The position numbers were made by a program, and so were the translations under genes. From an uncultured Alphaproteobacteria bacterium (lineage in GTDB: Bacteria; Pseudomonadota; Alphaproteobacteria; HIMB59; GCA-002718135), in assembly GCA_902623545.1 (NCBI GenBank), contig CACNUI010000001.1:23203-87202 (forward strand): 64,000 bases of DNA, written 5' to 3'. The notes under the pieces were generated by a model. It was given only the letters and a program-made list of their open reading frames with translations. It was not told the DNA's origin and searched no databases. How positions within the stretch are numbered: position 1 is the stretch's first letter; each line of letters begins with the position of its first letter. This document shows positions 1 to 64,000 of this stretch, piece by piece.

Positions 1-1
1 T

Positions 2-538
2 GGTAAATTTTTTTCAGGCAAATATTTTTCTAAAATACCTAAAAGAGGTGATATAGTTGTATTTAAAACTCCTGAAAATAATAGAACTGATTATATTAAA
101 AGAGTAATTGGGCTTCCTGGAGACACAGTAAAAATTATAAATGGCGATCTCTTCGTAAATGGTTCAAAAATTTTTAGAAAAAAAATTGATCATTTTATTG
201 ATACTGATTCAAATCAAATTCTTATAGATAATGGTAGACGCAGACAATATTTAGAATATTTTTTTGATAAAGAAATAAATATTTTAGATATAAAAGACTA
301 TACTTTTGCGGACAATACAAATGAGTTTTTTGTACCAGAAAATAATATATTTGTTATGGGTGACAATAGAGATAATTCTCAAGATAGTAGATTTAGCACA
401 GTAGGTTATATTCCACTTGATAATGTTATTGGAAAGGCACAATTCATATTTTTTTCTCTAGAAAATGCAAGATTTTTACAAATATGGAAATGGCCAAGTT
501 CAATAAGATATGAAAGAATTTTTAAAAATATTCAATGA
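2..538 (+). CDS. lepB: Signal peptidase I, 5'-truncated by the window edge
   Basis: Frame from nt 2 reads PKRGDIVVFKTP...DYIKRVIGLPGDTV (catalytic Lys box) and continues into MGDNRDNSQDSR; lies upstream of rnc-era. Confidence 0.95.
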   Translation, partial: GKFFSGKYFSKIPKRGDIVVFKTPENNRTDYIKRVIGLPGDTVKIINGDLFVNGSKIFRKKIDHFIDTDSNQILIDNGRRRQYLEYFFDKEINILDIKDYTFADNTNEFFVPENNIFVMGDNRDNSQDSRFSTVGYIPLDNVIGKAQFIFFSLENARFLQIWKWPSSIRYERIFKNIQ

Positions 539-1245
539 TTTTAAAAAAGCAGATTGATAAATTTGAAAATATAATTGGTTATAATTTTAAAGATAGGTCT
601 ATTCTAAAACAATCTTTAACACATCCCAGTTCATTAAAAGATAAAAATATATTATTCAAACATCCTAATAATTTTGAAAGATTAGAATTTCTAGGAGACA
701 GAGTTCTTGGATTAATAGTTTCAAATTTACTTTTTCATAAATATGAAAATTTTAATGAAGGTGATTTATCAAAAAAATATTCATATTTAGTTCAAAAAAA
801 TTTTTTACATAAAATATCTGAAGAACTTTTTATAAGAGACATTTTAGTTTACAATTTTAAAAAAAATAACCAAAAAATGTTGATATCAATTTTATCAGAT
901 AGTGTCGAATCTCTAATAGGGGCTATATTTATTGATGGAGGCTATAAAGCATCTTATAATTTTATTAAAAAATTTTGGTCAAAATACCTTGATATAAAGA
1001 TATTAAAAACAGAAGATCCTAAAACTGTTTTACAAGAGCTTTCTCAACAAAGATTAAAAAAATTGCCTGAATACAAATTGATAAACAAAAAAGGTCCCTC
1101 ACATTCACCTATATTTACAATTACTTTAAAAGTTTTAAACTTAAATAAAATAACAGCAAAGGGATCATCAATTCGAGAAGCTGAAAAAAAAGCAGCGCTA
1201 ACAGCATTAGGATTAATTAATGAAAAAAAAATTATTAAAAATTAG
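535..1245 (+). CDS. rnc: Ribonuclease III
   Basis: Signature NFERLEFLGDRVLGL, DSVESLIGAIFIDGG, C-terminal dsRBD (DPKTVLQE...GPSHSPIF). Confidence 0.97.
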   Translation: MILKKQIDKFENIIGYNFKDRSILKQSLTHPSSLKDKNILFKHPNNFERLEFLGDRVLGLIVSNLLFHKYENFNEGDLSKKYSYLVQKNFLHKISEELFIRDILVYNFKKNNQKMLISILSDSVESLIGAIFIDGGYKASYNFIKKFWSKYLDIKILKTEDPKTVLQELSQQRLKKLPEYKLINKKGPSHSPIFTITLKVLNLNKITAKGSSIREAEKKAALTALGLINEKKIIKN

Positions 1246-2071
1246 TATTATTGGGAAAACTAACGCTGGTAAATCAACATTAATAAATAAAATTATTGGT
1301 GAGACAATTTCAATTATTAATAAAAAGGTAAATACAACTGAAACTTTAATATCAGGAATTTTAAATATAGGAAATAATCAATTAATTTTTTATGATACAC
1401 CTGGAATTCAACATCTTAAAAATATTCAAAAAAATAATAAAAATTTTAAACAAAGTTTATGGAATGGCTTATTAAAATCTGATCTTATAATTTATCTCAT
1501 TGATGTTAAAACTTACAGATTTGATGAAATCGTTTCTAATATAAACAAAATTAAAGAAACTAAAAAAGAAATATTAATTGTATTTAATAAATGTGAATTA
1601 ATTTCCAAAGACAAAATTTTACCAAAAATTAAAGAATTAGATGAATATTTAAAAATAAGTGAATATTTTTTAATTTCTGCAAAAAAAAAATATGGTTTAA
1701 AAAATTTACTAAAGTATTTAGAGGATAATTGTTATAATTCTGATTGGATATACAAAAACGATGAAGTTTCAGATAAAGATGACATATTTATAACCAATGA
1801 AATTACAAGAAATTCAATACTAAAATTTTTACATAATGAAATTCCTTATAATTTAAAGATTATTAATAAATTATTTAAGTATTTAAGAAATGGTGACCTT
1901 AAAATAAAACAAGAAATACTAATCAATAATTCAAGGTATAAAAAAATTATATTAGGTAGAAGTGGTGATAAAATCAAGGAAATTAGAGAAAAAAGTCAAA
2001 TTGAAATTTCAAATATTTTAAAAAAGAAAACCCATCTTTACATAAATATAGTCAAGTCCCATAATGAATAA
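1220..2071 (+). CDS. era: GTPase Era (divergent)
   Basis: G1 GKTNAGKS, G3 DTPG, G4 NKCE, EIPY and KH-domain ILGRSG; rnc-era-recO synteny. Confidence 0.92.
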   Translation: MKKKLLKISIIGKTNAGKSTLINKIIGETISIINKKVNTTETLISGILNIGNNQLIFYDTPGIQHLKNIQKNNKNFKQSLWNGLLKSDLIIYLIDVKTYRFDEIVSNINKIKETKKEILIVFNKCELISKDKILPKIKELDEYLKISEYFLISAKKKYGLKNLLKYLEDNCYNSDWIYKNDEVSDKDDIFITNEITRNSILKFLHNEIPYNLKIINKLFKYLRNGDLKIKQEILINNSRYKKIILGRSGDKIKEIREKSQIEISNILKKKTHLYINIVKSHNE

Positions 2072-2753
2072 ATATAAAGGCATTCTAATTTCAAAAAAAA
2101 TACTTAAGGAAAATGATCTAATAATTAAAATCTTATCTAATTCTGACAAAATTATTTCAGGTATTGTATACGGAGGATTATCAAAAAAAAAAAGAACTAT
2201 TTACCAAATTGGATATTTCTTAAATTTTGAAGTTTTAGAAAAAAATAATAGACCTCTGTCTATAAATGCTGAAATAATACCTCCACATATTTCACTTATA
2301 ATTAATGACAAATATAAATTAAATTGTTTACTTTGTGTCACGTCTATAATTAATTTAGCAATTATTGAAGGACAGCATGTGAATGATATTTATTTTATTG
2401 TAGAAAATTTTTTAAATAAAATGTTTGTAAAAAAAAAATGGCTTATTGATTTTCATATATTTTTATTTGATTTATTAAAAGTTATTGGATATGAAATTAA
2501 GTATACTAATAATGATCATAATATTTATTTTGATCTCAATAAACTTGAATTTGTTAAAGTTAAATCGAATGATTCAGTCAAATTTCCATTTCATTTATTT
2601 AAAGAGGATTATTCGGATATAGATAAGACTTCTGTAAATAATATATTCAAAATTTTTGAATTAGTATTTGTAAAATTTCATCTATCAAACATTAATATCC
2701 AATTGCCAAATCACTATCAATTATTTAAAAAACAAATAATAGATAAGATATAA
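2064..2753 (+). CDS. recO: DNA repair protein RecO
   Basis: N-terminal OB-fold pattern (GILISKKILKENDLIIKILS...GIVYGG), size, position after era. Confidence 0.8.
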   Translation: MNKYKGILISKKILKENDLIIKILSNSDKIISGIVYGGLSKKKRTIYQIGYFLNFEVLEKNNRPLSINAEIIPPHISLIINDKYKLNCLLCVTSIINLAIIEGQHVNDIYFIVENFLNKMFVKKKWLIDFHIFLFDLLKVIGYEIKYTNNDHNIYFDLNKLEFVKVKSNDSVKFPFHLFKEDYSDIDKTSVNNIFKIFELVFVKFHLSNINIQLPNHYQLFKKQIIDKI

Positions 2754-2764
2754 ATTTATTTATT

Positions 2765-4960
2765 ATGGAAAAAAATTTACATAAAAATATTGATAATATA
2801 TTAAGTGAAAAATATTTATCATATGCCATTTCTACTATTATCTCCAGATCATTACCTGATGTAAGAGATGGGTTAAAACCTGTTCATCGAAGAATTATTT
2901 ACTCTATGTATCAATTAAAACTATTTAATTCTTCATCCTATAAAAAATCAGCTAGAATTGTTGGCGACGTTATGGGAAAATTTCATCCACATGGAGATCA
3001 AGCAATATATGATAGCTTAGTAAGAATGGCCCAAGATTTTTCAACTAGAATTAAACTCATCGACGGTCAAGGTAATTTTGGTAATATAGATGGTGATAAT
3101 CCTGCTGCAATGAGATACACAGAAGCAAGATTAGATTCATACACAGATTATTTTTTTGATGGAATTCAAGAAAATTCTGTAAATTTTAAAGAAAATTATG
3201 ATGGACAAAACTTAGAACCAGAAGTTTTACCATCCCAACTTCCAAATATTTTAATTAATGGTGCAATGGGAATAGCAGTTGGTATGGCAACAAATATTCC
3301 ACCGCATAACATAAAAGAACTTGTAGATTGCTTAATTTTGTTAATTAAAGATCCTAAAACAAACATAACTAAGCTACTAAAAATTCTAAAAGGACCAGAT
3401 TTTCCAACTGGTGGAGAAGTAATTTTAAATCAAAAAGAAAAAAAAGATATTTACTCAAGCGGCAAAGGGACATTTATTATAAACTCAAAATGGCTAAAAG
3501 AAGACCTAAAAAATGGAATGTACCAACTTGTTATTACAGAAATTCCTTATCAAATAAATAAAACTAAAATAATTGAACAACTAGCTAATTCAATTAATAC
3601 AAAAAAAATCCCTCTTGATGATGTTGTAGATGAATCAGATGAAAATATAAGAATAGTTATAAGACCAAAGAACAGAAATATTGATCATAAAAAATTAATA
3701 GAATTATGTTTTAAATTGTCAGATTTATCAATTAAGTTTTCATGTAATTTTAATGTTCTTATTAATGGTTTAGTGCCAAAACAAATTGGACTTGTTGAAA
3801 TATTATTAAATTTTTTAGATCACAGAAAAATATCTATCAAGAGAAAATCTGAATATAATATTAATAAAATTAAAAAAAGATTAGAAATTTTAAAAGGTTA
3901 TCAGATAGTATTCAAAAATCTTGAAAAAATTATTAATATTATTAGAAAAAAAGATGAACCTAAAAAAGAATTAATAAAAAAATTTAAACTTTCTGAAAAT
4001 CAGGTAGATGCAATACTTTCGATGAGATTAGGATCATTAAGAAAAATAGATGAAAAAAATATAATGAAAGAAAACTCAGATTTAATTAAAGAATTAAAAT
4101 TTTTAAAGAAATTAATTTCAGATAAGAAAACTATCAATCAGTATATTACAGATGATCTAACAAATATAACCAATGATTTTGATCCTTTAATTAAAGATAG
4201 AAGAACTAATATTTTTCATGAAACAATATATAGTAATGACATTGATATTGATGAATTTAAAGAAATTGAAAAATTAACTATTACAATTGATAAGAATTAT
4301 AATCTTAAACGTTTTAAAGATCATATTGACCATAATGATCTAAAGAAAAATAATACTGACATAAAACAATCCGTAAAAATATTATCTAATCAAAAATTAA
4401 TGCTTTTCGTTTCATCGGGCAAAGTATTTTCTATTGATCCAAATGACATTCCTGGAGGAAATTCTAAGCCTAAATCGTTTATTTATTTTGTTGATAGCCA
4501 GCAAAATGATAAAGTTGTTGGGATAATATCTTCTGAAAATAATATCATTTTATCTGCATCTAAATTTGGAAAAGGTTTTGCAAGTAATCTAAGCCAACTC
4601 ATTACTATTCAGCGAAAAGGAAAACAATTTTTTAATTTAAAAAAAAATGATGAAGTAATAAAAGTATTTTGTGTAAAAAAATCTCATATTATTTGTGTTA
4701 CTAAACAGGAAAAAATGTTAGCTTTTGATTTAACAACTATTCCTCAGATTCAAAAAGGAGTTGGTGTTCAGCTTATAAAAATTAAAGATAAAGATAATCT
4801 CATTGATATTACTGATATTAATCCGGAAGATGGATTTGAGTGGACATCTGGTTCAAAAAAAAGAAAAATTGATACAATTGACTTCTGGGTTGGTAAAAGA
4901 GCACAATCAGGAAAAAAAGTTCCAAAATTTTTTAATAAAGTTTTAAAATTTAGTGAATAA
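2765..4960 (+). CDS. parC: DNA topoisomerase IV subunit A
   Basis: RSLPDVRDGLKPVHRR, FHPHGD, catalytic AAMRYTEARL; short CTD with no GyrA-box; recO-parC synteny. Confidence 0.93.
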   Translation: MEKNLHKNIDNILSEKYLSYAISTIISRSLPDVRDGLKPVHRRIIYSMYQLKLFNSSSYKKSARIVGDVMGKFHPHGDQAIYDSLVRMAQDFSTRIKLIDGQGNFGNIDGDNPAAMRYTEARLDSYTDYFFDGIQENSVNFKENYDGQNLEPEVLPSQLPNILINGAMGIAVGMATNIPPHNIKELVDCLILLIKDPKTNITKLLKILKGPDFPTGGEVILNQKEKKDIYSSGKGTFIINSKWLKEDLKNGMYQLVITEIPYQINKTKIIEQLANSINTKKIPLDDVVDESDENIRIVIRPKNRNIDHKKLIELCFKLSDLSIKFSCNFNVLINGLVPKQIGLVEILLNFLDHRKISIKRKSEYNINKIKKRLEILKGYQIVFKNLEKIINIIRKKDEPKKELIKKFKLSENQVDAILSMRLGSLRKIDEKNIMKENSDLIKELKFLKKLISDKKTINQYITDDLTNITNDFDPLIKDRRTNIFHETIYSNDIDIDEFKEIEKLTITIDKNYNLKRFKDHIDHNDLKKNNTDIKQSVKILSNQKLMLFVSSGKVFSIDPNDIPGGNSKPKSFIYFVDSQQNDKVVGIISSENNIILSASKFGKGFASNLSQLITIQRKGKQFFNLKKNDEVIKVFCVKKSHIICVTKQEKMLAFDLTTIPQIQKGVGVQLIKIKDKDNLIDITDINPEDGFEWTSGSKKRKIDTIDFWVGKRAQSGKKVPKFFNKVLKFSE

Positions 4961-4998
4961 ATGTTTTTCTATTTAAATATTTGTTTATTATCTACTAA

Positions 4999-6117
4999 AT
5001 GACTAAAACCAATCTTAATACTCAATCAGTGTTATCAATGAAGGGGGAAGGTTACTATTCTCAAAAAACAATAGGAGCAAAGAATGCAATTGATAAGGTG
5101 CAAAAACAACTTGAATCAGCCCTTAAAACAATACCAAAAAAAGATATTTTAAAAATTGCTGACTTTGGGAGTGCTGACGGTGGTACAAGTCAAGAGATGT
5201 GGTTTAATATAATAGAAAATATTAAAAAATCTGGAGATAAAAGACAGATTGAGATTTTATATACTGATTTAGCCTCTAACGATTTTTCTGTATTATTTAG
5301 AATGATGCAGGGTATGCAGGGTAATAATAATTTTGCATATCAAAATAAATTTGAAAATGTTTTTGTACATGGATGCGGCACTGGTTTTCATAAACAATTA
5401 ATGGCAAATAATACATTATCTCTTGGGTTTTCTGCCACAGCAATGCACTATGTTTCTGAAAGGCCTTGCCTAATAAAAGATCATGTTCATATGGTGGGTT
5501 CAAATGAAGAAGAAAAAAAACAATTTAAAAACCAAGCTCTAAAAGATTGGGAAACAATTTTATTAAATAGATCAAATGAATTAGTTCCAGGTGGAAGGTT
5601 TATTTGTATAAATTTTGGAATAGATGAAAAGGGTCAATATTTAGGTAATACAGGTGGTCATAACATGTTTAATAATTTTACTAAACATTGGAAACATTTA
5701 GAGCAAAAAGGAATTATTACAAATGAAGAATTTGTTAACGCAACTTTTACTCAACATTATAGAACTCTTGAAGAATTTAGGAAACCTTTTGATGACCCTA
5801 ATTCAGAAATATCAAAATCTGGGTTAATTCTTAAAAAATGTGAAACAATGTTTACCGATTGTCCTTTTAAAGTTCATTATAATGAAAATAAATCTACTAT
5901 GTCATCAAGGGAATATGCTGAAACATTAATACCAACAATGAGGAGTTGGTCAGAAACTGTATTTAAAACAGCATTAGAAAAAAGAAATCTTAATGAGATA
6001 AATCAAATTGTCGATCAATTTTATAATTCTTATCTTGAGGAAATTGTAGAAAATCCAACAGGCCATGCAATGGATTATATTCATATAGTAATGGATATAG
6101 AAAAAAAAATAAATTAA
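4999..6117 (+). CDS. SABATH-family (Methyltransf_7) SAM-dependent carboxyl/N-methyltransferase
   Basis: Motifs MKGEGYYS, IADFGSADG, YTDLASNDFSVLF, GFSATAMHYVS, QALKDWETILLNRSNELVPGGRF. Confidence 0.85.
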   Translation: MTKTNLNTQSVLSMKGEGYYSQKTIGAKNAIDKVQKQLESALKTIPKKDILKIADFGSADGGTSQEMWFNIIENIKKSGDKRQIEILYTDLASNDFSVLFRMMQGMQGNNNFAYQNKFENVFVHGCGTGFHKQLMANNTLSLGFSATAMHYVSERPCLIKDHVHMVGSNEEEKKQFKNQALKDWETILLNRSNELVPGGRFICINFGIDEKGQYLGNTGGHNMFNNFTKHWKHLEQKGIITNEEFVNATFTQHYRTLEEFRKPFDDPNSEISKSGLILKKCETMFTDCPFKVHYNENKSTMSSREYAETLIPTMRSWSETVFKTALEKRNLNEINQIVDQFYNSYLEEIVENPTGHAMDYIHIVMDIEKKIN

Positions 6118-8756
6118 AAATATAAAGAAATATCTTCATGTACAGATTTACACGAAGCTAAATAAATAGCTTGCTCTTTATTAAGTTTATCTTGTTTTCT
6201 TAACCCAAAAGTCTCAGTACCAGTTTCAGATAATTTAATTAAATCACTTAAGATAATTCTACTACCAATCATTCTCCAATTTTTTTCAAAATTGTATATT
6301 TTTTTTGCTTCATTAATTAAAGCTAATGCTTCTTTTTTCTTATTGTAATTTTTTTTCAACAATTTTCTTGCTTTTTTGATTGGTTTTGTAATGTCTGAAG
6401 TATCAGTGAAAGAATTAAATAATCTCTCAAAATTTTTTATTATTTCTTCAATTCCATCCCTCTCTTCATTAACATTATTTAATAACTCATTAAAATTAAT
6501 TTCTAATTTTGAAAATTCTTCAGCATTTTGAAAAATTTTGATAAATTTTTGTAAATCATTAAATGAGTTGTCTACTGATTTATTATAACTAAGTTTCTTT
6601 TTCTTAAATTCATTTAATATTCCTTTGAAATTATCATTTTCCTCTTTCCAATTTGATGGAATTGTCATTTTTATACTTTCAATATCATTTTCTAGTTCTA
6701 AAATTTCCTCTTCAAACTTCTGAATTTCATTAAGATCAGTTTCAAGTCTAATTTCTTTTTTAATCTTTTCTATCTTAGACAATTTCTTATAAATATTTTT
6801 CTCAATATTCCTTACTTTTGTATGAAGTGGTTTATAATTAATTGAGTAATCATTAAAATTTTTACGTGATAATTTTACTTCTTCAATTAAATTCTTTGAA
6901 TAATTGATGTTATTAATCATATTGGTAAATTTTTTATTTTGTTTCTCTGGTAAAAAATCAATATTAGTAGTCATTAGATCATTTGTAATTAATATTGATG
7001 TAGAAAAATTCTTTTCATATTTATTATAAGAATAATCTATTAAACATTCTTGAAGTTTAGGATTGATTGGAGGAGGAGAAACTTCTGATGAATAATAAGA
7101 CCTAAGAGGTAAATAATTTACTAATTGTGGAAAATATCCAACTACACCTAAACCTACTAGTTGAAGTAATATAAAAACGCTTGCACCTTTCCAAATTTCA
7201 GTCGTTTTTATTGATTTTGGTGCTACCCCTCTTAGATAGAATAGTGAAAATCCAAATGGTGGAGTTAAAAATGAAGTTTGCATATTTACACCAATCATTA
7301 CACCCAGCCAAACCGCAGTAACATTTGCTGATGTTTCAGCTAATAGTATCGGAGCAACTATAGGAACAACAACAATAGCAATTTCTATGAAATCTAAAAA
7401 AAAACCTAGTACAAATATAACTGCCATTACGACTATAAATTGTGTCCAAAAACCTCCAGGAAGACTAGTAAGAAAATCCTTAACTATTTCTTCACCTCCA
7501 AAACCTCTAAACGCTGCTGTTAACATTGCAGCACCAATCAGAATTATAAAAACCATTGAAGTAGTTAAACTTGTTTCAATCATTACGTTTTTTAAAACAT
7601 TATTTATTTTAAATGTTCTCCAAAAACTCCAAACAATACCAACAAGTAAAAATATAACTGCAAATATTGCAATTACTAAAGCTACCACTTCTGATGTTGA
7701 TGAAATATTTTTAACATTAAGTTGAAAATTAATTACAATACAGGTTATTACTATTAATGAAATTATAGTTATTAAAGCTGGTGTATATTTGTTTTTTTTA
7801 TCATACAATCTATAACCACCCATCACACCTGCACCCACAGCACCTATGGCACCTGCTTGATTTACTGTTGCTATACCAAGTAATATTGAACCTAAAACTA
7901 CAAAAATTAATGCTAATGGTGGGACAAGCGATAGAAAAACTCTCCTAAAGAAATCTCTGTCATAATTTCCTTCATATTCTACTGGAGGTACTGCTTCTTT
8001 TTTAAATATTCCAATCAGTAAAACATATAACATGTATAGACCAACAAGAACTAACCCAGGTAAGAAAGCTCCTAAAAACATATTCCCAGCACTGACTGAA
8101 TCTACACTAAATTGACTTGGTATATTTGTAGAACCAGTTACGTTTTTATAATTTTCAATTCTCATATTATCTGCTGCATCTGAAGCAGATGCCAATTGGT
8201 CTGACAAAATAATAAGGACAATTGAAGGTGGGATTATTTGACCAAGTGTGCCAGAAGAACAAACAATTCCTGACGCAAGTGATTTATTATAATTATTTTT
8301 CATCATTGCTGGTAAAGAAATTAAACCCATCGCAACTACTGTAGCCCCTACAATGCCTGTCGTAGCAGCTAGTAATGCACCAACAAATATTACAGAAATT
8401 CCTAATCCCCCCGGAATAGGTCCAAATAATTGTCCCATACTTATCAATAGGTCTTCTGCAATTTTTGATTTTTCAAGCATTATTCCCATAAAAATAAAAA
8501 GAGGTATTGCTATCAATGTATCTCTTTCTACTTCCCAGTATACTCCTCGAAAATTTGTTATTCCTGCATTTAGCCATTGAAAAGGACCATCAGATATAAA
8601 ATATTCATTTGGGTTACCTTCAATTAAATATCCTGCTAAAGCAGCTAAAAATATTGATATTATAGCTGAACCAGGAAGAGCGAATGCTAATGGATATCCA
8701 GAAGCAAGTGCAAATGCCATTAAAAATATTAACAAAAAAAGAAAAAATAATTCCAT
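6114..8756 (-). CDS. dctM: TRAP transporter large permease (DctM) with ~330-aa soluble C-terminal extension
   Basis: LIAIPLFIFMG, GTLGQIIPPSIVLI, QTSFLTPPFGFSLFYLRGVAP; charged helical tail after about aa 550. Confidence 0.93.
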   Translation of the reverse strand: MELFFLFLLIFLMAFALASGYPLAFALPGSAIISIFLAALAGYLIEGNPNEYFISDGPFQWLNAGITNFRGVYWEVERDTLIAIPLFIFMGIMLEKSKIAEDLLISMGQLFGPIPGGLGISVIFVGALLAATTGIVGATVVAMGLISLPAMMKNNYNKSLASGIVCSSGTLGQIIPPSIVLIILSDQLASASDAADNMRIENYKNVTGSTNIPSQFSVDSVSAGNMFLGAFLPGLVLVGLYMLYVLLIGIFKKEAVPPVEYEGNYDRDFFRRVFLSLVPPLALIFVVLGSILLGIATVNQAGAIGAVGAGVMGGYRLYDKKNKYTPALITIISLIVITCIVINFQLNVKNISSTSEVVALVIAIFAVIFLLVGIVWSFWRTFKINNVLKNVMIETSLTTSMVFIILIGAAMLTAAFRGFGGEEIVKDFLTSLPGGFWTQFIVVMAVIFVLGFFLDFIEIAIVVVPIVAPILLAETSANVTAVWLGVMIGVNMQTSFLTPPFGFSLFYLRGVAPKSIKTTEIWKGASVFILLQLVGLGVVGYFPQLVNYLPLRSYYSSEVSPPPINPKLQECLIDYSYNKYEKNFSTSILITNDLMTTNIDFLPEKQNKKFTNMINNINYSKNLIEEVKLSRKNFNDYSINYKPLHTKVRNIEKNIYKKLSKIEKIKKEIRLETDLNEIQKFEEEILELENDIESIKMTIPSNWKEENDNFKGILNEFKKKKLSYNKSVDNSFNDLQKFIKIFQNAEEFSKLEINFNELLNNVNEERDGIEEIIKNFERLFNSFTDTSDITKPIKKARKLLKKNYNKKKEALALINEAKKIYNFEKNWRMIGSRIILSDLIKLSETGTETFGLRKQDKLNKEQAIYLASCKSVHEDISLYF

Positions 8757-8758
8757 TA

Positions 8759-9679
8759 TTAATTCTTTCTAATTACTTCTAAACTTCTTAATGAATATAT
8801 TATAAATTGTATCAGCATTGTAAGAGCAAATATAATTAAAAAACCCGCCATCAAATATTTGATATTCATTCCTTGAGTACTTTGAGATGTTTCAAAATTC
8901 ATTATTGGTTGGTTTAAAACACATTGTTTACAGTACATCCCAAGAAAGAACACAGTTAAACAAAGTGGAATACCTAATAATAAACTTCCAAAAAGATTTA
9001 CTCTTGCTTTGTTTTTTTCACTAAAATTAGTATACAAAACATCAACTCTAACATGGCCATCTTTAATTAAAGTATAATAACTTCCAAATAAAAATAAGCT
9101 TCCATACCAAAACCTTACAAGATCACTCATTAAAGTTTGTTCATATGAAAAAACAAATCTTAAAATGACAATTTGAAATTCTGCTATTACAACAAGAAAT
9201 GCTAACCAGTAGAAATTTAGAGCTCTGAAGTAAAATGCAAATATTAATGAAACAAATAATAGAGGAAAATGAACATATGGAGCTCGAAAAGAATTGTTTG
9301 AAAATTTTATGTTCCAATTTTTTCCAATCATTTGCTCGAGGAATCCTTCAATTATTAGAAAAGAAATTATAGCGTCAATTATTCCTATTATTAATACTGA
9401 CCAAAAACCAAATCTAATTATATAATCATTCACTCTTTCAAGCCTATTAGCAAGAGTCAGATTATCCAATTTTTTGTTATAATTAATAAATATTAATGGA
9501 ACAATAATTGCTAATACATAAAGAAAAAATTGAATCGATGAATATATATTTGCTGAATTATATATCGTAAATGCGCCAGGCCAATCACCTGCGAAAGTTA
9601 AGTAGTTATTAATTAAAAACGCAAATACTATTGAGATTAAACAAATTGAAAAAAATTTAGAAATATTTGAGATATTCAT
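8759..9679 (-). CDS. dctQ: TRAP transporter small permease (DctQ), N-terminally extended
   Basis: YTLIKDGHVRVDVLY motif. Start moved to the ATG at 9679 because the longer ORF call runs through the terminator hairpin. Confidence 0.88.
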   Translation of the reverse strand: MNISNISKFFSICLISIVFAFLINNYLTFAGDWPGAFTIYNSANIYSSIQFFLYVLAIIVPLIFINYNKKLDNLTLANRLERVNDYIIRFGFWSVLIIGIIDAIISFLIIEGFLEQMIGKNWNIKFSNNSFRAPYVHFPLLFVSLIFAFYFRALNFYWLAFLVVIAEFQIVILRFVFSYEQTLMSDLVRFWYGSLFLFGSYYTLIKDGHVRVDVLYTNFSEKNKARVNLFGSLLLGIPLCLTVFFLGMYCKQCVLNQPIMNFETSQSTQGMNIKYLMAGFLIIFALTMLIQFIIYSLRSLEVIRKN

Positions 9680-9707
9680 AAAAAAAAGTGGGGAGTAAAC
9701 TCCCCAC
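9680..9707 (-). terminator. Intrinsic terminator/attenuator between dctP and dctQ
   Basis: Minus strand reads GTGGGGAG-TTTA-CTCCCCAC then a T8 tract. Confidence 0.85.
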
Positions 9708-9720
9708 ATGATTTGAAATT

Positions 9721-10827
9721 TTAACCTTCAAGTACTCTATTTCTTTGAGTAAAGAAAGCTGAGTCAGCTTTTTTCAACCAACCACTTATTTCATTTCTTG
9801 ATTTTTTAAAGCTTGCAAGAATTCTTCCAGTTAATTCATTACCTTCAGCAAGTTCTTCATACAGTTGTTCTGCTGCCTCACCCATTGCGTCGATAACATC
9901 TTCATTAAATTCTCTTAGCTCTACACCATGATCATTCACAAGTCTCTGCAACGCAGCTCCATTATTTGCATTATATTCAGTCAACATTCTTTCATTTTGA
10001 ACTGTTGAAGCATGCTCAATAATCATTTGATCTGTTTTGCTTAAACTTGTTAACCAAGATTTATTACAACCTAGTGTTATTAATGTTCCTGGTTCATGAC
10101 ATCCAGGCCAGTAATAATACTTTGCAGCTTCATAGAATCTTGATCTTTCATCATTCCATGGTCCTACCCATTCTGTTGCATCAATTGTTCCATTGATCAA
10201 GTTTTCATATATTTGTCCACCTGGTACACCTACAACAGATAAACCAAGTTTAGACATCATCATTCCACCTAATCCAGGAATTCTCATTTTAAGACCTTTG
10301 AAATCGTCCGGAGAATTAATTTCTTTATTAAACCATCCACCCATTTGTACACCTGAGTTTCCAGCCATAAAGTTTTTCAAACCAAATTCATCACCAAGTT
10401 CATCCCAAAGTTCTTGTCCACCACCATGTCGTATCCATCCATTGATTTCAGTTGCTATCATTCCAAAAGGAACTGCAGCAAAGAAACCCCAGCCTGGGTG
10501 TTGTCCAATCCAATAGTAGTCTGCACTATTATACATTTGGGCATTTCCAGATGTAACTTCTGTGAATACATCTAATGGTCCTACTCTTTCACCACCAGCA
10601 AAGTGATTTACAACAATACGACCATCACTTAAGTCTGATATTCTTTGAGAAACAGCTTCTGCGCCTGTACCTAATCCAGGATAGCCTCTACCCCAAGTAG
10701 CGACGCAGTTGACTTCTATTCTATCAGCTGCAATAGCTGGAGCTGGGAAAGATGAAACGGCTGTTGCAGCTGCTGCACCAATTCCTGCTTTTTTTAGGAA
10801 GTCACGTCTTTTAAAGTTTTTTTTCAT
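9721..10827 (-). CDS. dctP: TRAP substrate-binding protein (DctP/TakP-like), Tat-exported
   Basis: Twin-arginine RRDFLK signal; QMGGWFNKEI, GLKMRIPGLGG, IDATEWVGP, YYYWPGCHEPG; strong SD GGGAGGA. Confidence 0.93.
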   Translation of the reverse strand: MKKNFKRRDFLKKAGIGAAAATAVSSFPAPAIAADRIEVNCVATWGRGYPGLGTGAEAVSQRISDLSDGRIVVNHFAGGERVGPLDVFTEVTSGNAQMYNSADYYWIGQHPGWGFFAAVPFGMIATEINGWIRHGGGQELWDELGDEFGLKNFMAGNSGVQMGGWFNKEINSPDDFKGLKMRIPGLGGMMMSKLGLSVVGVPGGQIYENLINGTIDATEWVGPWNDERSRFYEAAKYYYWPGCHEPGTLITLGCNKSWLTSLSKTDQMIIEHASTVQNERMLTEYNANNGAALQRLVNDHGVELREFNEDVIDAMGEAAEQLYEELAEGNELTGRILASFKKSRNEISGWLKKADSAFFTQRNRVLEG

Positions 10828-10931
10828 ATGTCCTCCCGAGATAATATGAATTAATTAATTAATTTACTAATAGAACTATACAAAAATATAATATCTATCA
10901 ATTTCAAATCATATAAATAATAAGAAAATTA

Positions 10932-12107
10932 TTAAAAACTAGAAATTCCTGTCTGATTTTTCCCTAAAATTAGTGAATGAATATCTTCAGCACCTTCGTA
11001 CGTTTTAACTGTTTCTAAATTAACTAGATGTCTCATTACATGATACTCCTCAAGCAATCCGTTAGCTCCAAGCATATCTCTAGAATCTCTACAAATATCA
11101 AGTGCCTTTTGGCAATTATTCTTTTTTAAAATACTTATTGCATTAATAATTTCTTTACCATCATCTAAAGCTTTAGCAGTCAATAAACATGATGCTAGAC
11201 CAAGATTAATCTCAATTTGCATCTCAGATAATTTTTTTTGAATTAATTGATTAGATGCAAGTGGTTTTTTAAACATTATTCTATTTTCTACATACTCTTT
11301 TGCAATCATCCAACATTCAGTCGCTGCACCCAATACACCCCAACTAATTCCAAATCTTGCTTTATTTAAACAGCTGAATACTGATTTCCAACCATTTGTA
11401 TTCTCTAGAAGTGAGTCTTTAGGCACAAGAACATTATCTAAAATAATTTGTCCAGTCGGGCTAATTTTTAGACTTGTTTTATTTTCTATTTGAGATGTTT
11501 TTAATCCTTTAAAATTTTTTTCTAATATAAAACCTTTAATACTTTTGTAATCTTTTTTTTCCTCTAAAGCCCAAATTATAAATACATCTGCAATAGGTGC
11601 ATTCGTAATCCAATTCTTCGATCCACTTATAATATAACCATCATTAACTTCTTTGAAAGTAGTTTTCATAGATGAGGGGTCAGAACCTGCCTCACTTTCA
11701 GTTAATCCAAAACATCCAATTTTTCTTCCACTAATTAGTTCAGGCAAATATTTGTTTTTTTGATTTTCAGTTCCAAATTCATTTATTGGATGAATTACTA
11801 ATGAAGATTGAACAGATATTGAAGATCTGTAACTGCTATCAATTTTTTCAAATTCATAAGCTACTAGTCCGTATGCCAGATTTGAAGTAGAGGAACCACC
11901 GTGGGTTTTTAATGTTTGTCCTAAGACACCAAGATCACCAAATTTTGGATAAAGATCAATATTAAATTGATTTTTTCTATTCATTTCTATGACGTTAGGT
12001 TTTAATTCTTTTTCACAGAACTCCCTTACATTTTCTTGTATTCTTAGTTCATCTTCAGATAGATGAGATTGAATATAGAATGGGTCAAACCAATTATTTT
12101 GTTTCAT
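10932..12107 (-). CDS. gcdH: Glutaryl-CoA dehydrogenase-like acyl-CoA dehydrogenase
   Basis: DSSYRSSISVQSSLVIHPI, GCFGLTESEAGSDP, NLETVKTYEGAEDIHSLILG. Confidence 0.85.
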   Translation of the reverse strand: MKQNNWFDPFYIQSHLSEDELRIQENVREFCEKELKPNVIEMNRKNQFNIDLYPKFGDLGVLGQTLKTHGGSSTSNLAYGLVAYEFEKIDSSYRSSISVQSSLVIHPINEFGTENQKNKYLPELISGRKIGCFGLTESEAGSDPSSMKTTFKEVNDGYIISGSKNWITNAPIADVFIIWALEEKKDYKSIKGFILEKNFKGLKTSQIENKTSLKISPTGQIILDNVLVPKDSLLENTNGWKSVFSCLNKARFGISWGVLGAATECWMIAKEYVENRIMFKKPLASNQLIQKKLSEMQIEINLGLASCLLTAKALDDGKEIINAISILKKNNCQKALDICRDSRDMLGANGLLEEYHVMRHLVNLETVKTYEGAEDIHSLILGKNQTGISSF

Positions 12108-12158
12108 ACAATATTAGGCATTATCATTTTTTTAATGTAAATAATCATAAAATTAAAT

Positions 12159-12578
12159 ATGAAAAATAAAACAGTATATATTGCCTCAGATCACGCAGGA
12201 TTTAAGCTTAAGTCATGGTTACTAAAAATTTTCCCTAAGATAGCCGATTTAGGAACAAAGTCTGATGAAAGTGTTGACTATCCTGATTTTGCACACAAAT
12301 TAACTAAAGAAGTTCTTAAGAATAAGAAAAACATGGGTATTTTAATCTGTGGAACGGGGGTTGGAATGAGTATTGTGGCCAATAGAAAAAAAGGTATCAG
12401 GGCAGGTTTAGCAAACAATTCTAAAATAGCAAGATTGATAAGAAAGCACAATGATGCTAATGTACTCGTTTTACCAGGCAGGTTCATAAATACAAATGAA
12501 GCTAAAAAAAGCGTTCAGGCCTTTCTCTATACAAAGTTTGAGTCTGGGCGACATAAGAAAAGGATTAATAAAATATGA
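12159..12578 (+). CDS. rpiB: Ribose-5-phosphate isomerase B
   Basis: ASDHAG, SVDYPDFA, LICGTGVGMSIVAN, HNDANVL, FESGRH. Confidence 0.96.
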   Translation: MKNKTVYIASDHAGFKLKSWLLKIFPKIADLGTKSDESVDYPDFAHKLTKEVLKNKKNMGILICGTGVGMSIVANRKKGIRAGLANNSKIARLIRKHNDANVLVLPGRFINTNEAKKSVQAFLYTKFESGRHKKRINKI

Positions 12579-13864
12579 TATCAGATTTGTTTAAAAAAGG
12601 AATAAAGGAAGCAGACCCAGAAGTTTATGGTACATTAAGTAGGGAATTAGAGAGACAACAAAACCAAATAGAATTAATTGCATCAGAAAATATTGCCTCA
12701 AGATCTATTTTAAATGCTCAAGGTTCAGTAATGACAAATAAATATGCTGAAGGATATCCTGGTAAAAGATATTATGGGGGTTGTGAGTTTGTTGATCAAG
12801 CTGAAGAGATTGCATTAGAAAGAGTAAAGAAACTTTTTAATTGTCAATATGCAAATCTGCAACCACATAGTGGTGCCCAAGCAAATCAAGCAGTATTTCT
12901 AGCACTACTTCAGCCACATGATACAATATTAGGAATGTCACTTGCTTCTGGCGGACATTTAACTCATGGTGCTAAACCTAATCTATCAGGTAAATGGTTT
13001 AATGCAGTGCAGTATGGTGTAAAAAAAGATGGTAACGACAAAGATTTAATTGATTATGATGAAGTCGAGGCTTTAGCTCTTGAACATAAACCAAAAATGT
13101 TAATAGCTGGTGCATCTGCTTATCCAAGAGTGATAGATTGGAAGAGGTTTAGAGATATTGCTGATAAAGTTGGGGCTTATTTTTTAGTAGATATGGCTCA
13201 TTACTCAGGCCTGGTTGCTGGAAAACAATATCCAAATCCAATAGAGCACGCTCATGTAGTTACATCCACTACTCATAAGACTTTAAGAGGTGCAAGAAGT
13301 GCAATGATACTAACAAATCATGAAGATTTATACAAAAAAATAAACTCGGCAGTATTTCCTGGATTACAAGGTGGCCCATTAATGCATATAATTGCAGCCA
13401 GAGCTGTATGCTTCGGTGAAGCTCTAAAGCCTGAATTCGAAGATTACATAAAGAATGTCATAGCTAGTGCAAAAGTAATGTCTCAAACTCTTGTAGAAAG
13501 AGGATTTAGGATTGTAACTGGTGGGACTGACTCTCATATAGTGTGGTTGGATTTAACACCAAAAGGATTAACTGGAGATAAGGCTGAAAAAATTTTAGAG
13601 GAAGTAGGACTTGCATGTAATAAAAATGCTATCCCTTATGATCCAAATCCACCAAAAGTGACAAGTGGACTTAGATTTGGTACTGCTGCAGCAACCACAA
13701 GAGGTTTTAATCAGGATGACTTCAAGAAGGTTGCAAATATGATTTCTAATATACTCGATAGCCTACTACTAACAGAGAATGAAAGAGAAGAAGTTTTTAA
13801 AAAGACTAGGAAGGACGTAATTGAACTTTGCAGTAAATATCCAATTTATGATGAGGCATTCTAA
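12575..13864 (+). CDS. glyA: Serine hydroxymethyltransferase
   Basis: LIASEN, NKYAEGYPGKRYYGGC, PLP lysine motif TSTTHKTLRG. Confidence 0.98.
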   Translation: MISDLFKKGIKEADPEVYGTLSRELERQQNQIELIASENIASRSILNAQGSVMTNKYAEGYPGKRYYGGCEFVDQAEEIALERVKKLFNCQYANLQPHSGAQANQAVFLALLQPHDTILGMSLASGGHLTHGAKPNLSGKWFNAVQYGVKKDGNDKDLIDYDEVEALALEHKPKMLIAGASAYPRVIDWKRFRDIADKVGAYFLVDMAHYSGLVAGKQYPNPIEHAHVVTSTTHKTLRGARSAMILTNHEDLYKKINSAVFPGLQGGPLMHIIAARAVCFGEALKPEFEDYIKNVIASAKVMSQTLVERGFRIVTGGTDSHIVWLDLTPKGLTGDKAEKILEEVGLACNKNAIPYDPNPPKVTSGLRFGTAAATTRGFNQDDFKKVANMISNILDSLLLTENEREEVFKKTRKDVIELCSKYPIYDEAF

Positions 13865-14317
13865 ATGAGATGCCCCTTCTGTAGTAATGAAGATACCCAA
13901 GTAAAAGACTCAAGACCTACAGAAGATAACACTTCAATTAGAAGAAGAAGAATATGTGATCAATGTGGTTCTAGATTTACTACTTTTGAGAGAATTCAAC
14001 TTAGAGACCTGGTAGTTGTTAAAAGTACAGGTCAAAAGGAAAATTTCGACAGAGATAAAATGTTTAGAGCTTTGTCCCTTGCTCTTAGAAAAAGGAGCAT
14101 TGATAATGAAAAAATAGAGAAAATTGTAAATGCTATTGTAAGAAAACTTGAAAATTCAGGTGAGACAGAAATAAAATCCAGTATTATTGGTCAATACATT
14201 ATGGAAGCTTTAAAGCATTTAGATCAGGTTGCTTATGTTCGTTTTGCATCAGTATATAAAAATTTTAGAGAAGCAAAAGACTTTGAGGATTTTTTAGGTA
14301 ATTTAGAAGATAAATAA
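13865..14317 (+). CDS. nrdR: Transcriptional repressor NrdR
   Basis: MRCPFC...VKDSR...[15 protein letters not shown] zinc ribbon plus ATP cone, [10 protein letters not shown]. Confidence 0.97.
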
Positions 14318-14323
14318 ACCTTT

Positions 14324-15406
14324 GTGTCACAAATAAATTTAAAAATGATTAATTTAGCTCATAATATTGCTAAAAAAAAATATGGTCAAACATTCCCTAA
14401 TCCTACTGTGGGCTGTGTAATTGCCAAAAATTCAAAAATAATTTCTAAAGCTGTAACAAATAAATCTGGAAGGCCTCATGCTGAAGAAATAGCTCTAGCT
14501 AAAGCTGGTTATAAAGCTAAAGGAGCTTCCATGTATGTCACTTTAGAGCCTTGTTTTCATAGTTCAAAAAATGGATCATGCACAGATCAAATATTAAGGT
14601 CTGGAATTAAAGAAATATTTATATCTGCAGCTGACCCAGATGTTAGAACAAATTATAAAAGTATTAAAAAGTTAAAAAAAAACAATGTAATTGTAAATGT
14701 TGGCTTAGAAAAAAATAAAACATACAATTTAAATAAATTTTTTTTTAAAAGTACTTTCAAGAAAAAACCATTTACAAAAGTTAAAATTGCAATCTCAGCA
14801 GATGAAAAAATTGCATGGAGTGATTATAAAAGTAAATGGATATCTAATAAAATGAGTAGAGAATATGCTCATAAGCTGAGATCAATGAGTCAAGCTATTT
14901 TAACAACTTCTAAAACTGTAATAAAAGATGATCCGAGATTAACTGTAAGATTAAAAAAAACTTTAGAGCATCACATTCCAATTATAATAATTGATAATAA
15001 TCTCAAAATTCCAATGAAATCTAAAATCTTAAAAGATATTTCTAAAAAAAGAATAATTATCTTTACTTCAAAAAAAAATAAAAAATCTGAAAATTTAATT
15101 AAATTAGGATGTGAAATTATTTTTTGTAAATTAAATAAAAATAAAAAACTTAATTTAAAAAGTATTTTTAACAAGATATACTCATTGAAAATATCTGATA
15201 TGTTAGTTGAGGCAGGAGGTATTTTATTTACAGAATTATTAAATAATAATTTAGTAGACGAAATTCATTTATTTAAATCTAAAATTATTATAGGTAAACA
15301 TGGCAAACCAGCAGTTGTTGGCAAAAAACTTAATCAACTAAATGTTACTTTAAATGAAAGAAAAAATTTTAAAAATGATATATATACAAACTATCAGGTA
15401 AATTGA
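14324..15406 (+). CDS. ribD: Bifunctional riboflavin deaminase/reductase
   Basis: PNPTVGCVI, PHAE, TLEPCFH...SCT, DDPRLTVR, LVEAGG; GTG start. Confidence 0.94.
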   Translation: MSQINLKMINLAHNIAKKKYGQTFPNPTVGCVIAKNSKIISKAVTNKSGRPHAEEIALAKAGYKAKGASMYVTLEPCFHSSKNGSCTDQILRSGIKEIFISAADPDVRTNYKSIKKLKKNNVIVNVGLEKNKTYNLNKFFFKSTFKKKPFTKVKIAISADEKIAWSDYKSKWISNKMSREYAHKLRSMSQAILTTSKTVIKDDPRLTVRLKKTLEHHIPIIIIDNNLKIPMKSKILKDISKKRIIIFTSKKNKKSENLIKLGCEIIFCKLNKNKKLNLKSIFNKIYSLKISDMLVEAGGILFTELLNNNLVDEIHLFKSKIIIGKHGKPAVVGKKLNQLNVTLNERKNFKNDIYTNYQVN

Positions 15407-15996
15407 TGTTTACAGGTATTATTCAAGATTTAGGCACAATTAACACAATGCAAGAGGGTCTTTATAAAATATCTACAAATCTTGATTTGAGTAAATGCAA
15501 GGAAGGATCTTCAATTTCTTGTAATGGAGTCTGCCTTACAGCAAAAAATATAACTCAAAAAGACAATAAATCATTTAGCTTTGAGGTGAACATTGGAGAA
15601 GAATCCTTGAAAAGAACAAATCTAGCTAATTCTATTTTCAAAAATGAAAAAATTAATTTGGAAAAATCTCTTCAGATAGGGGATGAAATCAGTGGTCACT
15701 TTGTATATGGTCATGTTGACACTACTACTACTGTAAGTGAAATTTTAGAACTTGAAAATAGTTGGGAATATCATTTTGAAAAAAATTTTAATAAAAACAA
15801 CAAATTTATTGTAGAAAAAGGATCAATTTCAATAAATGGTATTTCTTTAACAGTGGCAAAAGTAGAAAGTAATACTTTTATGATTTCTGTAATAGATCAT
15901 ACATTTAATCAAACTAATTTAAAGTTTTTAAATAAAAGTGATCAAGTAAATATTGAATTTGATTATCTTGCACGTTTCATTCTTAATAATGAATAA
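15406..15996 (+). CDS. ribE: Riboflavin synthase (alpha chain)
   Basis: N-terminal MFTGIIQ, SISCNGVCLT, GHFVYGHVD, KGSISINGISLTV; TGATG coupling with ribD. Confidence 0.95.
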   Translation: MFTGIIQDLGTINTMQEGLYKISTNLDLSKCKEGSSISCNGVCLTAKNITQKDNKSFSFEVNIGEESLKRTNLANSIFKNEKINLEKSLQIGDEISGHFVYGHVDTTTTVSEILELENSWEYHFEKNFNKNNKFIVEKGSISINGISLTVAKVESNTFMISVIDHTFNQTNLKFLNKSDQVNIEFDYLARFILNNE

Positions 15997-17092
15997 AGAT
16001 AATATCAAAGAGAATCTTTCTTCTATTGAAGAAATTATAGAAGATGCAAGAAATGGTAAAATGTATATTCTTGTTGATGATCCCGATAGAGAAAATGAAG
16101 GTGATCTAATTATTCCTGCTCAATATGCCAACCCTCAAGCTATTAACTTTATGGCAAAACATGGCAGAGGATTAATTTGTTTAGCATTAACTAAGGAAAG
16201 AATAGAAGAATTGGAACTTCCTTTAATGAACCCAAACAATATAAAAAATGATTTAACTGCCTTTACTGTTTCTATTGAGGCAAAAGAAGGAGTAACAACT
16301 GGAATTTCTGCAGCTGATAGGGCTCATACTATATCAGTAGCTGTAAATAATAATAAAAACAAAAACGATCTCGTTTACCCTGGACATGTTTTTCCTCTTA
16401 TGGCTTGGGATGGGGGAGTATTAGTGCGTGCTGGTCATACAGAAGCAGCAGTTGATATTTCAAAACTTGCTGACCTAAATCCTTCTGGAGTTATTTGTGA
16501 AATAATGAGCGAAGATGGGTCAATGGCTAGATTGCCAGAAATTATTAACTTTGCAAAATTTCATAATTTGAAAGTTGGTACTGTTAGTGATTTAATTAAA
16601 TTTAGGCTTAAAAAAACTAAAATTGTGAAACAGATCTCTGAAAGACCATTTGAAAGTGAGATGGGTTCCCAATTTACTTTAAAAGTTTTTCAAAATACCA
16701 TTTCTGGTGAAGAGCATTATGCTCTTGCAAAAAACCTTAATGAAGAAAAAAATCCTGTGCTTGTTAGAATGCACAGACTGAATGTTACAAAGGATATATT
16801 TGAAGAAAAAAATATTTTTGGAAGTGAAATTAAGTCTGCCTTTCAGCTTATTGAGAAGAAAGGATGTGGTGCTATAGTTTTAATAAATAGTGACATGTCA
16901 CCAAATATACTAAAAACTTTTAATAAAAGAAAAAGATCAACTAATAAATTAGAACTAAGAGAATATGGTGTAGGCGCTCAAATTTTATCATTACTTCAAA
17001 TAAATAAAATTATATTATTAACAAATAGTAAGAAAAGAATTATTGCCCTGGATGGATTTAATATTGAAATAATTGATCAGAAAAAAATATGA
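15989..17092 (+). CDS. ribB: DHBP synthase RibB fused to a degenerate GTP cyclohydrolase II domain (RibBX-type)
   Basis: DDPDRENEGD, TTGISAADR, RAGHTEA, GVICEI; the C-domain keeps VRMH and LREYGVGAQIL but has no Zn-binding Cys; probable start is ATG 15989. Confidence 0.92.
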   Translation: MNKDNIKENLSSIEEIIEDARNGKMYILVDDPDRENEGDLIIPAQYANPQAINFMAKHGRGLICLALTKERIEELELPLMNPNNIKNDLTAFTVSIEAKEGVTTGISAADRAHTISVAVNNNKNKNDLVYPGHVFPLMAWDGGVLVRAGHTEAAVDISKLADLNPSGVICEIMSEDGSMARLPEIINFAKFHNLKVGTVSDLIKFRLKKTKIVKQISERPFESEMGSQFTLKVFQNTISGEEHYALAKNLNEEKNPVLVRMHRLNVTKDIFEEKNIFGSEIKSAFQLIEKKGCGAIVLINSDMSPNILKTFNKRKRSTNKLELREYGVGAQILSLLQINKIILLTNSKKRIIALDGFNIEIIDQKKI

Positions 17093-17490
17093 ATAATAAA
17101 ATTCTAATAGTTTCAGCAAATTACTATAAAGAAATATCGAAAAATCTTGAGTTAGGTGCAATCAATACTCTTAAAGAAAATGGCTATGAATATGAAGTTA
17201 TTAACGCACCGGGTTGTTTCGAAATTCCTTATTTAATTAAAAAAAATATTGATAATTATAAAGGATTTATATCTTTAGGGTGTATTATTAAAGGTGACAC
17301 ATATCATTTTGAAGTCATTGCGAATGAAACTTCTAGAAAAATTATGGATATATCTGTCGATTTTCATGTTCCAATTGGATTTGGTATTTTGGCTTGTTAC
17401 GATTTAGAGCAAGCAATAATAAGAAGTGATATTAATCAAAAAAATAAAGGTCAAGAAGCCGCATTAGCTTGCTTAGAGTTATTGAAATAA
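17089..17490 (+). CDS. ribH: Lumazine synthase
   Basis: APGCFEIP, LGCIIKGDTYHFE, PIGFGIL, NKGQEAA. Confidence 0.94.
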   Translation: MNNKILIVSANYYKEISKNLELGAINTLKENGYEYEVINAPGCFEIPYLIKKNIDNYKGFISLGCIIKGDTYHFEVIANETSRKIMDISVDFHVPIGFGILACYDLEQAIIRSDINQKNKGQEAALACLELLK

Positions 17491-17493
17491 AAA

Positions 17494-17964
17494 ATGCAAA
17501 ATTTTATCAAGTCACAAACAAGGCTTGCATTTGTTCAATATATTTTTCAGAATGAATTCTTACAGACAGATACACTAGAAAGTATCGATGATTTTCAAAA
17601 GCATTTTTATGATACTAATATTGCTACGATTAATCAGAAGAAAGAAATTAAGCTTAAATTTAATAAAAATTTTTTAAATAAGCTTTTTTCTAGTCTTAAA
17701 AACAATATTGATAAAAAAAATATTATTGAAGATTTAAATGGTTTTATCGATATTAATCGTAAATTTGAAAAATGGGATAAAATTTTAAAATCGATAATAT
17801 TTGCAATAATTGCCGAATTATTAATTACTGAAAAAAATAAAGTTAAAATTGTTTTTAATGATTACTTAAATATTAGTAAAAGTCTTATTTCTCAAAAAGA
17901 AACTAAATTAGTTAATGCCATAATTCAAAAATATATAGATAAAAATGAAATTATTAAAAAGTAA
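17494..17964 (+). CDS. nusB: Transcription antitermination factor NusB (divergent)
   Basis: Position between ribH and thiL; RLAFVQYIFQ, IVFNDYLNISK, KLVNAII. Confidence 0.75.
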   Translation: MQNFIKSQTRLAFVQYIFQNEFLQTDTLESIDDFQKHFYDTNIATINQKKEIKLKFNKNFLNKLFSSLKNNIDKKNIIEDLNGFIDINRKFEKWDKILKSIIFAIIAELLITEKNKVKIVFNDYLNISKSLISQKETKLVNAIIQKYIDKNEIIKK

Positions 17965-18925
17965 TTTATCTGAAAAATTAATAATTAATAAATATTTAAA
18001 AAAATTAAATTTTAAAAAAAAGGGAACATTTGATTTTGAAAATGATGGAGCATATTTAGACTTAAAAAATAAAAATTATAAACTTACTGTTACAACTGAT
18101 AATATTTCTGAGGATATAGATTTTTTTTCTAATGATGACCCTAAGTCAATAGCCCAAAAAATTACAACTGTAAATTTATCTGACATCTTTGCAATGGGAG
18201 CTTTGCCTCATTCTTATCTTTTGAATTTGTATTTGCCAAAACATATTAATGAAAATTGGTTAAATTCTTTTTCAAATCAATTGAAGAGAATACAAAATAA
18301 ATATGGATTTTATCTTTTGGGTGGTGATTTATCAAAATCAAACAAACTTATCGTTTCTTCAACTTTTTTTGGATCTATAAAAAAGAAATTAGAAATATTT
18401 CAAAATAGATTTAATTTACACGATGATATATTAATAACTGGGAATATTGGCGAGTCAAAAATTGGTCTAGAAATTTTAAAAAAAAAAATTTCTTCAAATA
18501 AAAATTTGAGACAATATTTTATTAAAAAATATTTATATCCCATACCTTGTAAACTTGGACCATTGATTGCAAATCATGTTAATTCAATGAAAGATATTTC
18601 TGATGGTCTGATTGGGGATCTAACTGATATGTTAAATGATAAATATGGTGCATTAATTAATGTAAATAAAATTCCATTAAGTGTTAAAACAAAAAAAATT
18701 CTCAACAATAAAAATAATTTTAGATTAGAAGACATCTTAAATGCTGGTGATGATTATGGACTGATAATCATATCTAGTGAAAAAAATAGAAATAAAATTT
18801 TAAGTATAGCTAATAAAAATAATATTAATGTTACTCTGATAGGAAAAATAATAAGTGAAAAAGGAATTCATTTCGATTCACATTTAGACATGAAGAATAT
18901 CAAGAAATTTGATCATTTCTCCTAA
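17945..18925 (+). CDS. thiL: Thiamine-monophosphate kinase
   Basis: VNLSDIFAMGA, LGGDL, DISDGLIGDL, AGDDYGL. Confidence 0.9.
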   Translation: MKLLKSNLSEKLIINKYLKKLNFKKKGTFDFENDGAYLDLKNKNYKLTVTTDNISEDIDFFSNDDPKSIAQKITTVNLSDIFAMGALPHSYLLNLYLPKHINENWLNSFSNQLKRIQNKYGFYLLGGDLSKSNKLIVSSTFFGSIKKKLEIFQNRFNLHDDILITGNIGESKIGLEILKKKISSNKNLRQYFIKKYLYPIPCKLGPLIANHVNSMKDISDGLIGDLTDMLNDKYGALINVNKIPLSVKTKKILNNKNNFRLEDILNAGDDYGLIIISSEKNRNKILSIANKNNINVTLIGKIISEKGIHFDSHLDMKNIKKFDHFS

Positions 18926-18982
18926 AAACTTGATTTTTTCTATAGTTTCTGTCATATCACCCAAAATTTTAAGGAGTTTTCA

Positions 18983-21088
18983 ATGACAACACTGCAAGTA
19001 TTAATTGTTTTATGCGGTCTAGCAGCCGTTCTATATGGTTTAGTTACATCTAGACAAATTTTATCACTTGGTTCTGGAAATGATAAAATGCAAGAAATTG
19101 CCGGCGCAATTCAAGAAGGGGCTAGAGCTTATTTAAACAGACAATACATGACAATAGCAATTGTGGGGGTTGTTATTTTTGCTCTTATATGGATCGTTTT
19201 TGATTTGGCGTCTGGGATTGGCTTTTTGATTGGGGCATTTTTTTCTGGTGCTGCAGGTTATGTTGGAATGAATATTTCAGTTAGATCTAATGTTCGTACA
19301 ACACATGCTGCAAGTAATAGTTTAGCTGAAGGTTTATCGGTATCATTTAAGGCAGGTGCTGTAACTGGAATGCTAGTTGCAGGATTTGCATTACTTTCTA
19401 TTGCAATTTTTTATTTCGTTTTGCACAATTCTGGTTCATTTCCAGGCAGAGAGATTGTAGCTCCTTTAGTCTCGCTAGGATTTGGTGCATCATTAATTTC
19501 AATATTTGCGAGACTAGGAGGAGGTATTTTTACTAAGGGCGCTGATGTTGGCGCAGATTTAGTTGGTAAAGTAGAGGCTGGTATTCCTGAAGATGACCCA
19601 CGAAATCCTGCTGTTATTGCAGACAACGTTGGAGACAATGTTGGCGACTGTGCAGGTATGGCTGCAGATCTTTTTGAAACCTATGTTGTAACGGTTGTAG
19701 CTACAATGGTTTTAGCATCAATATTTTTCATAGAAAATTCTTATACAATGATGATTTTTCCTCTAGCTATTGCAGGAGTTTGTGCATTAACTAGTATAAT
19801 CGGAACTTACTTTGTCAGGCTTGGTAAAAATAATAATATTATGGCAGCACTTTATAGAGGATTTGCAGTATCAGCTATTTTATCTGCTGTATTATTATAT
19901 TTTGTTACTGATTATATAGTTGGTTTAAATAATGTTTTAGTCGTTGAAGGAACATCAACTCAATTCACAGGAATGTCACTTTTTATTTGTGGTTTACTTG
20001 GATTAATAATTACAGGCTTAATTATCTGGGTGACAGAATATTACACAGGTACTAATTATAGACCTGTTCAAAGTATTGCTCAATCATCAACCACTGGTCA
20101 TGGAACAAATGTAATACAAGGACTTGCAATCAGCTTAGAGGCTACAGCTCTTCCTGCTCTAATTATTGTTGCTGGAATTATTTCAACTTATTCACTAGCT
20201 GGTTTATTTGGTATTGCAATTGCCGTTACAACTATGTTAGCTTTGGCTGGAATGGTAGTTGCATTAGATGCATACGGACCAGTTACAGATAATGCTGGTG
20301 GTATAGCAGAAATGTCGAATTTAGATGATAATGTTAGAAAGACAACAGATGCTTTAGATGCTGTTGGCAATACAACTAAGGCTGTTACCAAAGGATATGC
20401 TATAGGTTCAGCAGGATTAGGAGCACTAGTATTGTTTGCAGCTTACACAGAAGACCTAGATCATTTTGCCAAAGATATAAGTAGCCCTTTATATGGAATA
20501 GAGGTTTCTTTTGATTTATCTAACCCTTATGTTGTTGTTGGTTTATTGCTAGGAGGCTTATTACCTTTTTTATTTGGAGCTTTAAGCATGACTGCAGTTG
20601 GTAGAGCTGCTGGTTCTGTAGTTCTTGAAGTAAGAAGACAGTTTAAAGAAATTCCTGGAATTATGGAAGGTAAAGGAAAACCAGAATATGGAACTTGTGT
20701 TGATATTCTTACCAAATCAGCAATTAAGGAAATGATTATACCGTCAATGTTACCTGTGTTATCACCAATAGTGGTTTATTTTGTTATTTTATTTATCGCT
20801 GGTCAATCAGCTGCTCTATCATGTTTAGGAGCTCTATTGCTGGGTGTTATTATCACTGGATTGTTTGTAGCAATTAGCATGACAGCAGGAGGGGGCGCTT
20901 GGGATAATGCAAAAAAATATATTGAAGATGGTAACCACGGAGGTAAAGGTAGTGAAGCTCACAAAGCAGCTGTTACAGGTGATACAGTAGGGGATCCATA
21001 TAAAGACACGGCTGGACCTGCTGTAAATCCAATGATTAAAATAACAAATATTGTAGCTTTATTACTTTTAGCTGCAATTTCTATTTAA
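18983..21088 (+). CDS. hppA: Membrane-integral H+-translocating pyrophosphatase, K+-independent type
   Basis: [53 protein letters not shown]. Confidence 0.97.
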
Positions 21089-21100
21089 TAATTAAATATT

Positions 21101-21523
21101 TTAAGGTGTTGTTGGCAGTTCTTGTTGAGCTCCAACACCACCAAATACTTTTTCTATAAGTCCTCTTTTAATTATATCATTAGATGTAATATCTTTAACT
21201 TTTTCAATATCATTTTGATTTTTCAAATCATATACTTTCGAGCTTTTAATATTATTTTTTTCATCAAAATCAAAAACAAATAAAAAGCTGTACTCTATTT
21301 CAGTTTTAAATATTGATCGTTTATTCTTTTTTTCAGCAAAATATAAAAATTTATTTTCTATTGGATCCTTAAAACTTGGTTCACCCAACTGCTCGATAAG
21401 TGTTTTCTTGTTATTAAAATTAATATTTTTAATATTTTCATCATTTAGTATTTTTCCTGAGTAGATAGTTTGATTACTACATGATAATATAAATATAGTT
21501 ATAATTAAGATAATTTTTGACAC
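21101..21523 (-). CDS. bamE: Outer-membrane assembly lipoprotein BamE/OmlA-like
   Basis: Lipobox ILSC, LGEPS motif, conserved position divergent from cbp3; GTG start. Confidence 0.72.
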   Translation of the reverse strand: MSKIILIITIFILSCSNQTIYSGKILNDENIKNINFNNKKTLIEQLGEPSFKDPIENKFLYFAEKKNKRSIFKTEIEYSFLFVFDFDEKNNIKSSKVYDLKNQNDIEKVKDITSNDIIKRGLIEKVFGGVGAQQELPTTP

Positions 21524-21526
21524 ATT

Positions 21527-22018
21527 ATGATTTTACAATATTTTTATAAAAAAGAAAATAGTCAGAAAAGAAAAGCACAACAAATTTATGTAAATATTAT
21601 TAATTTAAGTAAAAATCTTTTAAAAAAAAATAATTTTTTTATTAATAAAAACTATAATACTTCCTTTGAATTAGTATCTCTTTTTTTAATTATTTATATA
21701 AAATTAAATATTAAATATAGAATTAATGACTATGTAAAAATAAATGAAGATTTAATATCAACTTTTATTAACGATTTAGATGAATCGTTAAGGACCGAAG
21801 GAATTGGTGATATGTCAATCGGCAAGTACGTAAAATCTTTTGTTAAAAAATTTTACTTTAGATTAGAAAAATTTCCAAATAACATAAATAATTTATCTGA
21901 AAAACAATTTCAAGATTATCTTAAATTATTTAATATCATTAAACCAAATCTTATTGTGAACTCTTCGATAAAGTTTAATGCAGAATTTAATATTATTCTA
22001 CAATCATATATAAAATAA
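21527..22018 (+). CDS. Ubiquinol-cytochrome c chaperone (Cbp3/UQCC1 family)
   Basis: DLDESLRTEGIGDMSIGKYVK signature. Confidence 0.85.
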   Translation: MILQYFYKKENSQKRKAQQIYVNIINLSKNLLKKNNFFINKNYNTSFELVSLFLIIYIKLNIKYRINDYVKINEDLISTFINDLDESLRTEGIGDMSIGKYVKSFVKKFYFRLEKFPNNINNLSEKQFQDYLKLFNIIKPNLIVNSSIKFNAEFNIILQSYIK

Positions 22019-22086
22019 TAATTATTATTCTTTTAATTTGCAAAAAATTTCTTGCAAATATCTAAAATTCTAATATGTGGGACTTT

Positions 22087-22275
22087 ATGGCTGTTCCAAA
22101 AAGAAAAACAAGTGTGTCAAAAAGAAATATGAGAAGATCACATCTTTCTCTTAAAGATGCTAATATTATAATTGATAAAGATTCTGGTGAACCTAGACTC
22201 TCACATCAAATTGATAAATCTACTGGTATGTACAAGGGTAGAAAAATTTTAAACAATAAAAAAAATAAATCTTAA
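22087..22275 (+). CDS. rpmF: 50S ribosomal protein L32 (Cys-free type)
   Basis: [19 protein letters not shown]...GMYKGR. Confidence 0.96.
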
Positions 22276-22283
22276 TATATAAA

Positions 22284-23297
22284 ATGTCTAATGGCCAAGT
22301 AACCATTGCAATTGATGCAATGGGAGGAGAGAATAGCCCATATAAAGTTCTAAAGGGTGCACAAATTTTTCAAAATAAAAATCAAAATGTTAAAATGATT
22401 TTTTTTGGAAATAAAACTGAAATTACTTCTAATATACGTAAATTTAAAATCGATATATCAAACTATGAAATTGTAAACACTACAGAAAATGTTCAGGACG
22501 ATGATAATGTTAATACAATATTAAGATCTAGGAAAGATAGTAGTATTTATAGAGCTTTAGAATTTGTTAAAAAAAATCCTGATACTGGATTTGTATCTGC
22601 TGGCAACACAGCTGCAATAATGGTTTTATCTAGATTACACCTAGGCATGATTGAGGGAATTGATAGACCTGCTATCTGTTCTCTAATCCCAAACAAAAAA
22701 AATTATTCTTTAATGTTGGATCTCGGTGCTAATGTTACAGTAAATCCTGAAAATTTATTTCAATTTGCCTTAATGGGATTTAGTTATTATACTATTATTA
22801 ACAAGGATTCAAAACCAACAATTGGAATTCTAAATATAGGTACTGAAAATAATAAAGGTTTAGAATTTCTCCAAGTAGCTGCAGAATTAATTTCAAAAAG
22901 TTTTTTAAAGGATTATTTCATTGGCTTCATAGAACCTAATAAGATTACTTTAGGAGATTGTGATATAATCATATCAGATGGTTATACAGGTAACATAATG
23001 CTTAAATCTGCAGAAGGTATTTCTAATTTTATAACATCTAATCTACGAGATATGTTCAGCAAAAATTTATTAAATAAATTAGCATACAAAATTGTTCAAA
23101 ATGATCTTAAAATATTTAGAGATCAAGTTAATCCTGAAATATATAATGGAGCAAATTTAATTGGATTAGGTGGAACATCTATTAAAAGTCATGGTAATGC
23201 ATCAGAAACTGCCTTTAGTCATGCTATTAATAAATGCTATACATCTATTAAAAATAACTTGAACCAACAAATAATTAAATCAGTCAACAATTTATGA
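22284..23297 (+). CDS. plsX: Phosphate acyltransferase PlsX
   Basis: IAIDAMGGE, SAGNTAA, GIDRPA, LDLGAN, LNIGTE, IKSHG. Confidence 0.95.
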   Translation: MSNGQVTIAIDAMGGENSPYKVLKGAQIFQNKNQNVKMIFFGNKTEITSNIRKFKIDISNYEIVNTTENVQDDDNVNTILRSRKDSSIYRALEFVKKNPDTGFVSAGNTAAIMVLSRLHLGMIEGIDRPAICSLIPNKKNYSLMLDLGANVTVNPENLFQFALMGFSYYTIINKDSKPTIGILNIGTENNKGLEFLQVAAELISKSFLKDYFIGFIEPNKITLGDCDIIISDGYTGNIMLKSAEGISNFITSNLRDMFSKNLLNKLAYKIVQNDLKIFRDQVNPEIYNGANLIGLGGTSIKSHGNASETAFSHAINKCYTSIKNNLNQQIIKSVNNL

Positions 23298-23587
23298 TAA
23301 TTAAAAAAAATATATCTAGGGATGATATTGCAAATTCAATTCATAAAGAATTTGGTTTCTCAAGAAAAGAATGTCTAGAAATTGTAAATGATTTAGTTGA
23401 AATTATTATATTAGGACTTGAGAAAAATGGTCTTGTTAAGATTCATAATTTTGGAACATTTAAGTTAAAAAAGAAATCAAGCAGAATTGGACGAAATCCT
23501 AAAACTAAAGAGGATGTGATTATTAGCGATAGATACGTAATTACTTTTAAAGCTAGTAAGAAAATTCTAAAATCAATAAATAACTAA
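23294..23587 (+). CDS. ihfA: Integration host factor alpha
   Basis: VKIHNFGTF...RIGRNPKTKE...RYVITFKAS. Confidence 0.9.
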   Translation: MIIKKNISRDDIANSIHKEFGFSRKECLEIVNDLVEIIILGLEKNGLVKIHNFGTFKLKKKSSRIGRNPKTKEDVIISDRYVITFKASKKILKSINN

Positions 23588-23599
23588 TATTGAAACATA

Positions 23600-23983
23600 A
23601 TGAAAAAATATCTAAATATCAGTGAAGTTTCAGAACTCCTTGATATTAAAGAGTACATAATAAGATATTGGGATTCAATTGATCCTAAAACAAATAAACT
23701 AAGGGTTGAGGGAATTTCAACTAAAAGCAAAAAAGGAACTAGATATTTTAATAAGGAAAATATAATCAAACTTAAAAAAATGAAAGCTTTCGTATATGAA
23801 AATGGTAAACATAATAACTCATTGAGGCTAGCTCATAGATTAGTATCTATGAGTTATAAAAATAAAAAACCTGAATATTCTTCAAAAAATATTACTTATA
23901 TTGACAATCCAGAAAACGCAAAAAAGATTAATCAGATTCTTAAAAAAATGAGAATTGTAGTTAAATTAAATAATAATTATTAA
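23600..23983 (+). CDS. MerR-family HTH protein (ihfA-linked)
   Basis: YLNISEVSELLDIKEYIIRYWD...GTRYF; conserved position after ihfA. Confidence 0.8.
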   Translation: MKKYLNISEVSELLDIKEYIIRYWDSIDPKTNKLRVEGISTKSKKGTRYFNKENIIKLKKMKAFVYENGKHNNSLRLAHRLVSMSYKNKKPEYSSKNITYIDNPENAKKINQILKKMRIVVKLNNNY

Positions 23984-24139
23984 CATGTTAATAAAAAAGC
24001 ACTATATTTCAATAATTTAATTATATTTTTTATACAAAAAATTTATAAAAAAAAATAATTTTAAATGTTTTATTTAGACGTCTTTTAAAATATATGAACC
24101 TCATCTTATTAGTAAGGAAACAAACTATAAGGAGTTTTT

Positions 24140-24904
24140 ATGTTAAATAAGACTAGTTTTATTGGTATCATAGCTGCAACTATAGCTTTTATTGCTGTTC
24201 CAGCTTTTGCTGCCGATACTTTTTTAGGCGAAGGTGATTTTGTTGGAATTACATTTTGGATTGTTTCAATCGGAATGTGGGCTTCAACAATATTCTTCTT
24301 TTACGAAGGAATGAGAGTTTCTGCTAAATGGAGAACTTCAATGGTAGTTGCAGGTTTAATAACCTTTATTGCTGCTGTACATTATATGTACATGAGGGAC
24401 TTCTGGGTAGCAACTGGTACTTCACCAACTGTTTACAGATATATTGATTGGGTTCTAACTGTACCTCTTCAAATGGTTGAATTCTTCCTAATCTTAGTAG
24501 CTGCAGGTGCTGCCGTTTCTGGTGGAGCATTTTGGAGACTATTAGTAGGTACCCTAGTTATGGTAATTGGTGGATACTTGGGAGAAGCAGGTCATATCAA
24601 CGCAACTCTTGGTTTCATTATTGGAATGATCGGTTGGGCTGTAATTATCTGGGAAATCTTCAGAGGTGAAGCAAGTCAAGCTGCTTCAACTAAAGAATCA
24701 GTTACTGCGGCTTTTAACGCTATGAGATTAATTGTTCTTATAGGTTGGGCTATTTACCCACTAGGTTATGTATTTGGTTATATGTTAGGATCTGTTGATG
24801 CAGATACACTTAACTGGGTATACAATCTTGCAGATTTTGTTAATAAAATCTTATTTGGTCTAATTATATGGAATGCTGCAGCTAGAGACTCAGCTACTGC
24901 ATAA
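24140..24904 (+). CDS. Proteorhodopsin, DTE proton pump, blue-tuned (Gln105)
   Basis: YRYIDWVLTVPLQMVEF (D97, T101, Q105, E108), H75 in AAVHY, retinal Lys in ADFVNKILFG; signal peptide; SD AAGGAG. Confidence 0.97.
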   Translation: MLNKTSFIGIIAATIAFIAVPAFAADTFLGEGDFVGITFWIVSIGMWASTIFFFYEGMRVSAKWRTSMVVAGLITFIAAVHYMYMRDFWVATGTSPTVYRYIDWVLTVPLQMVEFFLILVAAGAAVSGGAFWRLLVGTLVMVIGGYLGEAGHINATLGFIIGMIGWAVIIWEIFRGEASQAASTKESVTAAFNAMRLIVLIGWAIYPLGYVFGYMLGSVDADTLNWVYNLADFVNKILFGLIIWNAAARDSATA

Positions 24905-24926
24905 TTAGCAAACTTTTTTACAATCT

Positions 24927-24955
24927 AAAACCCTCTTTTTACAGAGGGTTTTTTT
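24927..24955 (+). terminator. Intrinsic terminator after proteorhodopsin
   Basis: AAAACCCTCT-TTTTAC-AGAGGGTTTT followed by more Ts. Confidence 0.85.
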
Positions 24956-24964
24956 ATTAATATA

Positions 24965-24993
24965 TTGACTTAATTTTTTTTAATATGTATTTG
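24965..24993 (+). promoter_or_regulatory. Putative sigma70 promoter of rplM-rpsI (probably leaderless)
   Basis: TTGACT-17 nt-TATTTG, then 7 nt to the ATG at 25001; no SD. Confidence 0.55.
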
Positions 24994-25000
24994 GCTCGCC

Positions 25001-25459
25001 ATGAAAACTTTTTCTCTTAAAAAAAGTGATATTGATAAAAAATGGCTACTTATAGACGCTGATAATGCCGTATTGGGTAGGCTTGCTGTTTTATCAGCAA
25101 ATATATTAAGGGGTAAAAATAAGCCTAATTACACACCTAATTTAGATTGTGGTGATAATCTTATAATTATAAATTCAGATAAGGTTAAGTTAAAAGGGAA
25201 TAAAGAGACTAATAAAAAGTACTACAGACACACTGGCTATCCAGGTGGAATTAAAGAAACCACTCCAAAAGAACTTAAAAATAAAAATAAATCAGATCAA
25301 ATTATAAAAATGGCAATTAAAAGAATGATACCAGCAGGCCCTCTTGGAAAAATTCAGCTTTCTAATTGTAAAATTTATAGAGACTCAAATCATAAACATG
25401 AAGCTCAAAATCCTACAATAATTGATTTTGCATCTTTAAATAAAAAAAATATAATTTAA
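25001..25459 (+). CDS. rplM: 50S ribosomal protein L13
   Basis: [35 protein letters not shown]. Confidence 0.97.
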
Positions 25460-25460
25460 T

Positions 25461-25901
25461 ATGGAAAATATCGATAGTAATACCGAAAATATAATTGAAA
25501 ACAAATTAGATTCAAAAGATAGATCATATTCAACTGGAAGAAGAAAAAATTCAATAGCTAGAGTTTGGATTAAAAGAGGTAACGGTGGGATTAAAATTAA
25601 CGGCAAAGACCTCAAAACATACTTTTCTAGACCAGTTTTACAGATGATAGTAAATCAGCCTTTAAGCGTATTACAAGCTGAAGAGCATTATGAGATTATG
25701 GCCACTGTAAAAGGTGGTGGTTTGTCCGGACAAGCCGGCGCTATCAGACATGGGATTAGTAAAGCACTAAGTTTGTATGATCAATCTAATCGACCAGCTT
25801 TGAAAAAAGTTGGCTTTTTAACTAGAGATCCAAGAGTTGTTGAAAGAAAAAAATCTGGTTTAGCTAAAGCAAGAAGAAGTTATCAATTCTCTAAAAGATA
25901 A
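25461..25901 (+). CDS. rpsI: 30S ribosomal protein S9
   Basis: [39 protein letters not shown]-terminal QFSKR. Confidence 0.98.
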
Positions 25902-25906
25902 TCTTA

Positions 25907-26935
25907 ATGAAAAATATGATTAAAGTAGCCGTTTTAGGCTCTACTGGTTATGTTGGTATGGAATTAATAAAGTTACTTACTAAACATCCTAATATATCAA
26001 TTAATTTTTTAGGATCAGATACAATGGAAGGAAAATTCCTAAATAATATTAATAATATTAGTGAATTTAAAAATTTACCAATTTTAAACAATAATAACTC
26101 GTTTGAACCATCCAAATCTGATTATGTTTTCCTAGCTTTACCTCATGGTATTTCAAACCAATATGTCAAAAAACTTTATGATAAAATAAGAATTATTGAT
26201 CTATCTGCTGATTTTAGATTAGATAATTTACATTCATATAAAAAAAATTATGGAGATACACACACTTGCCCAGAATTATTATCTAAATTTATTTATGGGT
26301 TAGTAGAAATCAATAGAGCAAGAATTACTAAAGCTACAAACATTGCAGTTCCAGGTTGCTATCCAACATCCATTTTATTACCTTTAATTCCACTTATTAA
26401 GAAAAAATTAATTAATACTGATAATATAATTATTGATACAAAATCTGGATATAGTGGAGCGGGAAAAAAGTTTAATTTAAATAATGTAAAATCAAATAAT
26501 GAATTAAATTTTTATAATTACAATACAAACAATCATAGACATATTATTGAAATAAACCAAGAATTACAAAAATGTATAAATAATGAAAATTTAAATTTTT
26601 CATTTAATCCGCATATTCTTCCAAACTTTAGAGGAATGCTTTCAACAATTTACTGTGATCTTAAAATAAATATAAGTAAGAAAAATATAATTAATGAATA
26701 TAAAGAATTTGAAAATAATAATTGTTTCATTAAATTTATAGAGACTAATGAAAGATTAGATCTTTTCTCAGTTCAAAATACAAATTTTTGCAAAATAAAA
26801 ATTTTTAATCATCATAGTGAAAATAAAATTATAATTGTTAGCGGTATAGATAATCTTATTAAGGGAGCCGCAGGTCAGGCAATTCAATCCTTAAATATCA
26901 TTGAAGGCTTTGATGAAAAATTATCTTTAATTTAA
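25907..26935 (+). CDS. argC: N-acetyl-gamma-glutamyl-phosphate reductase
   Basis: GSTGYVG, FLALPHG, IDLSADFRL, VPGCYPT, KSGYSGAG, DNLIKGAAGQA. Confidence 0.95.
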   Translation: MKNMIKVAVLGSTGYVGMELIKLLTKHPNISINFLGSDTMEGKFLNNINNISEFKNLPILNNNNSFEPSKSDYVFLALPHGISNQYVKKLYDKIRIIDLSADFRLDNLHSYKKNYGDTHTCPELLSKFIYGLVEINRARITKATNIAVPGCYPTSILLPLIPLIKKKLINTDNIIIDTKSGYSGAGKKFNLNNVKSNNELNFYNYNTNNHRHIIEINQELQKCINNENLNFSFNPHILPNFRGMLSTIYCDLKINISKKNIINEYKEFENNNCFIKFIETNERLDLFSVQNTNFCKIKIFNHHSENKIIIVSGIDNLIKGAAGQAIQSLNIIEGFDEKLSLI

Positions 26936-27120
26936 TGAGATATCTTCTAATATCATTAATTTTTCTTTTATTATCATGTGGATATCCAGATATTGATAAT
27001 GTTCCAGATTTTAAAGATCTAGAACTATCTGAAGAAGAAATATTGGATTATTGTTCATCTATTAATACAAGTAAAAAAAATATAGAAAATTGTATTAAAG
27101 ATTATAATAGTAAAAAATAA
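26935..27120 (+). CDS. Small hypothetical lipoprotein
   Basis: Lipobox LLSC-G after a hydrophobic stretch; TAATG coupling to argC, 2 bp before hom. Confidence 0.7.
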   Translation: MRYLLISLIFLLLSCGYPDIDNVPDFKDLELSEEEILDYCSSINTSKKNIENCIKDYNSKK

Positions 27121-27122
27121 TT

Positions 27123-28421
27123 ATGAAACAACTTAATATATGTATTGCTGGACTTGGTAATGTTGGTTCTGCACTAATTCAATCAATTGAAGATAATAAT
27201 AAATTTCATTTTGAAGATAGATCAATAAAAATTAATATTTTAGGAATATCTGCAAAAGACAAAAATAAAAAAAGAAAATTCAACATAAATAATTATAAGT
27301 GGTTTGATGATCCAAAAGCAATGATATTAATAGATGACTGTCATGTAATTATTGAGTTAATTGGCCAAGAAAAAGGTATTAGTTATGAATTAATTGAAAT
27401 GGCTTTAAATAAAAATAAACATGTAGTTACAGGGAATAAAGCCTTAATAGCAAACCATGGAAAAAAATTATTTGATTTAGCTAATAAAAATTCAGTTGCT
27501 TTATCTTATGAAGCTGCTGTTGCAGGAGGTATTCCAATAATAAAAACACTAAAAAATACTTTAAATTTGGATAAAATTAATAAAATTTCTGGAATTTTAA
27601 ATGGAACAACAAATTATATTTTAACCAAAATGCAAGAAGATAACATGTCTTTTGATGAGGTTCTGAAAATTGCAAAAGATAAGGGATTTACCTCTGATCA
27701 GGAGTCAAAATTAGACATCGGCGGTTATGATGCTGCACACAAATTAACAATATTGTCGACTTTATGTTTTAAATCTAATTTGAATTTTAAAAATAATTAT
27801 ATTGAAGGAATATCTAATATAAAAGTTGAAGATATTAATTACGCTGAAAAATTAGGATATAAGATAAAATTAATTTCTGAAGCATGTATAATAGAAGATA
27901 AAATTTCAAATTTTACTTCACCAAAATTAATTAAAAAGAGTAATCCTTTAGCAAGTGTAGATAATGCTTTAAATGCAATAAATATAGAAACTTTTCATCT
28001 TGAAAATTTATTTTTAGAGGGTGAGGGCGCAGGAGGTAAACCAACAGCAAATTCAGTCTTGTCAGACTTGTATGATATATCCCAAAACGAAAAATTTGAT
28101 AATTTAGGCTTTAAAATTGATAAATTACAAGACTATGAAAAATATTCTACAGAAAATATAATTAATAGTTATTATCTAAGAATAATGACAGATGACAAAC
28201 CGGGTGTTCTTTCATCTATTACAAATTTCTTTAGTGAATTTAATATTTCTGTAAAAAAAATACTTCAACTTCCTGAAAATTCTGATGTTGATAAACCTAT
28301 TCCTATAATTATTACTACACATAGTATTCAAAAAGAAAAATTAAGTAACGTAATTAAGAAAATTGAAAGTTTAGAATTTGTAAAAGAAAAAGTTACTGTT
28401 CTTGCTATTCATGATAATTAA
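27123..28421 (+). CDS. hom: Homoserine dehydrogenase with ACT domain
   Basis: AGLGNVG, YEAAVAGGIPII, GILNGTTNYIL, GEGAGGKPTA, YYLRI..DKPGVL. Confidence 0.95.
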   Translation: MKQLNICIAGLGNVGSALIQSIEDNNKFHFEDRSIKINILGISAKDKNKKRKFNINNYKWFDDPKAMILIDDCHVIIELIGQEKGISYELIEMALNKNKHVVTGNKALIANHGKKLFDLANKNSVALSYEAAVAGGIPIIKTLKNTLNLDKINKISGILNGTTNYILTKMQEDNMSFDEVLKIAKDKGFTSDQESKLDIGGYDAAHKLTILSTLCFKSNLNFKNNYIEGISNIKVEDINYAEKLGYKIKLISEACIIEDKISNFTSPKLIKKSNPLASVDNALNAINIETFHLENLFLEGEGAGGKPTANSVLSDLYDISQNEKFDNLGFKIDKLQDYEKYSTENIINSYYLRIMTDDKPGVLSSITNFFSEFNISVKKILQLPENSDVDKPIPIIITTHSIQKEKLSNVIKKIESLEFVKEKVTVLAIHDN

Positions 28422-28426
28422 TTAAT

Positions 28427-30172
28427 GTGAATATTGAAAAATCATTATCTGATAAATATTGGGAAGAAAAGCAAATAGATCCTCGTCATACCCAAAGCCT
28501 TTCTCAAAAAAAATCAATTTCTGAATTTTTTTCAAAACTTCTAATTTCTAGAGGTGTCTTTGAACATAATTATGATGATTATTTAAGTCCTAATTTTTTA
28601 AATAACCTTCCTGATCCTTTTGAGCTTAAAGATATGAAAAAAGGAATTGAGAGGTGTATTGAGGCTTTAAAAAAAAATGAAAAAATTGGAATAATTGCTG
28701 ATTATGACGTTGATGGATCTACATCTGCTTCAATTTTATATAGATTTCTAAATAATTTTACCAATGATATTGTTTGTAAAATTCCTAATAGATTATCGGA
28801 GGGTTATGGTCCAAATATTAGGCTTATGAATGAAATGCTTAATGAAAATATCACACTTTTATTCACTCTTGATTGTGGTACGTCAGCATTTAACTGTATT
28901 GATTTACCTAATTACAATGATATTGATGTTATAGTTATAGACCATCATTTAAGTGAATACAAACTTCCAAGAGTTCATTCTATTATTAATCCAAATCGAT
29001 TTGATGAAAGTAATGATTATAAAGATTTTGCTGCAGTTGCAGTAACTTTTCTATTTTTAATGGGTTTAAGAAGGCAAATTAGAGAATTAAAGTTATTCAC
29101 AAACATAAAAGAACCAAATTTAATGTCTTTTTTGGACTTAGTTGCAATTGGAACAATTTGTGACATTGTTAATATTACCCATTACAATAGATCAATTGTT
29201 TCAAAGGGTTTGGAGCTCATAAGAAGTAGAAAAAATAAATCAATAACAAAAATATTAGATAACTCAAATATAAATCATGAACCTTCAGCTAAAGATATTG
29301 GTTTTATCTTAGGACCACAAATTAATGCAGCAAGTAGAATAGATGATTCATCCTTGTCATGTAAACTTCTAATATCAAATGATGACTCTGAAATAGAAAC
29401 TATTTCTAGAAAACTATTTTTAATTAATGAAAAAAGAAAATTAATTGAGCAAAATATATTTAATGAAGCAATAGAACAAATAAAAGATCAAGTAAATAAA
29501 AAATTTATTATTGTTTATAAAGAGAATTGGCACCAAGGTGTTTTAGGTATAGTGGCTAGCAAAATAGTAGCACTTTATAATAAACCAACATTTGCATTTT
29601 CTTTTATTAATAATGTTGGATCTGGATCAGGCAGATCTATAGATCAAATTGATATTGGCAGTATTGTTCTAGATCTCAAGGCTAATAATCTAATAGAAGA
29701 GGGAGGTGGCCATAGAATGGCCGTGGGTTTAAAAATTAACAAAAATAAATTAGATGAAATAAATAAATATTTAATTAAAAAATTTGATTCATTTCATGAT
29801 AATTTGTTTGAAAAAAAAATATTTTATGACAATGAAATTTCTGTAAATCAATTAAATAAAGAACTTTTAGATAATTTAGAATTGTTAGAGCCTTTTGGTA
29901 AAGGTAATGAGGAACCTCAATTTATAATCAAGGATTTAGTAATAGATCAGGTCAAAAATTTAAAAAATAAGCATATTTTAATTTTTTTTAAAAATGATTT
30001 TGGTGAAAATTTAAAAGGTATTTCTTTCAATAGCATAAATACAGAGATTGGTGATTATCTTATGAAGTTTAATAAATTTAAATTTCATATTTTGTGCTCT
30101 ATTAAAAAAGATAATTTCTCAAATAGTCTCATGCCTCAAATATTGATCCATGATTTAAAAGTAACAAATTAA
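28427..30172 (+). CDS. recJ: ssDNA exonuclease RecJ
   Basis: DYDVDG, PNRLSEGYG, LDCG, IDHH, GTICD, GSGRS, GGGH, LEPFGKGNEEP. Confidence 0.95.
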   Translation: MNIEKSLSDKYWEEKQIDPRHTQSLSQKKSISEFFSKLLISRGVFEHNYDDYLSPNFLNNLPDPFELKDMKKGIERCIEALKKNEKIGIIADYDVDGSTSASILYRFLNNFTNDIVCKIPNRLSEGYGPNIRLMNEMLNENITLLFTLDCGTSAFNCIDLPNYNDIDVIVIDHHLSEYKLPRVHSIINPNRFDESNDYKDFAAVAVTFLFLMGLRRQIRELKLFTNIKEPNLMSFLDLVAIGTICDIVNITHYNRSIVSKGLELIRSRKNKSITKILDNSNINHEPSAKDIGFILGPQINAASRIDDSSLSCKLLISNDDSEIETISRKLFLINEKRKLIEQNIFNEAIEQIKDQVNKKFIIVYKENWHQGVLGIVASKIVALYNKPTFAFSFINNVGSGSGRSIDQIDIGSIVLDLKANNLIEEGGGHRMAVGLKINKNKLDEINKYLIKKFDSFHDNLFEKKIFYDNEISVNQLNKELLDNLELLEPFGKGNEEPQFIIKDLVIDQVKNLKNKHILIFFKNDFGENLKGISFNSINTEIGDYLMKFNKFKFHILCSIKKDNFSNSLMPQILIHDLKVTN

Positions 30173-30177
30173 ATAAT

Positions 30178-30206
30178 TTGAAAAAAATCAAAATATCCAC
30201 TATATA
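30178..30206 (+). promoter_or_regulatory. Putative sigma70 promoter of tRNA-Glu
   Basis: TTGAAA-17 nt-TATATA ending 10 nt upstream of the tRNA 5' end. Confidence 0.55.
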
Positions 30207-30216
30207 CCAACAATGT

Positions 30217-30291
30217 GTCCCCTTCGTCTATCGGTTAGGACATCAGGTTTTCATCCTGAAAAGAGGAGTTCGACTCTCCTAGGGGATGCCA
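30217..30291 (+). tRNA. tRNA-Glu (TTC)
   Basis: Acceptor GTCCCCT/AGGGGAT, anticodon arm TCAGG-TT-TTC-AT-CCTGA, GTTCGAC T-loop, encoded CCA. Confidence 0.97.
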
Positions 30292-30296
30292 CTAAA

Positions 30297-31283
30297 CTAG
30301 GGGCAAAGAATTATTGACCCAACCGAATTTCTGGATTGAATCAACTCATGGGCTTGACTAGCTTCGGATAGTTTAAATTTTTTGAATATATTAGGCCTTA
30401 TTTCTTTATTTTTAATTTTTGAAAATAATTTTTTACTACATTCTAATAATTCTTCTGAATTACGGATATAATGCATTAGTGTTGGTCTTGTATAATATAA
30501 ACTTTTAGGATTAAATGTACTATGAAGATTAACTTCATTTACCATTCCTGAAGATTGTCCGAAAGACACCATTAGTCCTCTAAATTTTAAACATTTTAAA
30601 GATGTATCAAATGTATCTTTACCAACTCCATCATAAACGACGTTAACTCCTTCATTGTTTGTCAATTTCATAACATTACTATGTACATCTTCTTGTTTAT
30701 AATTAATCGTAAATTCACATCCATTTTTTTTTGCTAATGATGCTTTTTCATCAGTACTAACAGTACCTATCATTTTTGCCCCAATTGATTTTGCCCATTG
30801 ACTGGCAACTAATCCAACACCTCCTGCAGCTGCATGAAATAAAAAAATTTCATCTTTTTGTAACTTATACAATCTCTCAAAAAGATATTCGACTGTCATT
30901 CCCTGTAACAATATTGAAGCGGCTTCATCATTAGAAATATATTCTGGTAATTTTACAACTCTTTGAGCATCAAAATCTCTAATTTCGCAATAAGCGCCAA
31001 TTGGGGGACTAAAGGAGTATGCTACTCTATCACCAATTTTTAAGTGATTAACATTATCACCAATTTCGATAATATCTCCTGCCGCTTCCACTCCTAAACA
31101 AAAAGGAATTTCTATAGGAAGTGGGTATATCCCAGTTCTGTGATAGGTATCTATGTAATTAATACCTATTGAAGTTTGTTTGATCCTAATCATATTTTCA
31201 TCTATATTTTTAGATAAATCATAGTTTTCGTATTTCAAAACTTCTGGACCACCTAGTTTACTGACTACAACTCTATTTGGCAT
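30297..31283 (-). CDS. qor: NADPH:quinone oxidoreductase (zeta-crystallin/MDR family)
   Basis: GGPEVL, GINYIDTYHRTGIYP, HAAAGGVG, VYDGVGKDTF, VSFGQSSG. Confidence 0.92.
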   Translation of the reverse strand: MPNRVVVSKLGGPEVLKYENYDLSKNIDENMIRIKQTSIGINYIDTYHRTGIYPLPIEIPFCLGVEAAGDIIEIGDNVNHLKIGDRVAYSFSPPIGAYCEIRDFDAQRVVKLPEYISNDEAASILLQGMTVEYLFERLYKLQKDEIFLFHAAAGGVGLVASQWAKSIGAKMIGTVSTDEKASLAKKNGCEFTINYKQEDVHSNVMKLTNNEGVNVVYDGVGKDTFDTSLKCLKFRGLMVSFGQSSGMVNEVNLHSTFNPKSLYYTRPTLMHYIRNSEELLECSKKLFSKIKNKEIRPNIFKKFKLSEASQAHELIQSRNSVGSIILCP

Positions 31284-33225
31284 ATATACTCTTTAAGCTT
31301 TTATACACTAATTCAAATTCTTTTAAACATTCTGGATTGGCTAATGACTCCTCATTTTCAATACTGTTACCATTAATTAATTTTTTAATCAGTATTTCTA
31401 CTATTTTACCACTTCTAGTTCTGGGTATTTCAGCTACAGCATAAATTTGCGATGGAATATGTTTGTATGAAAGATTAATTTTGATTTCTTCTATTATTTT
31501 TTGCTTCAAATTTTCATTAAATTCATATTCATTATTCAAGACTACAAACAGTACTATTTTTGTATCATTTTGTAATTTATATTCTACCGCTACAGCTTCC
31601 TCAATTTCGGTAATGTTTTCAATTACTCTATATATTTCAGCAGTACCAATTCTTACGCCTCCAGAATTGAGAGTTGCATCTGATCTACCGTGGATAATGT
31701 AACCGCCATTTACAGTTTTCTCAATATAATCACCATGATACCAAATGTTTTCATATTTACTAAAATAAGAATTAAAATATTTTTTATTATCATTATCATT
31801 CCAAAAATATAATGGCATTGATGGAAATGATGATTTACATACTAATTCACCTTTTTGATTTTTAATTGAATTTGCATTTTCATCAAAAACATCAACATCC
31901 ATTCCCAAACCTTTACATTGAATTTCTCCACTGTAAACATCCATTGATGGATTTCCTAATACAAAACATGATACAATATCAGTACCGCCACTAATAGATG
32001 CTAAATGCACATCATTTTTAATAAACTTATATACATACTCATATGTGTGATTTACCAAAGGTGATCCTGTTGAGGCAATAATCTCTAATTGTTGAAGATT
32101 ATATTTTTTAATTATTTCTATTTTTTTATTTTTAAGAGTATCTAAATATTTTGCACCTGTTCCAAAAAAAGTTATTTTTTCTTTTTCTGCAATTTCAAAT
32201 AAATACTCATAATTTGGTCTGAAAGGAGAACCATCAAATAAAACAATCGAAGCTTTAGAAGATAATGCAGAAATTAACCAATTCCACATCATCCAACCAC
32301 ATGTTGTAAAATAAAAAACCCTATCATTTTCTTTTATATTACAATGTAATTGATGTTCTTTTTTATGTTGAATTAATGATCCTCCAGCACCATGTACTAT
32401 ACACTTTGGTATTCCTGTCGTGCCACTTGAATATAAAATATAAAGTGGATGATTAAATTCAAACTTTTCAAATTTTTCATTTTTATTTTTTGATTTTTGT
32501 ATTGTACTCCATTCAATATATTCAAAATCAACTTTTAAATTTGCTCTTTCTTTTTCATATGGAATAACAATTATATTTTCTATACTTGAAATATTTTCTA
32601 AAATTTGTGATACTATACTAGTTGTGTCAATTTTTTTTTTATTGTAATAATAATAATCAGTTACTATTAATACTTTAGGTTCGATTTGTTTAAATCTATC
32701 AATAACTGCTTTTTTTCCAAAATCTGATGAACATGATGTCCAAATTGCACCAATCTGTGATGTTGCAAGAAAAGACACAACAGTTTCAGGTAGATTTGGT
32801 AAAATGGCTGCTATTCTATCAGATTTTTTAATATTAATTGTGTTTTTTAAAAAATATGAAAATTTAAACACCTTATCTCGTAATTGATTCCAGGAAAATG
32901 ATCTTCGTAAATTATTTTCAGAATAAAAAATTATAGCATCAGTATCATCTTGTTTAGATAAACAATTTTCAGAGTAATTAATTTTACTATCTTTAAAAAA
33001 ATTGCACTTAATAAATTCTTCGTTGTGTATATAAATCCTTCCTTTTAAATCACCTATAATCTTTGTAAATTTCCATACCTCTTTCCAAAAATCATTTTTA
33101 TTGTCAATGCTCCATTTATGTAAGTCAAAATATGAAAGGAATGTTGAATGATTCTTTAAGCTATTAGTAAACTTAGTTAAATTATTTTCTTTTTTAGGTG
33201 CATTCCACAACTTTAAGTTGTGCAT
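31273..33225 (-). CDS. Acetoacetate-CoA ligase (acetoacetyl-CoA synthetase)
   Basis: ILYSSGTTGIPKCIVHGAGG, FTTCGWMMWNWL, SISGGTDI, GRSDATLNSGGVRIGTAEIY. Confidence 0.93.
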   Translation of the reverse strand: MHNLKLWNAPKKENNLTKFTNSLKNHSTFLSYFDLHKWSIDNKNDFWKEVWKFTKIIGDLKGRIYIHNEEFIKCNFFKDSKINYSENCLSKQDDTDAIIFYSENNLRRSFSWNQLRDKVFKFSYFLKNTINIKKSDRIAAILPNLPETVVSFLATSQIGAIWTSCSSDFGKKAVIDRFKQIEPKVLIVTDYYYYNKKKIDTTSIVSQILENISSIENIIVIPYEKERANLKVDFEYIEWSTIQKSKNKNEKFEKFEFNHPLYILYSSGTTGIPKCIVHGAGGSLIQHKKEHQLHCNIKENDRVFYFTTCGWMMWNWLISALSSKASIVLFDGSPFRPNYEYLFEIAEKEKITFFGTGAKYLDTLKNKKIEIIKKYNLQQLEIIASTGSPLVNHTYEYVYKFIKNDVHLASISGGTDIVSCFVLGNPSMDVYSGEIQCKGLGMDVDVFDENANSIKNQKGELVCKSSFPSMPLYFWNDNDNKKYFNSYFSKYENIWYHGDYIEKTVNGGYIIHGRSDATLNSGGVRIGTAEIYRVIENITEIEEAVAVEYKLQNDTKIVLFVVLNNEYEFNENLKQKIIEEIKINLSYKHIPSQIYAVAEIPRTRSGKIVEILIKKLINGNSIENEESLANPECLKEFELVYKSLKSIYAK

Positions 33226-33231
33226 TGTTAT

Positions 33232-33684
33232 TTAATTCTTCTTGTTATCTTTTAATGATCTTACTCTGACAATTACATCAATATTATGTAAATTTAGACA
33301 TGCGGGGATAGATGGTAAATCTAAATTTACATTATTTGTAGGTATGTCATGAACTTTTCCCTCATCCTCGATATATAAATGATAATGTGGTTTATTATTT
33401 GTATCATAAAGAGATTTGTTTTTATCAACTACAATTTCTCTAATTAACCCTAAATTAGTAAATTGTTTTAAAGTATTATAGATCGTTGCCATTGAAATTT
33501 TACGATCCTCTTTTTTCACTTCATCAAATAAATTTTCAGCTGAGATGTGACGATTACCTTTTTGAAACAATATTTTTGCTAGAATTCTTCTTTGTTTAGT
33601 TGGAATAATGCCACTTTCTTCAATTTTCTTTAATGCTATGCTATATGCATTAAATGGATCATAAGGTTTAATTTCAGATTTCAT
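33232..33684 (-). CDS. irr: Fur-family regulator, Irr-like
   Basis: PTKQR..LA, RHISAE, ISMATIYNTLKQF, YDTN..PHYHLY, C-terminal IDVIVRVR; lacks the Fur CxxC motifs. Confidence 0.82.
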   Translation of the reverse strand: MKSEIKPYDPFNAYSIALKKIEESGIIPTKQRRILAKILFQKGNRHISAENLFDEVKKEDRKISMATIYNTLKQFTNLGLIREIVVDKNKSLYDTNNKPHYHLYIEDEGKVHDIPTNNVNLDLPSIPACLNLHNIDVIVRVRSLKDNKKN

Positions 33685-33697
33685 ATTTTACTATTAT

Positions 33698-34495
33698 ATG
33701 GTTTACATTTTTTCAGCAATTTTTCTATATTTATTTTTTGGCTGTATGCTGTTTATCCTTCAAAGACGTTTACTTTTCAACACTTCTGGACATCCTGGCA
33801 CACCTAGTGACTATGATTTATACTCAACTAAAGAGATACATATTCTTACTGATGATAATATTACTCTTCTTTCTTGGTTTCATAAAGCAGATGAAAAACT
33901 ACCATTATTAATTTATTTTCATGGAAATTCTTTTAATATTGGTGATAGGGCCAATAGGATAAAAAAATATATTGATAAAAATTGGAATGTCATTTTAGTT
34001 TCATGGAGAGGGTTTGGAGGTAATAATGGTAAGCCAACTGAAAAAAACCTATATAAAGATGGAGAAGCAGTATTGAAATGGGTTTCAAAAAATACAAATT
34101 TTACTAAAAATCAAATTATTATTTATGGAGAATCCTTAGGTTCTGGAGTAGCAGTAGAACTAGGTACAAAATATAATTTTTTAAGTATAGTATTGGAAGC
34201 TCCATTTACATCAATTTATGATATTGCAAGTAAAAGGTATAAAATATATCCGACAAAATATCTTGTTAAAGATAAATTTGATAATTTAAGCAAAATTGAT
34301 AAAATTAAATCCCCATTGCTAATTTTAAGTGGTAAAAAAGATGAAGTAGTACCCCACAATCATAGTTTACTTTTATTAAATAAAGCAAAAGTAATAAAAA
34401 AAGGTGTTTTTATTGACGAAGCAATACATAATAATCTATACGACTATGGCATTGAAAAAGATGTAATTGCATTTAATTTAAATATATGGAAATAG
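33698..34495 (+). CDS. Membrane-anchored alpha/beta hydrolase (Bem46/ABHD13-like)
   Basis: YFHGN, WRGFG, nucleophile YGESLG, LEAPFTS, DEVVP, HNN. Confidence 0.88.
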   Translation: MVYIFSAIFLYLFFGCMLFILQRRLLFNTSGHPGTPSDYDLYSTKEIHILTDDNITLLSWFHKADEKLPLLIYFHGNSFNIGDRANRIKKYIDKNWNVILVSWRGFGGNNGKPTEKNLYKDGEAVLKWVSKNTNFTKNQIIIYGESLGSGVAVELGTKYNFLSIVLEAPFTSIYDIASKRYKIYPTKYLVKDKFDNLSKIDKIKSPLLILSGKKDEVVPHNHSLLLLNKAKVIKKGVFIDEAIHNNLYDYGIEKDVIAFNLNIWK

Positions 34496-35787
34496 ATTTA
34501 ACAACATCATATGTGGGTATTTTAAGTCTTATAGTATTTGTTTTAGCATATGCTGTAGTTATGGCTGAAGAATTTAGTCATTTGCGTAAATCTAAGCCAG
34601 TAATTATTTCAGCCGCAGTCATTTGGGCAATTATTGCGTTTTATTTTGCTGGAGATAAAGAATATGCAAAAAAGATTGAATATGCTTTGGAACATAATAT
34701 TCTTGAATTTGCCGAACTTTTTTTATTTCTTTTGGTTGCCATGACTTACATTAATGCTCTTGAAGAGCGAAAAGTTTTTGATAATGTAAGATATCAATTA
34801 ACATCAAGAGGTTTTAGTTTTAGACAACTTTTTGTATTTACTGGTATTATTACTTTTTTTCTTTCACCAATTGCAGACAATTTAACCACAGCACTTGTTA
34901 TGTGTTCAGTTGTAATGGCTTGTGGAAAAGGCAATTCTAAATTTATTTCTATTGGCTGTATAAATATTGTTGTTGCAGCAAATGCAGGTGGAGCTTTTAG
35001 TCCATTTGGTGATATTACTACATTAATGGTATGGCAAGCTGGTATTGTCGAATTTTTTACTTTTTTTAAAATATTTTTCCCTTCAGTTGTTAATTATATA
35101 ATACCTGCTGCTATTATGTATTTCTTTATACCCAATGAAAAACCTGAAGTAAGTTCAGATAGAGTTATAATAAAAAGAGGTGGTAAATTTATAATTTTTT
35201 TAGGTTTATTTACTATTTTTAGTGCAGTTAATTTTCATAATATCTTACACTTACCACCCATGTTAGGAATGATGTTTGGCTTAGGTCTTCTAGGTCTTTT
35301 CTCTTTTTACCTTAAGGTAACTCACAATCCATCAACTGAGGATGAAAAATTTGATTTTTTTAGAAAAGTTTCAAGAGCTGAATGGGATACACTATTATTT
35401 TTCTTTGGTGTTATACTCAGCGTAGGTGGATTAGGGTTCATAGGATACCTTACTTTAGTATCAGAATTTTTATACGTTGGCTTAGGCCCTACAATGGCAA
35501 ACTCAATTGTTGGAGTATTGTCAGCTATAGTTGATAATATTCCAGTAATGTTTGCAGTCATTACAATGAGACCAGAAATGTCTATTGATCAGTGGTTATT
35601 AGTCACCCTAACCACTGGTGTGGGGGGAAGTTTATTATCAATAGGATCTGCAGCTGGTGTTGCCTTAATGGGTCAAGCTAGAGGCTATTATACATTTTTT
35701 GGTCATCTAAAATGGACACCTGTTATTTTTATAGGCTATGTAGCTAGTATCTACCTTCACGTATTAATGGCAGATCTGCCATGGTAA
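34486..35787 (+). CDS. nhaD: Na+/H+ antiporter NhaD
   Basis: EEFSHLRKSKP, SPIADNLTTAL, ANAGGAFSPFGDITT, SAIVDNIPV, GGSLLSIGSAAGVA. Confidence 0.93.
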   Translation: MEIDLTTSYVGILSLIVFVLAYAVVMAEEFSHLRKSKPVIISAAVIWAIIAFYFAGDKEYAKKIEYALEHNILEFAELFLFLLVAMTYINALEERKVFDNVRYQLTSRGFSFRQLFVFTGIITFFLSPIADNLTTALVMCSVVMACGKGNSKFISIGCINIVVAANAGGAFSPFGDITTLMVWQAGIVEFFTFFKIFFPSVVNYIIPAAIMYFFIPNEKPEVSSDRVIIKRGGKFIIFLGLFTIFSAVNFHNILHLPPMLGMMFGLGLLGLFSFYLKVTHNPSTEDEKFDFFRKVSRAEWDTLLFFFGVILSVGGLGFIGYLTLVSEFLYVGLGPTMANSIVGVLSAIVDNIPVMFAVITMRPEMSIDQWLLVTLTTGVGGSLLSIGSAAGVALMGQARGYYTFFGHLKWTPVIFIGYVASIYLHVLMADLPW

Positions 35788-37346
35788 TTTAGATTGTCAA
35801 TAGCTAAAAAGATAATCATGCTTAATATTAAAATTACACCAGCAACAAAAGAAGCTTCATTAAATTTGTAAACACTAATCAATTTATATAAATAAGATGG
35901 CAAAGTATCAAAATTTTGATCATTAAAAAATGATATTATAGTAAAGTCACCAAACGTAATAACTGTTGAAAATGCAAAAACAAAAATTAAATTTTTCTTA
36001 ATCATTGGGAGTAAAATAATAAAATAATTATTTATATTGATGCGAAAAGTTTGCTGAAAATTTTCAAAATTTAGAAAAATATTTTTAAGGTTATTAAAAA
36101 GTATTAATATAGAAAAGGGTAATAAGAAAAGACAATTTATCAAAATTATCACTAAATATTTTATAAATTGCATATATCTTAATTCATCCAGTACAATAAA
36201 ATAACCAAGACTAAATATTACTGGTGAAATAATTATTATTGATGAACTTATTAAAAATATTAATTGTTGAAAAATAATATTTCTATAATTTATTACAATT
36301 ATTGATGAAATTATCAACCCAGTTATACTCACAATAATTCCTGTTGAAATTGAAATAATTAGAGAATTAAAAAAAGATTCTAAAAATTTTATATTAATTA
36401 AAGATAAATAAATACCATTGTTAATAAAATTATATATTACAGTAAGTATTGGAGAAAAAAGAAAGATTGAAAAAAATATAATAACAAAATAATCTATTAA
36501 TTTTATAATTTTATAATCTTTATGAGGATGGATAAAATCAATTTGATCTATTTCAAAAAAACTTGAACCTTTTAATTTGTAGAAACCAATAAATAAAAAA
36601 AATATACAAATAAAAATTTGTGCAAAACTTAACAAAATTGCTTTGCTAAAATTTAGTTCAAAAAGTGCATATTGATAAATTGCCACCTCAATCGTTGAAT
36701 ACATAGGCCCACCACCTAAAGCCATTACTATTGCAAAACTTAAAAAACAAAGAGAAAATATTATTGAGAAAACAGAAAAGAAATTTTGTCTAATATAAGG
36801 TAATTCCAATTTTATAAGATTACCAATAAAAGTTATATTAAGAGAGATAGAGGTTTCATAATATTTTAAAGGAATACTATTTATGGACTGAAAAAATAAT
36901 CGAGTCGCAAATGGCGCATTAAGAAGTATATGTGCAATTAGAATTGCTTTCATACCATAAATTGTTTCTATTGATAAAATTTCGTATAAATTAAAATATG
37001 AGTTATAAAACCCATTATTTCCAAAAAGTTTGATAACAGCGAATACTATTAAGATAGTTGGAATCACAAAACAAAATCCACAAATTGAAACAATTAATTT
37101 AATTATTTTTAAATTCTTATGCCTATTTAATGCCAATGCAAATGGAATAGCTAATAAACAACTGCATAAAGCAGAGAGAAAAGCTTGGTATAATGAAAAA
37201 TAAATTAAACGATGTGTATAAGAATTTTTTAAAAAATCTTTGATAAAACTTAAATCAAAGTTAATTTTCGAAAAAATACCTATGAAAGGGAATACGATTA
37301 CTACCCCAAAAAAAAATAAAACTATAATATTATGTTTATAATACAA
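35757..37346 (-). CDS. thiP: Thiamine ABC transporter permease ThiP
   Basis: Two-domain permease; SLYQAFLSALCS, IAHILLNAPFATR, SFAIVMALGGGP..STIEVAIYQ; downstream of thiB and the TPP riboswitch. Confidence 0.88.
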   Translation of the reverse strand: MYYKHNIIVLFFFGVVIVFPFIGIFSKINFDLSFIKDFLKNSYTHRLIYFSLYQAFLSALCSCLLAIPFALALNRHKNLKIIKLIVSICGFCFVIPTILIVFAVIKLFGNNGFYNSYFNLYEILSIETIYGMKAILIAHILLNAPFATRLFFQSINSIPLKYYETSISLNITFIGNLIKLELPYIRQNFFSVFSIIFSLCFLSFAIVMALGGGPMYSTIEVAIYQYALFELNFSKAILLSFAQIFICIFFLFIGFYKLKGSSFFEIDQIDFIHPHKDYKIIKLIDYFVIIFFSIFLFSPILTVIYNFINNGIYLSLINIKFLESFFNSLIISISTGIIVSITGLIISSIIVINYRNIIFQQLIFLISSSIIIISPVIFSLGYFIVLDELRYMQFIKYLVIILINCLFLLPFSILILFNNLKNIFLNFENFQQTFRININNYFIILLPMIKKNLIFVFAFSTVITFGDFTIISFFNDQNFDTLPSYLYKLISVYKFNEASFVAGVILILSMIIFLAIDNLNYHGRSAINT

Positions 37347-37351
37347 TTTAT

Positions 37352-38335
37352 TTAAGATGCATTAAGCCACTCATCAATCCATTTGTCTTTATTTTTATTA
37401 ATTTCTTTTGGATCTATTTGAATAAATTTAGGAACTTTGAGTTTATCAAATGCTTCAGGTAAATCTTTAATATTTGTTACAGGGTACATTATATTTGTCG
37501 ATGGAATTACTGATTGAAATTCTTCTGACAACATGAAATTAAGAAATTTATTTGCTAAATCTTTATTGTTTGAATTATTTAAGATCCCAGCAAATTCAAT
37601 TGTTATATAATTTCCCTCCTCAAAGGTCGTTGCAAGAATATCATATCTTTCTTCAAACATAATATGGGCTGCAGGTGATGTAGTATAACTCAAAACCATA
37701 TCTGCTTCACCAGCCATAAAAAAATTATAATATGAATCTGTCCATCCTTTGGTAACTGAGATAATTTTTTTATTTAACTTTTTCCATTCATCACTAGCTT
37801 GATCTCCATATAAAGCTTTCATCCAAGTAAGTAATCCTAATCCTGGAGTAGAAGTTCTAGGGTCTTGAATTACAATTCTAGCATTAGTAGAATTAATTAA
37901 TTCATCCATAGATTTTGGAGGCGATACTAAATTTGCTTCATTGTATACAAAGGAGAAGTATCCATAGTTATATGGAACAAATTTATTACTTTCCCAATTT
38001 AATGGTAGATTCATTAGGCTGTTTATGTTGCCCATATTATGGGTTGTAAAAAGCTGTGATTTATCTGCTAGGTCAAATAAATTCATATCGAGACCTAGAA
38101 CTATATCTGCTTTGGAGGAATTACCTTCTAAAATAACTTTATTTAATAATGTTGCTGCACTATCTACTGACACAAACTTTATATCTGTGTTATGTTTTTC
38201 TTCAAATATCTTTTCAATTATTGGTCCAGGACCCCATTCTGAAACAAAAGAGTCATAAGTATAAATAGTTAATTTATCAGCATAGATTGAGAAAGAGATA
38301 AATAAGGTAGTAAAAAAAATTAGTATTGTTTTCAT
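37352..38335 (-). CDS. thiB: Thiamine ABC substrate-binding protein ThiB
   Basis: LTIYTYDSFVSEWGPGP, DPRTSTPGLG, VLSYTTSPAAH. Confidence 0.95.
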   Translation of the reverse strand: MKTILIFFTTLFISFSIYADKLTIYTYDSFVSEWGPGPIIEKIFEEKHNTDIKFVSVDSAATLLNKVILEGNSSKADIVLGLDMNLFDLADKSQLFTTHNMGNINSLMNLPLNWESNKFVPYNYGYFSFVYNEANLVSPPKSMDELINSTNARIVIQDPRTSTPGLGLLTWMKALYGDQASDEWKKLNKKIISVTKGWTDSYYNFFMAGEADMVLSYTTSPAAHIMFEERYDILATTFEEGNYITIEFAGILNNSNNKDLANKFLNFMLSEEFQSVIPSTNIMYPVTNIKDLPEAFDKLKVPKFIQIDPKEINKNKDKWIDEWLNAS

Positions 38336-38406
38336 TTTTCCTCCGCTGGCATTATCCAGATCAGGTTAAAAGGGTATAAATCTCAGCATTTAAGCACCCC
38401 TAAATT
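38333..38406 (-). ncRNA. TPP (thi-box) riboswitch
   Basis: Minus strand: AGGGGTGC-TTAAAT-GCTGAGA-TTTAT-ACCC-TTTT-AACCTGATCTGGATAATGCCAGCG-GAGG-AAAAATG; conserved CTGAGA and ACCTGA...TAATGCCAGCG blocks immediately 5' of thiB. Confidence 0.95.
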
Positions 38407-38484
38407 AATTATAATAAATATTATTTTAAAAACAAACATAAAAGAATTGTTTTTAGCTTATTTATGAATATAACAAATTTTTCT

Positions 38485-38561
38485 CGGGGAGTAGCGCAGC
38501 CTGGTAGCGCACCTGGTTTGGGACCAGGGGGTCGAAGGTTCGAATCCTTTCTCCCCGACCA
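38485..38561 (+). tRNA. tRNA-Pro (TGG)
   Basis: Acceptor CGGGGAG/CTCCCCG, anticodon arm CCTGG-TT-TGG-GA-CCAGG, GGTTCGAATCC, CCA. Confidence 0.97.
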
Positions 38562-38618
38562 TTTGTTTGTAAATTGCCTGTTATTTAGAGATAAATCACA
38601 TATATAGTTAGCACCATT

Positions 38619-40229
38619 ATGATTAGAACAACTATTGGTCAATTCGCTAATTCTCTAGGGTTAAATAAAGACGAATATATTCCAAAAGGAAAAGCTTCCT
38701 TTTCACTTTTTAAAATTGAAATTTTATCAGGATTAACAGTTGCAATTGCACTTGTTCCGGAAGCAATTGCCTTTGCATTTGTAGCAGGTGTAACTCCACT
38801 CTCAGGTTTGTATGCAGCATTTATTGTAGGATTAATAACTTCAATATTCGGTGGAAGGCCAGGAATGATTTCTGGTGCAACAGGAGCATTAGCCGTTGTT
38901 ATGGTATCACTAGTATCGGAACATGGAGTTCAATATTTATTTGCCACAGTAATCCTTATGGGAATTCTACAATTTCTCGCAGGAATTTTTAAATTAGGAA
39001 AGTTTATGCGCATGGTTCCTCAACCTGTAATGTTAGGTTTTGTAAATGGCCTAGCTATTGTAATTGGATTGTCACAATTACATCAATTTCAAATATATAA
39101 TTATGATGGAACATTTACATGGATGTCAGGTGAAGTTCTTACATATTCTTTAATATTAGTTTTTTTAACTATGTTAATCATATGGTACTTACCAAGAGTT
39201 ACTAAATTCATACCATCTACATTAGCGGCTATTCTTCTAGTGACTTTTCTCGTTTTACTTTTAGACTTACCCGTTCCAAGAGTTGGAGATTTAGCAAGTG
39301 TAGCAGGAGGATTACCAATTTTTTCTATTCCAACAGTTCCACTTAATTTAGATACGTTTTTAATTATTTTCCCTTATGCAATTATTTTAGCAGCTATAGG
39401 ATTAATTGAAAGTCTATTAACTCTTAATCTAGTAGGAGAAATTACCAACAAAAAAGGTGGAACCAGACAAGAATGTTTAGCCCAAGGTGTAGCTAACGGT
39501 ATAACTGGTTTTTTTGGAGGTATGGGTGGCTGTGCTATGATTGGACAATCAATGATAAATGTGAAATCTGGAGGTAGAACAAGAATTGCGGGTATATCTG
39601 CAGCAATTTTTTTACTAATTTTTATTCTTTATACATCAAATTTAATTGAGCTTATTCCTATAGCATCATTAGTAGGAGTTATGTTTATGGTTGTTATTGG
39701 AACATTTGCTTGGAACTCTCTTAAACTACTATTTTATGTCCCAAGATCTGACGCATTAGTTATTATATTAGTAACTGTAATAACTGTTTTAGAAGATTTA
39801 GCTGTAGCTGTAGTTGCTGGTGTTATAATTAATGCACTGGTATTTGCTTGGAAGTCTGCTTCAAGAATTAGAGCAGTTGAAAGAAAATCTCAAACCGAAA
39901 AGGGCGCTAAGGTTTATGAAATTGAAGGTCCTCTTTTTTTTAGCTCTACAAATAGTTTTTTAGAAATATTTAAACCTAATGAGGATCCAAATTTAGTAAT
40001 TATAGATTTTGCAAATTCAAAAGTAATCGATCAGTCCGCTTTAAAGGCAATAGAAGATATTGCAGAACGATACTCAAAAAATGGAAAACAAGTCAAATTG
40101 AGACACTTAACAAAAGATTGTCATCGTTTACTTAGGAAAACAGGGCAGCTTATTGTTGATAGTGATGATGATCCTGATTATGGAATTGCCGTTGACTATG
40201 GAGTAAAGTTAGGAATCTTTGGCAAATAA
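38619..40229 (+). CDS. SulP/SLC26 anion transporter with STAS domain
   Basis: [46 protein letters not shown]...DQSAL. Confidence 0.92.
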
Positions 40230-40235
40230 CTGTTC

Positions 40236-40264
40236 TTGATAATTATTAACTACAAATGTAATTA
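40236..40264 (+). promoter_or_regulatory. Putative sigma70 promoter of the GST gene (probably leaderless)
   Basis: TTGATA-17 nt-TAATTA, then 7 nt to the ATG at 40272; no SD. Confidence 0.45.
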
Positions 40265-40271
40265 TATTTGT

Positions 40272-40952
40272 ATGAATTTAAAACTTATTTATTTTAAAAT
40301 GAGAGCATTAGCTGAGGCTCCTCAACTACTTTTACATTATACAAAAATTGAATATGACTACTTAATGTCTTGGGATTACTATGATAAAAAGTGGTCAGAA
40401 ATAAAGCCAACTATTTCATTTAAGCAATTACCGGTACTGATGATTGATGATAAATATGAAATTGCACAAAGTATTGCTATAATGTCTTACATAGAAAAAT
40501 TAGCTAGTATAAATATCAAGGATGACATATTAGCAGCAAAAGCTGATGCAATAATGCAGAGCTCGCAAGAATTATTTATGCCACTTAATCCAACTGTAAA
40601 TTTTGCAGTAGGTGATAGCTTCAATATAAAGAGAGATGAAATGAAGAATTTTCTACTATCACGTTTTGATGACTTAGACAGATCTTTAAATTCTGGCGGT
40701 AAAAAATTTTTTATTTATGATAAACCACAAGCTTGTGATTTTGCAGCTTTCCATCATCTTGATTTGTCAAAAAAACTTGATGATGAACTTATTAAAAATT
40801 TTCCAAGACTTGAAAAATTTTTAGATGATATTTCATCGATAGACAGTATTTCAAAGTATTTAACTGACAGACCAGATTTAATTGATGTCGGTGTTGAACC
40901 AAAATTAATTATCAATGGAAAGCAACACCCAACAGGTACAAATAAGACATAA
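40272..40952 (+). CDS. Glutathione S-transferase (Tyr-type, sigma/pi-like)
   Basis: KLIYFKMRALAE, FKQLPVL, IAQSIAI, C-domain ACDFAAF...FPRL. Confidence 0.87.
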   Translation: MNLKLIYFKMRALAEAPQLLLHYTKIEYDYLMSWDYYDKKWSEIKPTISFKQLPVLMIDDKYEIAQSIAIMSYIEKLASINIKDDILAAKADAIMQSSQELFMPLNPTVNFAVGDSFNIKRDEMKNFLLSRFDDLDRSLNSGGKKFFIYDKPQACDFAAFHHLDLSKKLDDELIKNFPRLEKFLDDISSIDSISKYLTDRPDLIDVGVEPKLIINGKQHPTGTNKT

Positions 40953-40963
40953 CTTTTAAGTAA

Positions 40964-42094
40964 ATGATAAAAAATAGATATGTTAGATCAGTTGTTTTAG
41001 AAGGTAAAGGAAAGTTGTCTCTTAAAAACTTCCCATATCCTGATTTAAAAAAAAATTGTGCAATAATTAAAATGGAATATTCAGGAATATGTGGAACTGA
41101 TAAGCATTCTTTTGAGGGATTTTTTCATCAAAAAGGTGGAAGACCTATTCCACTACCAGTAATTCAAGGTCATGAAAATGTTGGAATAATTGAGGAGATT
41201 AATGGTGAACTTTTAGATCATGATGGTCAAATCCTTAAGGTAGGAGATAGAGTTGTCCCAGCACCAAATGTATCATGTGGAAAGTGTTTTGCATGCAGGA
41301 ATAATAGACCTTATTATTATTGCGATGAGAAACTAGATTATGGAAATAACATAGGCGCAGGTGAAGAACCTCATATATTTGGTGGATGGAGTGAATATTT
41401 ATATATTTTACCAGGAAGTCATCTTTTTAAATATCCAGATAGCCTAGACCCCAAATATGGTACTTTTATAGAGCCATTATCTGTCACAGGTTGCTTAGAT
41501 AAAGCAAGACAATGGTCGTCTGAATGGGAACCATTTAGAAGTGGAGATACTGTTGTAATACTTGGTACAGGCCCTATTGGCTTATTTCATTTAATAAAGT
41601 CAAGTTTGATGGGAGCAGGAAAAATAATAGCTGTTGATCCTTATAAATTTAGAACATCTATCGCAATAGAATTTGGAGCTAATGAAGTTGTAGTTAGTAA
41701 TGATAAAGAAGAAATTAAAGATGAGATTAAAAAAATTACAAGGAACTATGGAGCAGACTTAGTTGTCGATTGTACTGGTGTTTCCGAAGGTTTTACAACA
41801 GCATTAGAATTAATTCGTGAAGGAGGTATGGTTTTAGAAGTTGGTATTTTTTCTAATTCTCACGATATACCAATAAATCCTCATTCACAAATTTTAGAAA
41901 AAAGTGCTAGAGTAATAGGGGTTGGTGGAGATGATATTTCACAATATTATCCATCAATAAAAATCTTAGAAAGAAATATAAATAAATTACCTTGGGAGAA
42001 GATAATATCCCACAATTTTCAAATTGAAAAGGTTCATGAAGCTATGGACGTAGCAATGAGTGATCAGTCAATGAAGGTTCTGTTGCGCCCTTAA
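40964..42094 (+). CDS. Zn-dependent alcohol/polyol dehydrogenase (MDR)
   Basis: GICGTDKH, GHE, structural Zn CGKCFAC...C, EPL, GTGPIG. Confidence 0.9.
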   Translation: MIKNRYVRSVVLEGKGKLSLKNFPYPDLKKNCAIIKMEYSGICGTDKHSFEGFFHQKGGRPIPLPVIQGHENVGIIEEINGELLDHDGQILKVGDRVVPAPNVSCGKCFACRNNRPYYYCDEKLDYGNNIGAGEEPHIFGGWSEYLYILPGSHLFKYPDSLDPKYGTFIEPLSVTGCLDKARQWSSEWEPFRSGDTVVILGTGPIGLFHLIKSSLMGAGKIIAVDPYKFRTSIAIEFGANEVVVSNDKEEIKDEIKKITRNYGADLVVDCTGVSEGFTTALELIREGGMVLEVGIFSNSHDIPINPHSQILEKSARVIGVGGDDISQYYPSIKILERNINKLPWEKIISHNFQIEKVHEAMDVAMSDQSMKVLLRP

Positions 42095-42097
42095 TAT

Positions 42098-42550
42098 TTA
42101 TTTAAGAGATCCATTTATACAATAATTAAGTATATCTACAATTTCATCAGTATTTTTTGTAACCGCTAATGCAGCTGCATCTACTTCTTTTAATGCATGT
42201 TGATGCTCATCATTATGAATGATGATTAATGATTTGTTTAAAGCTGAAGCATAACCAGCATCAAAAGCTGCATTCCACTGTTTATATTTCTCACCAAATC
42301 TTACAATAACGATATCAGCTTTTTGAATTGAATTTCTTGTTCTAATTGCATTTATTTTAGCGCTTTTGTTGTCATGCCAATATTTTTTTTCTTCACTTCC
42401 TAGAATTTTAACACCAACATCATCCGATAATTCGTGATTGGTAGTTGGGCTTGAAAATTCTATTTCTAAATTTTTAGATTTACATTTATCCATTATCTCA
42501 TTCCGCCAATTTGTATGAATTTCACCAGATAAATAAACTTTTAATTTCAT
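42098..42550 (-). CDS. YtoQ-family protein (nucleoside 2-deoxyribosyltransferase-like fold)
   Basis: VYLSGEIHTNWR, VRFGEKYKQWNAAFDAGYA, HALKEVD. Confidence 0.88.
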   Translation of the reverse strand: MKLKVYLSGEIHTNWRNEIMDKCKSKNLEIEFSSPTTNHELSDDVGVKILGSEEKKYWHDNKSAKINAIRTRNSIQKADIVIVRFGEKYKQWNAAFDAGYASALNKSLIIIHNDEHQHALKEVDAAALAVTKNTDEIVDILNYCINGSLK

Positions 42551-42559
42551 ATTTAAAAA

Positions 42560-43330
42560 CTAACCTAAATATGCTGAGGTTAATACTGGGAAGCTTGTAA
42601 ATCCGAAATTACCTATTTTTTCAGATTCATTTAATTGTTTTCTCCAATCATTTACTTTGTCTTCTGAAACACCTTGACTTAATGCAAATTTGCTTAACAT
42701 AGTTTCATAAAAAATTGCCGGTGAATTATTATCTCTATTTGTTATTAAATATGATAAGTTTTGAGTATTTATGTTTTTATATCCAAGTTTTTTTAACTTA
42801 CCATTTAAATCAAGTGGAAGCATTTGGTGAAAGCAATGTGCTCTAAATGCGTCATGAATCAGATCATTAGTTTCTTTTTCTGGTCCATAAAACCTAAAAT
42901 AATCCCAAAGAATTGAGACATTAACAAATTTTGAATTTGTTTTAGAAATCCTTTTTATTTCTTTTAAAGATGTATCTATATCAGGAATATATTCTAATGT
43001 TTGTGTAGCAGTAATTTTATCACATGATGCATCATCTATATTGATATCATCAGCTGTAGTGCAAATAAGTTTAACGTTATTTTGATTTTTACATTTATTG
43101 CTTGCAACGTCTAATTGATCTTGGCTTGGATCAATTCCTATTACCTTGCCTTTTTCTCCAACAGATAATGACATTTCTTCGACTAAATGGCCACCACCAC
43201 AACCTATATCAATAACAGTCTCATTTGCTTTTAAATTGAGGGCATTTACAATAGCAAGTCTTCGTGAAACTCCAGCATACCCATTAGCTATTTTTTGTTG
43301 AATAATACTTGTTTCGTTATCAAATTTCAT
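42560..43330 (-). CDS. Class I SAM-dependent methyltransferase
   Basis: VIDIGCGGG, VIGIDPS, ATQTLEYIPD. Confidence 0.85.
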   Translation of the reverse strand: MKFDNETSIIQQKIANGYAGVSRRLAIVNALNLKANETVIDIGCGGGHLVEEMSLSVGEKGKVIGIDPSQDQLDVASNKCKNQNNVKLICTTADDINIDDASCDKITATQTLEYIPDIDTSLKEIKRISKTNSKFVNVSILWDYFRFYGPEKETNDLIHDAFRAHCFHQMLPLDLNGKLKKLGYKNINTQNLSYLITNRDNNSPAIFYETMLSKFALSQGVSEDKVNDWRKQLNESEKIGNFGFTSFPVLTSAYLG

Positions 43331-43423
43331 TTTTTTAATTCTCTTATATAATTTTTAGTTATATAAAAAATATACATAAATGGAATATCAAATAACAAAA
43401 ATTATTATTATTTCTCTTTTTAG

Positions 43424-43789
43424 CTCATTATAATTTCTTTATTTTTAAATACAAAATATATTATTTTTTTTAAAAAATTTTCAAAAAATAAAAAAATTTT
43501 ATTAAATTTTTTTATTTATTCTTTCTCTTCTCTAACATTAATTTTAATTAATTACTGGTTGAGTCTAAATGGGTTAAGTTCTTTAATAATTTTTAATGCA
43601 GCTATAATTACACTTATTTATTTTGAATTAGCTTTATTTTTAGAAAAAGTTTTTTGGGATGATTTTTTAGGAAATTCACTTCCAAAATCAATTAATATGC
43701 TTATCAGTTTTGTTGTAATGATGAATTTTGGATATTTTACTCTTATGTTTTACATAAAAATATTAGATATTGATTATTTTGTCACATAA
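43424..43789 (+). CDS. Hypothetical multi-TM membrane protein, start uncertain, possibly frameshifted
   Basis: The frame of ORF 43559-43789 is open back to 43424 and stays hydrophobic; no ATG in the extended part. Confidence 0.4.
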   Translation, partial: LIIISLFLNTKYIIFFKKFSKNKKILLNFFIYSFSSLTLILINYWLSLNGLSSLIIFNAAIITLIYFELALFLEKVFWDDFLGNSLPKSINMLISFVVMMNFGYFTLMFYIKILDIDYFVT

Positions 43790-43879
43790 ATATCATTATT
43801 ATATAATATAAAAGATAGTTATAATTTTTATGAAATAATATTTTCATAATAATAAAATATTTATTATTAATAATTTAGT

Positions 43880-44578
43880 ATGAATAAAGTATTGTTTGTT
43901 TTACATCAAAAAACTTCGGTTCCGGGAGATGTAGGAAATAAATTTAGAGATCGAGGATATTTAATTGATATATGTAGACCGCCTTTGGGCGAACAGCTTC
44001 CTTTAAATATAAATCAATTCTCAGCAATTGTGGTATTTGGTGCTCCAGGAAGCATAAACGATGAAGATGAATATATTAGTAGAGAATTAGAATGGATAAA
44101 AAAAGTTATAAAAACTGAAATACCTTATCTTGGAATTTGTTTTGGCGCGCAATTATTAGCTAAATGCTTAGGTTCAGAAATTACAACTAATAAAGATGGG
44201 CTTTCAGAAATTGGTTTTTATAAAATTGAACCAACTGAAAATGCAAAAAATCTCTTTAATTCTCAAAAGATTTTTTTTCAATTTCACTCTGAGGGATTTT
44301 CATTACCTACAGGATGTGAGTTATTAGCAAGGGGGGATATTTTTAATAATCAAGCTTTTAAATATCAAAATTGCTATGCGCTCCAATTTCATCCTGAAGT
44401 TAATTTTAAACTTCATCTAAGATGGTTGTATTTAGTATTATTAAAAAATCCTAAAAAATTATTTGTTAAAGGTGCTCAAAATATATTTATTCAACTTTAT
44501 TATCGTTATAAATACAATAAAAATATATCAAATTGGTTAGATTCATTTTTAGATCAGTATTTTTTAAAAAAAACTTAA
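43880..44578 (+). CDS. Class I glutamine amidotransferase-like protein
   Basis: YLGICFGAQLLA nucleophile motif, QFHPE. Confidence 0.9.
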   Translation: MNKVLFVLHQKTSVPGDVGNKFRDRGYLIDICRPPLGEQLPLNINQFSAIVVFGAPGSINDEDEYISRELEWIKKVIKTEIPYLGICFGAQLLAKCLGSEITTNKDGLSEIGFYKIEPTENAKNLFNSQKIFFQFHSEGFSLPTGCELLARGDIFNNQAFKYQNCYALQFHPEVNFKLHLRWLYLVLLKNPKKLFVKGAQNIFIQLYYRYKYNKNISNWLDSFLDQYFLKKT

Positions 44579-44590
44579 CTACTAATATAA

Positions 44591-45349
44591 GTGAAAGTTA
44601 AAAATCTCTATTTTTCACCTGTAAAATCCCTTTCTTTTAATAAAGTCGATACCTTAGAAATCATTAAACATATTGGTATAAAAAATGATCGAATATTTGC
44701 TTTCAGTAATAATCTTAATTTTAAAGATATAGAATTAATAAAAAATTTCCCTCTAAAACGAAAAATTCATAATTTTTTATCACTAAAAAAATTCCCTGAA
44801 TTAAATAAATATAATTTTCTATTAGAAGATAATTTTTTAATTCTAGAATTTGAAAATAATATAGTTTTAAAGACGGATATTGATAATCAAGAACAAGTAA
44901 AAATTTTATGCAGTAAACTTGAGGACATTTTACCAAATATAAACAATATCAATTTATTGAAAGACAGTATGAATCCCTTTTTTGATACAATGCCAAATAA
45001 ATCAATATCATTAATAAATTTAAACACTATTAAAGATTTTGAAAATCTATCAAACAATAAAATTGAACATGAGCGTTTTAGAGGGAATATATATGTGGAG
45101 GATTTAGGTAAATGGGAAGAAAGGAAGCTAGTTGGTAAAGTAATATCAATAAATGATATAAAATTTAAAGTAATTAAAGAAATTCCTAGATGTTCAGCAA
45201 CTAATATTAAACCCAAAACTTCTAATATAAATCTTAATATTCCTTTTGATCTAAAAAAAATATACAACCATATAAATTTAGGAATATATTTAGATCCTTT
45301 AAATGATGGTAAAATAAATAGAGGTGATCTTATAAAAATTAATGAATAA
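44591..45349 (+). CDS. MOSC-domain (molybdenum cofactor, YcbX/mARC-like) protein
   Basis: SPVKSL, NDRIFA, ERFRGNIYV, IPRCSATN, LGIY...GKINRGD. Confidence 0.85.
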   Translation: MKVKNLYFSPVKSLSFNKVDTLEIIKHIGIKNDRIFAFSNNLNFKDIELIKNFPLKRKIHNFLSLKKFPELNKYNFLLEDNFLILEFENNIVLKTDIDNQEQVKILCSKLEDILPNINNINLLKDSMNPFFDTMPNKSISLINLNTIKDFENLSNNKIEHERFRGNIYVEDLGKWEERKLVGKVISINDIKFKVIKEIPRCSATNIKPKTSNINLNIPFDLKKIYNHINLGIYLDPLNDGKINRGDLIKINE

Positions 45350-46466
45350 ATTCTTATTAAATCATTTAGAAAAAATTACAGGATATCTATTAATTCTTCC
45401 TGCTGTTTTAATTATCGGTCTATTTGGAATTTTTCCTGTTTTTTTCGGAATGTACATGAGTGTACACAAGTGGAAAGTTTTTAAAGGGAGATTTTTAGGA
45501 TTTGAAAATTATCAAAAAATACTTGGAGATATTCCCGCTTTTTGGTTATTCGTTTTAGGATTATTATTATTGATATTAAGTTATTGGTTGTGGAGTGAAT
45601 TTAAAAATAAAGTAAAAAATAAAATTTATTTAGTATTATTATCCATATCAATTTTTATTTTTGGTATAATATTAATAAATATCAACTGGGAAAAAATGCT
45701 TTTATCAGGTGATGAAGACTATCTTTATTCTCTTATTTATACTTTTTATTATTCTTTTTTTACTATCATTTTTGAAGTTGGGTTGGGTTTAATAATAGCA
45801 TTTGCTTTGTATCAAAAACTAGCTGGCAAACAATTCTTTCAAATGATTTTGTTATTTCCTTACATAACTCCTGCAGTAATGGGCGCTGCAGTATTTTTTT
45901 TAATATTTGGTAAAGCTGAAAATTCTTTTTTAAACCAGCTAATAGGAGTTTTTGGCTTTGATCCTCAAATGTGGTTATTTGATAAAAGACCAATCACCGA
46001 AGTTTTATTTGGTGTAAAAATAGAAGGTCTGCTAGCTGGACCAAGTTTAGCTCTAATGTCATCAATAATATATGGAATATGGTCTTATACTGGCTACTAT
46101 GCAATAATTTTACTTGCGGGTTTATCTATTATACCTTCTGACTTATATGAGGCAGCTAAAGCAGAGGGAGCAAGTCGTTGGCAAACATTTATTAAAATTA
46201 CTATACCACTATTAATGCCTATTATATTTTTTCTCATGTTGACAGGTTTTATAAATACTTTTCAGGCTTTCAATAGTATTTTTGTTATGCAAACGTCCTC
46301 TGCTGGGGATACAATGGATGTTGTTACAATAGAAATTTTTGATCATTTTTGGGGTAGGGTTAAATATGGTTATGCTGCAGCCGAAGGAGTAATATTATTT
46401 ATATTACTTAATATATTAGCAATATCACAATATGTAATTTTTAGAAAAAGGTTAAGTTATGACTAG
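45342..46466 (+). CDS. Carbohydrate (CUT1) ABC permease 1
   Basis: EAA loop IPSDLYEAAKAEGASRWQTFIKITIPLL; YGYAAA. Confidence 0.92.
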   Translation: MNKFLLNHLEKITGYLLILPAVLIIGLFGIFPVFFGMYMSVHKWKVFKGRFLGFENYQKILGDIPAFWLFVLGLLLLILSYWLWSEFKNKVKNKIYLVLLSISIFIFGIILININWEKMLLSGDEDYLYSLIYTFYYSFFTIIFEVGLGLIIAFALYQKLAGKQFFQMILLFPYITPAVMGAAVFFLIFGKAENSFLNQLIGVFGFDPQMWLFDKRPITEVLFGVKIEGLLAGPSLALMSSIIYGIWSYTGYYAIILLAGLSIIPSDLYEAAKAEGASRWQTFIKITIPLLMPIIFFLMLTGFINTFQAFNSIFVMQTSSAGDTMDVVTIEIFDHFWGRVKYGYAAAEGVILFILLNILAISQYVIFRKRLSYD

Positions 46467-47304
46467 AATAATTAATGCTGAAACTAGGATACCTTATTTA
46501 ATTTTATTAATTGTTTTTATTATTTCAATCTACCCATTTTTTTATATGATATCTACATCCTTAATGACTGCTGGAGAAGCATCTAATCAATATTTATTTC
46601 CCAAAAAATTTATATTCGAAAATTATTATGAAGTTTGGACATCAAATAGATTTCAACGTTATACATTTAATAGTTTAATAATAAGTTCAATAATTGTGAT
46701 TGGTGTTTTATTAACTAGCATTCCAGCTGCGTATTCTTTTGCTAAAATAGAATTTCCTTTTAAAAATTTCATATTCTATATGTTATTACTTTCTTTGATG
46801 ATACCAGAAATTATTACACTACTGCCTCATTTATTAATTATCAGAGGAGAAATTATTCCTTTGCCATTTGGACCTTCTTGGATGAATAGTCTTCAAGGGT
46901 TAACAGTTCCATTTATGGGCAATATTTTTGTTATATTTTTGTTACGACAATATTTTAAAAAAATTCCAAATGAATTATGGGATGCTGCAAGACTAGATGG
47001 ATCTTCTCATTTAAATTTTTTACTCAAAGTAGTAATCCCAATGAGTAAACCTATTATTGTGACAGTCTCTTTATTTACTTTTATTATAGCGTGGAATAGT
47101 TTTGCTTGGCCTTTACTTATATTAACTAGAGATGATTGGTATCCTGTAACAGTTTCTATCTATAGTTTCGTGAGAGAAGTGGGGCCTAATTTTAATTTAT
47201 TGATGGCTGCTTGCTTAATTGCAATTTTCCCAATTTTAGTATTATACTTTTTTACTCAGAAGTTATTCATAGAAAGTATATCAAACTTTGGATTAAAAGA
47301 ATAA
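46459..47304 (+). CDS. Carbohydrate (CUT1) ABC permease 2
   Basis: AAYSFAK, FLLRQYF..IPNELWDAARLDG, AWNSFAWPL. Confidence 0.92.
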   Translation: MTRIINAETRIPYLILLIVFIISIYPFFYMISTSLMTAGEASNQYLFPKKFIFENYYEVWTSNRFQRYTFNSLIISSIIVIGVLLTSIPAAYSFAKIEFPFKNFIFYMLLLSLMIPEIITLLPHLLIIRGEIIPLPFGPSWMNSLQGLTVPFMGNIFVIFLLRQYFKKIPNELWDAARLDGSSHLNFLLKVVIPMSKPIIVTVSLFTFIIAWNSFAWPLLILTRDDWYPVTVSIYSFVREVGPNFNLLMAACLIAIFPILVLYFFTQKLFIESISNFGLKE

Positions 47305-47374
47305 ATCGCTAAATTTTTTGTAACAAAATTTTAACTTTACCTCTATATTGTTTTAATAATTTTACGGGGTGATT

Positions 47375-48709
47375 ATGAAATTTTATAAATATATTTTAAA
47401 TTTCTTCTTAGCTTCTTTATTTTTTATCTCCTCGCAATCATTCGCAATTACTGCACAAGATATTGAAAATGCAGATCCTTCAGGTCAAACTGTTGAATTC
47501 TGGGTTCAATATTCAGATGAAAGATTAGATGCAATGATGGCAAGAGCTGAAAGATTTGAAGCTGAAACAGGAATAAAAGTTAATGTTGTTCACAAAGGGC
47601 ATTATGGAAAAGTTCAATCTGCTATGATGTCTGCTGCAGGAACAAAAGATATAGCAGATGTTGCAAGAGGTTATGGTAACGCTGCTGCAGATATGTACTT
47701 AGTTGGGGCTTCAATTGATCAAAATATTTTGGCAAATAGTAAAAAATGGGGTGTTTCTCAAGATGATATAGAAGATTGGGGTGCAAACTGGACTGTTGGC
47801 TTTTCACCATATTTTGATGGTAATCCAAAACTATTGCATGAAGTTGGAAAATCAATTGAGATTCTTTATTACAATGCAGATTGGTTAAAGGAACTAGGTT
47901 TAGACGCTCCTAAAACGCCCGCTGATTTTGCAGAAGCAGCATGTGCTGCGACCAATCAAGATTACAGTGGTAAGATGGGAGAAGATGTTCCAAGTTATGG
48001 ATATGAAATAGATACTGATGCAAGTAACTTTGCAGCATGGGTATTTGCGCATGGAGGTGATGTATTTGACTATGATAATGGTCAGTATATTTACAATGGC
48101 CCTAAAGCCATTGAAGCTATGGAATTCATACAAGATATGGCTAATAAAGGTTGCGCAATAGTTGCAAGAGGTAAATATACTGATCAGCAATACTTAGGAC
48201 AAGGTTCCGTTTTATTTGCTGCAGGCTCTACTTCTGGTATAACTTACTTCCAGAAAGCCATTGAAGAGGGTTATAATGGTAATTGGGATGTAGCCCCAAT
48301 ATCATACACCACTAGTGAACCAGTGCTTAACTTATATGGCGGTGGTTTAATTATGGGAAATACAGGTGATGCTAATAGAATGGTAGCAGCATATCAGTGG
48401 ATGAAATATATTTCTAATACTGAGAACTCAGCAGTTTGGTCAACTGAAAGTGGATATGGTTTTGTTAGAACCTCTTCTGCAGATCATCCATTAATTGCTG
48501 AAAAAAGAGCACAACTACCTCAATATGATAAATCATTAACAATGGTTCAATACGGAAAAGGTGAACCGTCTGTTCCTGGTTATTATTCAGTTAGAGGTGA
48601 GGTTGAAAAAGCTTATGCAGCAATCATTAATGGTGATGATATCATTTCAACATTAAATCAATTAAATGAAGATGCTAATGCAATATTAGCTGATGCAACT
48701 GCAGAGTAG
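47375..48709 (+). CDS. CUT1/UgpB-like extracellular solute-binding protein
   Basis: Sec signal; VEFW, LYYNADW.KELG..APKT, SAVWSTESGY; start ATG 47375 after GGGGTGA. Confidence 0.88.
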   Translation: MKFYKYILNFFLASLFFISSQSFAITAQDIENADPSGQTVEFWVQYSDERLDAMMARAERFEAETGIKVNVVHKGHYGKVQSAMMSAAGTKDIADVARGYGNAAADMYLVGASIDQNILANSKKWGVSQDDIEDWGANWTVGFSPYFDGNPKLLHEVGKSIEILYYNADWLKELGLDAPKTPADFAEAACAATNQDYSGKMGEDVPSYGYEIDTDASNFAAWVFAHGGDVFDYDNGQYIYNGPKAIEAMEFIQDMANKGCAIVARGKYTDQQYLGQGSVLFAAGSTSGITYFQKAIEEGYNGNWDVAPISYTTSEPVLNLYGGGLIMGNTGDANRMVAAYQWMKYISNTENSAVWSTESGYGFVRTSSADHPLIAEKRAQLPQYDKSLTMVQYGKGEPSVPGYYSVRGEVEKAYAAIINGDDIISTLNQLNEDANAILADATAE

Positions 48710-48730
48710 TTTAATTAATTTACTTTTATC

Positions 48731-48757
48731 AAGGGTGGTTTATACCACCCTTTTTTT
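48731..48757 (+). terminator. Intrinsic terminator after the SBP gene
   Basis: AAGGGTGGT-TTAT-ACCACCCTT followed by T5 (T7 tract in total). Confidence 0.85.
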
Positions 48758-49318
48758 ATGATCATTGTTTGTTCTCTAAGTGATTTATCTAATGTGTGTG
48801 AAAGCATACAGCCTAAATATCTTATATCAGTTATTGATCCAGGATATGCTCCAGAAACACCCAAGGGTGTAAAAAATCATTTAAAGTTAGGATTTGACGA
48901 TATTATTGAAATTAGTAGCAATAATAAAATATTTCGATTGAATACAGATGAAATACCACAAATTCTTCCTGGGGAAGAGCATGTAAATTCAATAGTTAAT
49001 TTTACTTCTACATATACGTATGACGAAGATGTTGTTATCCATTGTTGGTGTGGTGTCTCAAGATCAATGGCAACAGCTACCTATTTACTATGTAGAGAAA
49101 ACAAAACTAATATTGAAAATACAATTAAATATATTCGTAATCTTGCACCCCATGCAAACCCAAATAAGTTATTGATAAATCACTTTGAAAAGAAATTAGA
49201 CGTTAGCAATCAAATCTCAAACTCATTTTTAAAATTCCCTTATACTAAAACATACGATTGTTCTTCAAATTTTGCACCTGTTACTTTATTTGATATAAAG
49301 GACATTGAGAAAAACTAA
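48758..49318 (+). CDS. Cys-based protein-tyrosine/dual-specificity phosphatase-like protein
   Basis: CX5R P-loop IHCWCGVSRS, LGFDDI, PHANPNK. Confidence 0.85.
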   Translation: MIIVCSLSDLSNVCESIQPKYLISVIDPGYAPETPKGVKNHLKLGFDDIIEISSNNKIFRLNTDEIPQILPGEEHVNSIVNFTSTYTYDEDVVIHCWCGVSRSMATATYLLCRENKTNIENTIKYIRNLAPHANPNKLLINHFEKKLDVSNQISNSFLKFPYTKTYDCSSNFAPVTLFDIKDIEKN

Positions 49319-49833
49319 TGAAAGAATACGTTCGAACAATTGCTGATTATCCTGTCAAAGGAATTCAATTTAGAGATATTACAACATTGTTGCAAAATGC
49401 AGGACACTTTAAACAAGTTATTGATGACATGGTAAAACCATGGCAAAATAAAAAAATAGATGCAGTTTTAAGTATAGAATCTCGTGGATTTATTATGGCA
49501 GGGGCAATAGCTTATTTTTTAAATGCAGCATTTGTTCCGTTGAGAAAGCCTCATAAACTTCCATTTGATACTTTTAAAGTCTCATACGATTTAGAATATG
49601 GATCAACTGAAATGCATATTCATACAGATGCTTTAGATGCTCATAAAGATTTACTAATTATTGATGATCTTTTAGCGACAGGCGGAACTGCACTTGCGGC
49701 AGTAGAATTAATAAATAAGTTCAAGGATAAAAATATTGTTGGAGCAGGCTTTATAATAAATTTACCTGAATTAAATGGTGATAAAAAATTAATTGAAAAA
49801 GGAATTGAGATACATTCTTTAATGGAGTTTTAA
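49318..49833 (+). CDS. apt: Adenine phosphoribosyltransferase
   Basis: DYPVKGIQFRDITTLL, IESRGF, YDLEYG, IIDDLLATGGT. Confidence 0.96.
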   Translation: MKEYVRTIADYPVKGIQFRDITTLLQNAGHFKQVIDDMVKPWQNKKIDAVLSIESRGFIMAGAIAYFLNAAFVPLRKPHKLPFDTFKVSYDLEYGSTEMHIHTDALDAHKDLLIIDDLLATGGTALAAVELINKFKDKNIVGAGFIINLPELNGDKKLIEKGIEIHSLMEF

Positions 49834-50973
49834 ATGAGAAATGCTGTTATTGTGGGTTACAAAAGATCACCATTCACTTTTGCTCGTAAAGGTGAAATGG
49901 CCAATATTAGACCCGAAGACATTCTATCACAAACAATAAATCAATTACTTAATGAAATAGAAATTAATAAAAATGACATAGAGGACATTATTACTGGTTG
50001 TGCGTATCCTGAAGGAGCACAAGGAAATAATATTGCTAAAATTGTTTCTTTCATGACAGATATGCCAGAACATGTAGCAGGTATGACAGTTAACAGATGG
50101 TGCGGTTCTTCAATGCAAGCTATTCATGATGCAACTGGCGCGATTGCTATTAACTCTGGAGATGTTTTTTTATGTTGTGGTGTAGAAAGTATGACATTTA
50201 TACCTATGAATGGATTAACATACGATCCTCATCCTCAATTAAGCAAAGATAATCCAAATGTATATATGTCTATGGGTATTACAGCTGAAAATGTTGCAAA
50301 AAAATTTAATATTTCTCGTAAAGAACAACAAGATTTTGCTATTAGTAGTCACTCTAAAGCTAATTTAGCTAGAGAATCAAATTTGTTCGACAATGAAATA
50401 GTTTCTATTACAAACAATGGTGAGAAAATTAATAAAGATGGTGGAATTCGACCTAATACCTCACATGAAATTTTAGACGGATTAAAACTCGCTTTTGATG
50501 AGAATGGAACAGTTACAGCTGGTACTGCTTCACCATTAACAGATGGTGCATCAGCAGTAATTGTCTGTGAGGAAGAATATGCAAAAAAAAATAATTTAAA
50601 TATTTTAGCTCGTATCAAATCTACAGCTGTAGTAGGTTGTCCTCCAGAATTAATGGGCCTTGGCCCAATTAATGCGTCTAAAAAAGCTCTTAAAAGAGCT
50701 AATTTATCTATTACCGATATTGATATTGTGGAACTAAATGAGGCATTTGCTTCTCAATCTTTAGCATGTATTAAAGAATTAAATATGGATATAAGTAAAG
50801 TAAATATACATGGTGGAGCAATAGCATTAGGCCACCCTTTAGGTGCTACTGGAGCAAGGATTGCAGGTAAAGTTGCAACTTTATTGCAAAATAATAATAA
50901 AAAGTATGGATTAGCGACACAATGTATAGGTTTAGGTCAAGGTATTGCAACTGTGTTAGAAAATATTAATTAG
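49834..50973 (+). CDS. Acetyl-CoA acyltransferase (thiolase)
   Basis: VNRWCGSSMQA, ELNEAFA, GGAIALGHPLGATG, TQCIGLGQG. Confidence 0.95.
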   Translation: MRNAVIVGYKRSPFTFARKGEMANIRPEDILSQTINQLLNEIEINKNDIEDIITGCAYPEGAQGNNIAKIVSFMTDMPEHVAGMTVNRWCGSSMQAIHDATGAIAINSGDVFLCCGVESMTFIPMNGLTYDPHPQLSKDNPNVYMSMGITAENVAKKFNISRKEQQDFAISSHSKANLARESNLFDNEIVSITNNGEKINKDGGIRPNTSHEILDGLKLAFDENGTVTAGTASPLTDGASAVIVCEEEYAKKNNLNILARIKSTAVVGCPPELMGLGPINASKKALKRANLSITDIDIVELNEAFASQSLACIKELNMDISKVNIHGGAIALGHPLGATGARIAGKVATLLQNNNKKYGLATQCIGLGQGIATVLENIN

Positions 50974-50978
50974 ATATT

Positions 50979-52754
50979 ATGCAAATTTATAAAACACCGC
51001 TTCGTGAATTTAAATTTCTAATTGAAGATTTTTTAAATCTTAAGGAAAGCGAAACATTAAAAAAATTAGATTTAGAAACAAGCGATCTAATGCTAATTAT
51101 TGAAGAAGCAGCAAAACTATGTGAAGAAACCTTACTCCCACTTAATCAAAGTGGAGATAGCGAAGGATGTTTATTTAATAATGGAGTTGTGACTGCACCA
51201 AAGGGATTTAAAGAAGCTTATAAAACTTTTTCTGAAAATGGCTGGCAGGGACTTAAAGTAAAAGAAGAATATGGTGGTCAAAACCTTCCTTATATTATGA
51301 ATATGATTTTAGATGAAATGATAAGCTCTACTAATATGTCATTTGGTCTTTATCCAGGTCTTACAGCAAATGCAATCGATGCAATTGAAAAGAGTGCTAA
51401 TGAAGATCTGAAAAATACCTATTTGCCAAATTTAACAAATGGTAAGTGGACAGGAACAATGAATTTAACTGAACCTCAATGTGGAACAGATCTTGGATTA
51501 AGTAAAACAATGGCAACACCATTAGATGATGGAAGTTATAACATTACTGGTACTAAAATATTTATTACATGTGGAGAGCACGATCTAAGTGAAAATATTA
51601 TTCATTTAGTACTAGCAAGAACACCAAATGCGCCCCCTGGTATAAAAGGTATAAGTTTATTCTTAGTTCCTAAATTTTTACCAAATGAAAGTGGCAAATT
51701 TGTTGAAAGAAATAAAGTTGAATGCGGATCAATTGAGAAGAAGATGGGTATTCATGCTAGCCCAACCTGTGTCATGCATTACAATGAGGCTAAGGGCTGG
51801 TTAGTAGGCGATATTAATAAAGGTATGAGAGCCATGTTTATAATGATGAATGGAGCCCGTTTGTTTGTAGGCATACAAGGTTTAGGATTATCAGAAACTG
51901 CTTATCAATCTGCACTTTATTATTCGAAAGAGCGTTTACAAGGAAAATTATCTTCTAGTAATCAAGTTGCTGATCCCATAATAGTTCACCCTGAAATAAG
52001 AAAAAATTTATTATATATTAAATCAATCAATGAGGCAGTAAGAGGATTAACTTTATTAGCTGGAAATCACTTTGATAATATTGAAAATTCTTCAGATGAC
52101 AAAGATAAGAAATTATCTGAAAATTTTATAGCACTCATGACGCCAATTATTAAATCATACGCTTCAGACAAATCTGTAGAAAACACAAATCGAGCTATGC
52201 AAATTTATGGAGGCCATGGTTTTATAACTGATCATGGAATGGAACAATTAGTAAGAGATGCTAGAATTACAACAATCTATGAAGGAACAAACGGTATTCA
52301 AGCACTAGATTTAATAGGAAGAAAATTACAAACTGATAATGGTGCTTTATTCAAAGAATTTTTTAGTATGATAGATAATTATCAAAATAAAATAAATAAT
52401 AATCAAGACATGAGAAAATATAGTGATTTATTCATACCTTCTTACAATTCTTACAAAAGTATCTTTGAATATATTCAATCTTTAGATGATGAAAATGAAA
52501 TTAATTCTCATGCAGTAGAATTTTTAAATTTATCATCATTAATTTCTTTAGGCTATATTTGGTTACAGTACATAGAAATTTCATTAGCAAAATTAAAAAA
52601 ACAAGATGAAAGTTTTTATAAATCTAAAATTGAAACAGGTAACTTCTTTTTAACTAAATTATTAGGTGAAACACAAGTTCTTTGTCAAAATATAAAATCT
52701 GGTGGAAAATACTATAATGATTATAATGATAAATATTTCGAAACAGCAATCTAA
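50979..52754 (+). CDS. Long acyl-CoA dehydrogenase (FadE/DmdC-like)
   Basis: WTGTMNLTEPQCGTDLG, GTKIFIT.GEHDL.ENIIHLVLAR, EKKMGIHASPTC, IYEGTNGIQALDL. Confidence 0.9.
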   Translation: MQIYKTPLREFKFLIEDFLNLKESETLKKLDLETSDLMLIIEEAAKLCEETLLPLNQSGDSEGCLFNNGVVTAPKGFKEAYKTFSENGWQGLKVKEEYGGQNLPYIMNMILDEMISSTNMSFGLYPGLTANAIDAIEKSANEDLKNTYLPNLTNGKWTGTMNLTEPQCGTDLGLSKTMATPLDDGSYNITGTKIFITCGEHDLSENIIHLVLARTPNAPPGIKGISLFLVPKFLPNESGKFVERNKVECGSIEKKMGIHASPTCVMHYNEAKGWLVGDINKGMRAMFIMMNGARLFVGIQGLGLSETAYQSALYYSKERLQGKLSSSNQVADPIIVHPEIRKNLLYIKSINEAVRGLTLLAGNHFDNIENSSDDKDKKLSENFIALMTPIIKSYASDKSVENTNRAMQIYGGHGFITDHGMEQLVRDARITTIYEGTNGIQALDLIGRKLQTDNGALFKEFFSMIDNYQNKINNNQDMRKYSDLFIPSYNSYKSIFEYIQSLDDENEINSHAVEFLNLSSLISLGYIWLQYIEISLAKLKKQDESFYKSKIETGNFFLTKLLGETQVLCQNIKSGGKYYNDYNDKYFETAI

Positions 52755-53059
52755 TGACTATAAAAATTTATAAACCTTCGAAAACTTCTATGCAGTCAGG
52801 TTTTAAAAAAACAAAATTATGGTTAGCAGAATATATTTCCGAAGTAGAAAAAGTAAAAGATTCGTTAATGGGTTGGAATAGTTCATTAGATACCAAATCT
52901 CAGATAAAACTTTTTTTTGATACGAAAGAACAGGCTGTTGAATGGGCAAAGAAAAATAATTATCAATATTTTGTTGAAGAACCAAAGCAAAGAAAAATTA
53001 AACCTAAAAGTTATGCTTCAAATTTTGATACAAATAGAAAAGAGCCTTGGACACACTGA
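52754..53059 (+). CDS. Complex I accessory subunit, NDUFS4/ETC_C1 family
   Basis: KTSMQSG, LMGWNSS, LFFDTKEQA, KPKSYASNF. Confidence 0.9.
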   Translation: MTIKIYKPSKTSMQSGFKKTKLWLAEYISEVEKVKDSLMGWNSSLDTKSQIKLFFDTKEQAVEWAKKNNYQYFVEEPKQRKIKPKSYASNFDTNRKEPWTH

Positions 53060-53106
53060 GTATAATTTCTTTCCTTATTTTTTAGACTATGATAAATGCA
53101 AATTAT

Positions 53107-53182
53107 GCGCCCGTAGCTCAGTGGATAGAGCAACCGCCTTCTAAGCGGTAGGTCAAATGTTCGAATCATTTCGGGCGCGCCA
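53107..53182 (+). tRNA. tRNA-Arg (TCT)
   Basis: Acceptor GCGCCCG/CGGGCGC, anticodon arm ACCGC-CT-TCT-AA-GCGGT, TTCGAAT loop, CCA. Confidence 0.97.
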
Positions 53183-53202
53183 CATAAATGTAATTATTTA
53201 TT

Positions 53203-54213
53203 ATGATAAATAATATATTTGCTAAATTTTTATTAAGATTTTTTCTTCTTTTGTTTTGTTCCTTTTTTATTTTGGAAATATTTATTAGAGTTGTTGATGA
53301 AAACTGTTATTCATTTTTCCCAGTCTATATTGAAAATGAAATAGAAACATTGCCAAAAAATAAAAATTTTTGTGCGAAATATACTGGTCATCCCAAAGCA
53401 TTTTATTCAACAGATGATTATGGTTTGAGAGTAAAAAATAATAAGATTAAAAATAATCAAAACACTTATTTATTAGTTGGAGATAGTCAGGCAATGGGAT
53501 ATGGCATTAATTTTGATGATCATTTTCTTCATAAATATCTAAGTTTTAATAAGAATGCTCATTTAGAAATACTGGCTTCACCAACTTTTAAACTGCAAAG
53601 TTTACATAATTTTAAAAAAGTTAATGATGACTTTAACTTCCAAAAATATGAAAAAATATTTTTCTTTCTAAATATATGGGTAGATATTGATAGATTTGTA
53701 TTAAGTTGGGATGAAAATTGGAGAATAAAAAACAGAAAATTTGATATTGAGATTAGTAAATATTTTAGATCATACGAATATATAAAAAAAATTTTAAAAT
53801 TTTCAAAAAAAAGAAAAGGTCAACCGTATAATTTATATTTTAATTTTCTAACTGATGATGAAATAGAATATTTAATATATTCAATAGTAGATCAATATAA
53901 ATTATTTATTGATACAAATTCAATTAAACAATATGAATTTATAATATTACCACCTGCTTGGTATTTTGATAAGAACCAGTTAAGGAAATTTAATTATGGT
54001 TTTAAAAATGAAGAATTTTTAAATTTATTTAATGATTATGACTACTATTATAATAAAATGAAAAATAATTTAGAAATCCTTTCTAAAAAATTTAAAAAAG
54101 ATGAGATTGACTATATTTTAATTGATCAACTAGATAATCCAGAAACAAGTTTTCTTAAAACTGACTATCATTTAAATGAAAATGGACATGATGAAGTATT
54201 TAAAAAATTTTAG
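53203..54213 (+). CDS. Membrane-anchored SGNH/GDSL-fold protein
   Basis: N-terminal TM ending LEIFIR, YSTDDYGLR, block I LVGDSQAMG, block V DYHLNENGH. Confidence 0.8.
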   Translation: MINNIFAKFLLRFFLLLFCSFFILEIFIRVVDENCYSFFPVYIENEIETLPKNKNFCAKYTGHPKAFYSTDDYGLRVKNNKIKNNQNTYLLVGDSQAMGYGINFDDHFLHKYLSFNKNAHLEILASPTFKLQSLHNFKKVNDDFNFQKYEKIFFFLNIWVDIDRFVLSWDENWRIKNRKFDIEISKYFRSYEYIKKILKFSKKRKGQPYNLYFNFLTDDEIEYLIYSIVDQYKLFIDTNSIKQYEFIILPPAWYFDKNQLRKFNYGFKNEEFLNLFNDYDYYYNKMKNNLEILSKKFKKDEIDYILIDQLDNPETSFLKTDYHLNENGHDEVFKKF

Positions 54214-54784
54214 ATTATTATTTTTAATATTTATTGTTTCAAAAACAGTTTTTGCAAATCAAAATGATGTATATTTTATTAATTCAATGGCCAATAATTT
54301 AATTGAAATAGATCAATCTTCACTTAAAAATTATTTGGATAAGAAAAATTTAAATCTAATTAGCTATTCTGACAATATTAATTCGATTTTTGATCAGGCT
54401 GATATTTATGAAGAGATATCTCAACAAAATACAAATAAAAAAATAATCTTTGTTGATAAATATTATCTAGAATCAATATTATTTGAGGCTGATTATTTTT
54501 TATTATCTTGTGCTAGAGATCAAATAATATGCAATAAAAAAAAAAGAATTACTTATAATGAAATGTTTTATCCTTTATTAAATATTCTTCATGAAAGACT
54601 ATTAAATTTATATTTTCATAATTATAATCAAAATATACTATTAATATTTAATAATATAGATAATGACATGTTTCTTAGAAATTATTTTACAAACCATTCA
54701 TTATTATTTAAGAATATTACATACTGTATTGCAGAAACTATAAATCAATTTGAAGGTTGCATCGATGAATTTGTTAGTGAATAG
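54191..54784 (+). CDS. Secreted hypothetical protein
   Basis: Sec-type signal MKYLKNFRLLFLIFIVSKTVFA; overlaps both neighbours; 4 Cys; no family recognised; start could be 54188. Confidence 0.65.
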   Translation: MKYLKNFRLLFLIFIVSKTVFANQNDVYFINSMANNLIEIDQSSLKNYLDKKNLNLISYSDNINSIFDQADIYEEISQQNTNKKIIFVDKYYLESILFEADYFLLSCARDQIICNKKKRITYNEMFYPLLNILHERLLNLYFHNYNQNILLIFNNIDNDMFLRNYFTNHSLLFKNITYCIAETINQFEGCIDEFVSE

Positions 54785-56204
54785 ACTAAAACAATATTTT
54801 ATTTTTTTATTTTTTATATTTGTTTTACTCAATGTCAATGTTGGTAAGGCTGACTCTCATGATGATCTAACTCAAGATTTAAAGCAAGCTCTTTCAAAAG
54901 TTATTAATGAAAATTTTTCTAAAGATTTACAAAAAGCAATAGCGACATATGCAAGTGTAATATCACAAAAATTAAATGAAGATGAAAAAGAAGATGAAAA
55001 AACTCAATTACTACAATCGACAAAGGAAATACTTCGTATTTCTTCCAACGGAAATATAAATGATTTTAACCAACTTTACACTTTATTAAATAATTTAGAA
55101 AAAATTATAGATATAATTTATCCTTATATTTTAGATGAAATGAGTAAGCAAAATATTGAAAATGATCTTCAAATTAAAGCTTGGTTGGCTTTTAGTGATC
55201 TAAAAACAGGTATAGCTAATTTTGATGAATCTCAAATCAAAAATTCTCTTCAGGTCATAAGTAAAGCGTTGGTAGCTGAAAGCATAACAGAAGCTAAACA
55301 AGATGTGGCAGAAAATGAAACTGAAACGGAGAATGGACAAAATAATGGAAGTAAAATAGCTAATTATGATGTTGATAGTGAGCAAGATGTAATGGGTAAA
55401 GTTCAAAAAACAGGAGCAAAAGGCTTTTTTGAAGACGATACTCAACTTAAAAAAAATAATAAAGTTTCAACAAATAAAGTTTTGACATGTAGAGAAAGTT
55501 CAAGAGGATGCATATTTATATTAGATAAAAATACATCATTTTATTTAAAAAACGCTACAAAAATAATTATAAATTCTTACTTTGTGGACGAAGATGGTAC
55601 TCAATTCATCAAAGCTTGTCTTCTTGAAGGAGGATTTTATTTTAAGACCTTAAGAAAAACAAATTCACAAGTTACTATTAATATAAAAAATAATGGAATG
55701 GATCATTATGATGCGATAACTTCTAAAGGTTTTGATGCAAAATTTGGAGTGTTAAAAGAAAATAATATTGATATCGTCAACGCTGGTGGAACGAAAGTCT
55801 CTAAATTTAGGTTCTATTCTGAGAATGCTGCTATGAAACTAGGCAACGTTAATATTTCAAATATTGAAGATGTGAAAAACATGTTTGATGAGATGCCTCT
55901 AAATGATATTCTTCCATCTATTACAAATGCTAATGGCGACCCTTGTATTAATCCAAATTTTGGTGATATATATATTAAAGTACAACAGATAAATACGGAC
56001 ACATGCACTCATAATCATTTTCATGATGAAAATGGAGATGAACACACAGATGATTATGATGAAGGAAATTATGATTTTGGTGATAGTTGTAATGCAGATA
56101 TAGTGATTCCACCCGTAATTTGTCCTAATTATAGTTGTGTTTTAAATCCTCCATCTCCAGATGATCCTAATCCTAATCCAGGAGAAGATCATCACTCTGG
56201 ATAA
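54765..56204 (+). CDS. Secreted protein: helical N-domain, FecR-like beta domain, acidic His/Cys/Pro-rich tail
   Basis: Signal peptide; central LTCRESSRGCIFILDKNTSFYLKNATKIIINSY...LLEGGFYF resembles the FecR pattern; tail begins DTCTHNHFHDENGDEH and ends HHSG. Confidence 0.6.
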   Translation: MNLLVNRLKQYFIFLFFIFVLLNVNVGKADSHDDLTQDLKQALSKVINENFSKDLQKAIATYASVISQKLNEDEKEDEKTQLLQSTKEILRISSNGNINDFNQLYTLLNNLEKIIDIIYPYILDEMSKQNIENDLQIKAWLAFSDLKTGIANFDESQIKNSLQVISKALVAESITEAKQDVAENETETENGQNNGSKIANYDVDSEQDVMGKVQKTGAKGFFEDDTQLKKNNKVSTNKVLTCRESSRGCIFILDKNTSFYLKNATKIIINSYFVDEDGTQFIKACLLEGGFYFKTLRKTNSQVTINIKNNGMDHYDAITSKGFDAKFGVLKENNIDIVNAGGTKVSKFRFYSENAAMKLGNVNISNIEDVKNMFDEMPLNDILPSITNANGDPCINPNFGDIYIKVQQINTDTCTHNHFHDENGDEHTDDYDEGNYDFGDSCNADIVIPPVICPNYSCVLNPPSPDDPNPNPGEDHHSG

Positions 56205-56219
56205 TATAGCTAAGTTTTT

Positions 56220-56951
56220 ATGGGATCATTTAATTTCAAATCAATATTTAAAAAAATTAACAAAAAAAATAATTCCTTTAATAATCAAGAATCTGATTTT
56301 TTAAATAATTTTGGTTTAGCTGAATTTGGTAGTGCTCTAGATATGCTTGCTGCTGCTGAATTAACTACGACTAATAAATTAAAAAAAGGTTATTTAAATC
56401 ATGCTATAGATGAATTTAGGCACGCGCAATTATTTTTTAATCATGCCAAAAATTTAATTAATAAATCAAATAATAATTTAGTTAATGTTTCTGGTATCGC
56501 TGAAATTGGTGAAAGAATAAGATATCTTAATTTCATTGGAGAAAAACCAATTTACAGTGAATTAAATGAACTTGATTTTATCAATTTTGTAATGATATCT
56601 GAAGCCGCAGCAGAGAAGTATTTTACAAAACTCTCAAATAATAAAAATTTTAATTCCGAAACAAGAGCTTTATTCTCATTAATAGCTAAAGAAGAAGGCC
56701 ATCATGTAATATATGCAAAAAATGAATTGGAAAAGAGACGAAAGAATGGTGTTAAAGGTATATACAGATCCTATCTTTACATTAAATGGTTTCGATTTAA
56801 AACTGATTTACTTTCTAATACGAGAAAGATTTGGACAAAATTAGGAGACTTAATTCTTGCATTAATATTTTTCATTTTTATTCCAATAAATAAAATATTT
56901 TTTAAAAAAAATTATAAATTTAATACTTACGATCCTCGATCTATGATATGA
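56220..56951 (+). CDS. Ferritin-like di-iron carboxylate protein with C-terminal SxtJ-like membrane segment
   Basis: E35...E65xxH68...E128...E159xxH162 (AEFG, DEFRH, SEAA, EEGHH); C-terminal WTKLGDLILALIFFIFIPINKIF. Confidence 0.78.
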   Translation: MGSFNFKSIFKKINKKNNSFNNQESDFLNNFGLAEFGSALDMLAAAELTTTNKLKKGYLNHAIDEFRHAQLFFNHAKNLINKSNNNLVNVSGIAEIGERIRYLNFIGEKPIYSELNELDFINFVMISEAAAEKYFTKLSNNKNFNSETRALFSLIAKEEGHHVIYAKNELEKRRKNGVKGIYRSYLYIKWFRFKTDLLSNTRKIWTKLGDLILALIFFIFIPINKIFFKKNYKFNTYDPRSMI

Positions 56952-58693
56952 ATAAATATGTCCTCGGAATATCATGTTATTTCCATGACTCCTCTGTATC
57001 ATTAATTAAAAATGGAAAAATAATATCTGCAGTTCAAGAAGAACGTTTCACTGGAATTAAAGGTGATTCATCATTTCCTTCTAGGTCAATTGAATGGTGT
57101 TTAAATATAAATAATCTTAAAATTTCCGATATTAGTTATATTGTTTTTTATGAAAAACCTCTTAAAAAATTTCTTCGTATTTTAAATTCTTCAATAGAAT
57201 ATTTTCCTAAATCAAGAAGTTTTTTTATCTCACAAATGAAGAGATGGTTATCAGAAAAAATATGGACAAAAACAAATATTGTTAAAAAATTAAAATTTTC
57301 TGCAGATAAAATATTATTTTGTCAACATCACTTATCACATGCTTCTAGTATTTATTATACTAATAACCTAACCCATAGTTGTATCATGGTTAATGATGGT
57401 ATTGGAGAAGATCAAAGTTTTTCAATATGGTCAGGAGAAAAAAGTAAAATAAAATTATTAGATGAAATTTTATTTCCTAAATCTTTAGGTTTATTTTATT
57501 CAACAATGACGTCATTTCTTGGTCATCAAATAAATGAAGGGGAAAATAAAGTCATGAGTATGTCTGCTTATGGTAATAATTCCCTTGATAATAAATTAAA
57601 TAAGGTAATGTCAATTTCAGACAAAAAAATTTTTCATCAAAATATGGATTATTTTGAATATCAATTTAGTTTGTATAATAATTTTTCAAATAAACTCTCT
57701 AATTTATTAGGAGAACCAAGAATACCTAACTCTGAATTTTTGAATGAAGATTTTGTTCTTTCTAATGATAAATCTGAAAAATATGCAAACATCGCTTACT
57801 CTACTCAAAAAATTACAGAAAATATAATTGAACAACAATCTAATCATGCATATGAAATTTTTCCTTCAGACAATATTTGTTTATCAGGAGGCGTGCATTT
57901 AAATTGCAAAGCAAATAATGAGTCATTTAAAAATTCTAAATTTAAAAATATCTATATTAATTTTTGCCCTTCTGACTCTGGAGGTTCAATTGGTGCTTCA
58001 TTGTGGGCTTGGAATAATGTTATAGAGAAAAATGAAAATATATTTAATCAAGATGTGTATCTAGGCCCCTCTTTTGATAACGATTTTATTGAAGAGACTT
58101 TAAAAGATCTAAAAATTAATTACACTAAATTTAAGTCTACTAAAGAATTACTTTCAGATGCTGCAAATTATTTACTTAAAGATAAAATAATATGTTGGTT
58201 TCAGGGTAAATTAGAGTTTGGAAAAAGAGCTCTAGGGAATAGATCAATATTAGCAAGACCAGATAATAAAAAATTATCCCAAAAGATAAATAATGTAATT
58301 AAAAATAGAGAGCAATATCAGCCATTCGCATCATCAGTCTTGTATGAAAAGGCTGAAGAATTTTTTGAAATTGATAGCAAATTTAAAAATAGTTATAAAT
58401 ACATGAGTGTTGTTGCTTATAACAATAAGAAAAATACTAATAAAATTGAAGGTGTTTTGCATGTAGATAATTCTTGCAGAATACAACTAGTTGAAGAAAC
58501 AGATAATAGTTTATATTATAATTTGATTAAAAATTTTTTTGAGTTATCAAACATACCTCTTTTATTAAATACTTCATTAAATTTAAAGGGAGAACCAATT
58601 GTTGATAATCCAATAAAAGCAATTTCAACTTTTTTAAGATCAAATTGCGACATAATGTATATCGGTAATTTTAAAATTTATCAGAATGATTAA
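56948..58693 (+). CDS. Carbamoyltransferase, NodU/CmcH/TobZ family
   Basis: LGISCYFHDSS, QEERFT, HHLSHA, DGIGE, SLGLFY, SGGVHLNCKAN, EFGKRALGNRSILA, HVDNSCRIQ, LNTSLN..GEPIV. Confidence 0.93.
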   Translation: MNKYVLGISCYFHDSSVSLIKNGKIISAVQEERFTGIKGDSSFPSRSIEWCLNINNLKISDISYIVFYEKPLKKFLRILNSSIEYFPKSRSFFISQMKRWLSEKIWTKTNIVKKLKFSADKILFCQHHLSHASSIYYTNNLTHSCIMVNDGIGEDQSFSIWSGEKSKIKLLDEILFPKSLGLFYSTMTSFLGHQINEGENKVMSMSAYGNNSLDNKLNKVMSISDKKIFHQNMDYFEYQFSLYNNFSNKLSNLLGEPRIPNSEFLNEDFVLSNDKSEKYANIAYSTQKITENIIEQQSNHAYEIFPSDNICLSGGVHLNCKANNESFKNSKFKNIYINFCPSDSGGSIGASLWAWNNVIEKNENIFNQDVYLGPSFDNDFIEETLKDLKINYTKFKSTKELLSDAANYLLKDKIICWFQGKLEFGKRALGNRSILARPDNKKLSQKINNVIKNREQYQPFASSVLYEKAEEFFEIDSKFKNSYKYMSVVAYNNKKNTNKIEGVLHVDNSCRIQLVEETDNSLYYNLIKNFFELSNIPLLLNTSLNLKGEPIVDNPIKAISTFLRSNCDIMYIGNFKIYQND

Positions 58694-58871
58694 TTTTATA
58701 AAAAGTTTTATTTCTAGAATTGAAACATTTTTTCAACTATTTTCCTTTGTTTTTAAAAACCTCGATTTTGGAAAATTATTGTTGATCTTCGCGTTATTTA
58801 TTGCATCGATATTATTTTTGGTTTTTAAACTTTTTGAGTTTATGGCACCATTTACATATTTAGCCTTATAA
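58686..58871 (+). CDS. Small single-TM membrane protein, DUF5989/SxtK-like
   Basis: 61 aa; amphipathic N-terminus, one TM, C-terminal APFTYLAL (family consensus as I recall it: APFIYTLF); overlaps the carbamoyltransferase stop by 8 bp. Confidence 0.7.
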   Translation: MINFIKSFISRIETFFQLFSFVFKNLDFGKLLLIFALFIASILFLVFKLFEFMAPFTYLAL

Positions 58872-58927
58872 CTTAAATTAAATTTAATTATCATGATGTT
58901 TATGATATTGTAATTAAAAAAATAATA

Positions 58928-59269
58928 ATGAAACATAATTTAAATTGTCATTGTGGAGCTGTTCAAATTGAAGTTTTATCAGATTTAAAAACTATAAAAC
59001 AATGTAACTGTTCAATTTGTAAAAGAAAAAATGCTAAAATGGCAATGGTATCAAAAGAATCTTTATCAATTATTAAGGGAGTAGAATTTCTAACTTCATA
59101 CAAATTTAATACAATGATTGCTGAGCATTTTTTTTGTAAAATTTGTGGTATATATACTCATCACAATAGAAGAAGTGATCCAAATGGTGCTGCAGTAAAC
59201 ATAGGTTGCATAGATGCAATCGATCCTTTTGAATATAAAGCTGAGTTTATTGATATGAAGAATAAATAA
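58928..59269 (+). CDS. GFA/CENP-V family Zn protein
   Basis: CHCGAV, CNCSICKR, HFFCKICG, AVNIGC. Confidence 0.9.
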   Translation: MKHNLNCHCGAVQIEVLSDLKTIKQCNCSICKRKNAKMAMVSKESLSIIKGVEFLTSYKFNTMIAEHFFCKICGIYTHHNRRSDPNGAAVNIGCIDAIDPFEYKAEFIDMKNK

Positions 59270-59272
59270 TTT

Positions 59273-60259
59273 ATGTCATTTGAATTTTTAATTTCTAAAA
59301 TTCAAAAGAATAATTTTTTACTTATTGGTAGAGCGGGAGTAGATATATATCCTGATCCCCCAGGAACAAAAACTGAAAATGCTAAATCCTTTGTGACTCA
59401 TCTTGGAGGATCTTCTGCTAATATGGGCGTTCAATTGACTCTGTTTGGAGGTAATTGTAATTTACTCACCAGAGTCTCAGACGATGCTTTAGGCAGATTT
59501 GTTATTAATCAACTAAATCACTATGGTGTTAAGAATAAATTAGTAAAATTTGAAAAAAATGAATCAAGAATTTCTTTTGCTATAGTTGAAACAACAGTTA
59601 AAGATCATCAATCAATTATTTATAGACATAAAGCTTCTGATTTATTTTTAAATAAGGATGATGTTGAAAACGCAAATATACAAAATTTTGATTGTGTATT
59701 ACTTACCGGGACTTCTCTAGCAGCTGAACCTTCAAGAAGTGCTACTTTATATGCTTTAGATGTAGCAAATAAAAATAATATTCCTGCAATTATGGACATT
59801 GATTATAGACCATATACTTGGGAATCATCAAATAAAGCAAAAGAAGTTTATAATTTAGCAGCAAGTAAATGTAGTGGTGTAATTGGAAATGATGATGAGT
59901 TTGGAGTGTTAGCTGGTGATTACAATAATGGTTTGTATCATGCTAAACAATTAGCGAAAAATGTAAGCTTAATTATTTATAAAAAAGGTGAAAAAGGTTC
60001 CATTACTTTTGCAATGAACAAAGAAATTAAAAAAGGAATATTTCCTGTTAAGCCTTTAAAGCCAACTGGAGCCGGTGATTCATTTATGGGATCATTAATA
60101 GGATCAATTTTAAAGGCTAATGATTTAGAAAAATCCATAGAAATAGGTTCTGCCGCAGCAGCTATTGTAGTAACAAAAGTCGGTTGCGCTCCAGCAATGC
60201 CAAATTTAAATGAAATTTTAGATTTTATGAAATATAATAAAATTAATGAAGGAGAATAA
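59273..60259 (+). CDS. iolC: 5-dehydro-2-deoxygluconokinase (PfkB family)
   Basis: IGRAGVDIYP, LGGSSAN, DIDYRPYTW, GNDDEF, GAGDSF; adjacent to iolB. Confidence 0.87.
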   Translation: MSFEFLISKIQKNNFLLIGRAGVDIYPDPPGTKTENAKSFVTHLGGSSANMGVQLTLFGGNCNLLTRVSDDALGRFVINQLNHYGVKNKLVKFEKNESRISFAIVETTVKDHQSIIYRHKASDLFLNKDDVENANIQNFDCVLLTGTSLAAEPSRSATLYALDVANKNNIPAIMDIDYRPYTWESSNKAKEVYNLAASKCSGVIGNDDEFGVLAGDYNNGLYHAKQLAKNVSLIIYKKGEKGSITFAMNKEIKKGIFPVKPLKPTGAGDSFMGSLIGSILKANDLEKSIEIGSAAAAIVVTKVGCAPAMPNLNEILDFMKYNKINEGE

Positions 60260-60260
60260 T

Positions 60261-61103
60261 ATGCATATTCCACCATTTGATAATAAAAATGAGCCAATTG
60301 TAGATATTGAAGACAGTAGAGTACCTCTAAATTATTTTAACATAGTAAAATTAAATAAAGATCAATCTTTTGAATATCAAACACCTGGTTATGAAACATG
60401 TATAGTGCCTGCTACTGGAACAATTAATGTAGAAATTGAAGGAATAAAAGTTGAGTCATTAGGCACTAGAACAGTTGATGTGTGGGATGGAGAACCAGAG
60501 GGTGTTTATGTTCCATCAAATACAAAAGCTCAATTTACATCTTTAGTAGATAATTCAGAAATTTTTATTGCTGGTGCAAAGTATGATAAAACTCTTGAAC
60601 CATTTGCTGTTCGAACAAATGAAATTGATTTAGTTCAGTATGGCTCTGACGATACAAAAACTCATAGAAAAATTAAACATATTTTAGGTGCTAAGCATCA
60701 TGATAAAGTTGGAAGATTGCTTTGTAACGAACTTTATACTGTAGGGAAGGGGGGTTGGTCGGGATTTCCACCTCACAAGCATGATACAGATCGTCTACCT
60801 GATGAAACTAGACATGATGAAACATATAATTATAGATTTAAACCTAATAATGGATTTGGTTTTCAGATGTTTCAGCAAGTTGATGATAAAGTTGGTAAAG
60901 CTGAACATATAATTGATGGATCAACAATAATGATTAGAACGGGTTATCATCCTTGTGTTGTGGCACCTGGGTATGAGATGTATTATTTTACAATTCTTGG
61001 AGGTTTATCTCAAAGATCTCTTGTGCAATTTTTTCAACCTGAACATGCATATCAAGTTGAAACAATTCCTGGTATTAAGGATATGATAGCTAAATATAAA
61101 TGA
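60261..61103 (+). CDS. iolB: 5-deoxy-glucuronate isomerase
   Basis: GGWSGFPPHKHD, HDETYNYRF, GYHPCV.APGY..YY; start after SD AAGGAG. Confidence 0.88.
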   Translation: MHIPPFDNKNEPIVDIEDSRVPLNYFNIVKLNKDQSFEYQTPGYETCIVPATGTINVEIEGIKVESLGTRTVDVWDGEPEGVYVPSNTKAQFTSLVDNSEIFIAGAKYDKTLEPFAVRTNEIDLVQYGSDDTKTHRKIKHILGAKHHDKVGRLLCNELYTVGKGGWSGFPPHKHDTDRLPDETRHDETYNYRFKPNNGFGFQMFQQVDDKVGKAEHIIDGSTIMIRTGYHPCVVAPGYEMYYFTILGGLSQRSLVQFFQPEHAYQVETIPGIKDMIAKYK

Positions 61104-61933
61104 CAGCGGTAAATTTAAAAACTTTACTTACTAAAGCTAATCGTAATAATTATTCAGTAGCAGGATTAGTTGTTATTAGTTGGGAGGATGCAATTGCTTA
61201 TACAGAAGCAGCGCATGAATCTAAAATTCCAATTATTTTACAAGCAGGACCTTCCTGTAGAAAATATACTCCAGTTTCTATTTTGGGAAAGATGTTTAGA
61301 CATCTTGCTGAACAAACCAAAACACCTATTTGCTGTCATTTAGACCATGGTTTTACATATGATGAATGTATTGAAGGTATAGAATCTGGTTTTACTTCAG
61401 TAATGTTTGACGGTTCGAAACTTCCATTAAGTAAAAATATCAAAATTAGTTCAAAAATATCAAATATTGCTCATAAACATAACATTTCAGTTGAAGGTGA
61501 AGTAGGGATAGTAGGTTATCATAATGGCATTAAATCTTTTGGAACAGACATTGATGAAGCAAAAAAATATAGTTTAGAAAGTGGAGTAGACGCAATGGCA
61601 ATATCGGTTGGTAATACACATTTGCAAAAATCAAAAATTGCAAAAATAGATTATAATAAGATTTTAAAAATTCAAAAAATATCTAAACTGCCTTTAGTTT
61701 TGCATGGTAGTAGTGGTATAAATTCTAGTTTGAGAAAGAAAATAGCAAGAACTACGAAAGTAGCTAAATTTAATATAGGTACTGAACTAAGAATTACGGC
61801 ATGTAAAAGTTTAAGAAAAAGTTATAATAAAAAAAAATCAAGTTTCGATAAGATAGAAATAATAAAACCATCAATAATTGAATTAAAAAAACATACTAAA
61901 AAAGTAATTAAAAATTTTGGACCAGTAAAATGA
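61100..61933 (+). CDS. Class II aldolase (IolJ/Fba-like)
   Basis: HLDHG, GFTSVMFDGS, VEGEVG, SVGNTH, LVLHGSSG, KFNIGTEL; linked to iolCB. Confidence 0.88.
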   Translation: MTAVNLKTLLTKANRNNYSVAGLVVISWEDAIAYTEAAHESKIPIILQAGPSCRKYTPVSILGKMFRHLAEQTKTPICCHLDHGFTYDECIEGIESGFTSVMFDGSKLPLSKNIKISSKISNIAHKHNISVEGEVGIVGYHNGIKSFGTDIDEAKKYSLESGVDAMAISVGNTHLQKSKIAKIDYNKILKIQKISKLPLVLHGSSGINSSLRKKIARTTKVAKFNIGTELRITACKSLRKSYNKKKSSFDKIEIIKPSIIELKKHTKKVIKNFGPVK

Positions 61934-62814
61934 ATATATTGGCTTTTATTGGTGGAAGTGGAATTTATAAACTAGAATTTTTAACTGATATAAAAGAACA
62001 TAACATTAAATCTTCATTTGGCGATCCTTCAGGTCCAATTATTGAAGGTAAAATAGATAATAATACCGTATATTTTTTATCTCGCCATGGAGAAGGTCAT
62101 ACTTTATCACCATCTTCCATTAACTATTGTGCTAATATTGATTGTTTAAAACAAGTTGGTGTAACCGATTTGATATCTCTTTCTGCCGTAGGTTCTTTAA
62201 AAGATAATTTAAAACCTGGTACATTTGTTATTGTTGATCAATTTATAGATAGAACAATAAACAGAAAAAAAAGTTTTTTTGATAAAGGAATAGTTGCTCA
62301 CGTTCCAATGGCTCATCCTACATGTGAAGTTTTGATGAATTTATCAAAAAATATATGTGAAAATATTAAAATCAATTATTCATTTGGTGGTACATATCTT
62401 GCAATGGAAGGACCTCAGTTTTCAACTTATGCTGAGTCAAATCTTTATATTGATTGGGGTTGTGATGTTATAGGAATGACAAATATGCCAGAGGCAAAAT
62501 TAGCAAGGGAAGCGGAAATTAGATATTGTTCTATTTCCATGGTTACGGATTATGATTGCTGGCATCCAGATCATGATAAAGTAGATTTAAGTATGATTAT
62601 AAAAACCTTAAGTGATAATGTTGATAATTCAAAAAATTTTATTAAAAATTTTAGTTCAAAATACTATGAAGGTGTATCCTTTGAAAACGATAAAACATCC
62701 AATATTTTGGATACATCTATAATTACAAAAAAAGAATTTTGGGATAAAGATTTAGAAAATAATTTAACCAATATATTAAAAAGATATAAGAAAAAATTTA
62801 ATGTTAGTAAATGA
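61930..62814 (+). CDS. mtnP: S-methyl-5'-thioadenosine phosphorylase
   Basis: IGGSG, SRHG.GH, EGPQFSTYAES, IGMTNMPEAKLAREAE, VTDYDCW. Confidence 0.94.
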   Translation: MNILAFIGGSGIYKLEFLTDIKEHNIKSSFGDPSGPIIEGKIDNNTVYFLSRHGEGHTLSPSSINYCANIDCLKQVGVTDLISLSAVGSLKDNLKPGTFVIVDQFIDRTINRKKSFFDKGIVAHVPMAHPTCEVLMNLSKNICENIKINYSFGGTYLAMEGPQFSTYAESNLYIDWGCDVIGMTNMPEAKLAREAEIRYCSISMVTDYDCWHPDHDKVDLSMIIKTLSDNVDNSKNFIKNFSSKYYEGVSFENDKTSNILDTSIITKKEFWDKDLENNLTNILKRYKKKFNVSK

Positions 62815-63880
62815 CAAACATTTAACAACTATTTGGTATGATAAAGCTGAAGAAGTTATAAAAATAATAGATCAAAGGCTTTTACCATTTCAATTAAAGA
62901 TTGTAGAGTTAAAAACACTGGAAGATTTTTGTTTTGCTATTAAAGAAATGCAAGTTAGAGGTGCACCCCTGATAGGTGTCACTGCTGCATACGGAATGTA
63001 TGTAGCATCTAAAACTACTAAAAATATTTCAGAATTAGAAAAAGCAGGTGATAGTCTTAAGTCAACAAGACCGACAGCTGTTAATTTATCCTGGGCAGTA
63101 GATAAAATTATCACTGAGATAAAAGATATGGGAAAATCAAACCTACAAGAGACAATCCTTTCAATAGCTAATAAGATCAGAAATCAAGATATAATTAATT
63201 GCAAAGCTATAGGCGAAAATGGCTCTAAACTTATTGAAAATATTTATACAAAAACGAAAAAAAAAGTAAATATTTTAACTCACTGCAATGCTGGATGGTT
63301 AGCTGCTGTTGATTGGGGAACCGCTTTAGCACCAATCTTTATTGCAAATCAAAAAAAAATCCCAGTACATGTTTGGATTGATGAAACCAGACCTAGAAAT
63401 CAAGGTTTTAATCTTACAGCTTGGGAATTAATGAATGAAAAGATAGAAAATTCATTAATTGTAGATAACGTTGGCGGCCATTTAATGCAAAATGGTATGA
63501 TAGATCTTTGTATAACAGGAACAGACAGAACTTCTTTAAATGGTGATGTTTGCAATAAAATCGGCACATATTTAAAGGCTTTAGCTGCAAGAGATAATGA
63601 TATTCCTTTTTACGTTGCTGCACCAATCTCTAGTATAGATTTTAATATTAAAAATGGAGTAAAAGAAATACCTATAGAAGAAAGAGATCCAACCGAAGTA
63701 TCCATTATTGAAGGTATTGACGAAAATAATAATAGAAATAAAATTAAAATTATACCTGAAGGTTCAAACTGTAAAAACTATGCCTTTGATATAACTCCAG
63801 CAAAATATATTACTAAATTAATTACGGAAAAAGGAGTTGTAGATAGTAATGAAGAATCTATAGGTGGATTAAAAAATTAA
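62801..63880 (+). CDS. mtnA: Methylthioribose-1-phosphate isomerase
   Basis: IDQRLLP, MQVRGAPLIG, TRPTAVNL, LTHCNAGWLA, DETRPRNQG, NKIGTY, FDITP. Confidence 0.96.
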   Translation: MLVNDKHLTTIWYDKAEEVIKIIDQRLLPFQLKIVELKTLEDFCFAIKEMQVRGAPLIGVTAAYGMYVASKTTKNISELEKAGDSLKSTRPTAVNLSWAVDKIITEIKDMGKSNLQETILSIANKIRNQDIINCKAIGENGSKLIENIYTKTKKKVNILTHCNAGWLAAVDWGTALAPIFIANQKKIPVHVWIDETRPRNQGFNLTAWELMNEKIENSLIVDNVGGHLMQNGMIDLCITGTDRTSLNGDVCNKIGTYLKALAARDNDIPFYVAAPISSIDFNIKNGVKEIPIEERDPTEVSIIEGIDENNNRNKIKIIPEGSNCKNYAFDITPAKYITKLITEKGVVDSNEESIGGLKN

Positions 63881-63881
63881 T

Positions 63882-64000
63882 ATGAAAAATGAATGGAAAG
63901 AGAGTTTAGCTAAAAAATATATTAAAGAATATCAGCTAAAAAATGTCAGCAAAGATTTAGCATTGAGAATTTACTCAACACATTTACTAGGTAACAATCC
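63882..64000 (+). CDS. N-terminal fragment of a probable class II aldolase/short-chain dehydrogenase fusion (3'-truncated)
   Basis: MKNEW...KDLALRIYSTHLLGNN resembles the L-R-Y-S/T-LLG-P start of RhaD-like bifunctional aldolase/SDR proteins; only 39 codons visible. Confidence 0.55.
   Translation, partial: MKNEWKESLAKKYIKEYQLKNVSKDLALRIYSTHLLGNN

Follow-up and report, generated by a model that had tools for sequence, protein, structure and literature searches.

The six genes that follow tRNA-Arg in the window (the whole stretch of 64,000 nucleotides analysed here) make up a genomic island that varies between strains and adjoins the 3' end of the tRNA, and they are real genes under purifying selection. 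Judged by sequence comparison, the block is a divergent member of a module made up of a carbamoyltransferase, SxtJ, DUF5989 (SxtK) and a GDSL protein. The island represents an unusual version of a widespread, uncharacterised enzyme set, found in some but not all strains of a marine bacterium with a very small genome. Its features, with the evidence for each in brackets, are as follows.

53107-53182, + strand: tRNA-Arg, anticodon TCT (ARAGORN; Rfam tRNA, 72.8 bits)
53183-58927, no strand given: strain-variable island of ~5.7 kb, with tRNA-Arg on one side and a GFA-like gene on the other
53203-54213, + strand: p1, membrane-anchored SGNH-fold protein, 336 aa (alignment, AF2, Foldseek, hhalign)
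54176-54784, + strand: p2, exported protein of no known family, 202 aa (reading of the sequence)
54750-56204, + strand: p3, exported, weakly FecR-like protein, 484 aa (sub-threshold FecR matches)
56220-56951, + strand: p4, tail-anchored ferritin-like di-iron protein, 243 aa (alignment, AF2, fold search)
56948-58693, + strand: p5, NodU/CmcH/TobZ-type O-carbamoyltransferase, 581 aa (Pfam, solved relatives)
58686-58871, + strand: p6, membrane microprotein, 61 aa (profile-profile match to DUF5989)

A strain-variable island at tRNA-Arg

The preliminary description of six tightly coupled genes was confirmed: all six open reading frames lie on the + strand, p1 starts 20 bp past tRNA-Arg, and consecutive frames overlap (p1/p2 by 38 nt, p2/p3 by 35 nt, p4/p5 by 4 nt, p5/p6 by 8 nt) or, for p3 and p4, are 15 nt apart. 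The GFA-like gene that borders the far edge of the island starts at 58928. In relatives that lack the island, similarity to the window ends exactly at the 3' end of tRNA-Arg. The carriers are five genomes (the window, L013, L014, L015 and L016), whereas the site is empty in 12/12 other same-genus genomes fetched, where tRNA-Arg is joined directly to the GFA-like gene, with a 650-bp extra gene at the junction in some and not in others. The suspected variable insertion at the tRNA is therefore real. GC content is 0.20-0.28 inside the island vs 0.29-0.33 in its flanks. No integrase or mobility gene was found in the island, nor a copy of the 3' part of the tRNA at its far edge in the window; in L013 and L014, but not in the window, p6 is followed by a degenerate version of the T-arm of the tRNA.

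The order of all six genes is kept in the four other single-cell genomes, and all six reading frames are intact in the five carriers. Against the orthologs in those four genomes, dN/dS was 0-0.014 for p6, 0.055-0.085 for p4, 0.074-0.096 for p5, 0.08-0.17 for p1, 0.40-0.45 for p2 and 0.50-0.53 for p3. Co-occurrence of the cassette genes elsewhere, on which the preliminary description depended, was observed in these four genomes, in metagenome loci and in loci outside the host lineage. That an old integration left behind six decaying genes without function, and no working unit, is very improbable. The absent integrase, the far-edge tRNA repeat lost in the window and the fast evolution of p2 and p3 would fit such a relic; against it stand the six intact frames in five genomes, dN/dS far below 1 for p1, p4, p5 and p6 and ~0.4-0.5 even for p2 and p3, and a gene order that is held in variants with p4 identity of only 57-64%.

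The carbamoyltransferase module and its partners

The label of NodU/CmcH carbamoyltransferase given earlier to p5 is secure. The protein has a Kae1-like N domain and a YrdC-like C domain, matched by Pfam Carbam_trans_N (4.8e-62) and Carbam_trans_C (1.6e-58), and its solved relatives include 7xb6 (2.3e-62) and NovN, GdmN and TobZ (4e-48 to 6e-49); a PHROG annotated 'Nol-like carbamoyltransferase' was matched at 5.7e-109. p5 is soluble and cytoplasmic, and it is not a NodU ortholog, because it scores 118.7 bits on the NCBIfam NodU equivalog vs a cut-off of 1000. TobZ activates carbamoyl phosphate with ATP. A tree of carbamoyltransferases did not resolve the p4-linked enzymes as one clade.

Directly before the carbamoyltransferase lies p4 in 38/40 loci from several phyla (10/10 genome loci and 28/30 metagenome loci). 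The pair is old, and the earlier proposal that the cassette had acquired the di-iron protein falls with its occurrence across phyla. The description of p4 as a di-iron ferritin-like membrane protein was correct: in the alignment its E..ExxH..E..ExxH ligands are invariant (E35, E65xxH68, E128, E159xxH162), the AF2 model (pLDDT 73.7) has a ferritin-like fold (VIA Z up to 14.9), and a C-terminal hydrophobic helix spans residues 203-229. The family is very small (23 clusters) and has no close subfamily, with a best Foldseek E of 0.054 and the Pfam Rubrerythrin cut-off passed by 4/15 homologs. When compared with SxtJ, p4 tails were the top matches of a local HMM; Pfam SxtJ matched the tails of two p4 homologs at E 0.061 and 0.074, and hhalign gave 68% (E 4.6e-5) for the tail and 0.6% for the profile of whole p4. 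This likeness to the last SxtJ membrane segment is suggestive and modest, and it involves the hydrophobic helix; because of it, p4 seems to take SxtJ's place.

The microprotein p6 ends in P-F-T-Y-L-A-L (FxYxxL), with Tyr58 invariant. Its earlier assignment to DUF5989 gained support from profile-profile comparison of p6-type and DUF5989 alignments (hhalign 95.5%, E 1.4e-8, 50 columns), despite the lack of any Pfam match at E<=1, the DUF5989 model included. Against a local DUF5989 HMM p6 scored 7.9 bits, as high as which came 1/200 shuffles, and the motif Tyr is invariant in 8/8 p6-type and 9/9 DUF5989 sequences aligned. By profile, then, p6 is a divergent DUF5989/SxtK relative.

In p1, a hydrophobic anchor (residues 4-33) precedes a catalytic domain that is predicted to be periplasmic, and alignment showed G93-D94-S95, H323, C35 and C57 to be invariant, Ser95 and His323 being unchanged in 10/10 sequences. 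The SGNH label was borne out at the level of fold, though no Pfam or NCBIfam model matched, those for GDSL in Pfam included: with an AF2 model of pLDDT 64.9, Foldseek returned three matches at E<=0.001, including CgnD (8a2n, 7e-5) and a GDSL protein (4rw0, 7.2e-4), in a list of mostly SGNH/GDSL esterases, PatB and OafB. Furthermore, hhalign aligned p1 with the GDSL proteins of other modules at 93% (E 2.9e-7, 58 columns).

Relatives of the host genome carry canonical sets of SxtJ, DUF5989 and carbamoyltransferase with GDSL neighbours, and these sets, together with the profile links of p6 and p1, uphold the proposed kinship to an sxtI/J/K/L-type block. Pfam DUF5989 was found in 13/60 relatives, always near a carbamoyltransferase (12 adjacent, one ~2.2 kb off), and SxtJ-like ORFs adjoin carbamoyltransferases there too. 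A membrane-anchored GDSL protein comes after the canonical module in L066 and L008; in L067 and L065 the module sits amid GT2, epimerase, FkbM methyltransferase and YfhO-like genes. A p6-type peptide follows the enzyme in 15/15 AT-rich loci extending past it. Beyond the host lineage, DUF5989 follows the enzyme in 6/13 p4-carbamoyltransferase loci that extend past it and was not found there in 7/13, and therefore the pair can work without the microprotein; five non-lineage loci have GDSL-like neighbours.

The remaining two products are exported and evolve faster. From its sequence, p2 has an N-terminal hydrophobic leader and four Cys; it has no significant Pfam or NCBIfam match and no atlas match. 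Its orthologs are 74-82% identical, L028 has a 29%-identical counterpart at the same position, and its evolution may be relaxed or diversifying. The fastest-evolving gene of the island is p3 (ortholog identity 67-70%), which starts at TTG with an in-frame ATG at 54765 and whose product combines an acidic, helical N-terminal part, a weakly FecR-like core (~205-400) and a His/Asp/Glu/Cys-rich tail, with a signal peptide at residues 13-34. Only 23 relatives were found in 1.84 billion representatives. Its FecR-like label stands in part, as a likeness seen in sub-threshold matches: Pfam FecR matched 4/9 scanned family members under the cut-off (E 6e-4 to 9e-3), and comparison with atlas FecR clusters gave 0.86 and 0.85.

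Could p3 (or p2) itself be the substrate, hydroxylated and carbamoylated by p4 and p5 on His/Asp/Cys-rich tail residues to give a strain-specific surface or metal-binding protein? Diverged variants of the module (L028, L030, L035, L036, L039) have p3-like genes as well, and the low-complexity tails have conserved ends, 'GGCG' in five distant homologs and 'DHHSG'-type in close ones. However, p4 and p5 are cytoplasmic whereas p3 has a signal peptide, and non-lineage loci keep p4 and the enzyme without p3. In L051, where p4 and the carbamoyltransferase occur with a LamG protein, an SGNH-like protein and a p6-type peptide, the LamG protein replaces p3; this is easier to reconcile with an accessory binder than with a substrate. 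We consider a protein target unlikely.

It appears improbable that the module tailors a small soluble molecule, carbamoylating and perhaps oxidising a metabolite that the cell either makes with genes outside the island or imports from seawater. Such tailoring would agree with the best structural match of p1, CgnD, a crocagin-pathway hydrolase beside which that pathway has a carbamoyltransferase, CgnI (PMC10070186), and with the solved relatives of p5, which are antibiotic-tailoring enzymes; as far as the accounts in PMC2679770 and PMC2684587 go, SxtI/J/K/L are discussed in print only for the toxin pathway. But the island has no NRPS, PKS, amidinotransferase or other core biosynthetic gene, and the host genome is only ~1.4 Mb. 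The earlier statement that the cassette has no glycosyltransferase, MBOAT, NRPS or PKS gene held for the six proteins with Pfam and NCBIfam. In addition, three products leave the cytoplasm (exported or periplasmic) and another two sit in the membrane, and the glycosyltransferase and sugar-modifying genes around the relatives' canonical modules also speak against a small molecule.

A proposed carbamoyl relay

The best reading, which we hold tentatively, is a Dlt/Pat-like relay in which carbamoyl would travel via Tyr58 of p6 to periplasmic p1 and onto an envelope polymer. The envelope as target is suggested by topology, by the Dlt/Pat analogy and by the glycan-gene neighbours of canonical modules in relatives. 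Soluble p5 would activate carbamoyl phosphate with ATP by TobZ-type chemistry and would work at the membrane together with tail-anchored p4, whose di-iron centre may oxidise or hydroxylate the acceptor or control loading. The carbamoyl would be loaded onto Tyr58 in the C-terminal FxYxxL motif of p6, a putative counterpart of the FXYXXF acyl-shuttle motif in DltX and PatA, and p6, whose tail is predicted near D321 and H323, would hand it to Ser95 of p1. From there p1 would attach it to a polymer of the envelope or cell surface through a hydroxyl group. The exported, fast-evolving p2 and p3 would be accessories, and p3 may use its FecR-like beta-sandwich core to bind the acceptor or present it. 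A strain would probably gain a surface chemistry of its own, which could for instance let it escape phages or grazers.

A Tyr shuttle from a membrane microprotein to an SGNH transferase has precedents in DltX/DltB/DltD and PatA/PatB (PMC12148441). The predicted p1-p6 complex passed its controls with a score of 0.67 (best of three controls 0.17); the mark was reached by 116/157 solved complexes and 2/215 mismatched pairs; at least 59% of contacts agree between runs, and partner pLDDT is at least 68. In the model the membrane helices are parallel and p6 50-56 contacts p1 190-200 and 321. A structure model readily proposes that two membrane helices pack together, which weighs against the complex, and part of the reason for the pass may be a resemblance to the DltB-DltX-DltD complex, for which there is a published description. 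The relay is further weakened by the Asp two residues ahead of His323, which varies among p1 homologs, by the last residue of the p6 motif, Leu rather than Phe, and by the island, in which Pfam and NCBIfam found no MBOAT or other obvious trans-membrane conduit; the access of the cytoplasmic enzyme to the presumed outer-face Tyr58 is therefore unexplained.

That soluble p5 has no conduit protein encoded beside it would suit carbamoylation of a lipid- or nucleotide-linked glycan precursor at the inner membrane face, as proposed for WapO, with p4 and p6 only tethering or regulating the enzyme and p1 acting as a trimming or editing esterase (decarbamoylase or deacylase). PMC8005017 cites WapO (PA5005) as a putative stand-alone enzyme that carbamoylates the inner core of Pseudomonas LPS, the GDSL lipase SxtL is a proposed decarbamoylase in the saxitoxin cluster (PMC2679770), and the non-lineage loci with no detectable microprotein point the same way. 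Yet a tether leaves unexplained the invariant C-terminal FxY motif of p6 and its near-zero dN/dS, the recurrent linkage of DUF5989 to membrane-anchored SGNH proteins, and the predicted contact of the p6 tail with the catalytic domain of p1. We regard this cytoplasmic-face scheme as doubtful and retain the relay as the preferred reading.

Comparison with known systems

Our literature search returned no paper characterising the cassette and nothing on DUF5989; papers on SxtJ and SxtK with a carbamoyltransferase, judged by title, all concerned saxitoxin producers. The cyanobacterial sxtI-sxtJ-sxtK-sxtL genes encode an O-carbamoyltransferase, two small proteins and a GDSL lipase, and PMC2679770 and PMC2684587 assign no known role to SxtJ or SxtK. 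A NodU-type carbamoyltransferase, a DUF5989/SxtK-type microprotein and an SGNH/GDSL protein appear to be common to both sets. In contrast, the island has no toxin core pathway and no free-standing SxtJ, its ferritin-like di-iron protein having an SxtJ-like tail instead; its microprotein and SGNH protein are too diverged for Pfam models, and it adds two exported proteins and is tRNA-linked. Like other tRNA-targeted islands it is inserted right after the tRNA 3' end, with empty sister sites, low GC and, in L013 and L014, a degenerate T-arm repeat past the island, but neither an integrase nor a mobility gene is present, and the window does not show that repeat.

Rubrerythrin, the AurF/CmlI N-oxygenases, acyl-ACP desaturases, PaaA/C and Dps-like proteins have the four-helix bundle and E..ExxH..E..ExxH pattern of p4, which differs in its C-terminal membrane helix and adjoining carbamoyltransferase. 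WapO, NodU/NolO (Nod factors), TobZ, NovN and GdmN belong to the enzyme family of p5 and, in the sources that describe them, appear with no microprotein, SGNH protein or di-iron protein as partner; carbamoylation of an envelope glycan has a precedent in WapO (PMC8005017).

DltB-DltX-DltD (teichoic acid D-alanylation) and PatA-PatB (peptidoglycan O-acetylation) are both acyl-tyrosine shuttles. Unlike them, the island has no MBOAT and includes a di-iron protein, and in place of an acyl thioester it would use as donor carbamoyl supplied by an ATP-dependent carbamoyltransferase in the cytoplasm. It resembles them in the invariant Tyr of a C-terminal FXYXXF-type motif on a membrane microprotein or tail, combined with a membrane-anchored extracytoplasmic SGNH transferase (PMC12148441), in the motif itself (DUF5989 ends PF[IVL]YT[LI]F, p6 ends PFTYLAL) and in the predicted p1-p6 complex.

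A variable island beside tRNA-Arg

The window DNA is AT-rich and lies on contig C1; the assembly totals 1.40 Mb in 55 contigs, at 88% completeness. A cassette of six genes behind tRNA-Arg had been claimed in the preliminary description of this DNA, and it was confirmed at the following positions; the reading given to it there is supported in part.

Features of the island (window positions; the six ORFs lie on the same strand; identity and dN/dS ranges refer to four orthologs)
53107-53182, tRNA-Arg(TCT), upstream of the six ORFs (53203-58871)
53203-54213, p1, SGNH-fold protein, 336 aa, identity 90-97%, dN/dS 0.08-0.17
54176-54784, p2, exported protein, 202 aa, identity 74-82%, dN/dS 0.40-0.45
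54750-56204, p3, exported, weakly FecR-like protein, 484 aa, identity 67-70%, dN/dS 0.50-0.53
56220-56951, p4, ferritin-like protein, 243 aa, identity 95-96%, dN/dS 0.055-0.085
56948-58693, p5, carbamoyltransferase, 581 aa, identity 93-95%, dN/dS 0.074-0.096
58686-58871, p6, microprotein, 61 aa, identity 98-100%, dN/dS 0-0.014

The genes are joined by overlaps of 38, 35, 4 and 8 nt and a single 15-nt gap, and GC in the block is 0.20-0.28 vs 0.29-0.33 in the flanks. Their order is identical in four further genomes (loci L013-L016), which shows that these are real genes kept in order, and p6 is the most constrained of them by dN/dS. Near-identical loci come from single-cell assemblies of uncultured Alphaproteobacteria. 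Parts of the island turned up in 20 metagenome runs of marine or seawater origin, spread over 11 studies; none of the sequencing runs listed with island sequence was an RNA run. Scans for promoters (42 promoter-like sites vs 52.4 expected) and for a terminator after p6 (none found) were uninformative in such AT-rich DNA. In direct family scans, Pfam and NCBIfam yielded no significant match for p1, p2, p3 or p6, PADLOC gave none for any of p1-p6, and PHROGs none for the island products except p5.

Using the upstream gene plus the tRNA as query, 40 relatives were searched for the tRNA-Arg locus. Many genomes of the same genus carry it (identity 87-96%), and the match to the window ended at the tRNA 3' end except in the two genomes that carry L013 and L014. 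All 12 same-genus genomes fetched showed an empty site, in which tRNA-Arg leads into a GFA-like gene, with iolC and iolB behind it; the GFA-like gene comes immediately after the tRNA in four of them and after one opposite-strand gene of ~650 bp in the other eight. The window genome and the genomes of L013, L014, L015 and L016 thus carry the island and those 12 lack it, so that two earlier expectations, that the cassette varies at tRNA-Arg and that it is not core, were both borne out. This insertion at a tRNA 3' end, with the site left empty in near relatives, is the pattern of a tRNA-targeted island.

Pfam detected no integrase domain among the six products, and a search of the window for the 3' part of the tRNA, allowing 3 mismatches in a 20-mer, found no copy at the far edge; local alignment of that edge to the tRNA scored 7, the 95th percentile of the null being 10. 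L013 (12700-12725, score 14) and L014 (12700-12723, score 12) each have, ~50 bp after p6, a degenerate copy of the T-arm of tRNA-Arg; the null from random 220-nt windows has a 95th percentile of 10 and a maximum of 19, the searched stretch being longer than 220 nt. The copy resembles a relic attachment-site repeat. Both this relic and the 650-bp gene are gone from the window and from L015.

The ~650-bp gene (~215 aa, e.g., L053:560-1260) fills the same slot, before the GFA-like gene and after tRNA-Arg or the island, in L054, L056-L058, L060-L062, L013, L014 and L016. It thus occurs in eight of the 12 empty-site genomes and three island-bearing ones but not in the window, L015 or the remaining four empty-site genomes; this scattered presence makes it a second, independently variable slot. 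Downstream of iolB, a class II aldolase-like gene (window 61100-61933) has two forms among L053-L064, with ~64% vs 94-95% identity to the window copy; iolC and iolB stand at 92-99% identity in those relatives, and the aldolase-like slot suggests an allele or gene replacement. Elsewhere in the window, a TPP riboswitch (38321-38411, minus strand, 71.6 bits) adjoins tRNA-Pro (38485-38561).

The carbamoyltransferase and its neighbors in other genomes

Residues 5-351 of p5 matched Pfam Carbam_trans_N (Kae1/ASKHA-like; 210.8 bits, cut-off 24, E 4.8e-62) and residues 406-577 matched Carbam_trans_C (YrdC-like; 197.4 bits, cut-off 27, E 1.6e-58). The protein aligned over its full length to solved O-carbamoyltransferases, with 7xb6 first (2.3e-62) and then NovN, GdmN and TobZ, and by both domains it is a predicted O-carbamoyltransferase of the NodU/CmcH/TobZ type. 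Orthology to NodU itself was ruled out by the NCBIfam equivalog model (118.7 bits vs a cut-off of 1000). TobZ chemistry runs through carbamoyl-AMP. A tree of 30 carbamoyltransferase sequences resolved three well-supported groups in an unresolved trichotomy, with L051 on a very long branch and with a flag for composition bias in the data; it gave no signal either way on common descent of the p4-linked enzymes.

Some carbamoyltransferase was found in 25 of 60 relatives. DUF5989, the Pfam family of SxtK from the saxitoxin cluster, was detected at Pfam level in 13 of the 60, always by a carbamoyltransferase (12 adjacent, one ~2.2 kb off). In the loci read, the canonical order is an SxtJ-like protein (128-146 aa), DUF5989 (49-50 aa) and the carbamoyltransferase (~610 aa), followed by two membrane-anchored GDSL proteins in L066 and by one in L008. 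The L067 module lies amid genes for GT2, epimerase/dehydratase, HAD, FkbM methyltransferase and YfhO-like proteins, and a GT2 gene lies near the L065 module. The canonical form is thus an accessory module of the lineage, in glycan-building neighborhoods at the three loci examined. About 1.2 kb past the two GDSL genes, L066 also carries an N6_N4_Mtase DNA methylase and a MvaI/BcnI-family restriction endonuclease (14193-15751).

Co-occurrence of the cassette genes in other genomes, which the preliminary description had named as a check, was found widely, as for p4 and the enzyme. A p4 gene stands immediately before a carbamoyltransferase gene in all 10 genome loci, of which four belong to the lineage and six bear other titles (Myxococcota, Deltaproteobacteria, 'uncultured bacterium' and Enterobacterales MAGs; GC 0.50-0.75). 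Of 30 metagenome loci, 28 show this arrangement, and the remaining two end within the p4 match or within ~300 bp after it. Apparent duplicate records among these loci are L042/L043, L021/L050 and L019/L044/L045. The pair is much wider than the lineage and crosses phyla.

What accompanies the pair varies. Among the 13 non-lineage loci that extend past the enzyme, DUF5989 follows it in six (above the Pfam cut-off in L018, L020, L042, L047 and L049), and no microprotein was detectable after it in seven. GDSL-like genes lie near the pair in L020, L041, L042, L046 and L048. Sulfatase-family genes are divergent beside it in L021 (8446-9900), L022 (8544-9965) and L048 (6104-7822), a hint of sulfated or decorated glycans as context. 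In lineage variants with only 57-64% p4 identity, each of the 15 loci reaching past the enzyme has a p6-type peptide there, and p3-like, p2-like and p1-like genes are kept where upstream DNA exists (L028, L030, L035, L036, L039). In L051, another AT-rich variant, p4 and the enzyme are accompanied by a LamG protein, an SGNH-like protein and a p6-type peptide. Its LamG (concanavalin-like) protein, membrane-anchored and of 595 aa (2495-4282), occupies the place of p2 and p3 in the window and would fit a glycan-binding accessory role. In a Myxococcota MAG (L017:7920-9900) a truncated-globin gene (Pfam Bac_globin 1.7e-20) sits just upstream of the pair, and a ferredoxin-reductase-like protein and an Rrf2-type regulator were read by eye among the nearby ORFs; this context may point to a redox or NO connection of the di-iron protein.

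The partner proteins

The four-helix bundle of the p4 AF2 model (pLDDT 73.7) is ferritin-like, and the ligands E35, E65xxH68, E128 and E159xxH162 are invariant in 12 of 12 diverse members of a small family (23 clusters in 5.8 billion). In VIA, a structure comparison resource, it reached Z up to 14.9 against Dps-like, bacterioferritin, symerythrin and PaaC chains, which identifies a generic ferritin-like fold only; Foldseek returned no close structural subfamily (best E 0.054, none at E<=0.001). Pfam Rubrerythrin gave 20.1 bits for the window p4 against a cut-off of 22.8 and was passed by four of 15 homologs. By predicted fold and by ligands, we assign p4 to the ferritin-like di-iron carboxylate proteins. 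It has no signal peptide and a single hydrophobic helix (203-229), so it is probably tail-anchored with a cytoplasmic metal domain. No p4 relative was found in viral contigs, and the lack of longer, fused forms among 8000 candidates is weak evidence.

In the canonical module the gene before DUF5989 is SxtJ-like; SxtJ proteins measure ~130 aa and have several membrane helices. Pfam SxtJ (PF19588) matched none of the six island products at E<=1, and the whole p4 family was rejected as an SxtJ homolog (hhalign 0.6% vs SxtJ-like proteins), the signal appearing only when tails were compared. When an SxtJ-like HMM built from the relatives' proteins was run over all ORFs of 40 p4-containing loci and the window region, its five best matches were C-terminal tails of p4 homologs (L046 at 1.2e-4, L048 at 6.5e-4, then L047, L049 and L020, up to 4.8e-3). 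All five align to one part of SxtJ, W...helix...P, its last membrane helix, and Pfam SxtJ gave sub-threshold matches in that register on two of 15 p4 homologs (E 0.061 and 0.074). Eleven p4 tails aligned to eight SxtJ-like proteins with an hhalign probability of 68% (E 4.6e-5, 38 columns), a modest score on a hydrophobic helix, for which reason we regard the likeness as suggestive only. With that grading, p4 seems to stand in SxtJ's place beside the enzyme. If its tail is SxtJ-like, the module architecture of membrane element, enzyme, microprotein and SGNH protein would be kept, with a di-iron domain replacing the first helices of SxtJ.

The microprotein p6, whose gene is the one overlapping p5 by 8 nt, is hydrophobic from 25 to 56. 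Pfam DUF5989 (PF19451; cut-off 27 bits) did not match it at E<=1, and a six-frame search of the window genome found no DUF5989. At the profile level, eight p6-type peptides aligned to nine Pfam-verified DUF5989 peptides (hhalign 95.5%, E 1.4e-8, 50 columns); a local DUF5989 HMM gave 7.9 bits on the window p6, equalled by one of 200 shuffles, and 9.2-15.4 bits on its orthologs. P55, F56 and Y58 are invariant in the p6-type alignment (Tyr 8/8), and the motif Tyr is invariant in all 17 aligned p6-type and DUF5989 sequences. The C-terminus of p6 reads PFTYLAL (F56-T-Y58-L-A-L61, FxYxxL), and canonical DUF5989 peptides end in PF[IVL]YT[LI]F, an exact FxYxxF. The profile match, the single helix, the PF-x-Y motif and the gene position beside a carbamoyltransferase together indicate that p6 is homologous to DUF5989/SxtK.

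For p1, neither Pfam (GDSL models included) nor NCBIfam gave a match at E<=1, its profile had 0 matches among PDB sequences, and BLASTP against the GDSL neighbor in L008 reached only E 0.10. Foldseek with the AF2 model (pLDDT 64.9, 107 residues below 50) found CgnD (8a2n, 7e-5) and the GDSL protein 4rw0 (7.2e-4), then acetyl-xylan esterases, PatB (8tlb) and the OafB periplasmic domain (6se1). These structural matches are almost all SGNH/GDSL enzymes and place the model in the SGNH flavodoxin-like fold. In a family of 29 clusters, all metagenomic, G93-D94-S95, H323, C35 and C57 are invariant (the block I Gly-Asp-Ser nucleophile and the block V catalytic His in 10/10); residue 321 varies between D, G and N, so the Asp that would go with this His is not invariant. 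Against module-associated GDSL proteins, hhalign gave 93% (E 2.9e-7), the aligned part being limited to 58 columns about the GDS block. One N-terminal hydrophobic helix (4-33) and the two invariant Cys suggest a periplasmic domain. CgnD is described as the hydrolase in crocagin biosynthesis, a pathway that includes the carbamoyltransferase CgnI as well (PMC10070186); we mention this parallel to p1 and p5 as a curiosity only.

The predicted complex of p1 and p6 scored 0.67 vs 0.17 for the best control, passing a mark that 116 of 157 solved complexes and two of 215 mismatched pairs reached. Runs agreed in at least 59% of contacts, and partner pLDDT was at least 68. In the prediction the membrane helices pack in parallel, and p6 residues 50-56 contact p1 at residues 190-200 and at 321, which lies two positions from His323. 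The model supports a putative binding of p6 to p1; because a DltB-DltX-DltD complex has already been described, the pass may reflect likeness to that complex.

The two remaining exported proteins are the least conserved. For p2, which has a hydrophobic leader and four Cys, Pfam and NCBIfam gave no family and the atlas of protein clusters no usable match. For p3, only 23 relatives were found in 1.84 billion representatives, with a conserved core at ~205-400. The preliminary description of p3 as FecR-like found weak support. Four of nine family members scanned (P0068, P0070, P0075 and an L028 ORF) scored 16.9-20.6 bits with Pfam FecR (PF04773), below the cut-off of 24, and the nearest named atlas clusters were FecR (0.86 and 0.85), a lead only; the window p3 itself did not match at E<=1. 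Close p3 homologs end in a His/Asp/Glu/Cys-rich tail and distant ones, which are shorter proteins, in a Gly/Ser-rich tail with 'GGCG'. The distant members P0068, P0070, P0071, P0073 and P0075, all short, secreted and FecR-like, share a conserved 'LIG.ALEDFSMT', then the Gly/Ser-rich low-complexity tail and the terminal 'GGCG', whose Cys-Gly may act as a signal for processing or attachment.

A proposed carbamoyl relay and known systems

The possible likeness of the p6 motif to that of DltX and PatA, the constraint on p6 and the predicted p1-p6 docking lead us to infer a relay. Cytoplasmic p5 would supply carbamoyl to Tyr58 of p6, which would hand it to Ser95 of periplasmic p1, and p1 would pass it to an envelope polymer as the putative acceptor; p4 would act at the loading step, with p2 and p3 as exported accessories. 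Family identities, gene linkage, residue conservation and the predicted docking are the observed part of this scheme; all of its chemical steps, the topology and the acceptor are inferred. Its chief weak point is the loading step: no MBOAT-like conduit is encoded (Pfam and NCBIfam found no MBOAT or AT3 domain among the six island products), which leaves no explanation of how a cytoplasmic enzyme would reach a Tyr that faces outward. A second weak point is that seven of the 13 non-lineage loci with p4 and the enzyme have no detectable microprotein.

A broader and rather doubtful extension would make DUF5989/SxtK peptides in general DltX-like Tyr shuttles for carbamoyl. An ATP-dependent cytoplasmic carbamoyltransferase and an SxtJ-type membrane element, here fused to a di-iron enzyme for an oxidative or redox-gated step, would load the C-terminal Tyr, and the SGNH protein would deliver to the envelope polymer. 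Were this so, polymers outside the cytoplasm would be modified by a class of system that needs no MBOAT and has not been described before, and SxtJ, SxtK and SxtL of the saxitoxin cluster would gain a mechanistic role. If the relay holds, the acyl-tyrosine shuttle principle of Dlt/Pat/Oat would extend to carbamoyl and to MBOAT-free systems, and an abundant group of marine bacteria would have a strain-variable surface modification bearing on phage-host interactions. Sets of carbamoyltransferase, SxtJ, DUF5989 and GDSL genes occur in many bacteria (13 of 60 relatives, plus Myxococcota-titled, Deltaproteobacteria-titled and other loci), yet in the time since that cluster was first described from saxitoxin producers the small partners have been given no role. 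The island offers a compact six-gene test case, with p6 Tyr58, p1 Ser95 and the p4 ExxH ligands as candidate residues, one per proposed step.

Work on the saxitoxin cluster lists SxtJ and SxtK as unknown and SxtL as a proposed decarbamoylase (PMC2679770, PMC2684587). Our literature search found no published context for SxtJ/SxtK beyond the sxtI/J/K/L block, no mention of DUF5989 and, among the titles listed, no paper tying a carbamoyl shuttle to DltX. To the extent of these sources, the cassette is uncharacterized, as had been supposed. The island is thus a new form of a known, functionally uncharacterized module type; new here are the cross-phylum pair of di-iron protein and carbamoyltransferase, the possibly SxtJ-like tail of p4 and the predicted docking of microprotein and SGNH protein. 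Envelope carbamoylation has a precedent in the putative WapO acting on the Pseudomonas LPS core (PMC8005017). The main hypervariable region of Pelagibacter, as summarized in a preprint, is tRNA-bounded and full of surface-polysaccharide genes (bioRxiv 10.64898/2026.04.03.716430); it is a parallel only, at a different locus and in a different genus.

A further comparison is with the DltX and PatA systems. According to PMC12148441, DltX is a membrane microprotein with an invariant Tyr in a C-terminal FXYXXF, which takes D-Ala from the MBOAT protein DltB and gives it to a Ser of the SGNH protein DltD; PatA has the FXYXXF motif too, and its acetyl is passed to PatB, which was assayed there with an acetyl-Tyr hexapeptide. 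In those systems an MBOAT or AT3 protein loads the Tyr, whereas the island is without either. The putative likeness of p6 is at the motif level, with Leu as the last residue, and the extracytoplasmic SGNH partner of DltX and PatA appears to be matched by p1, with its anchor, its modeled SGNH fold and its predicted docking to p6.
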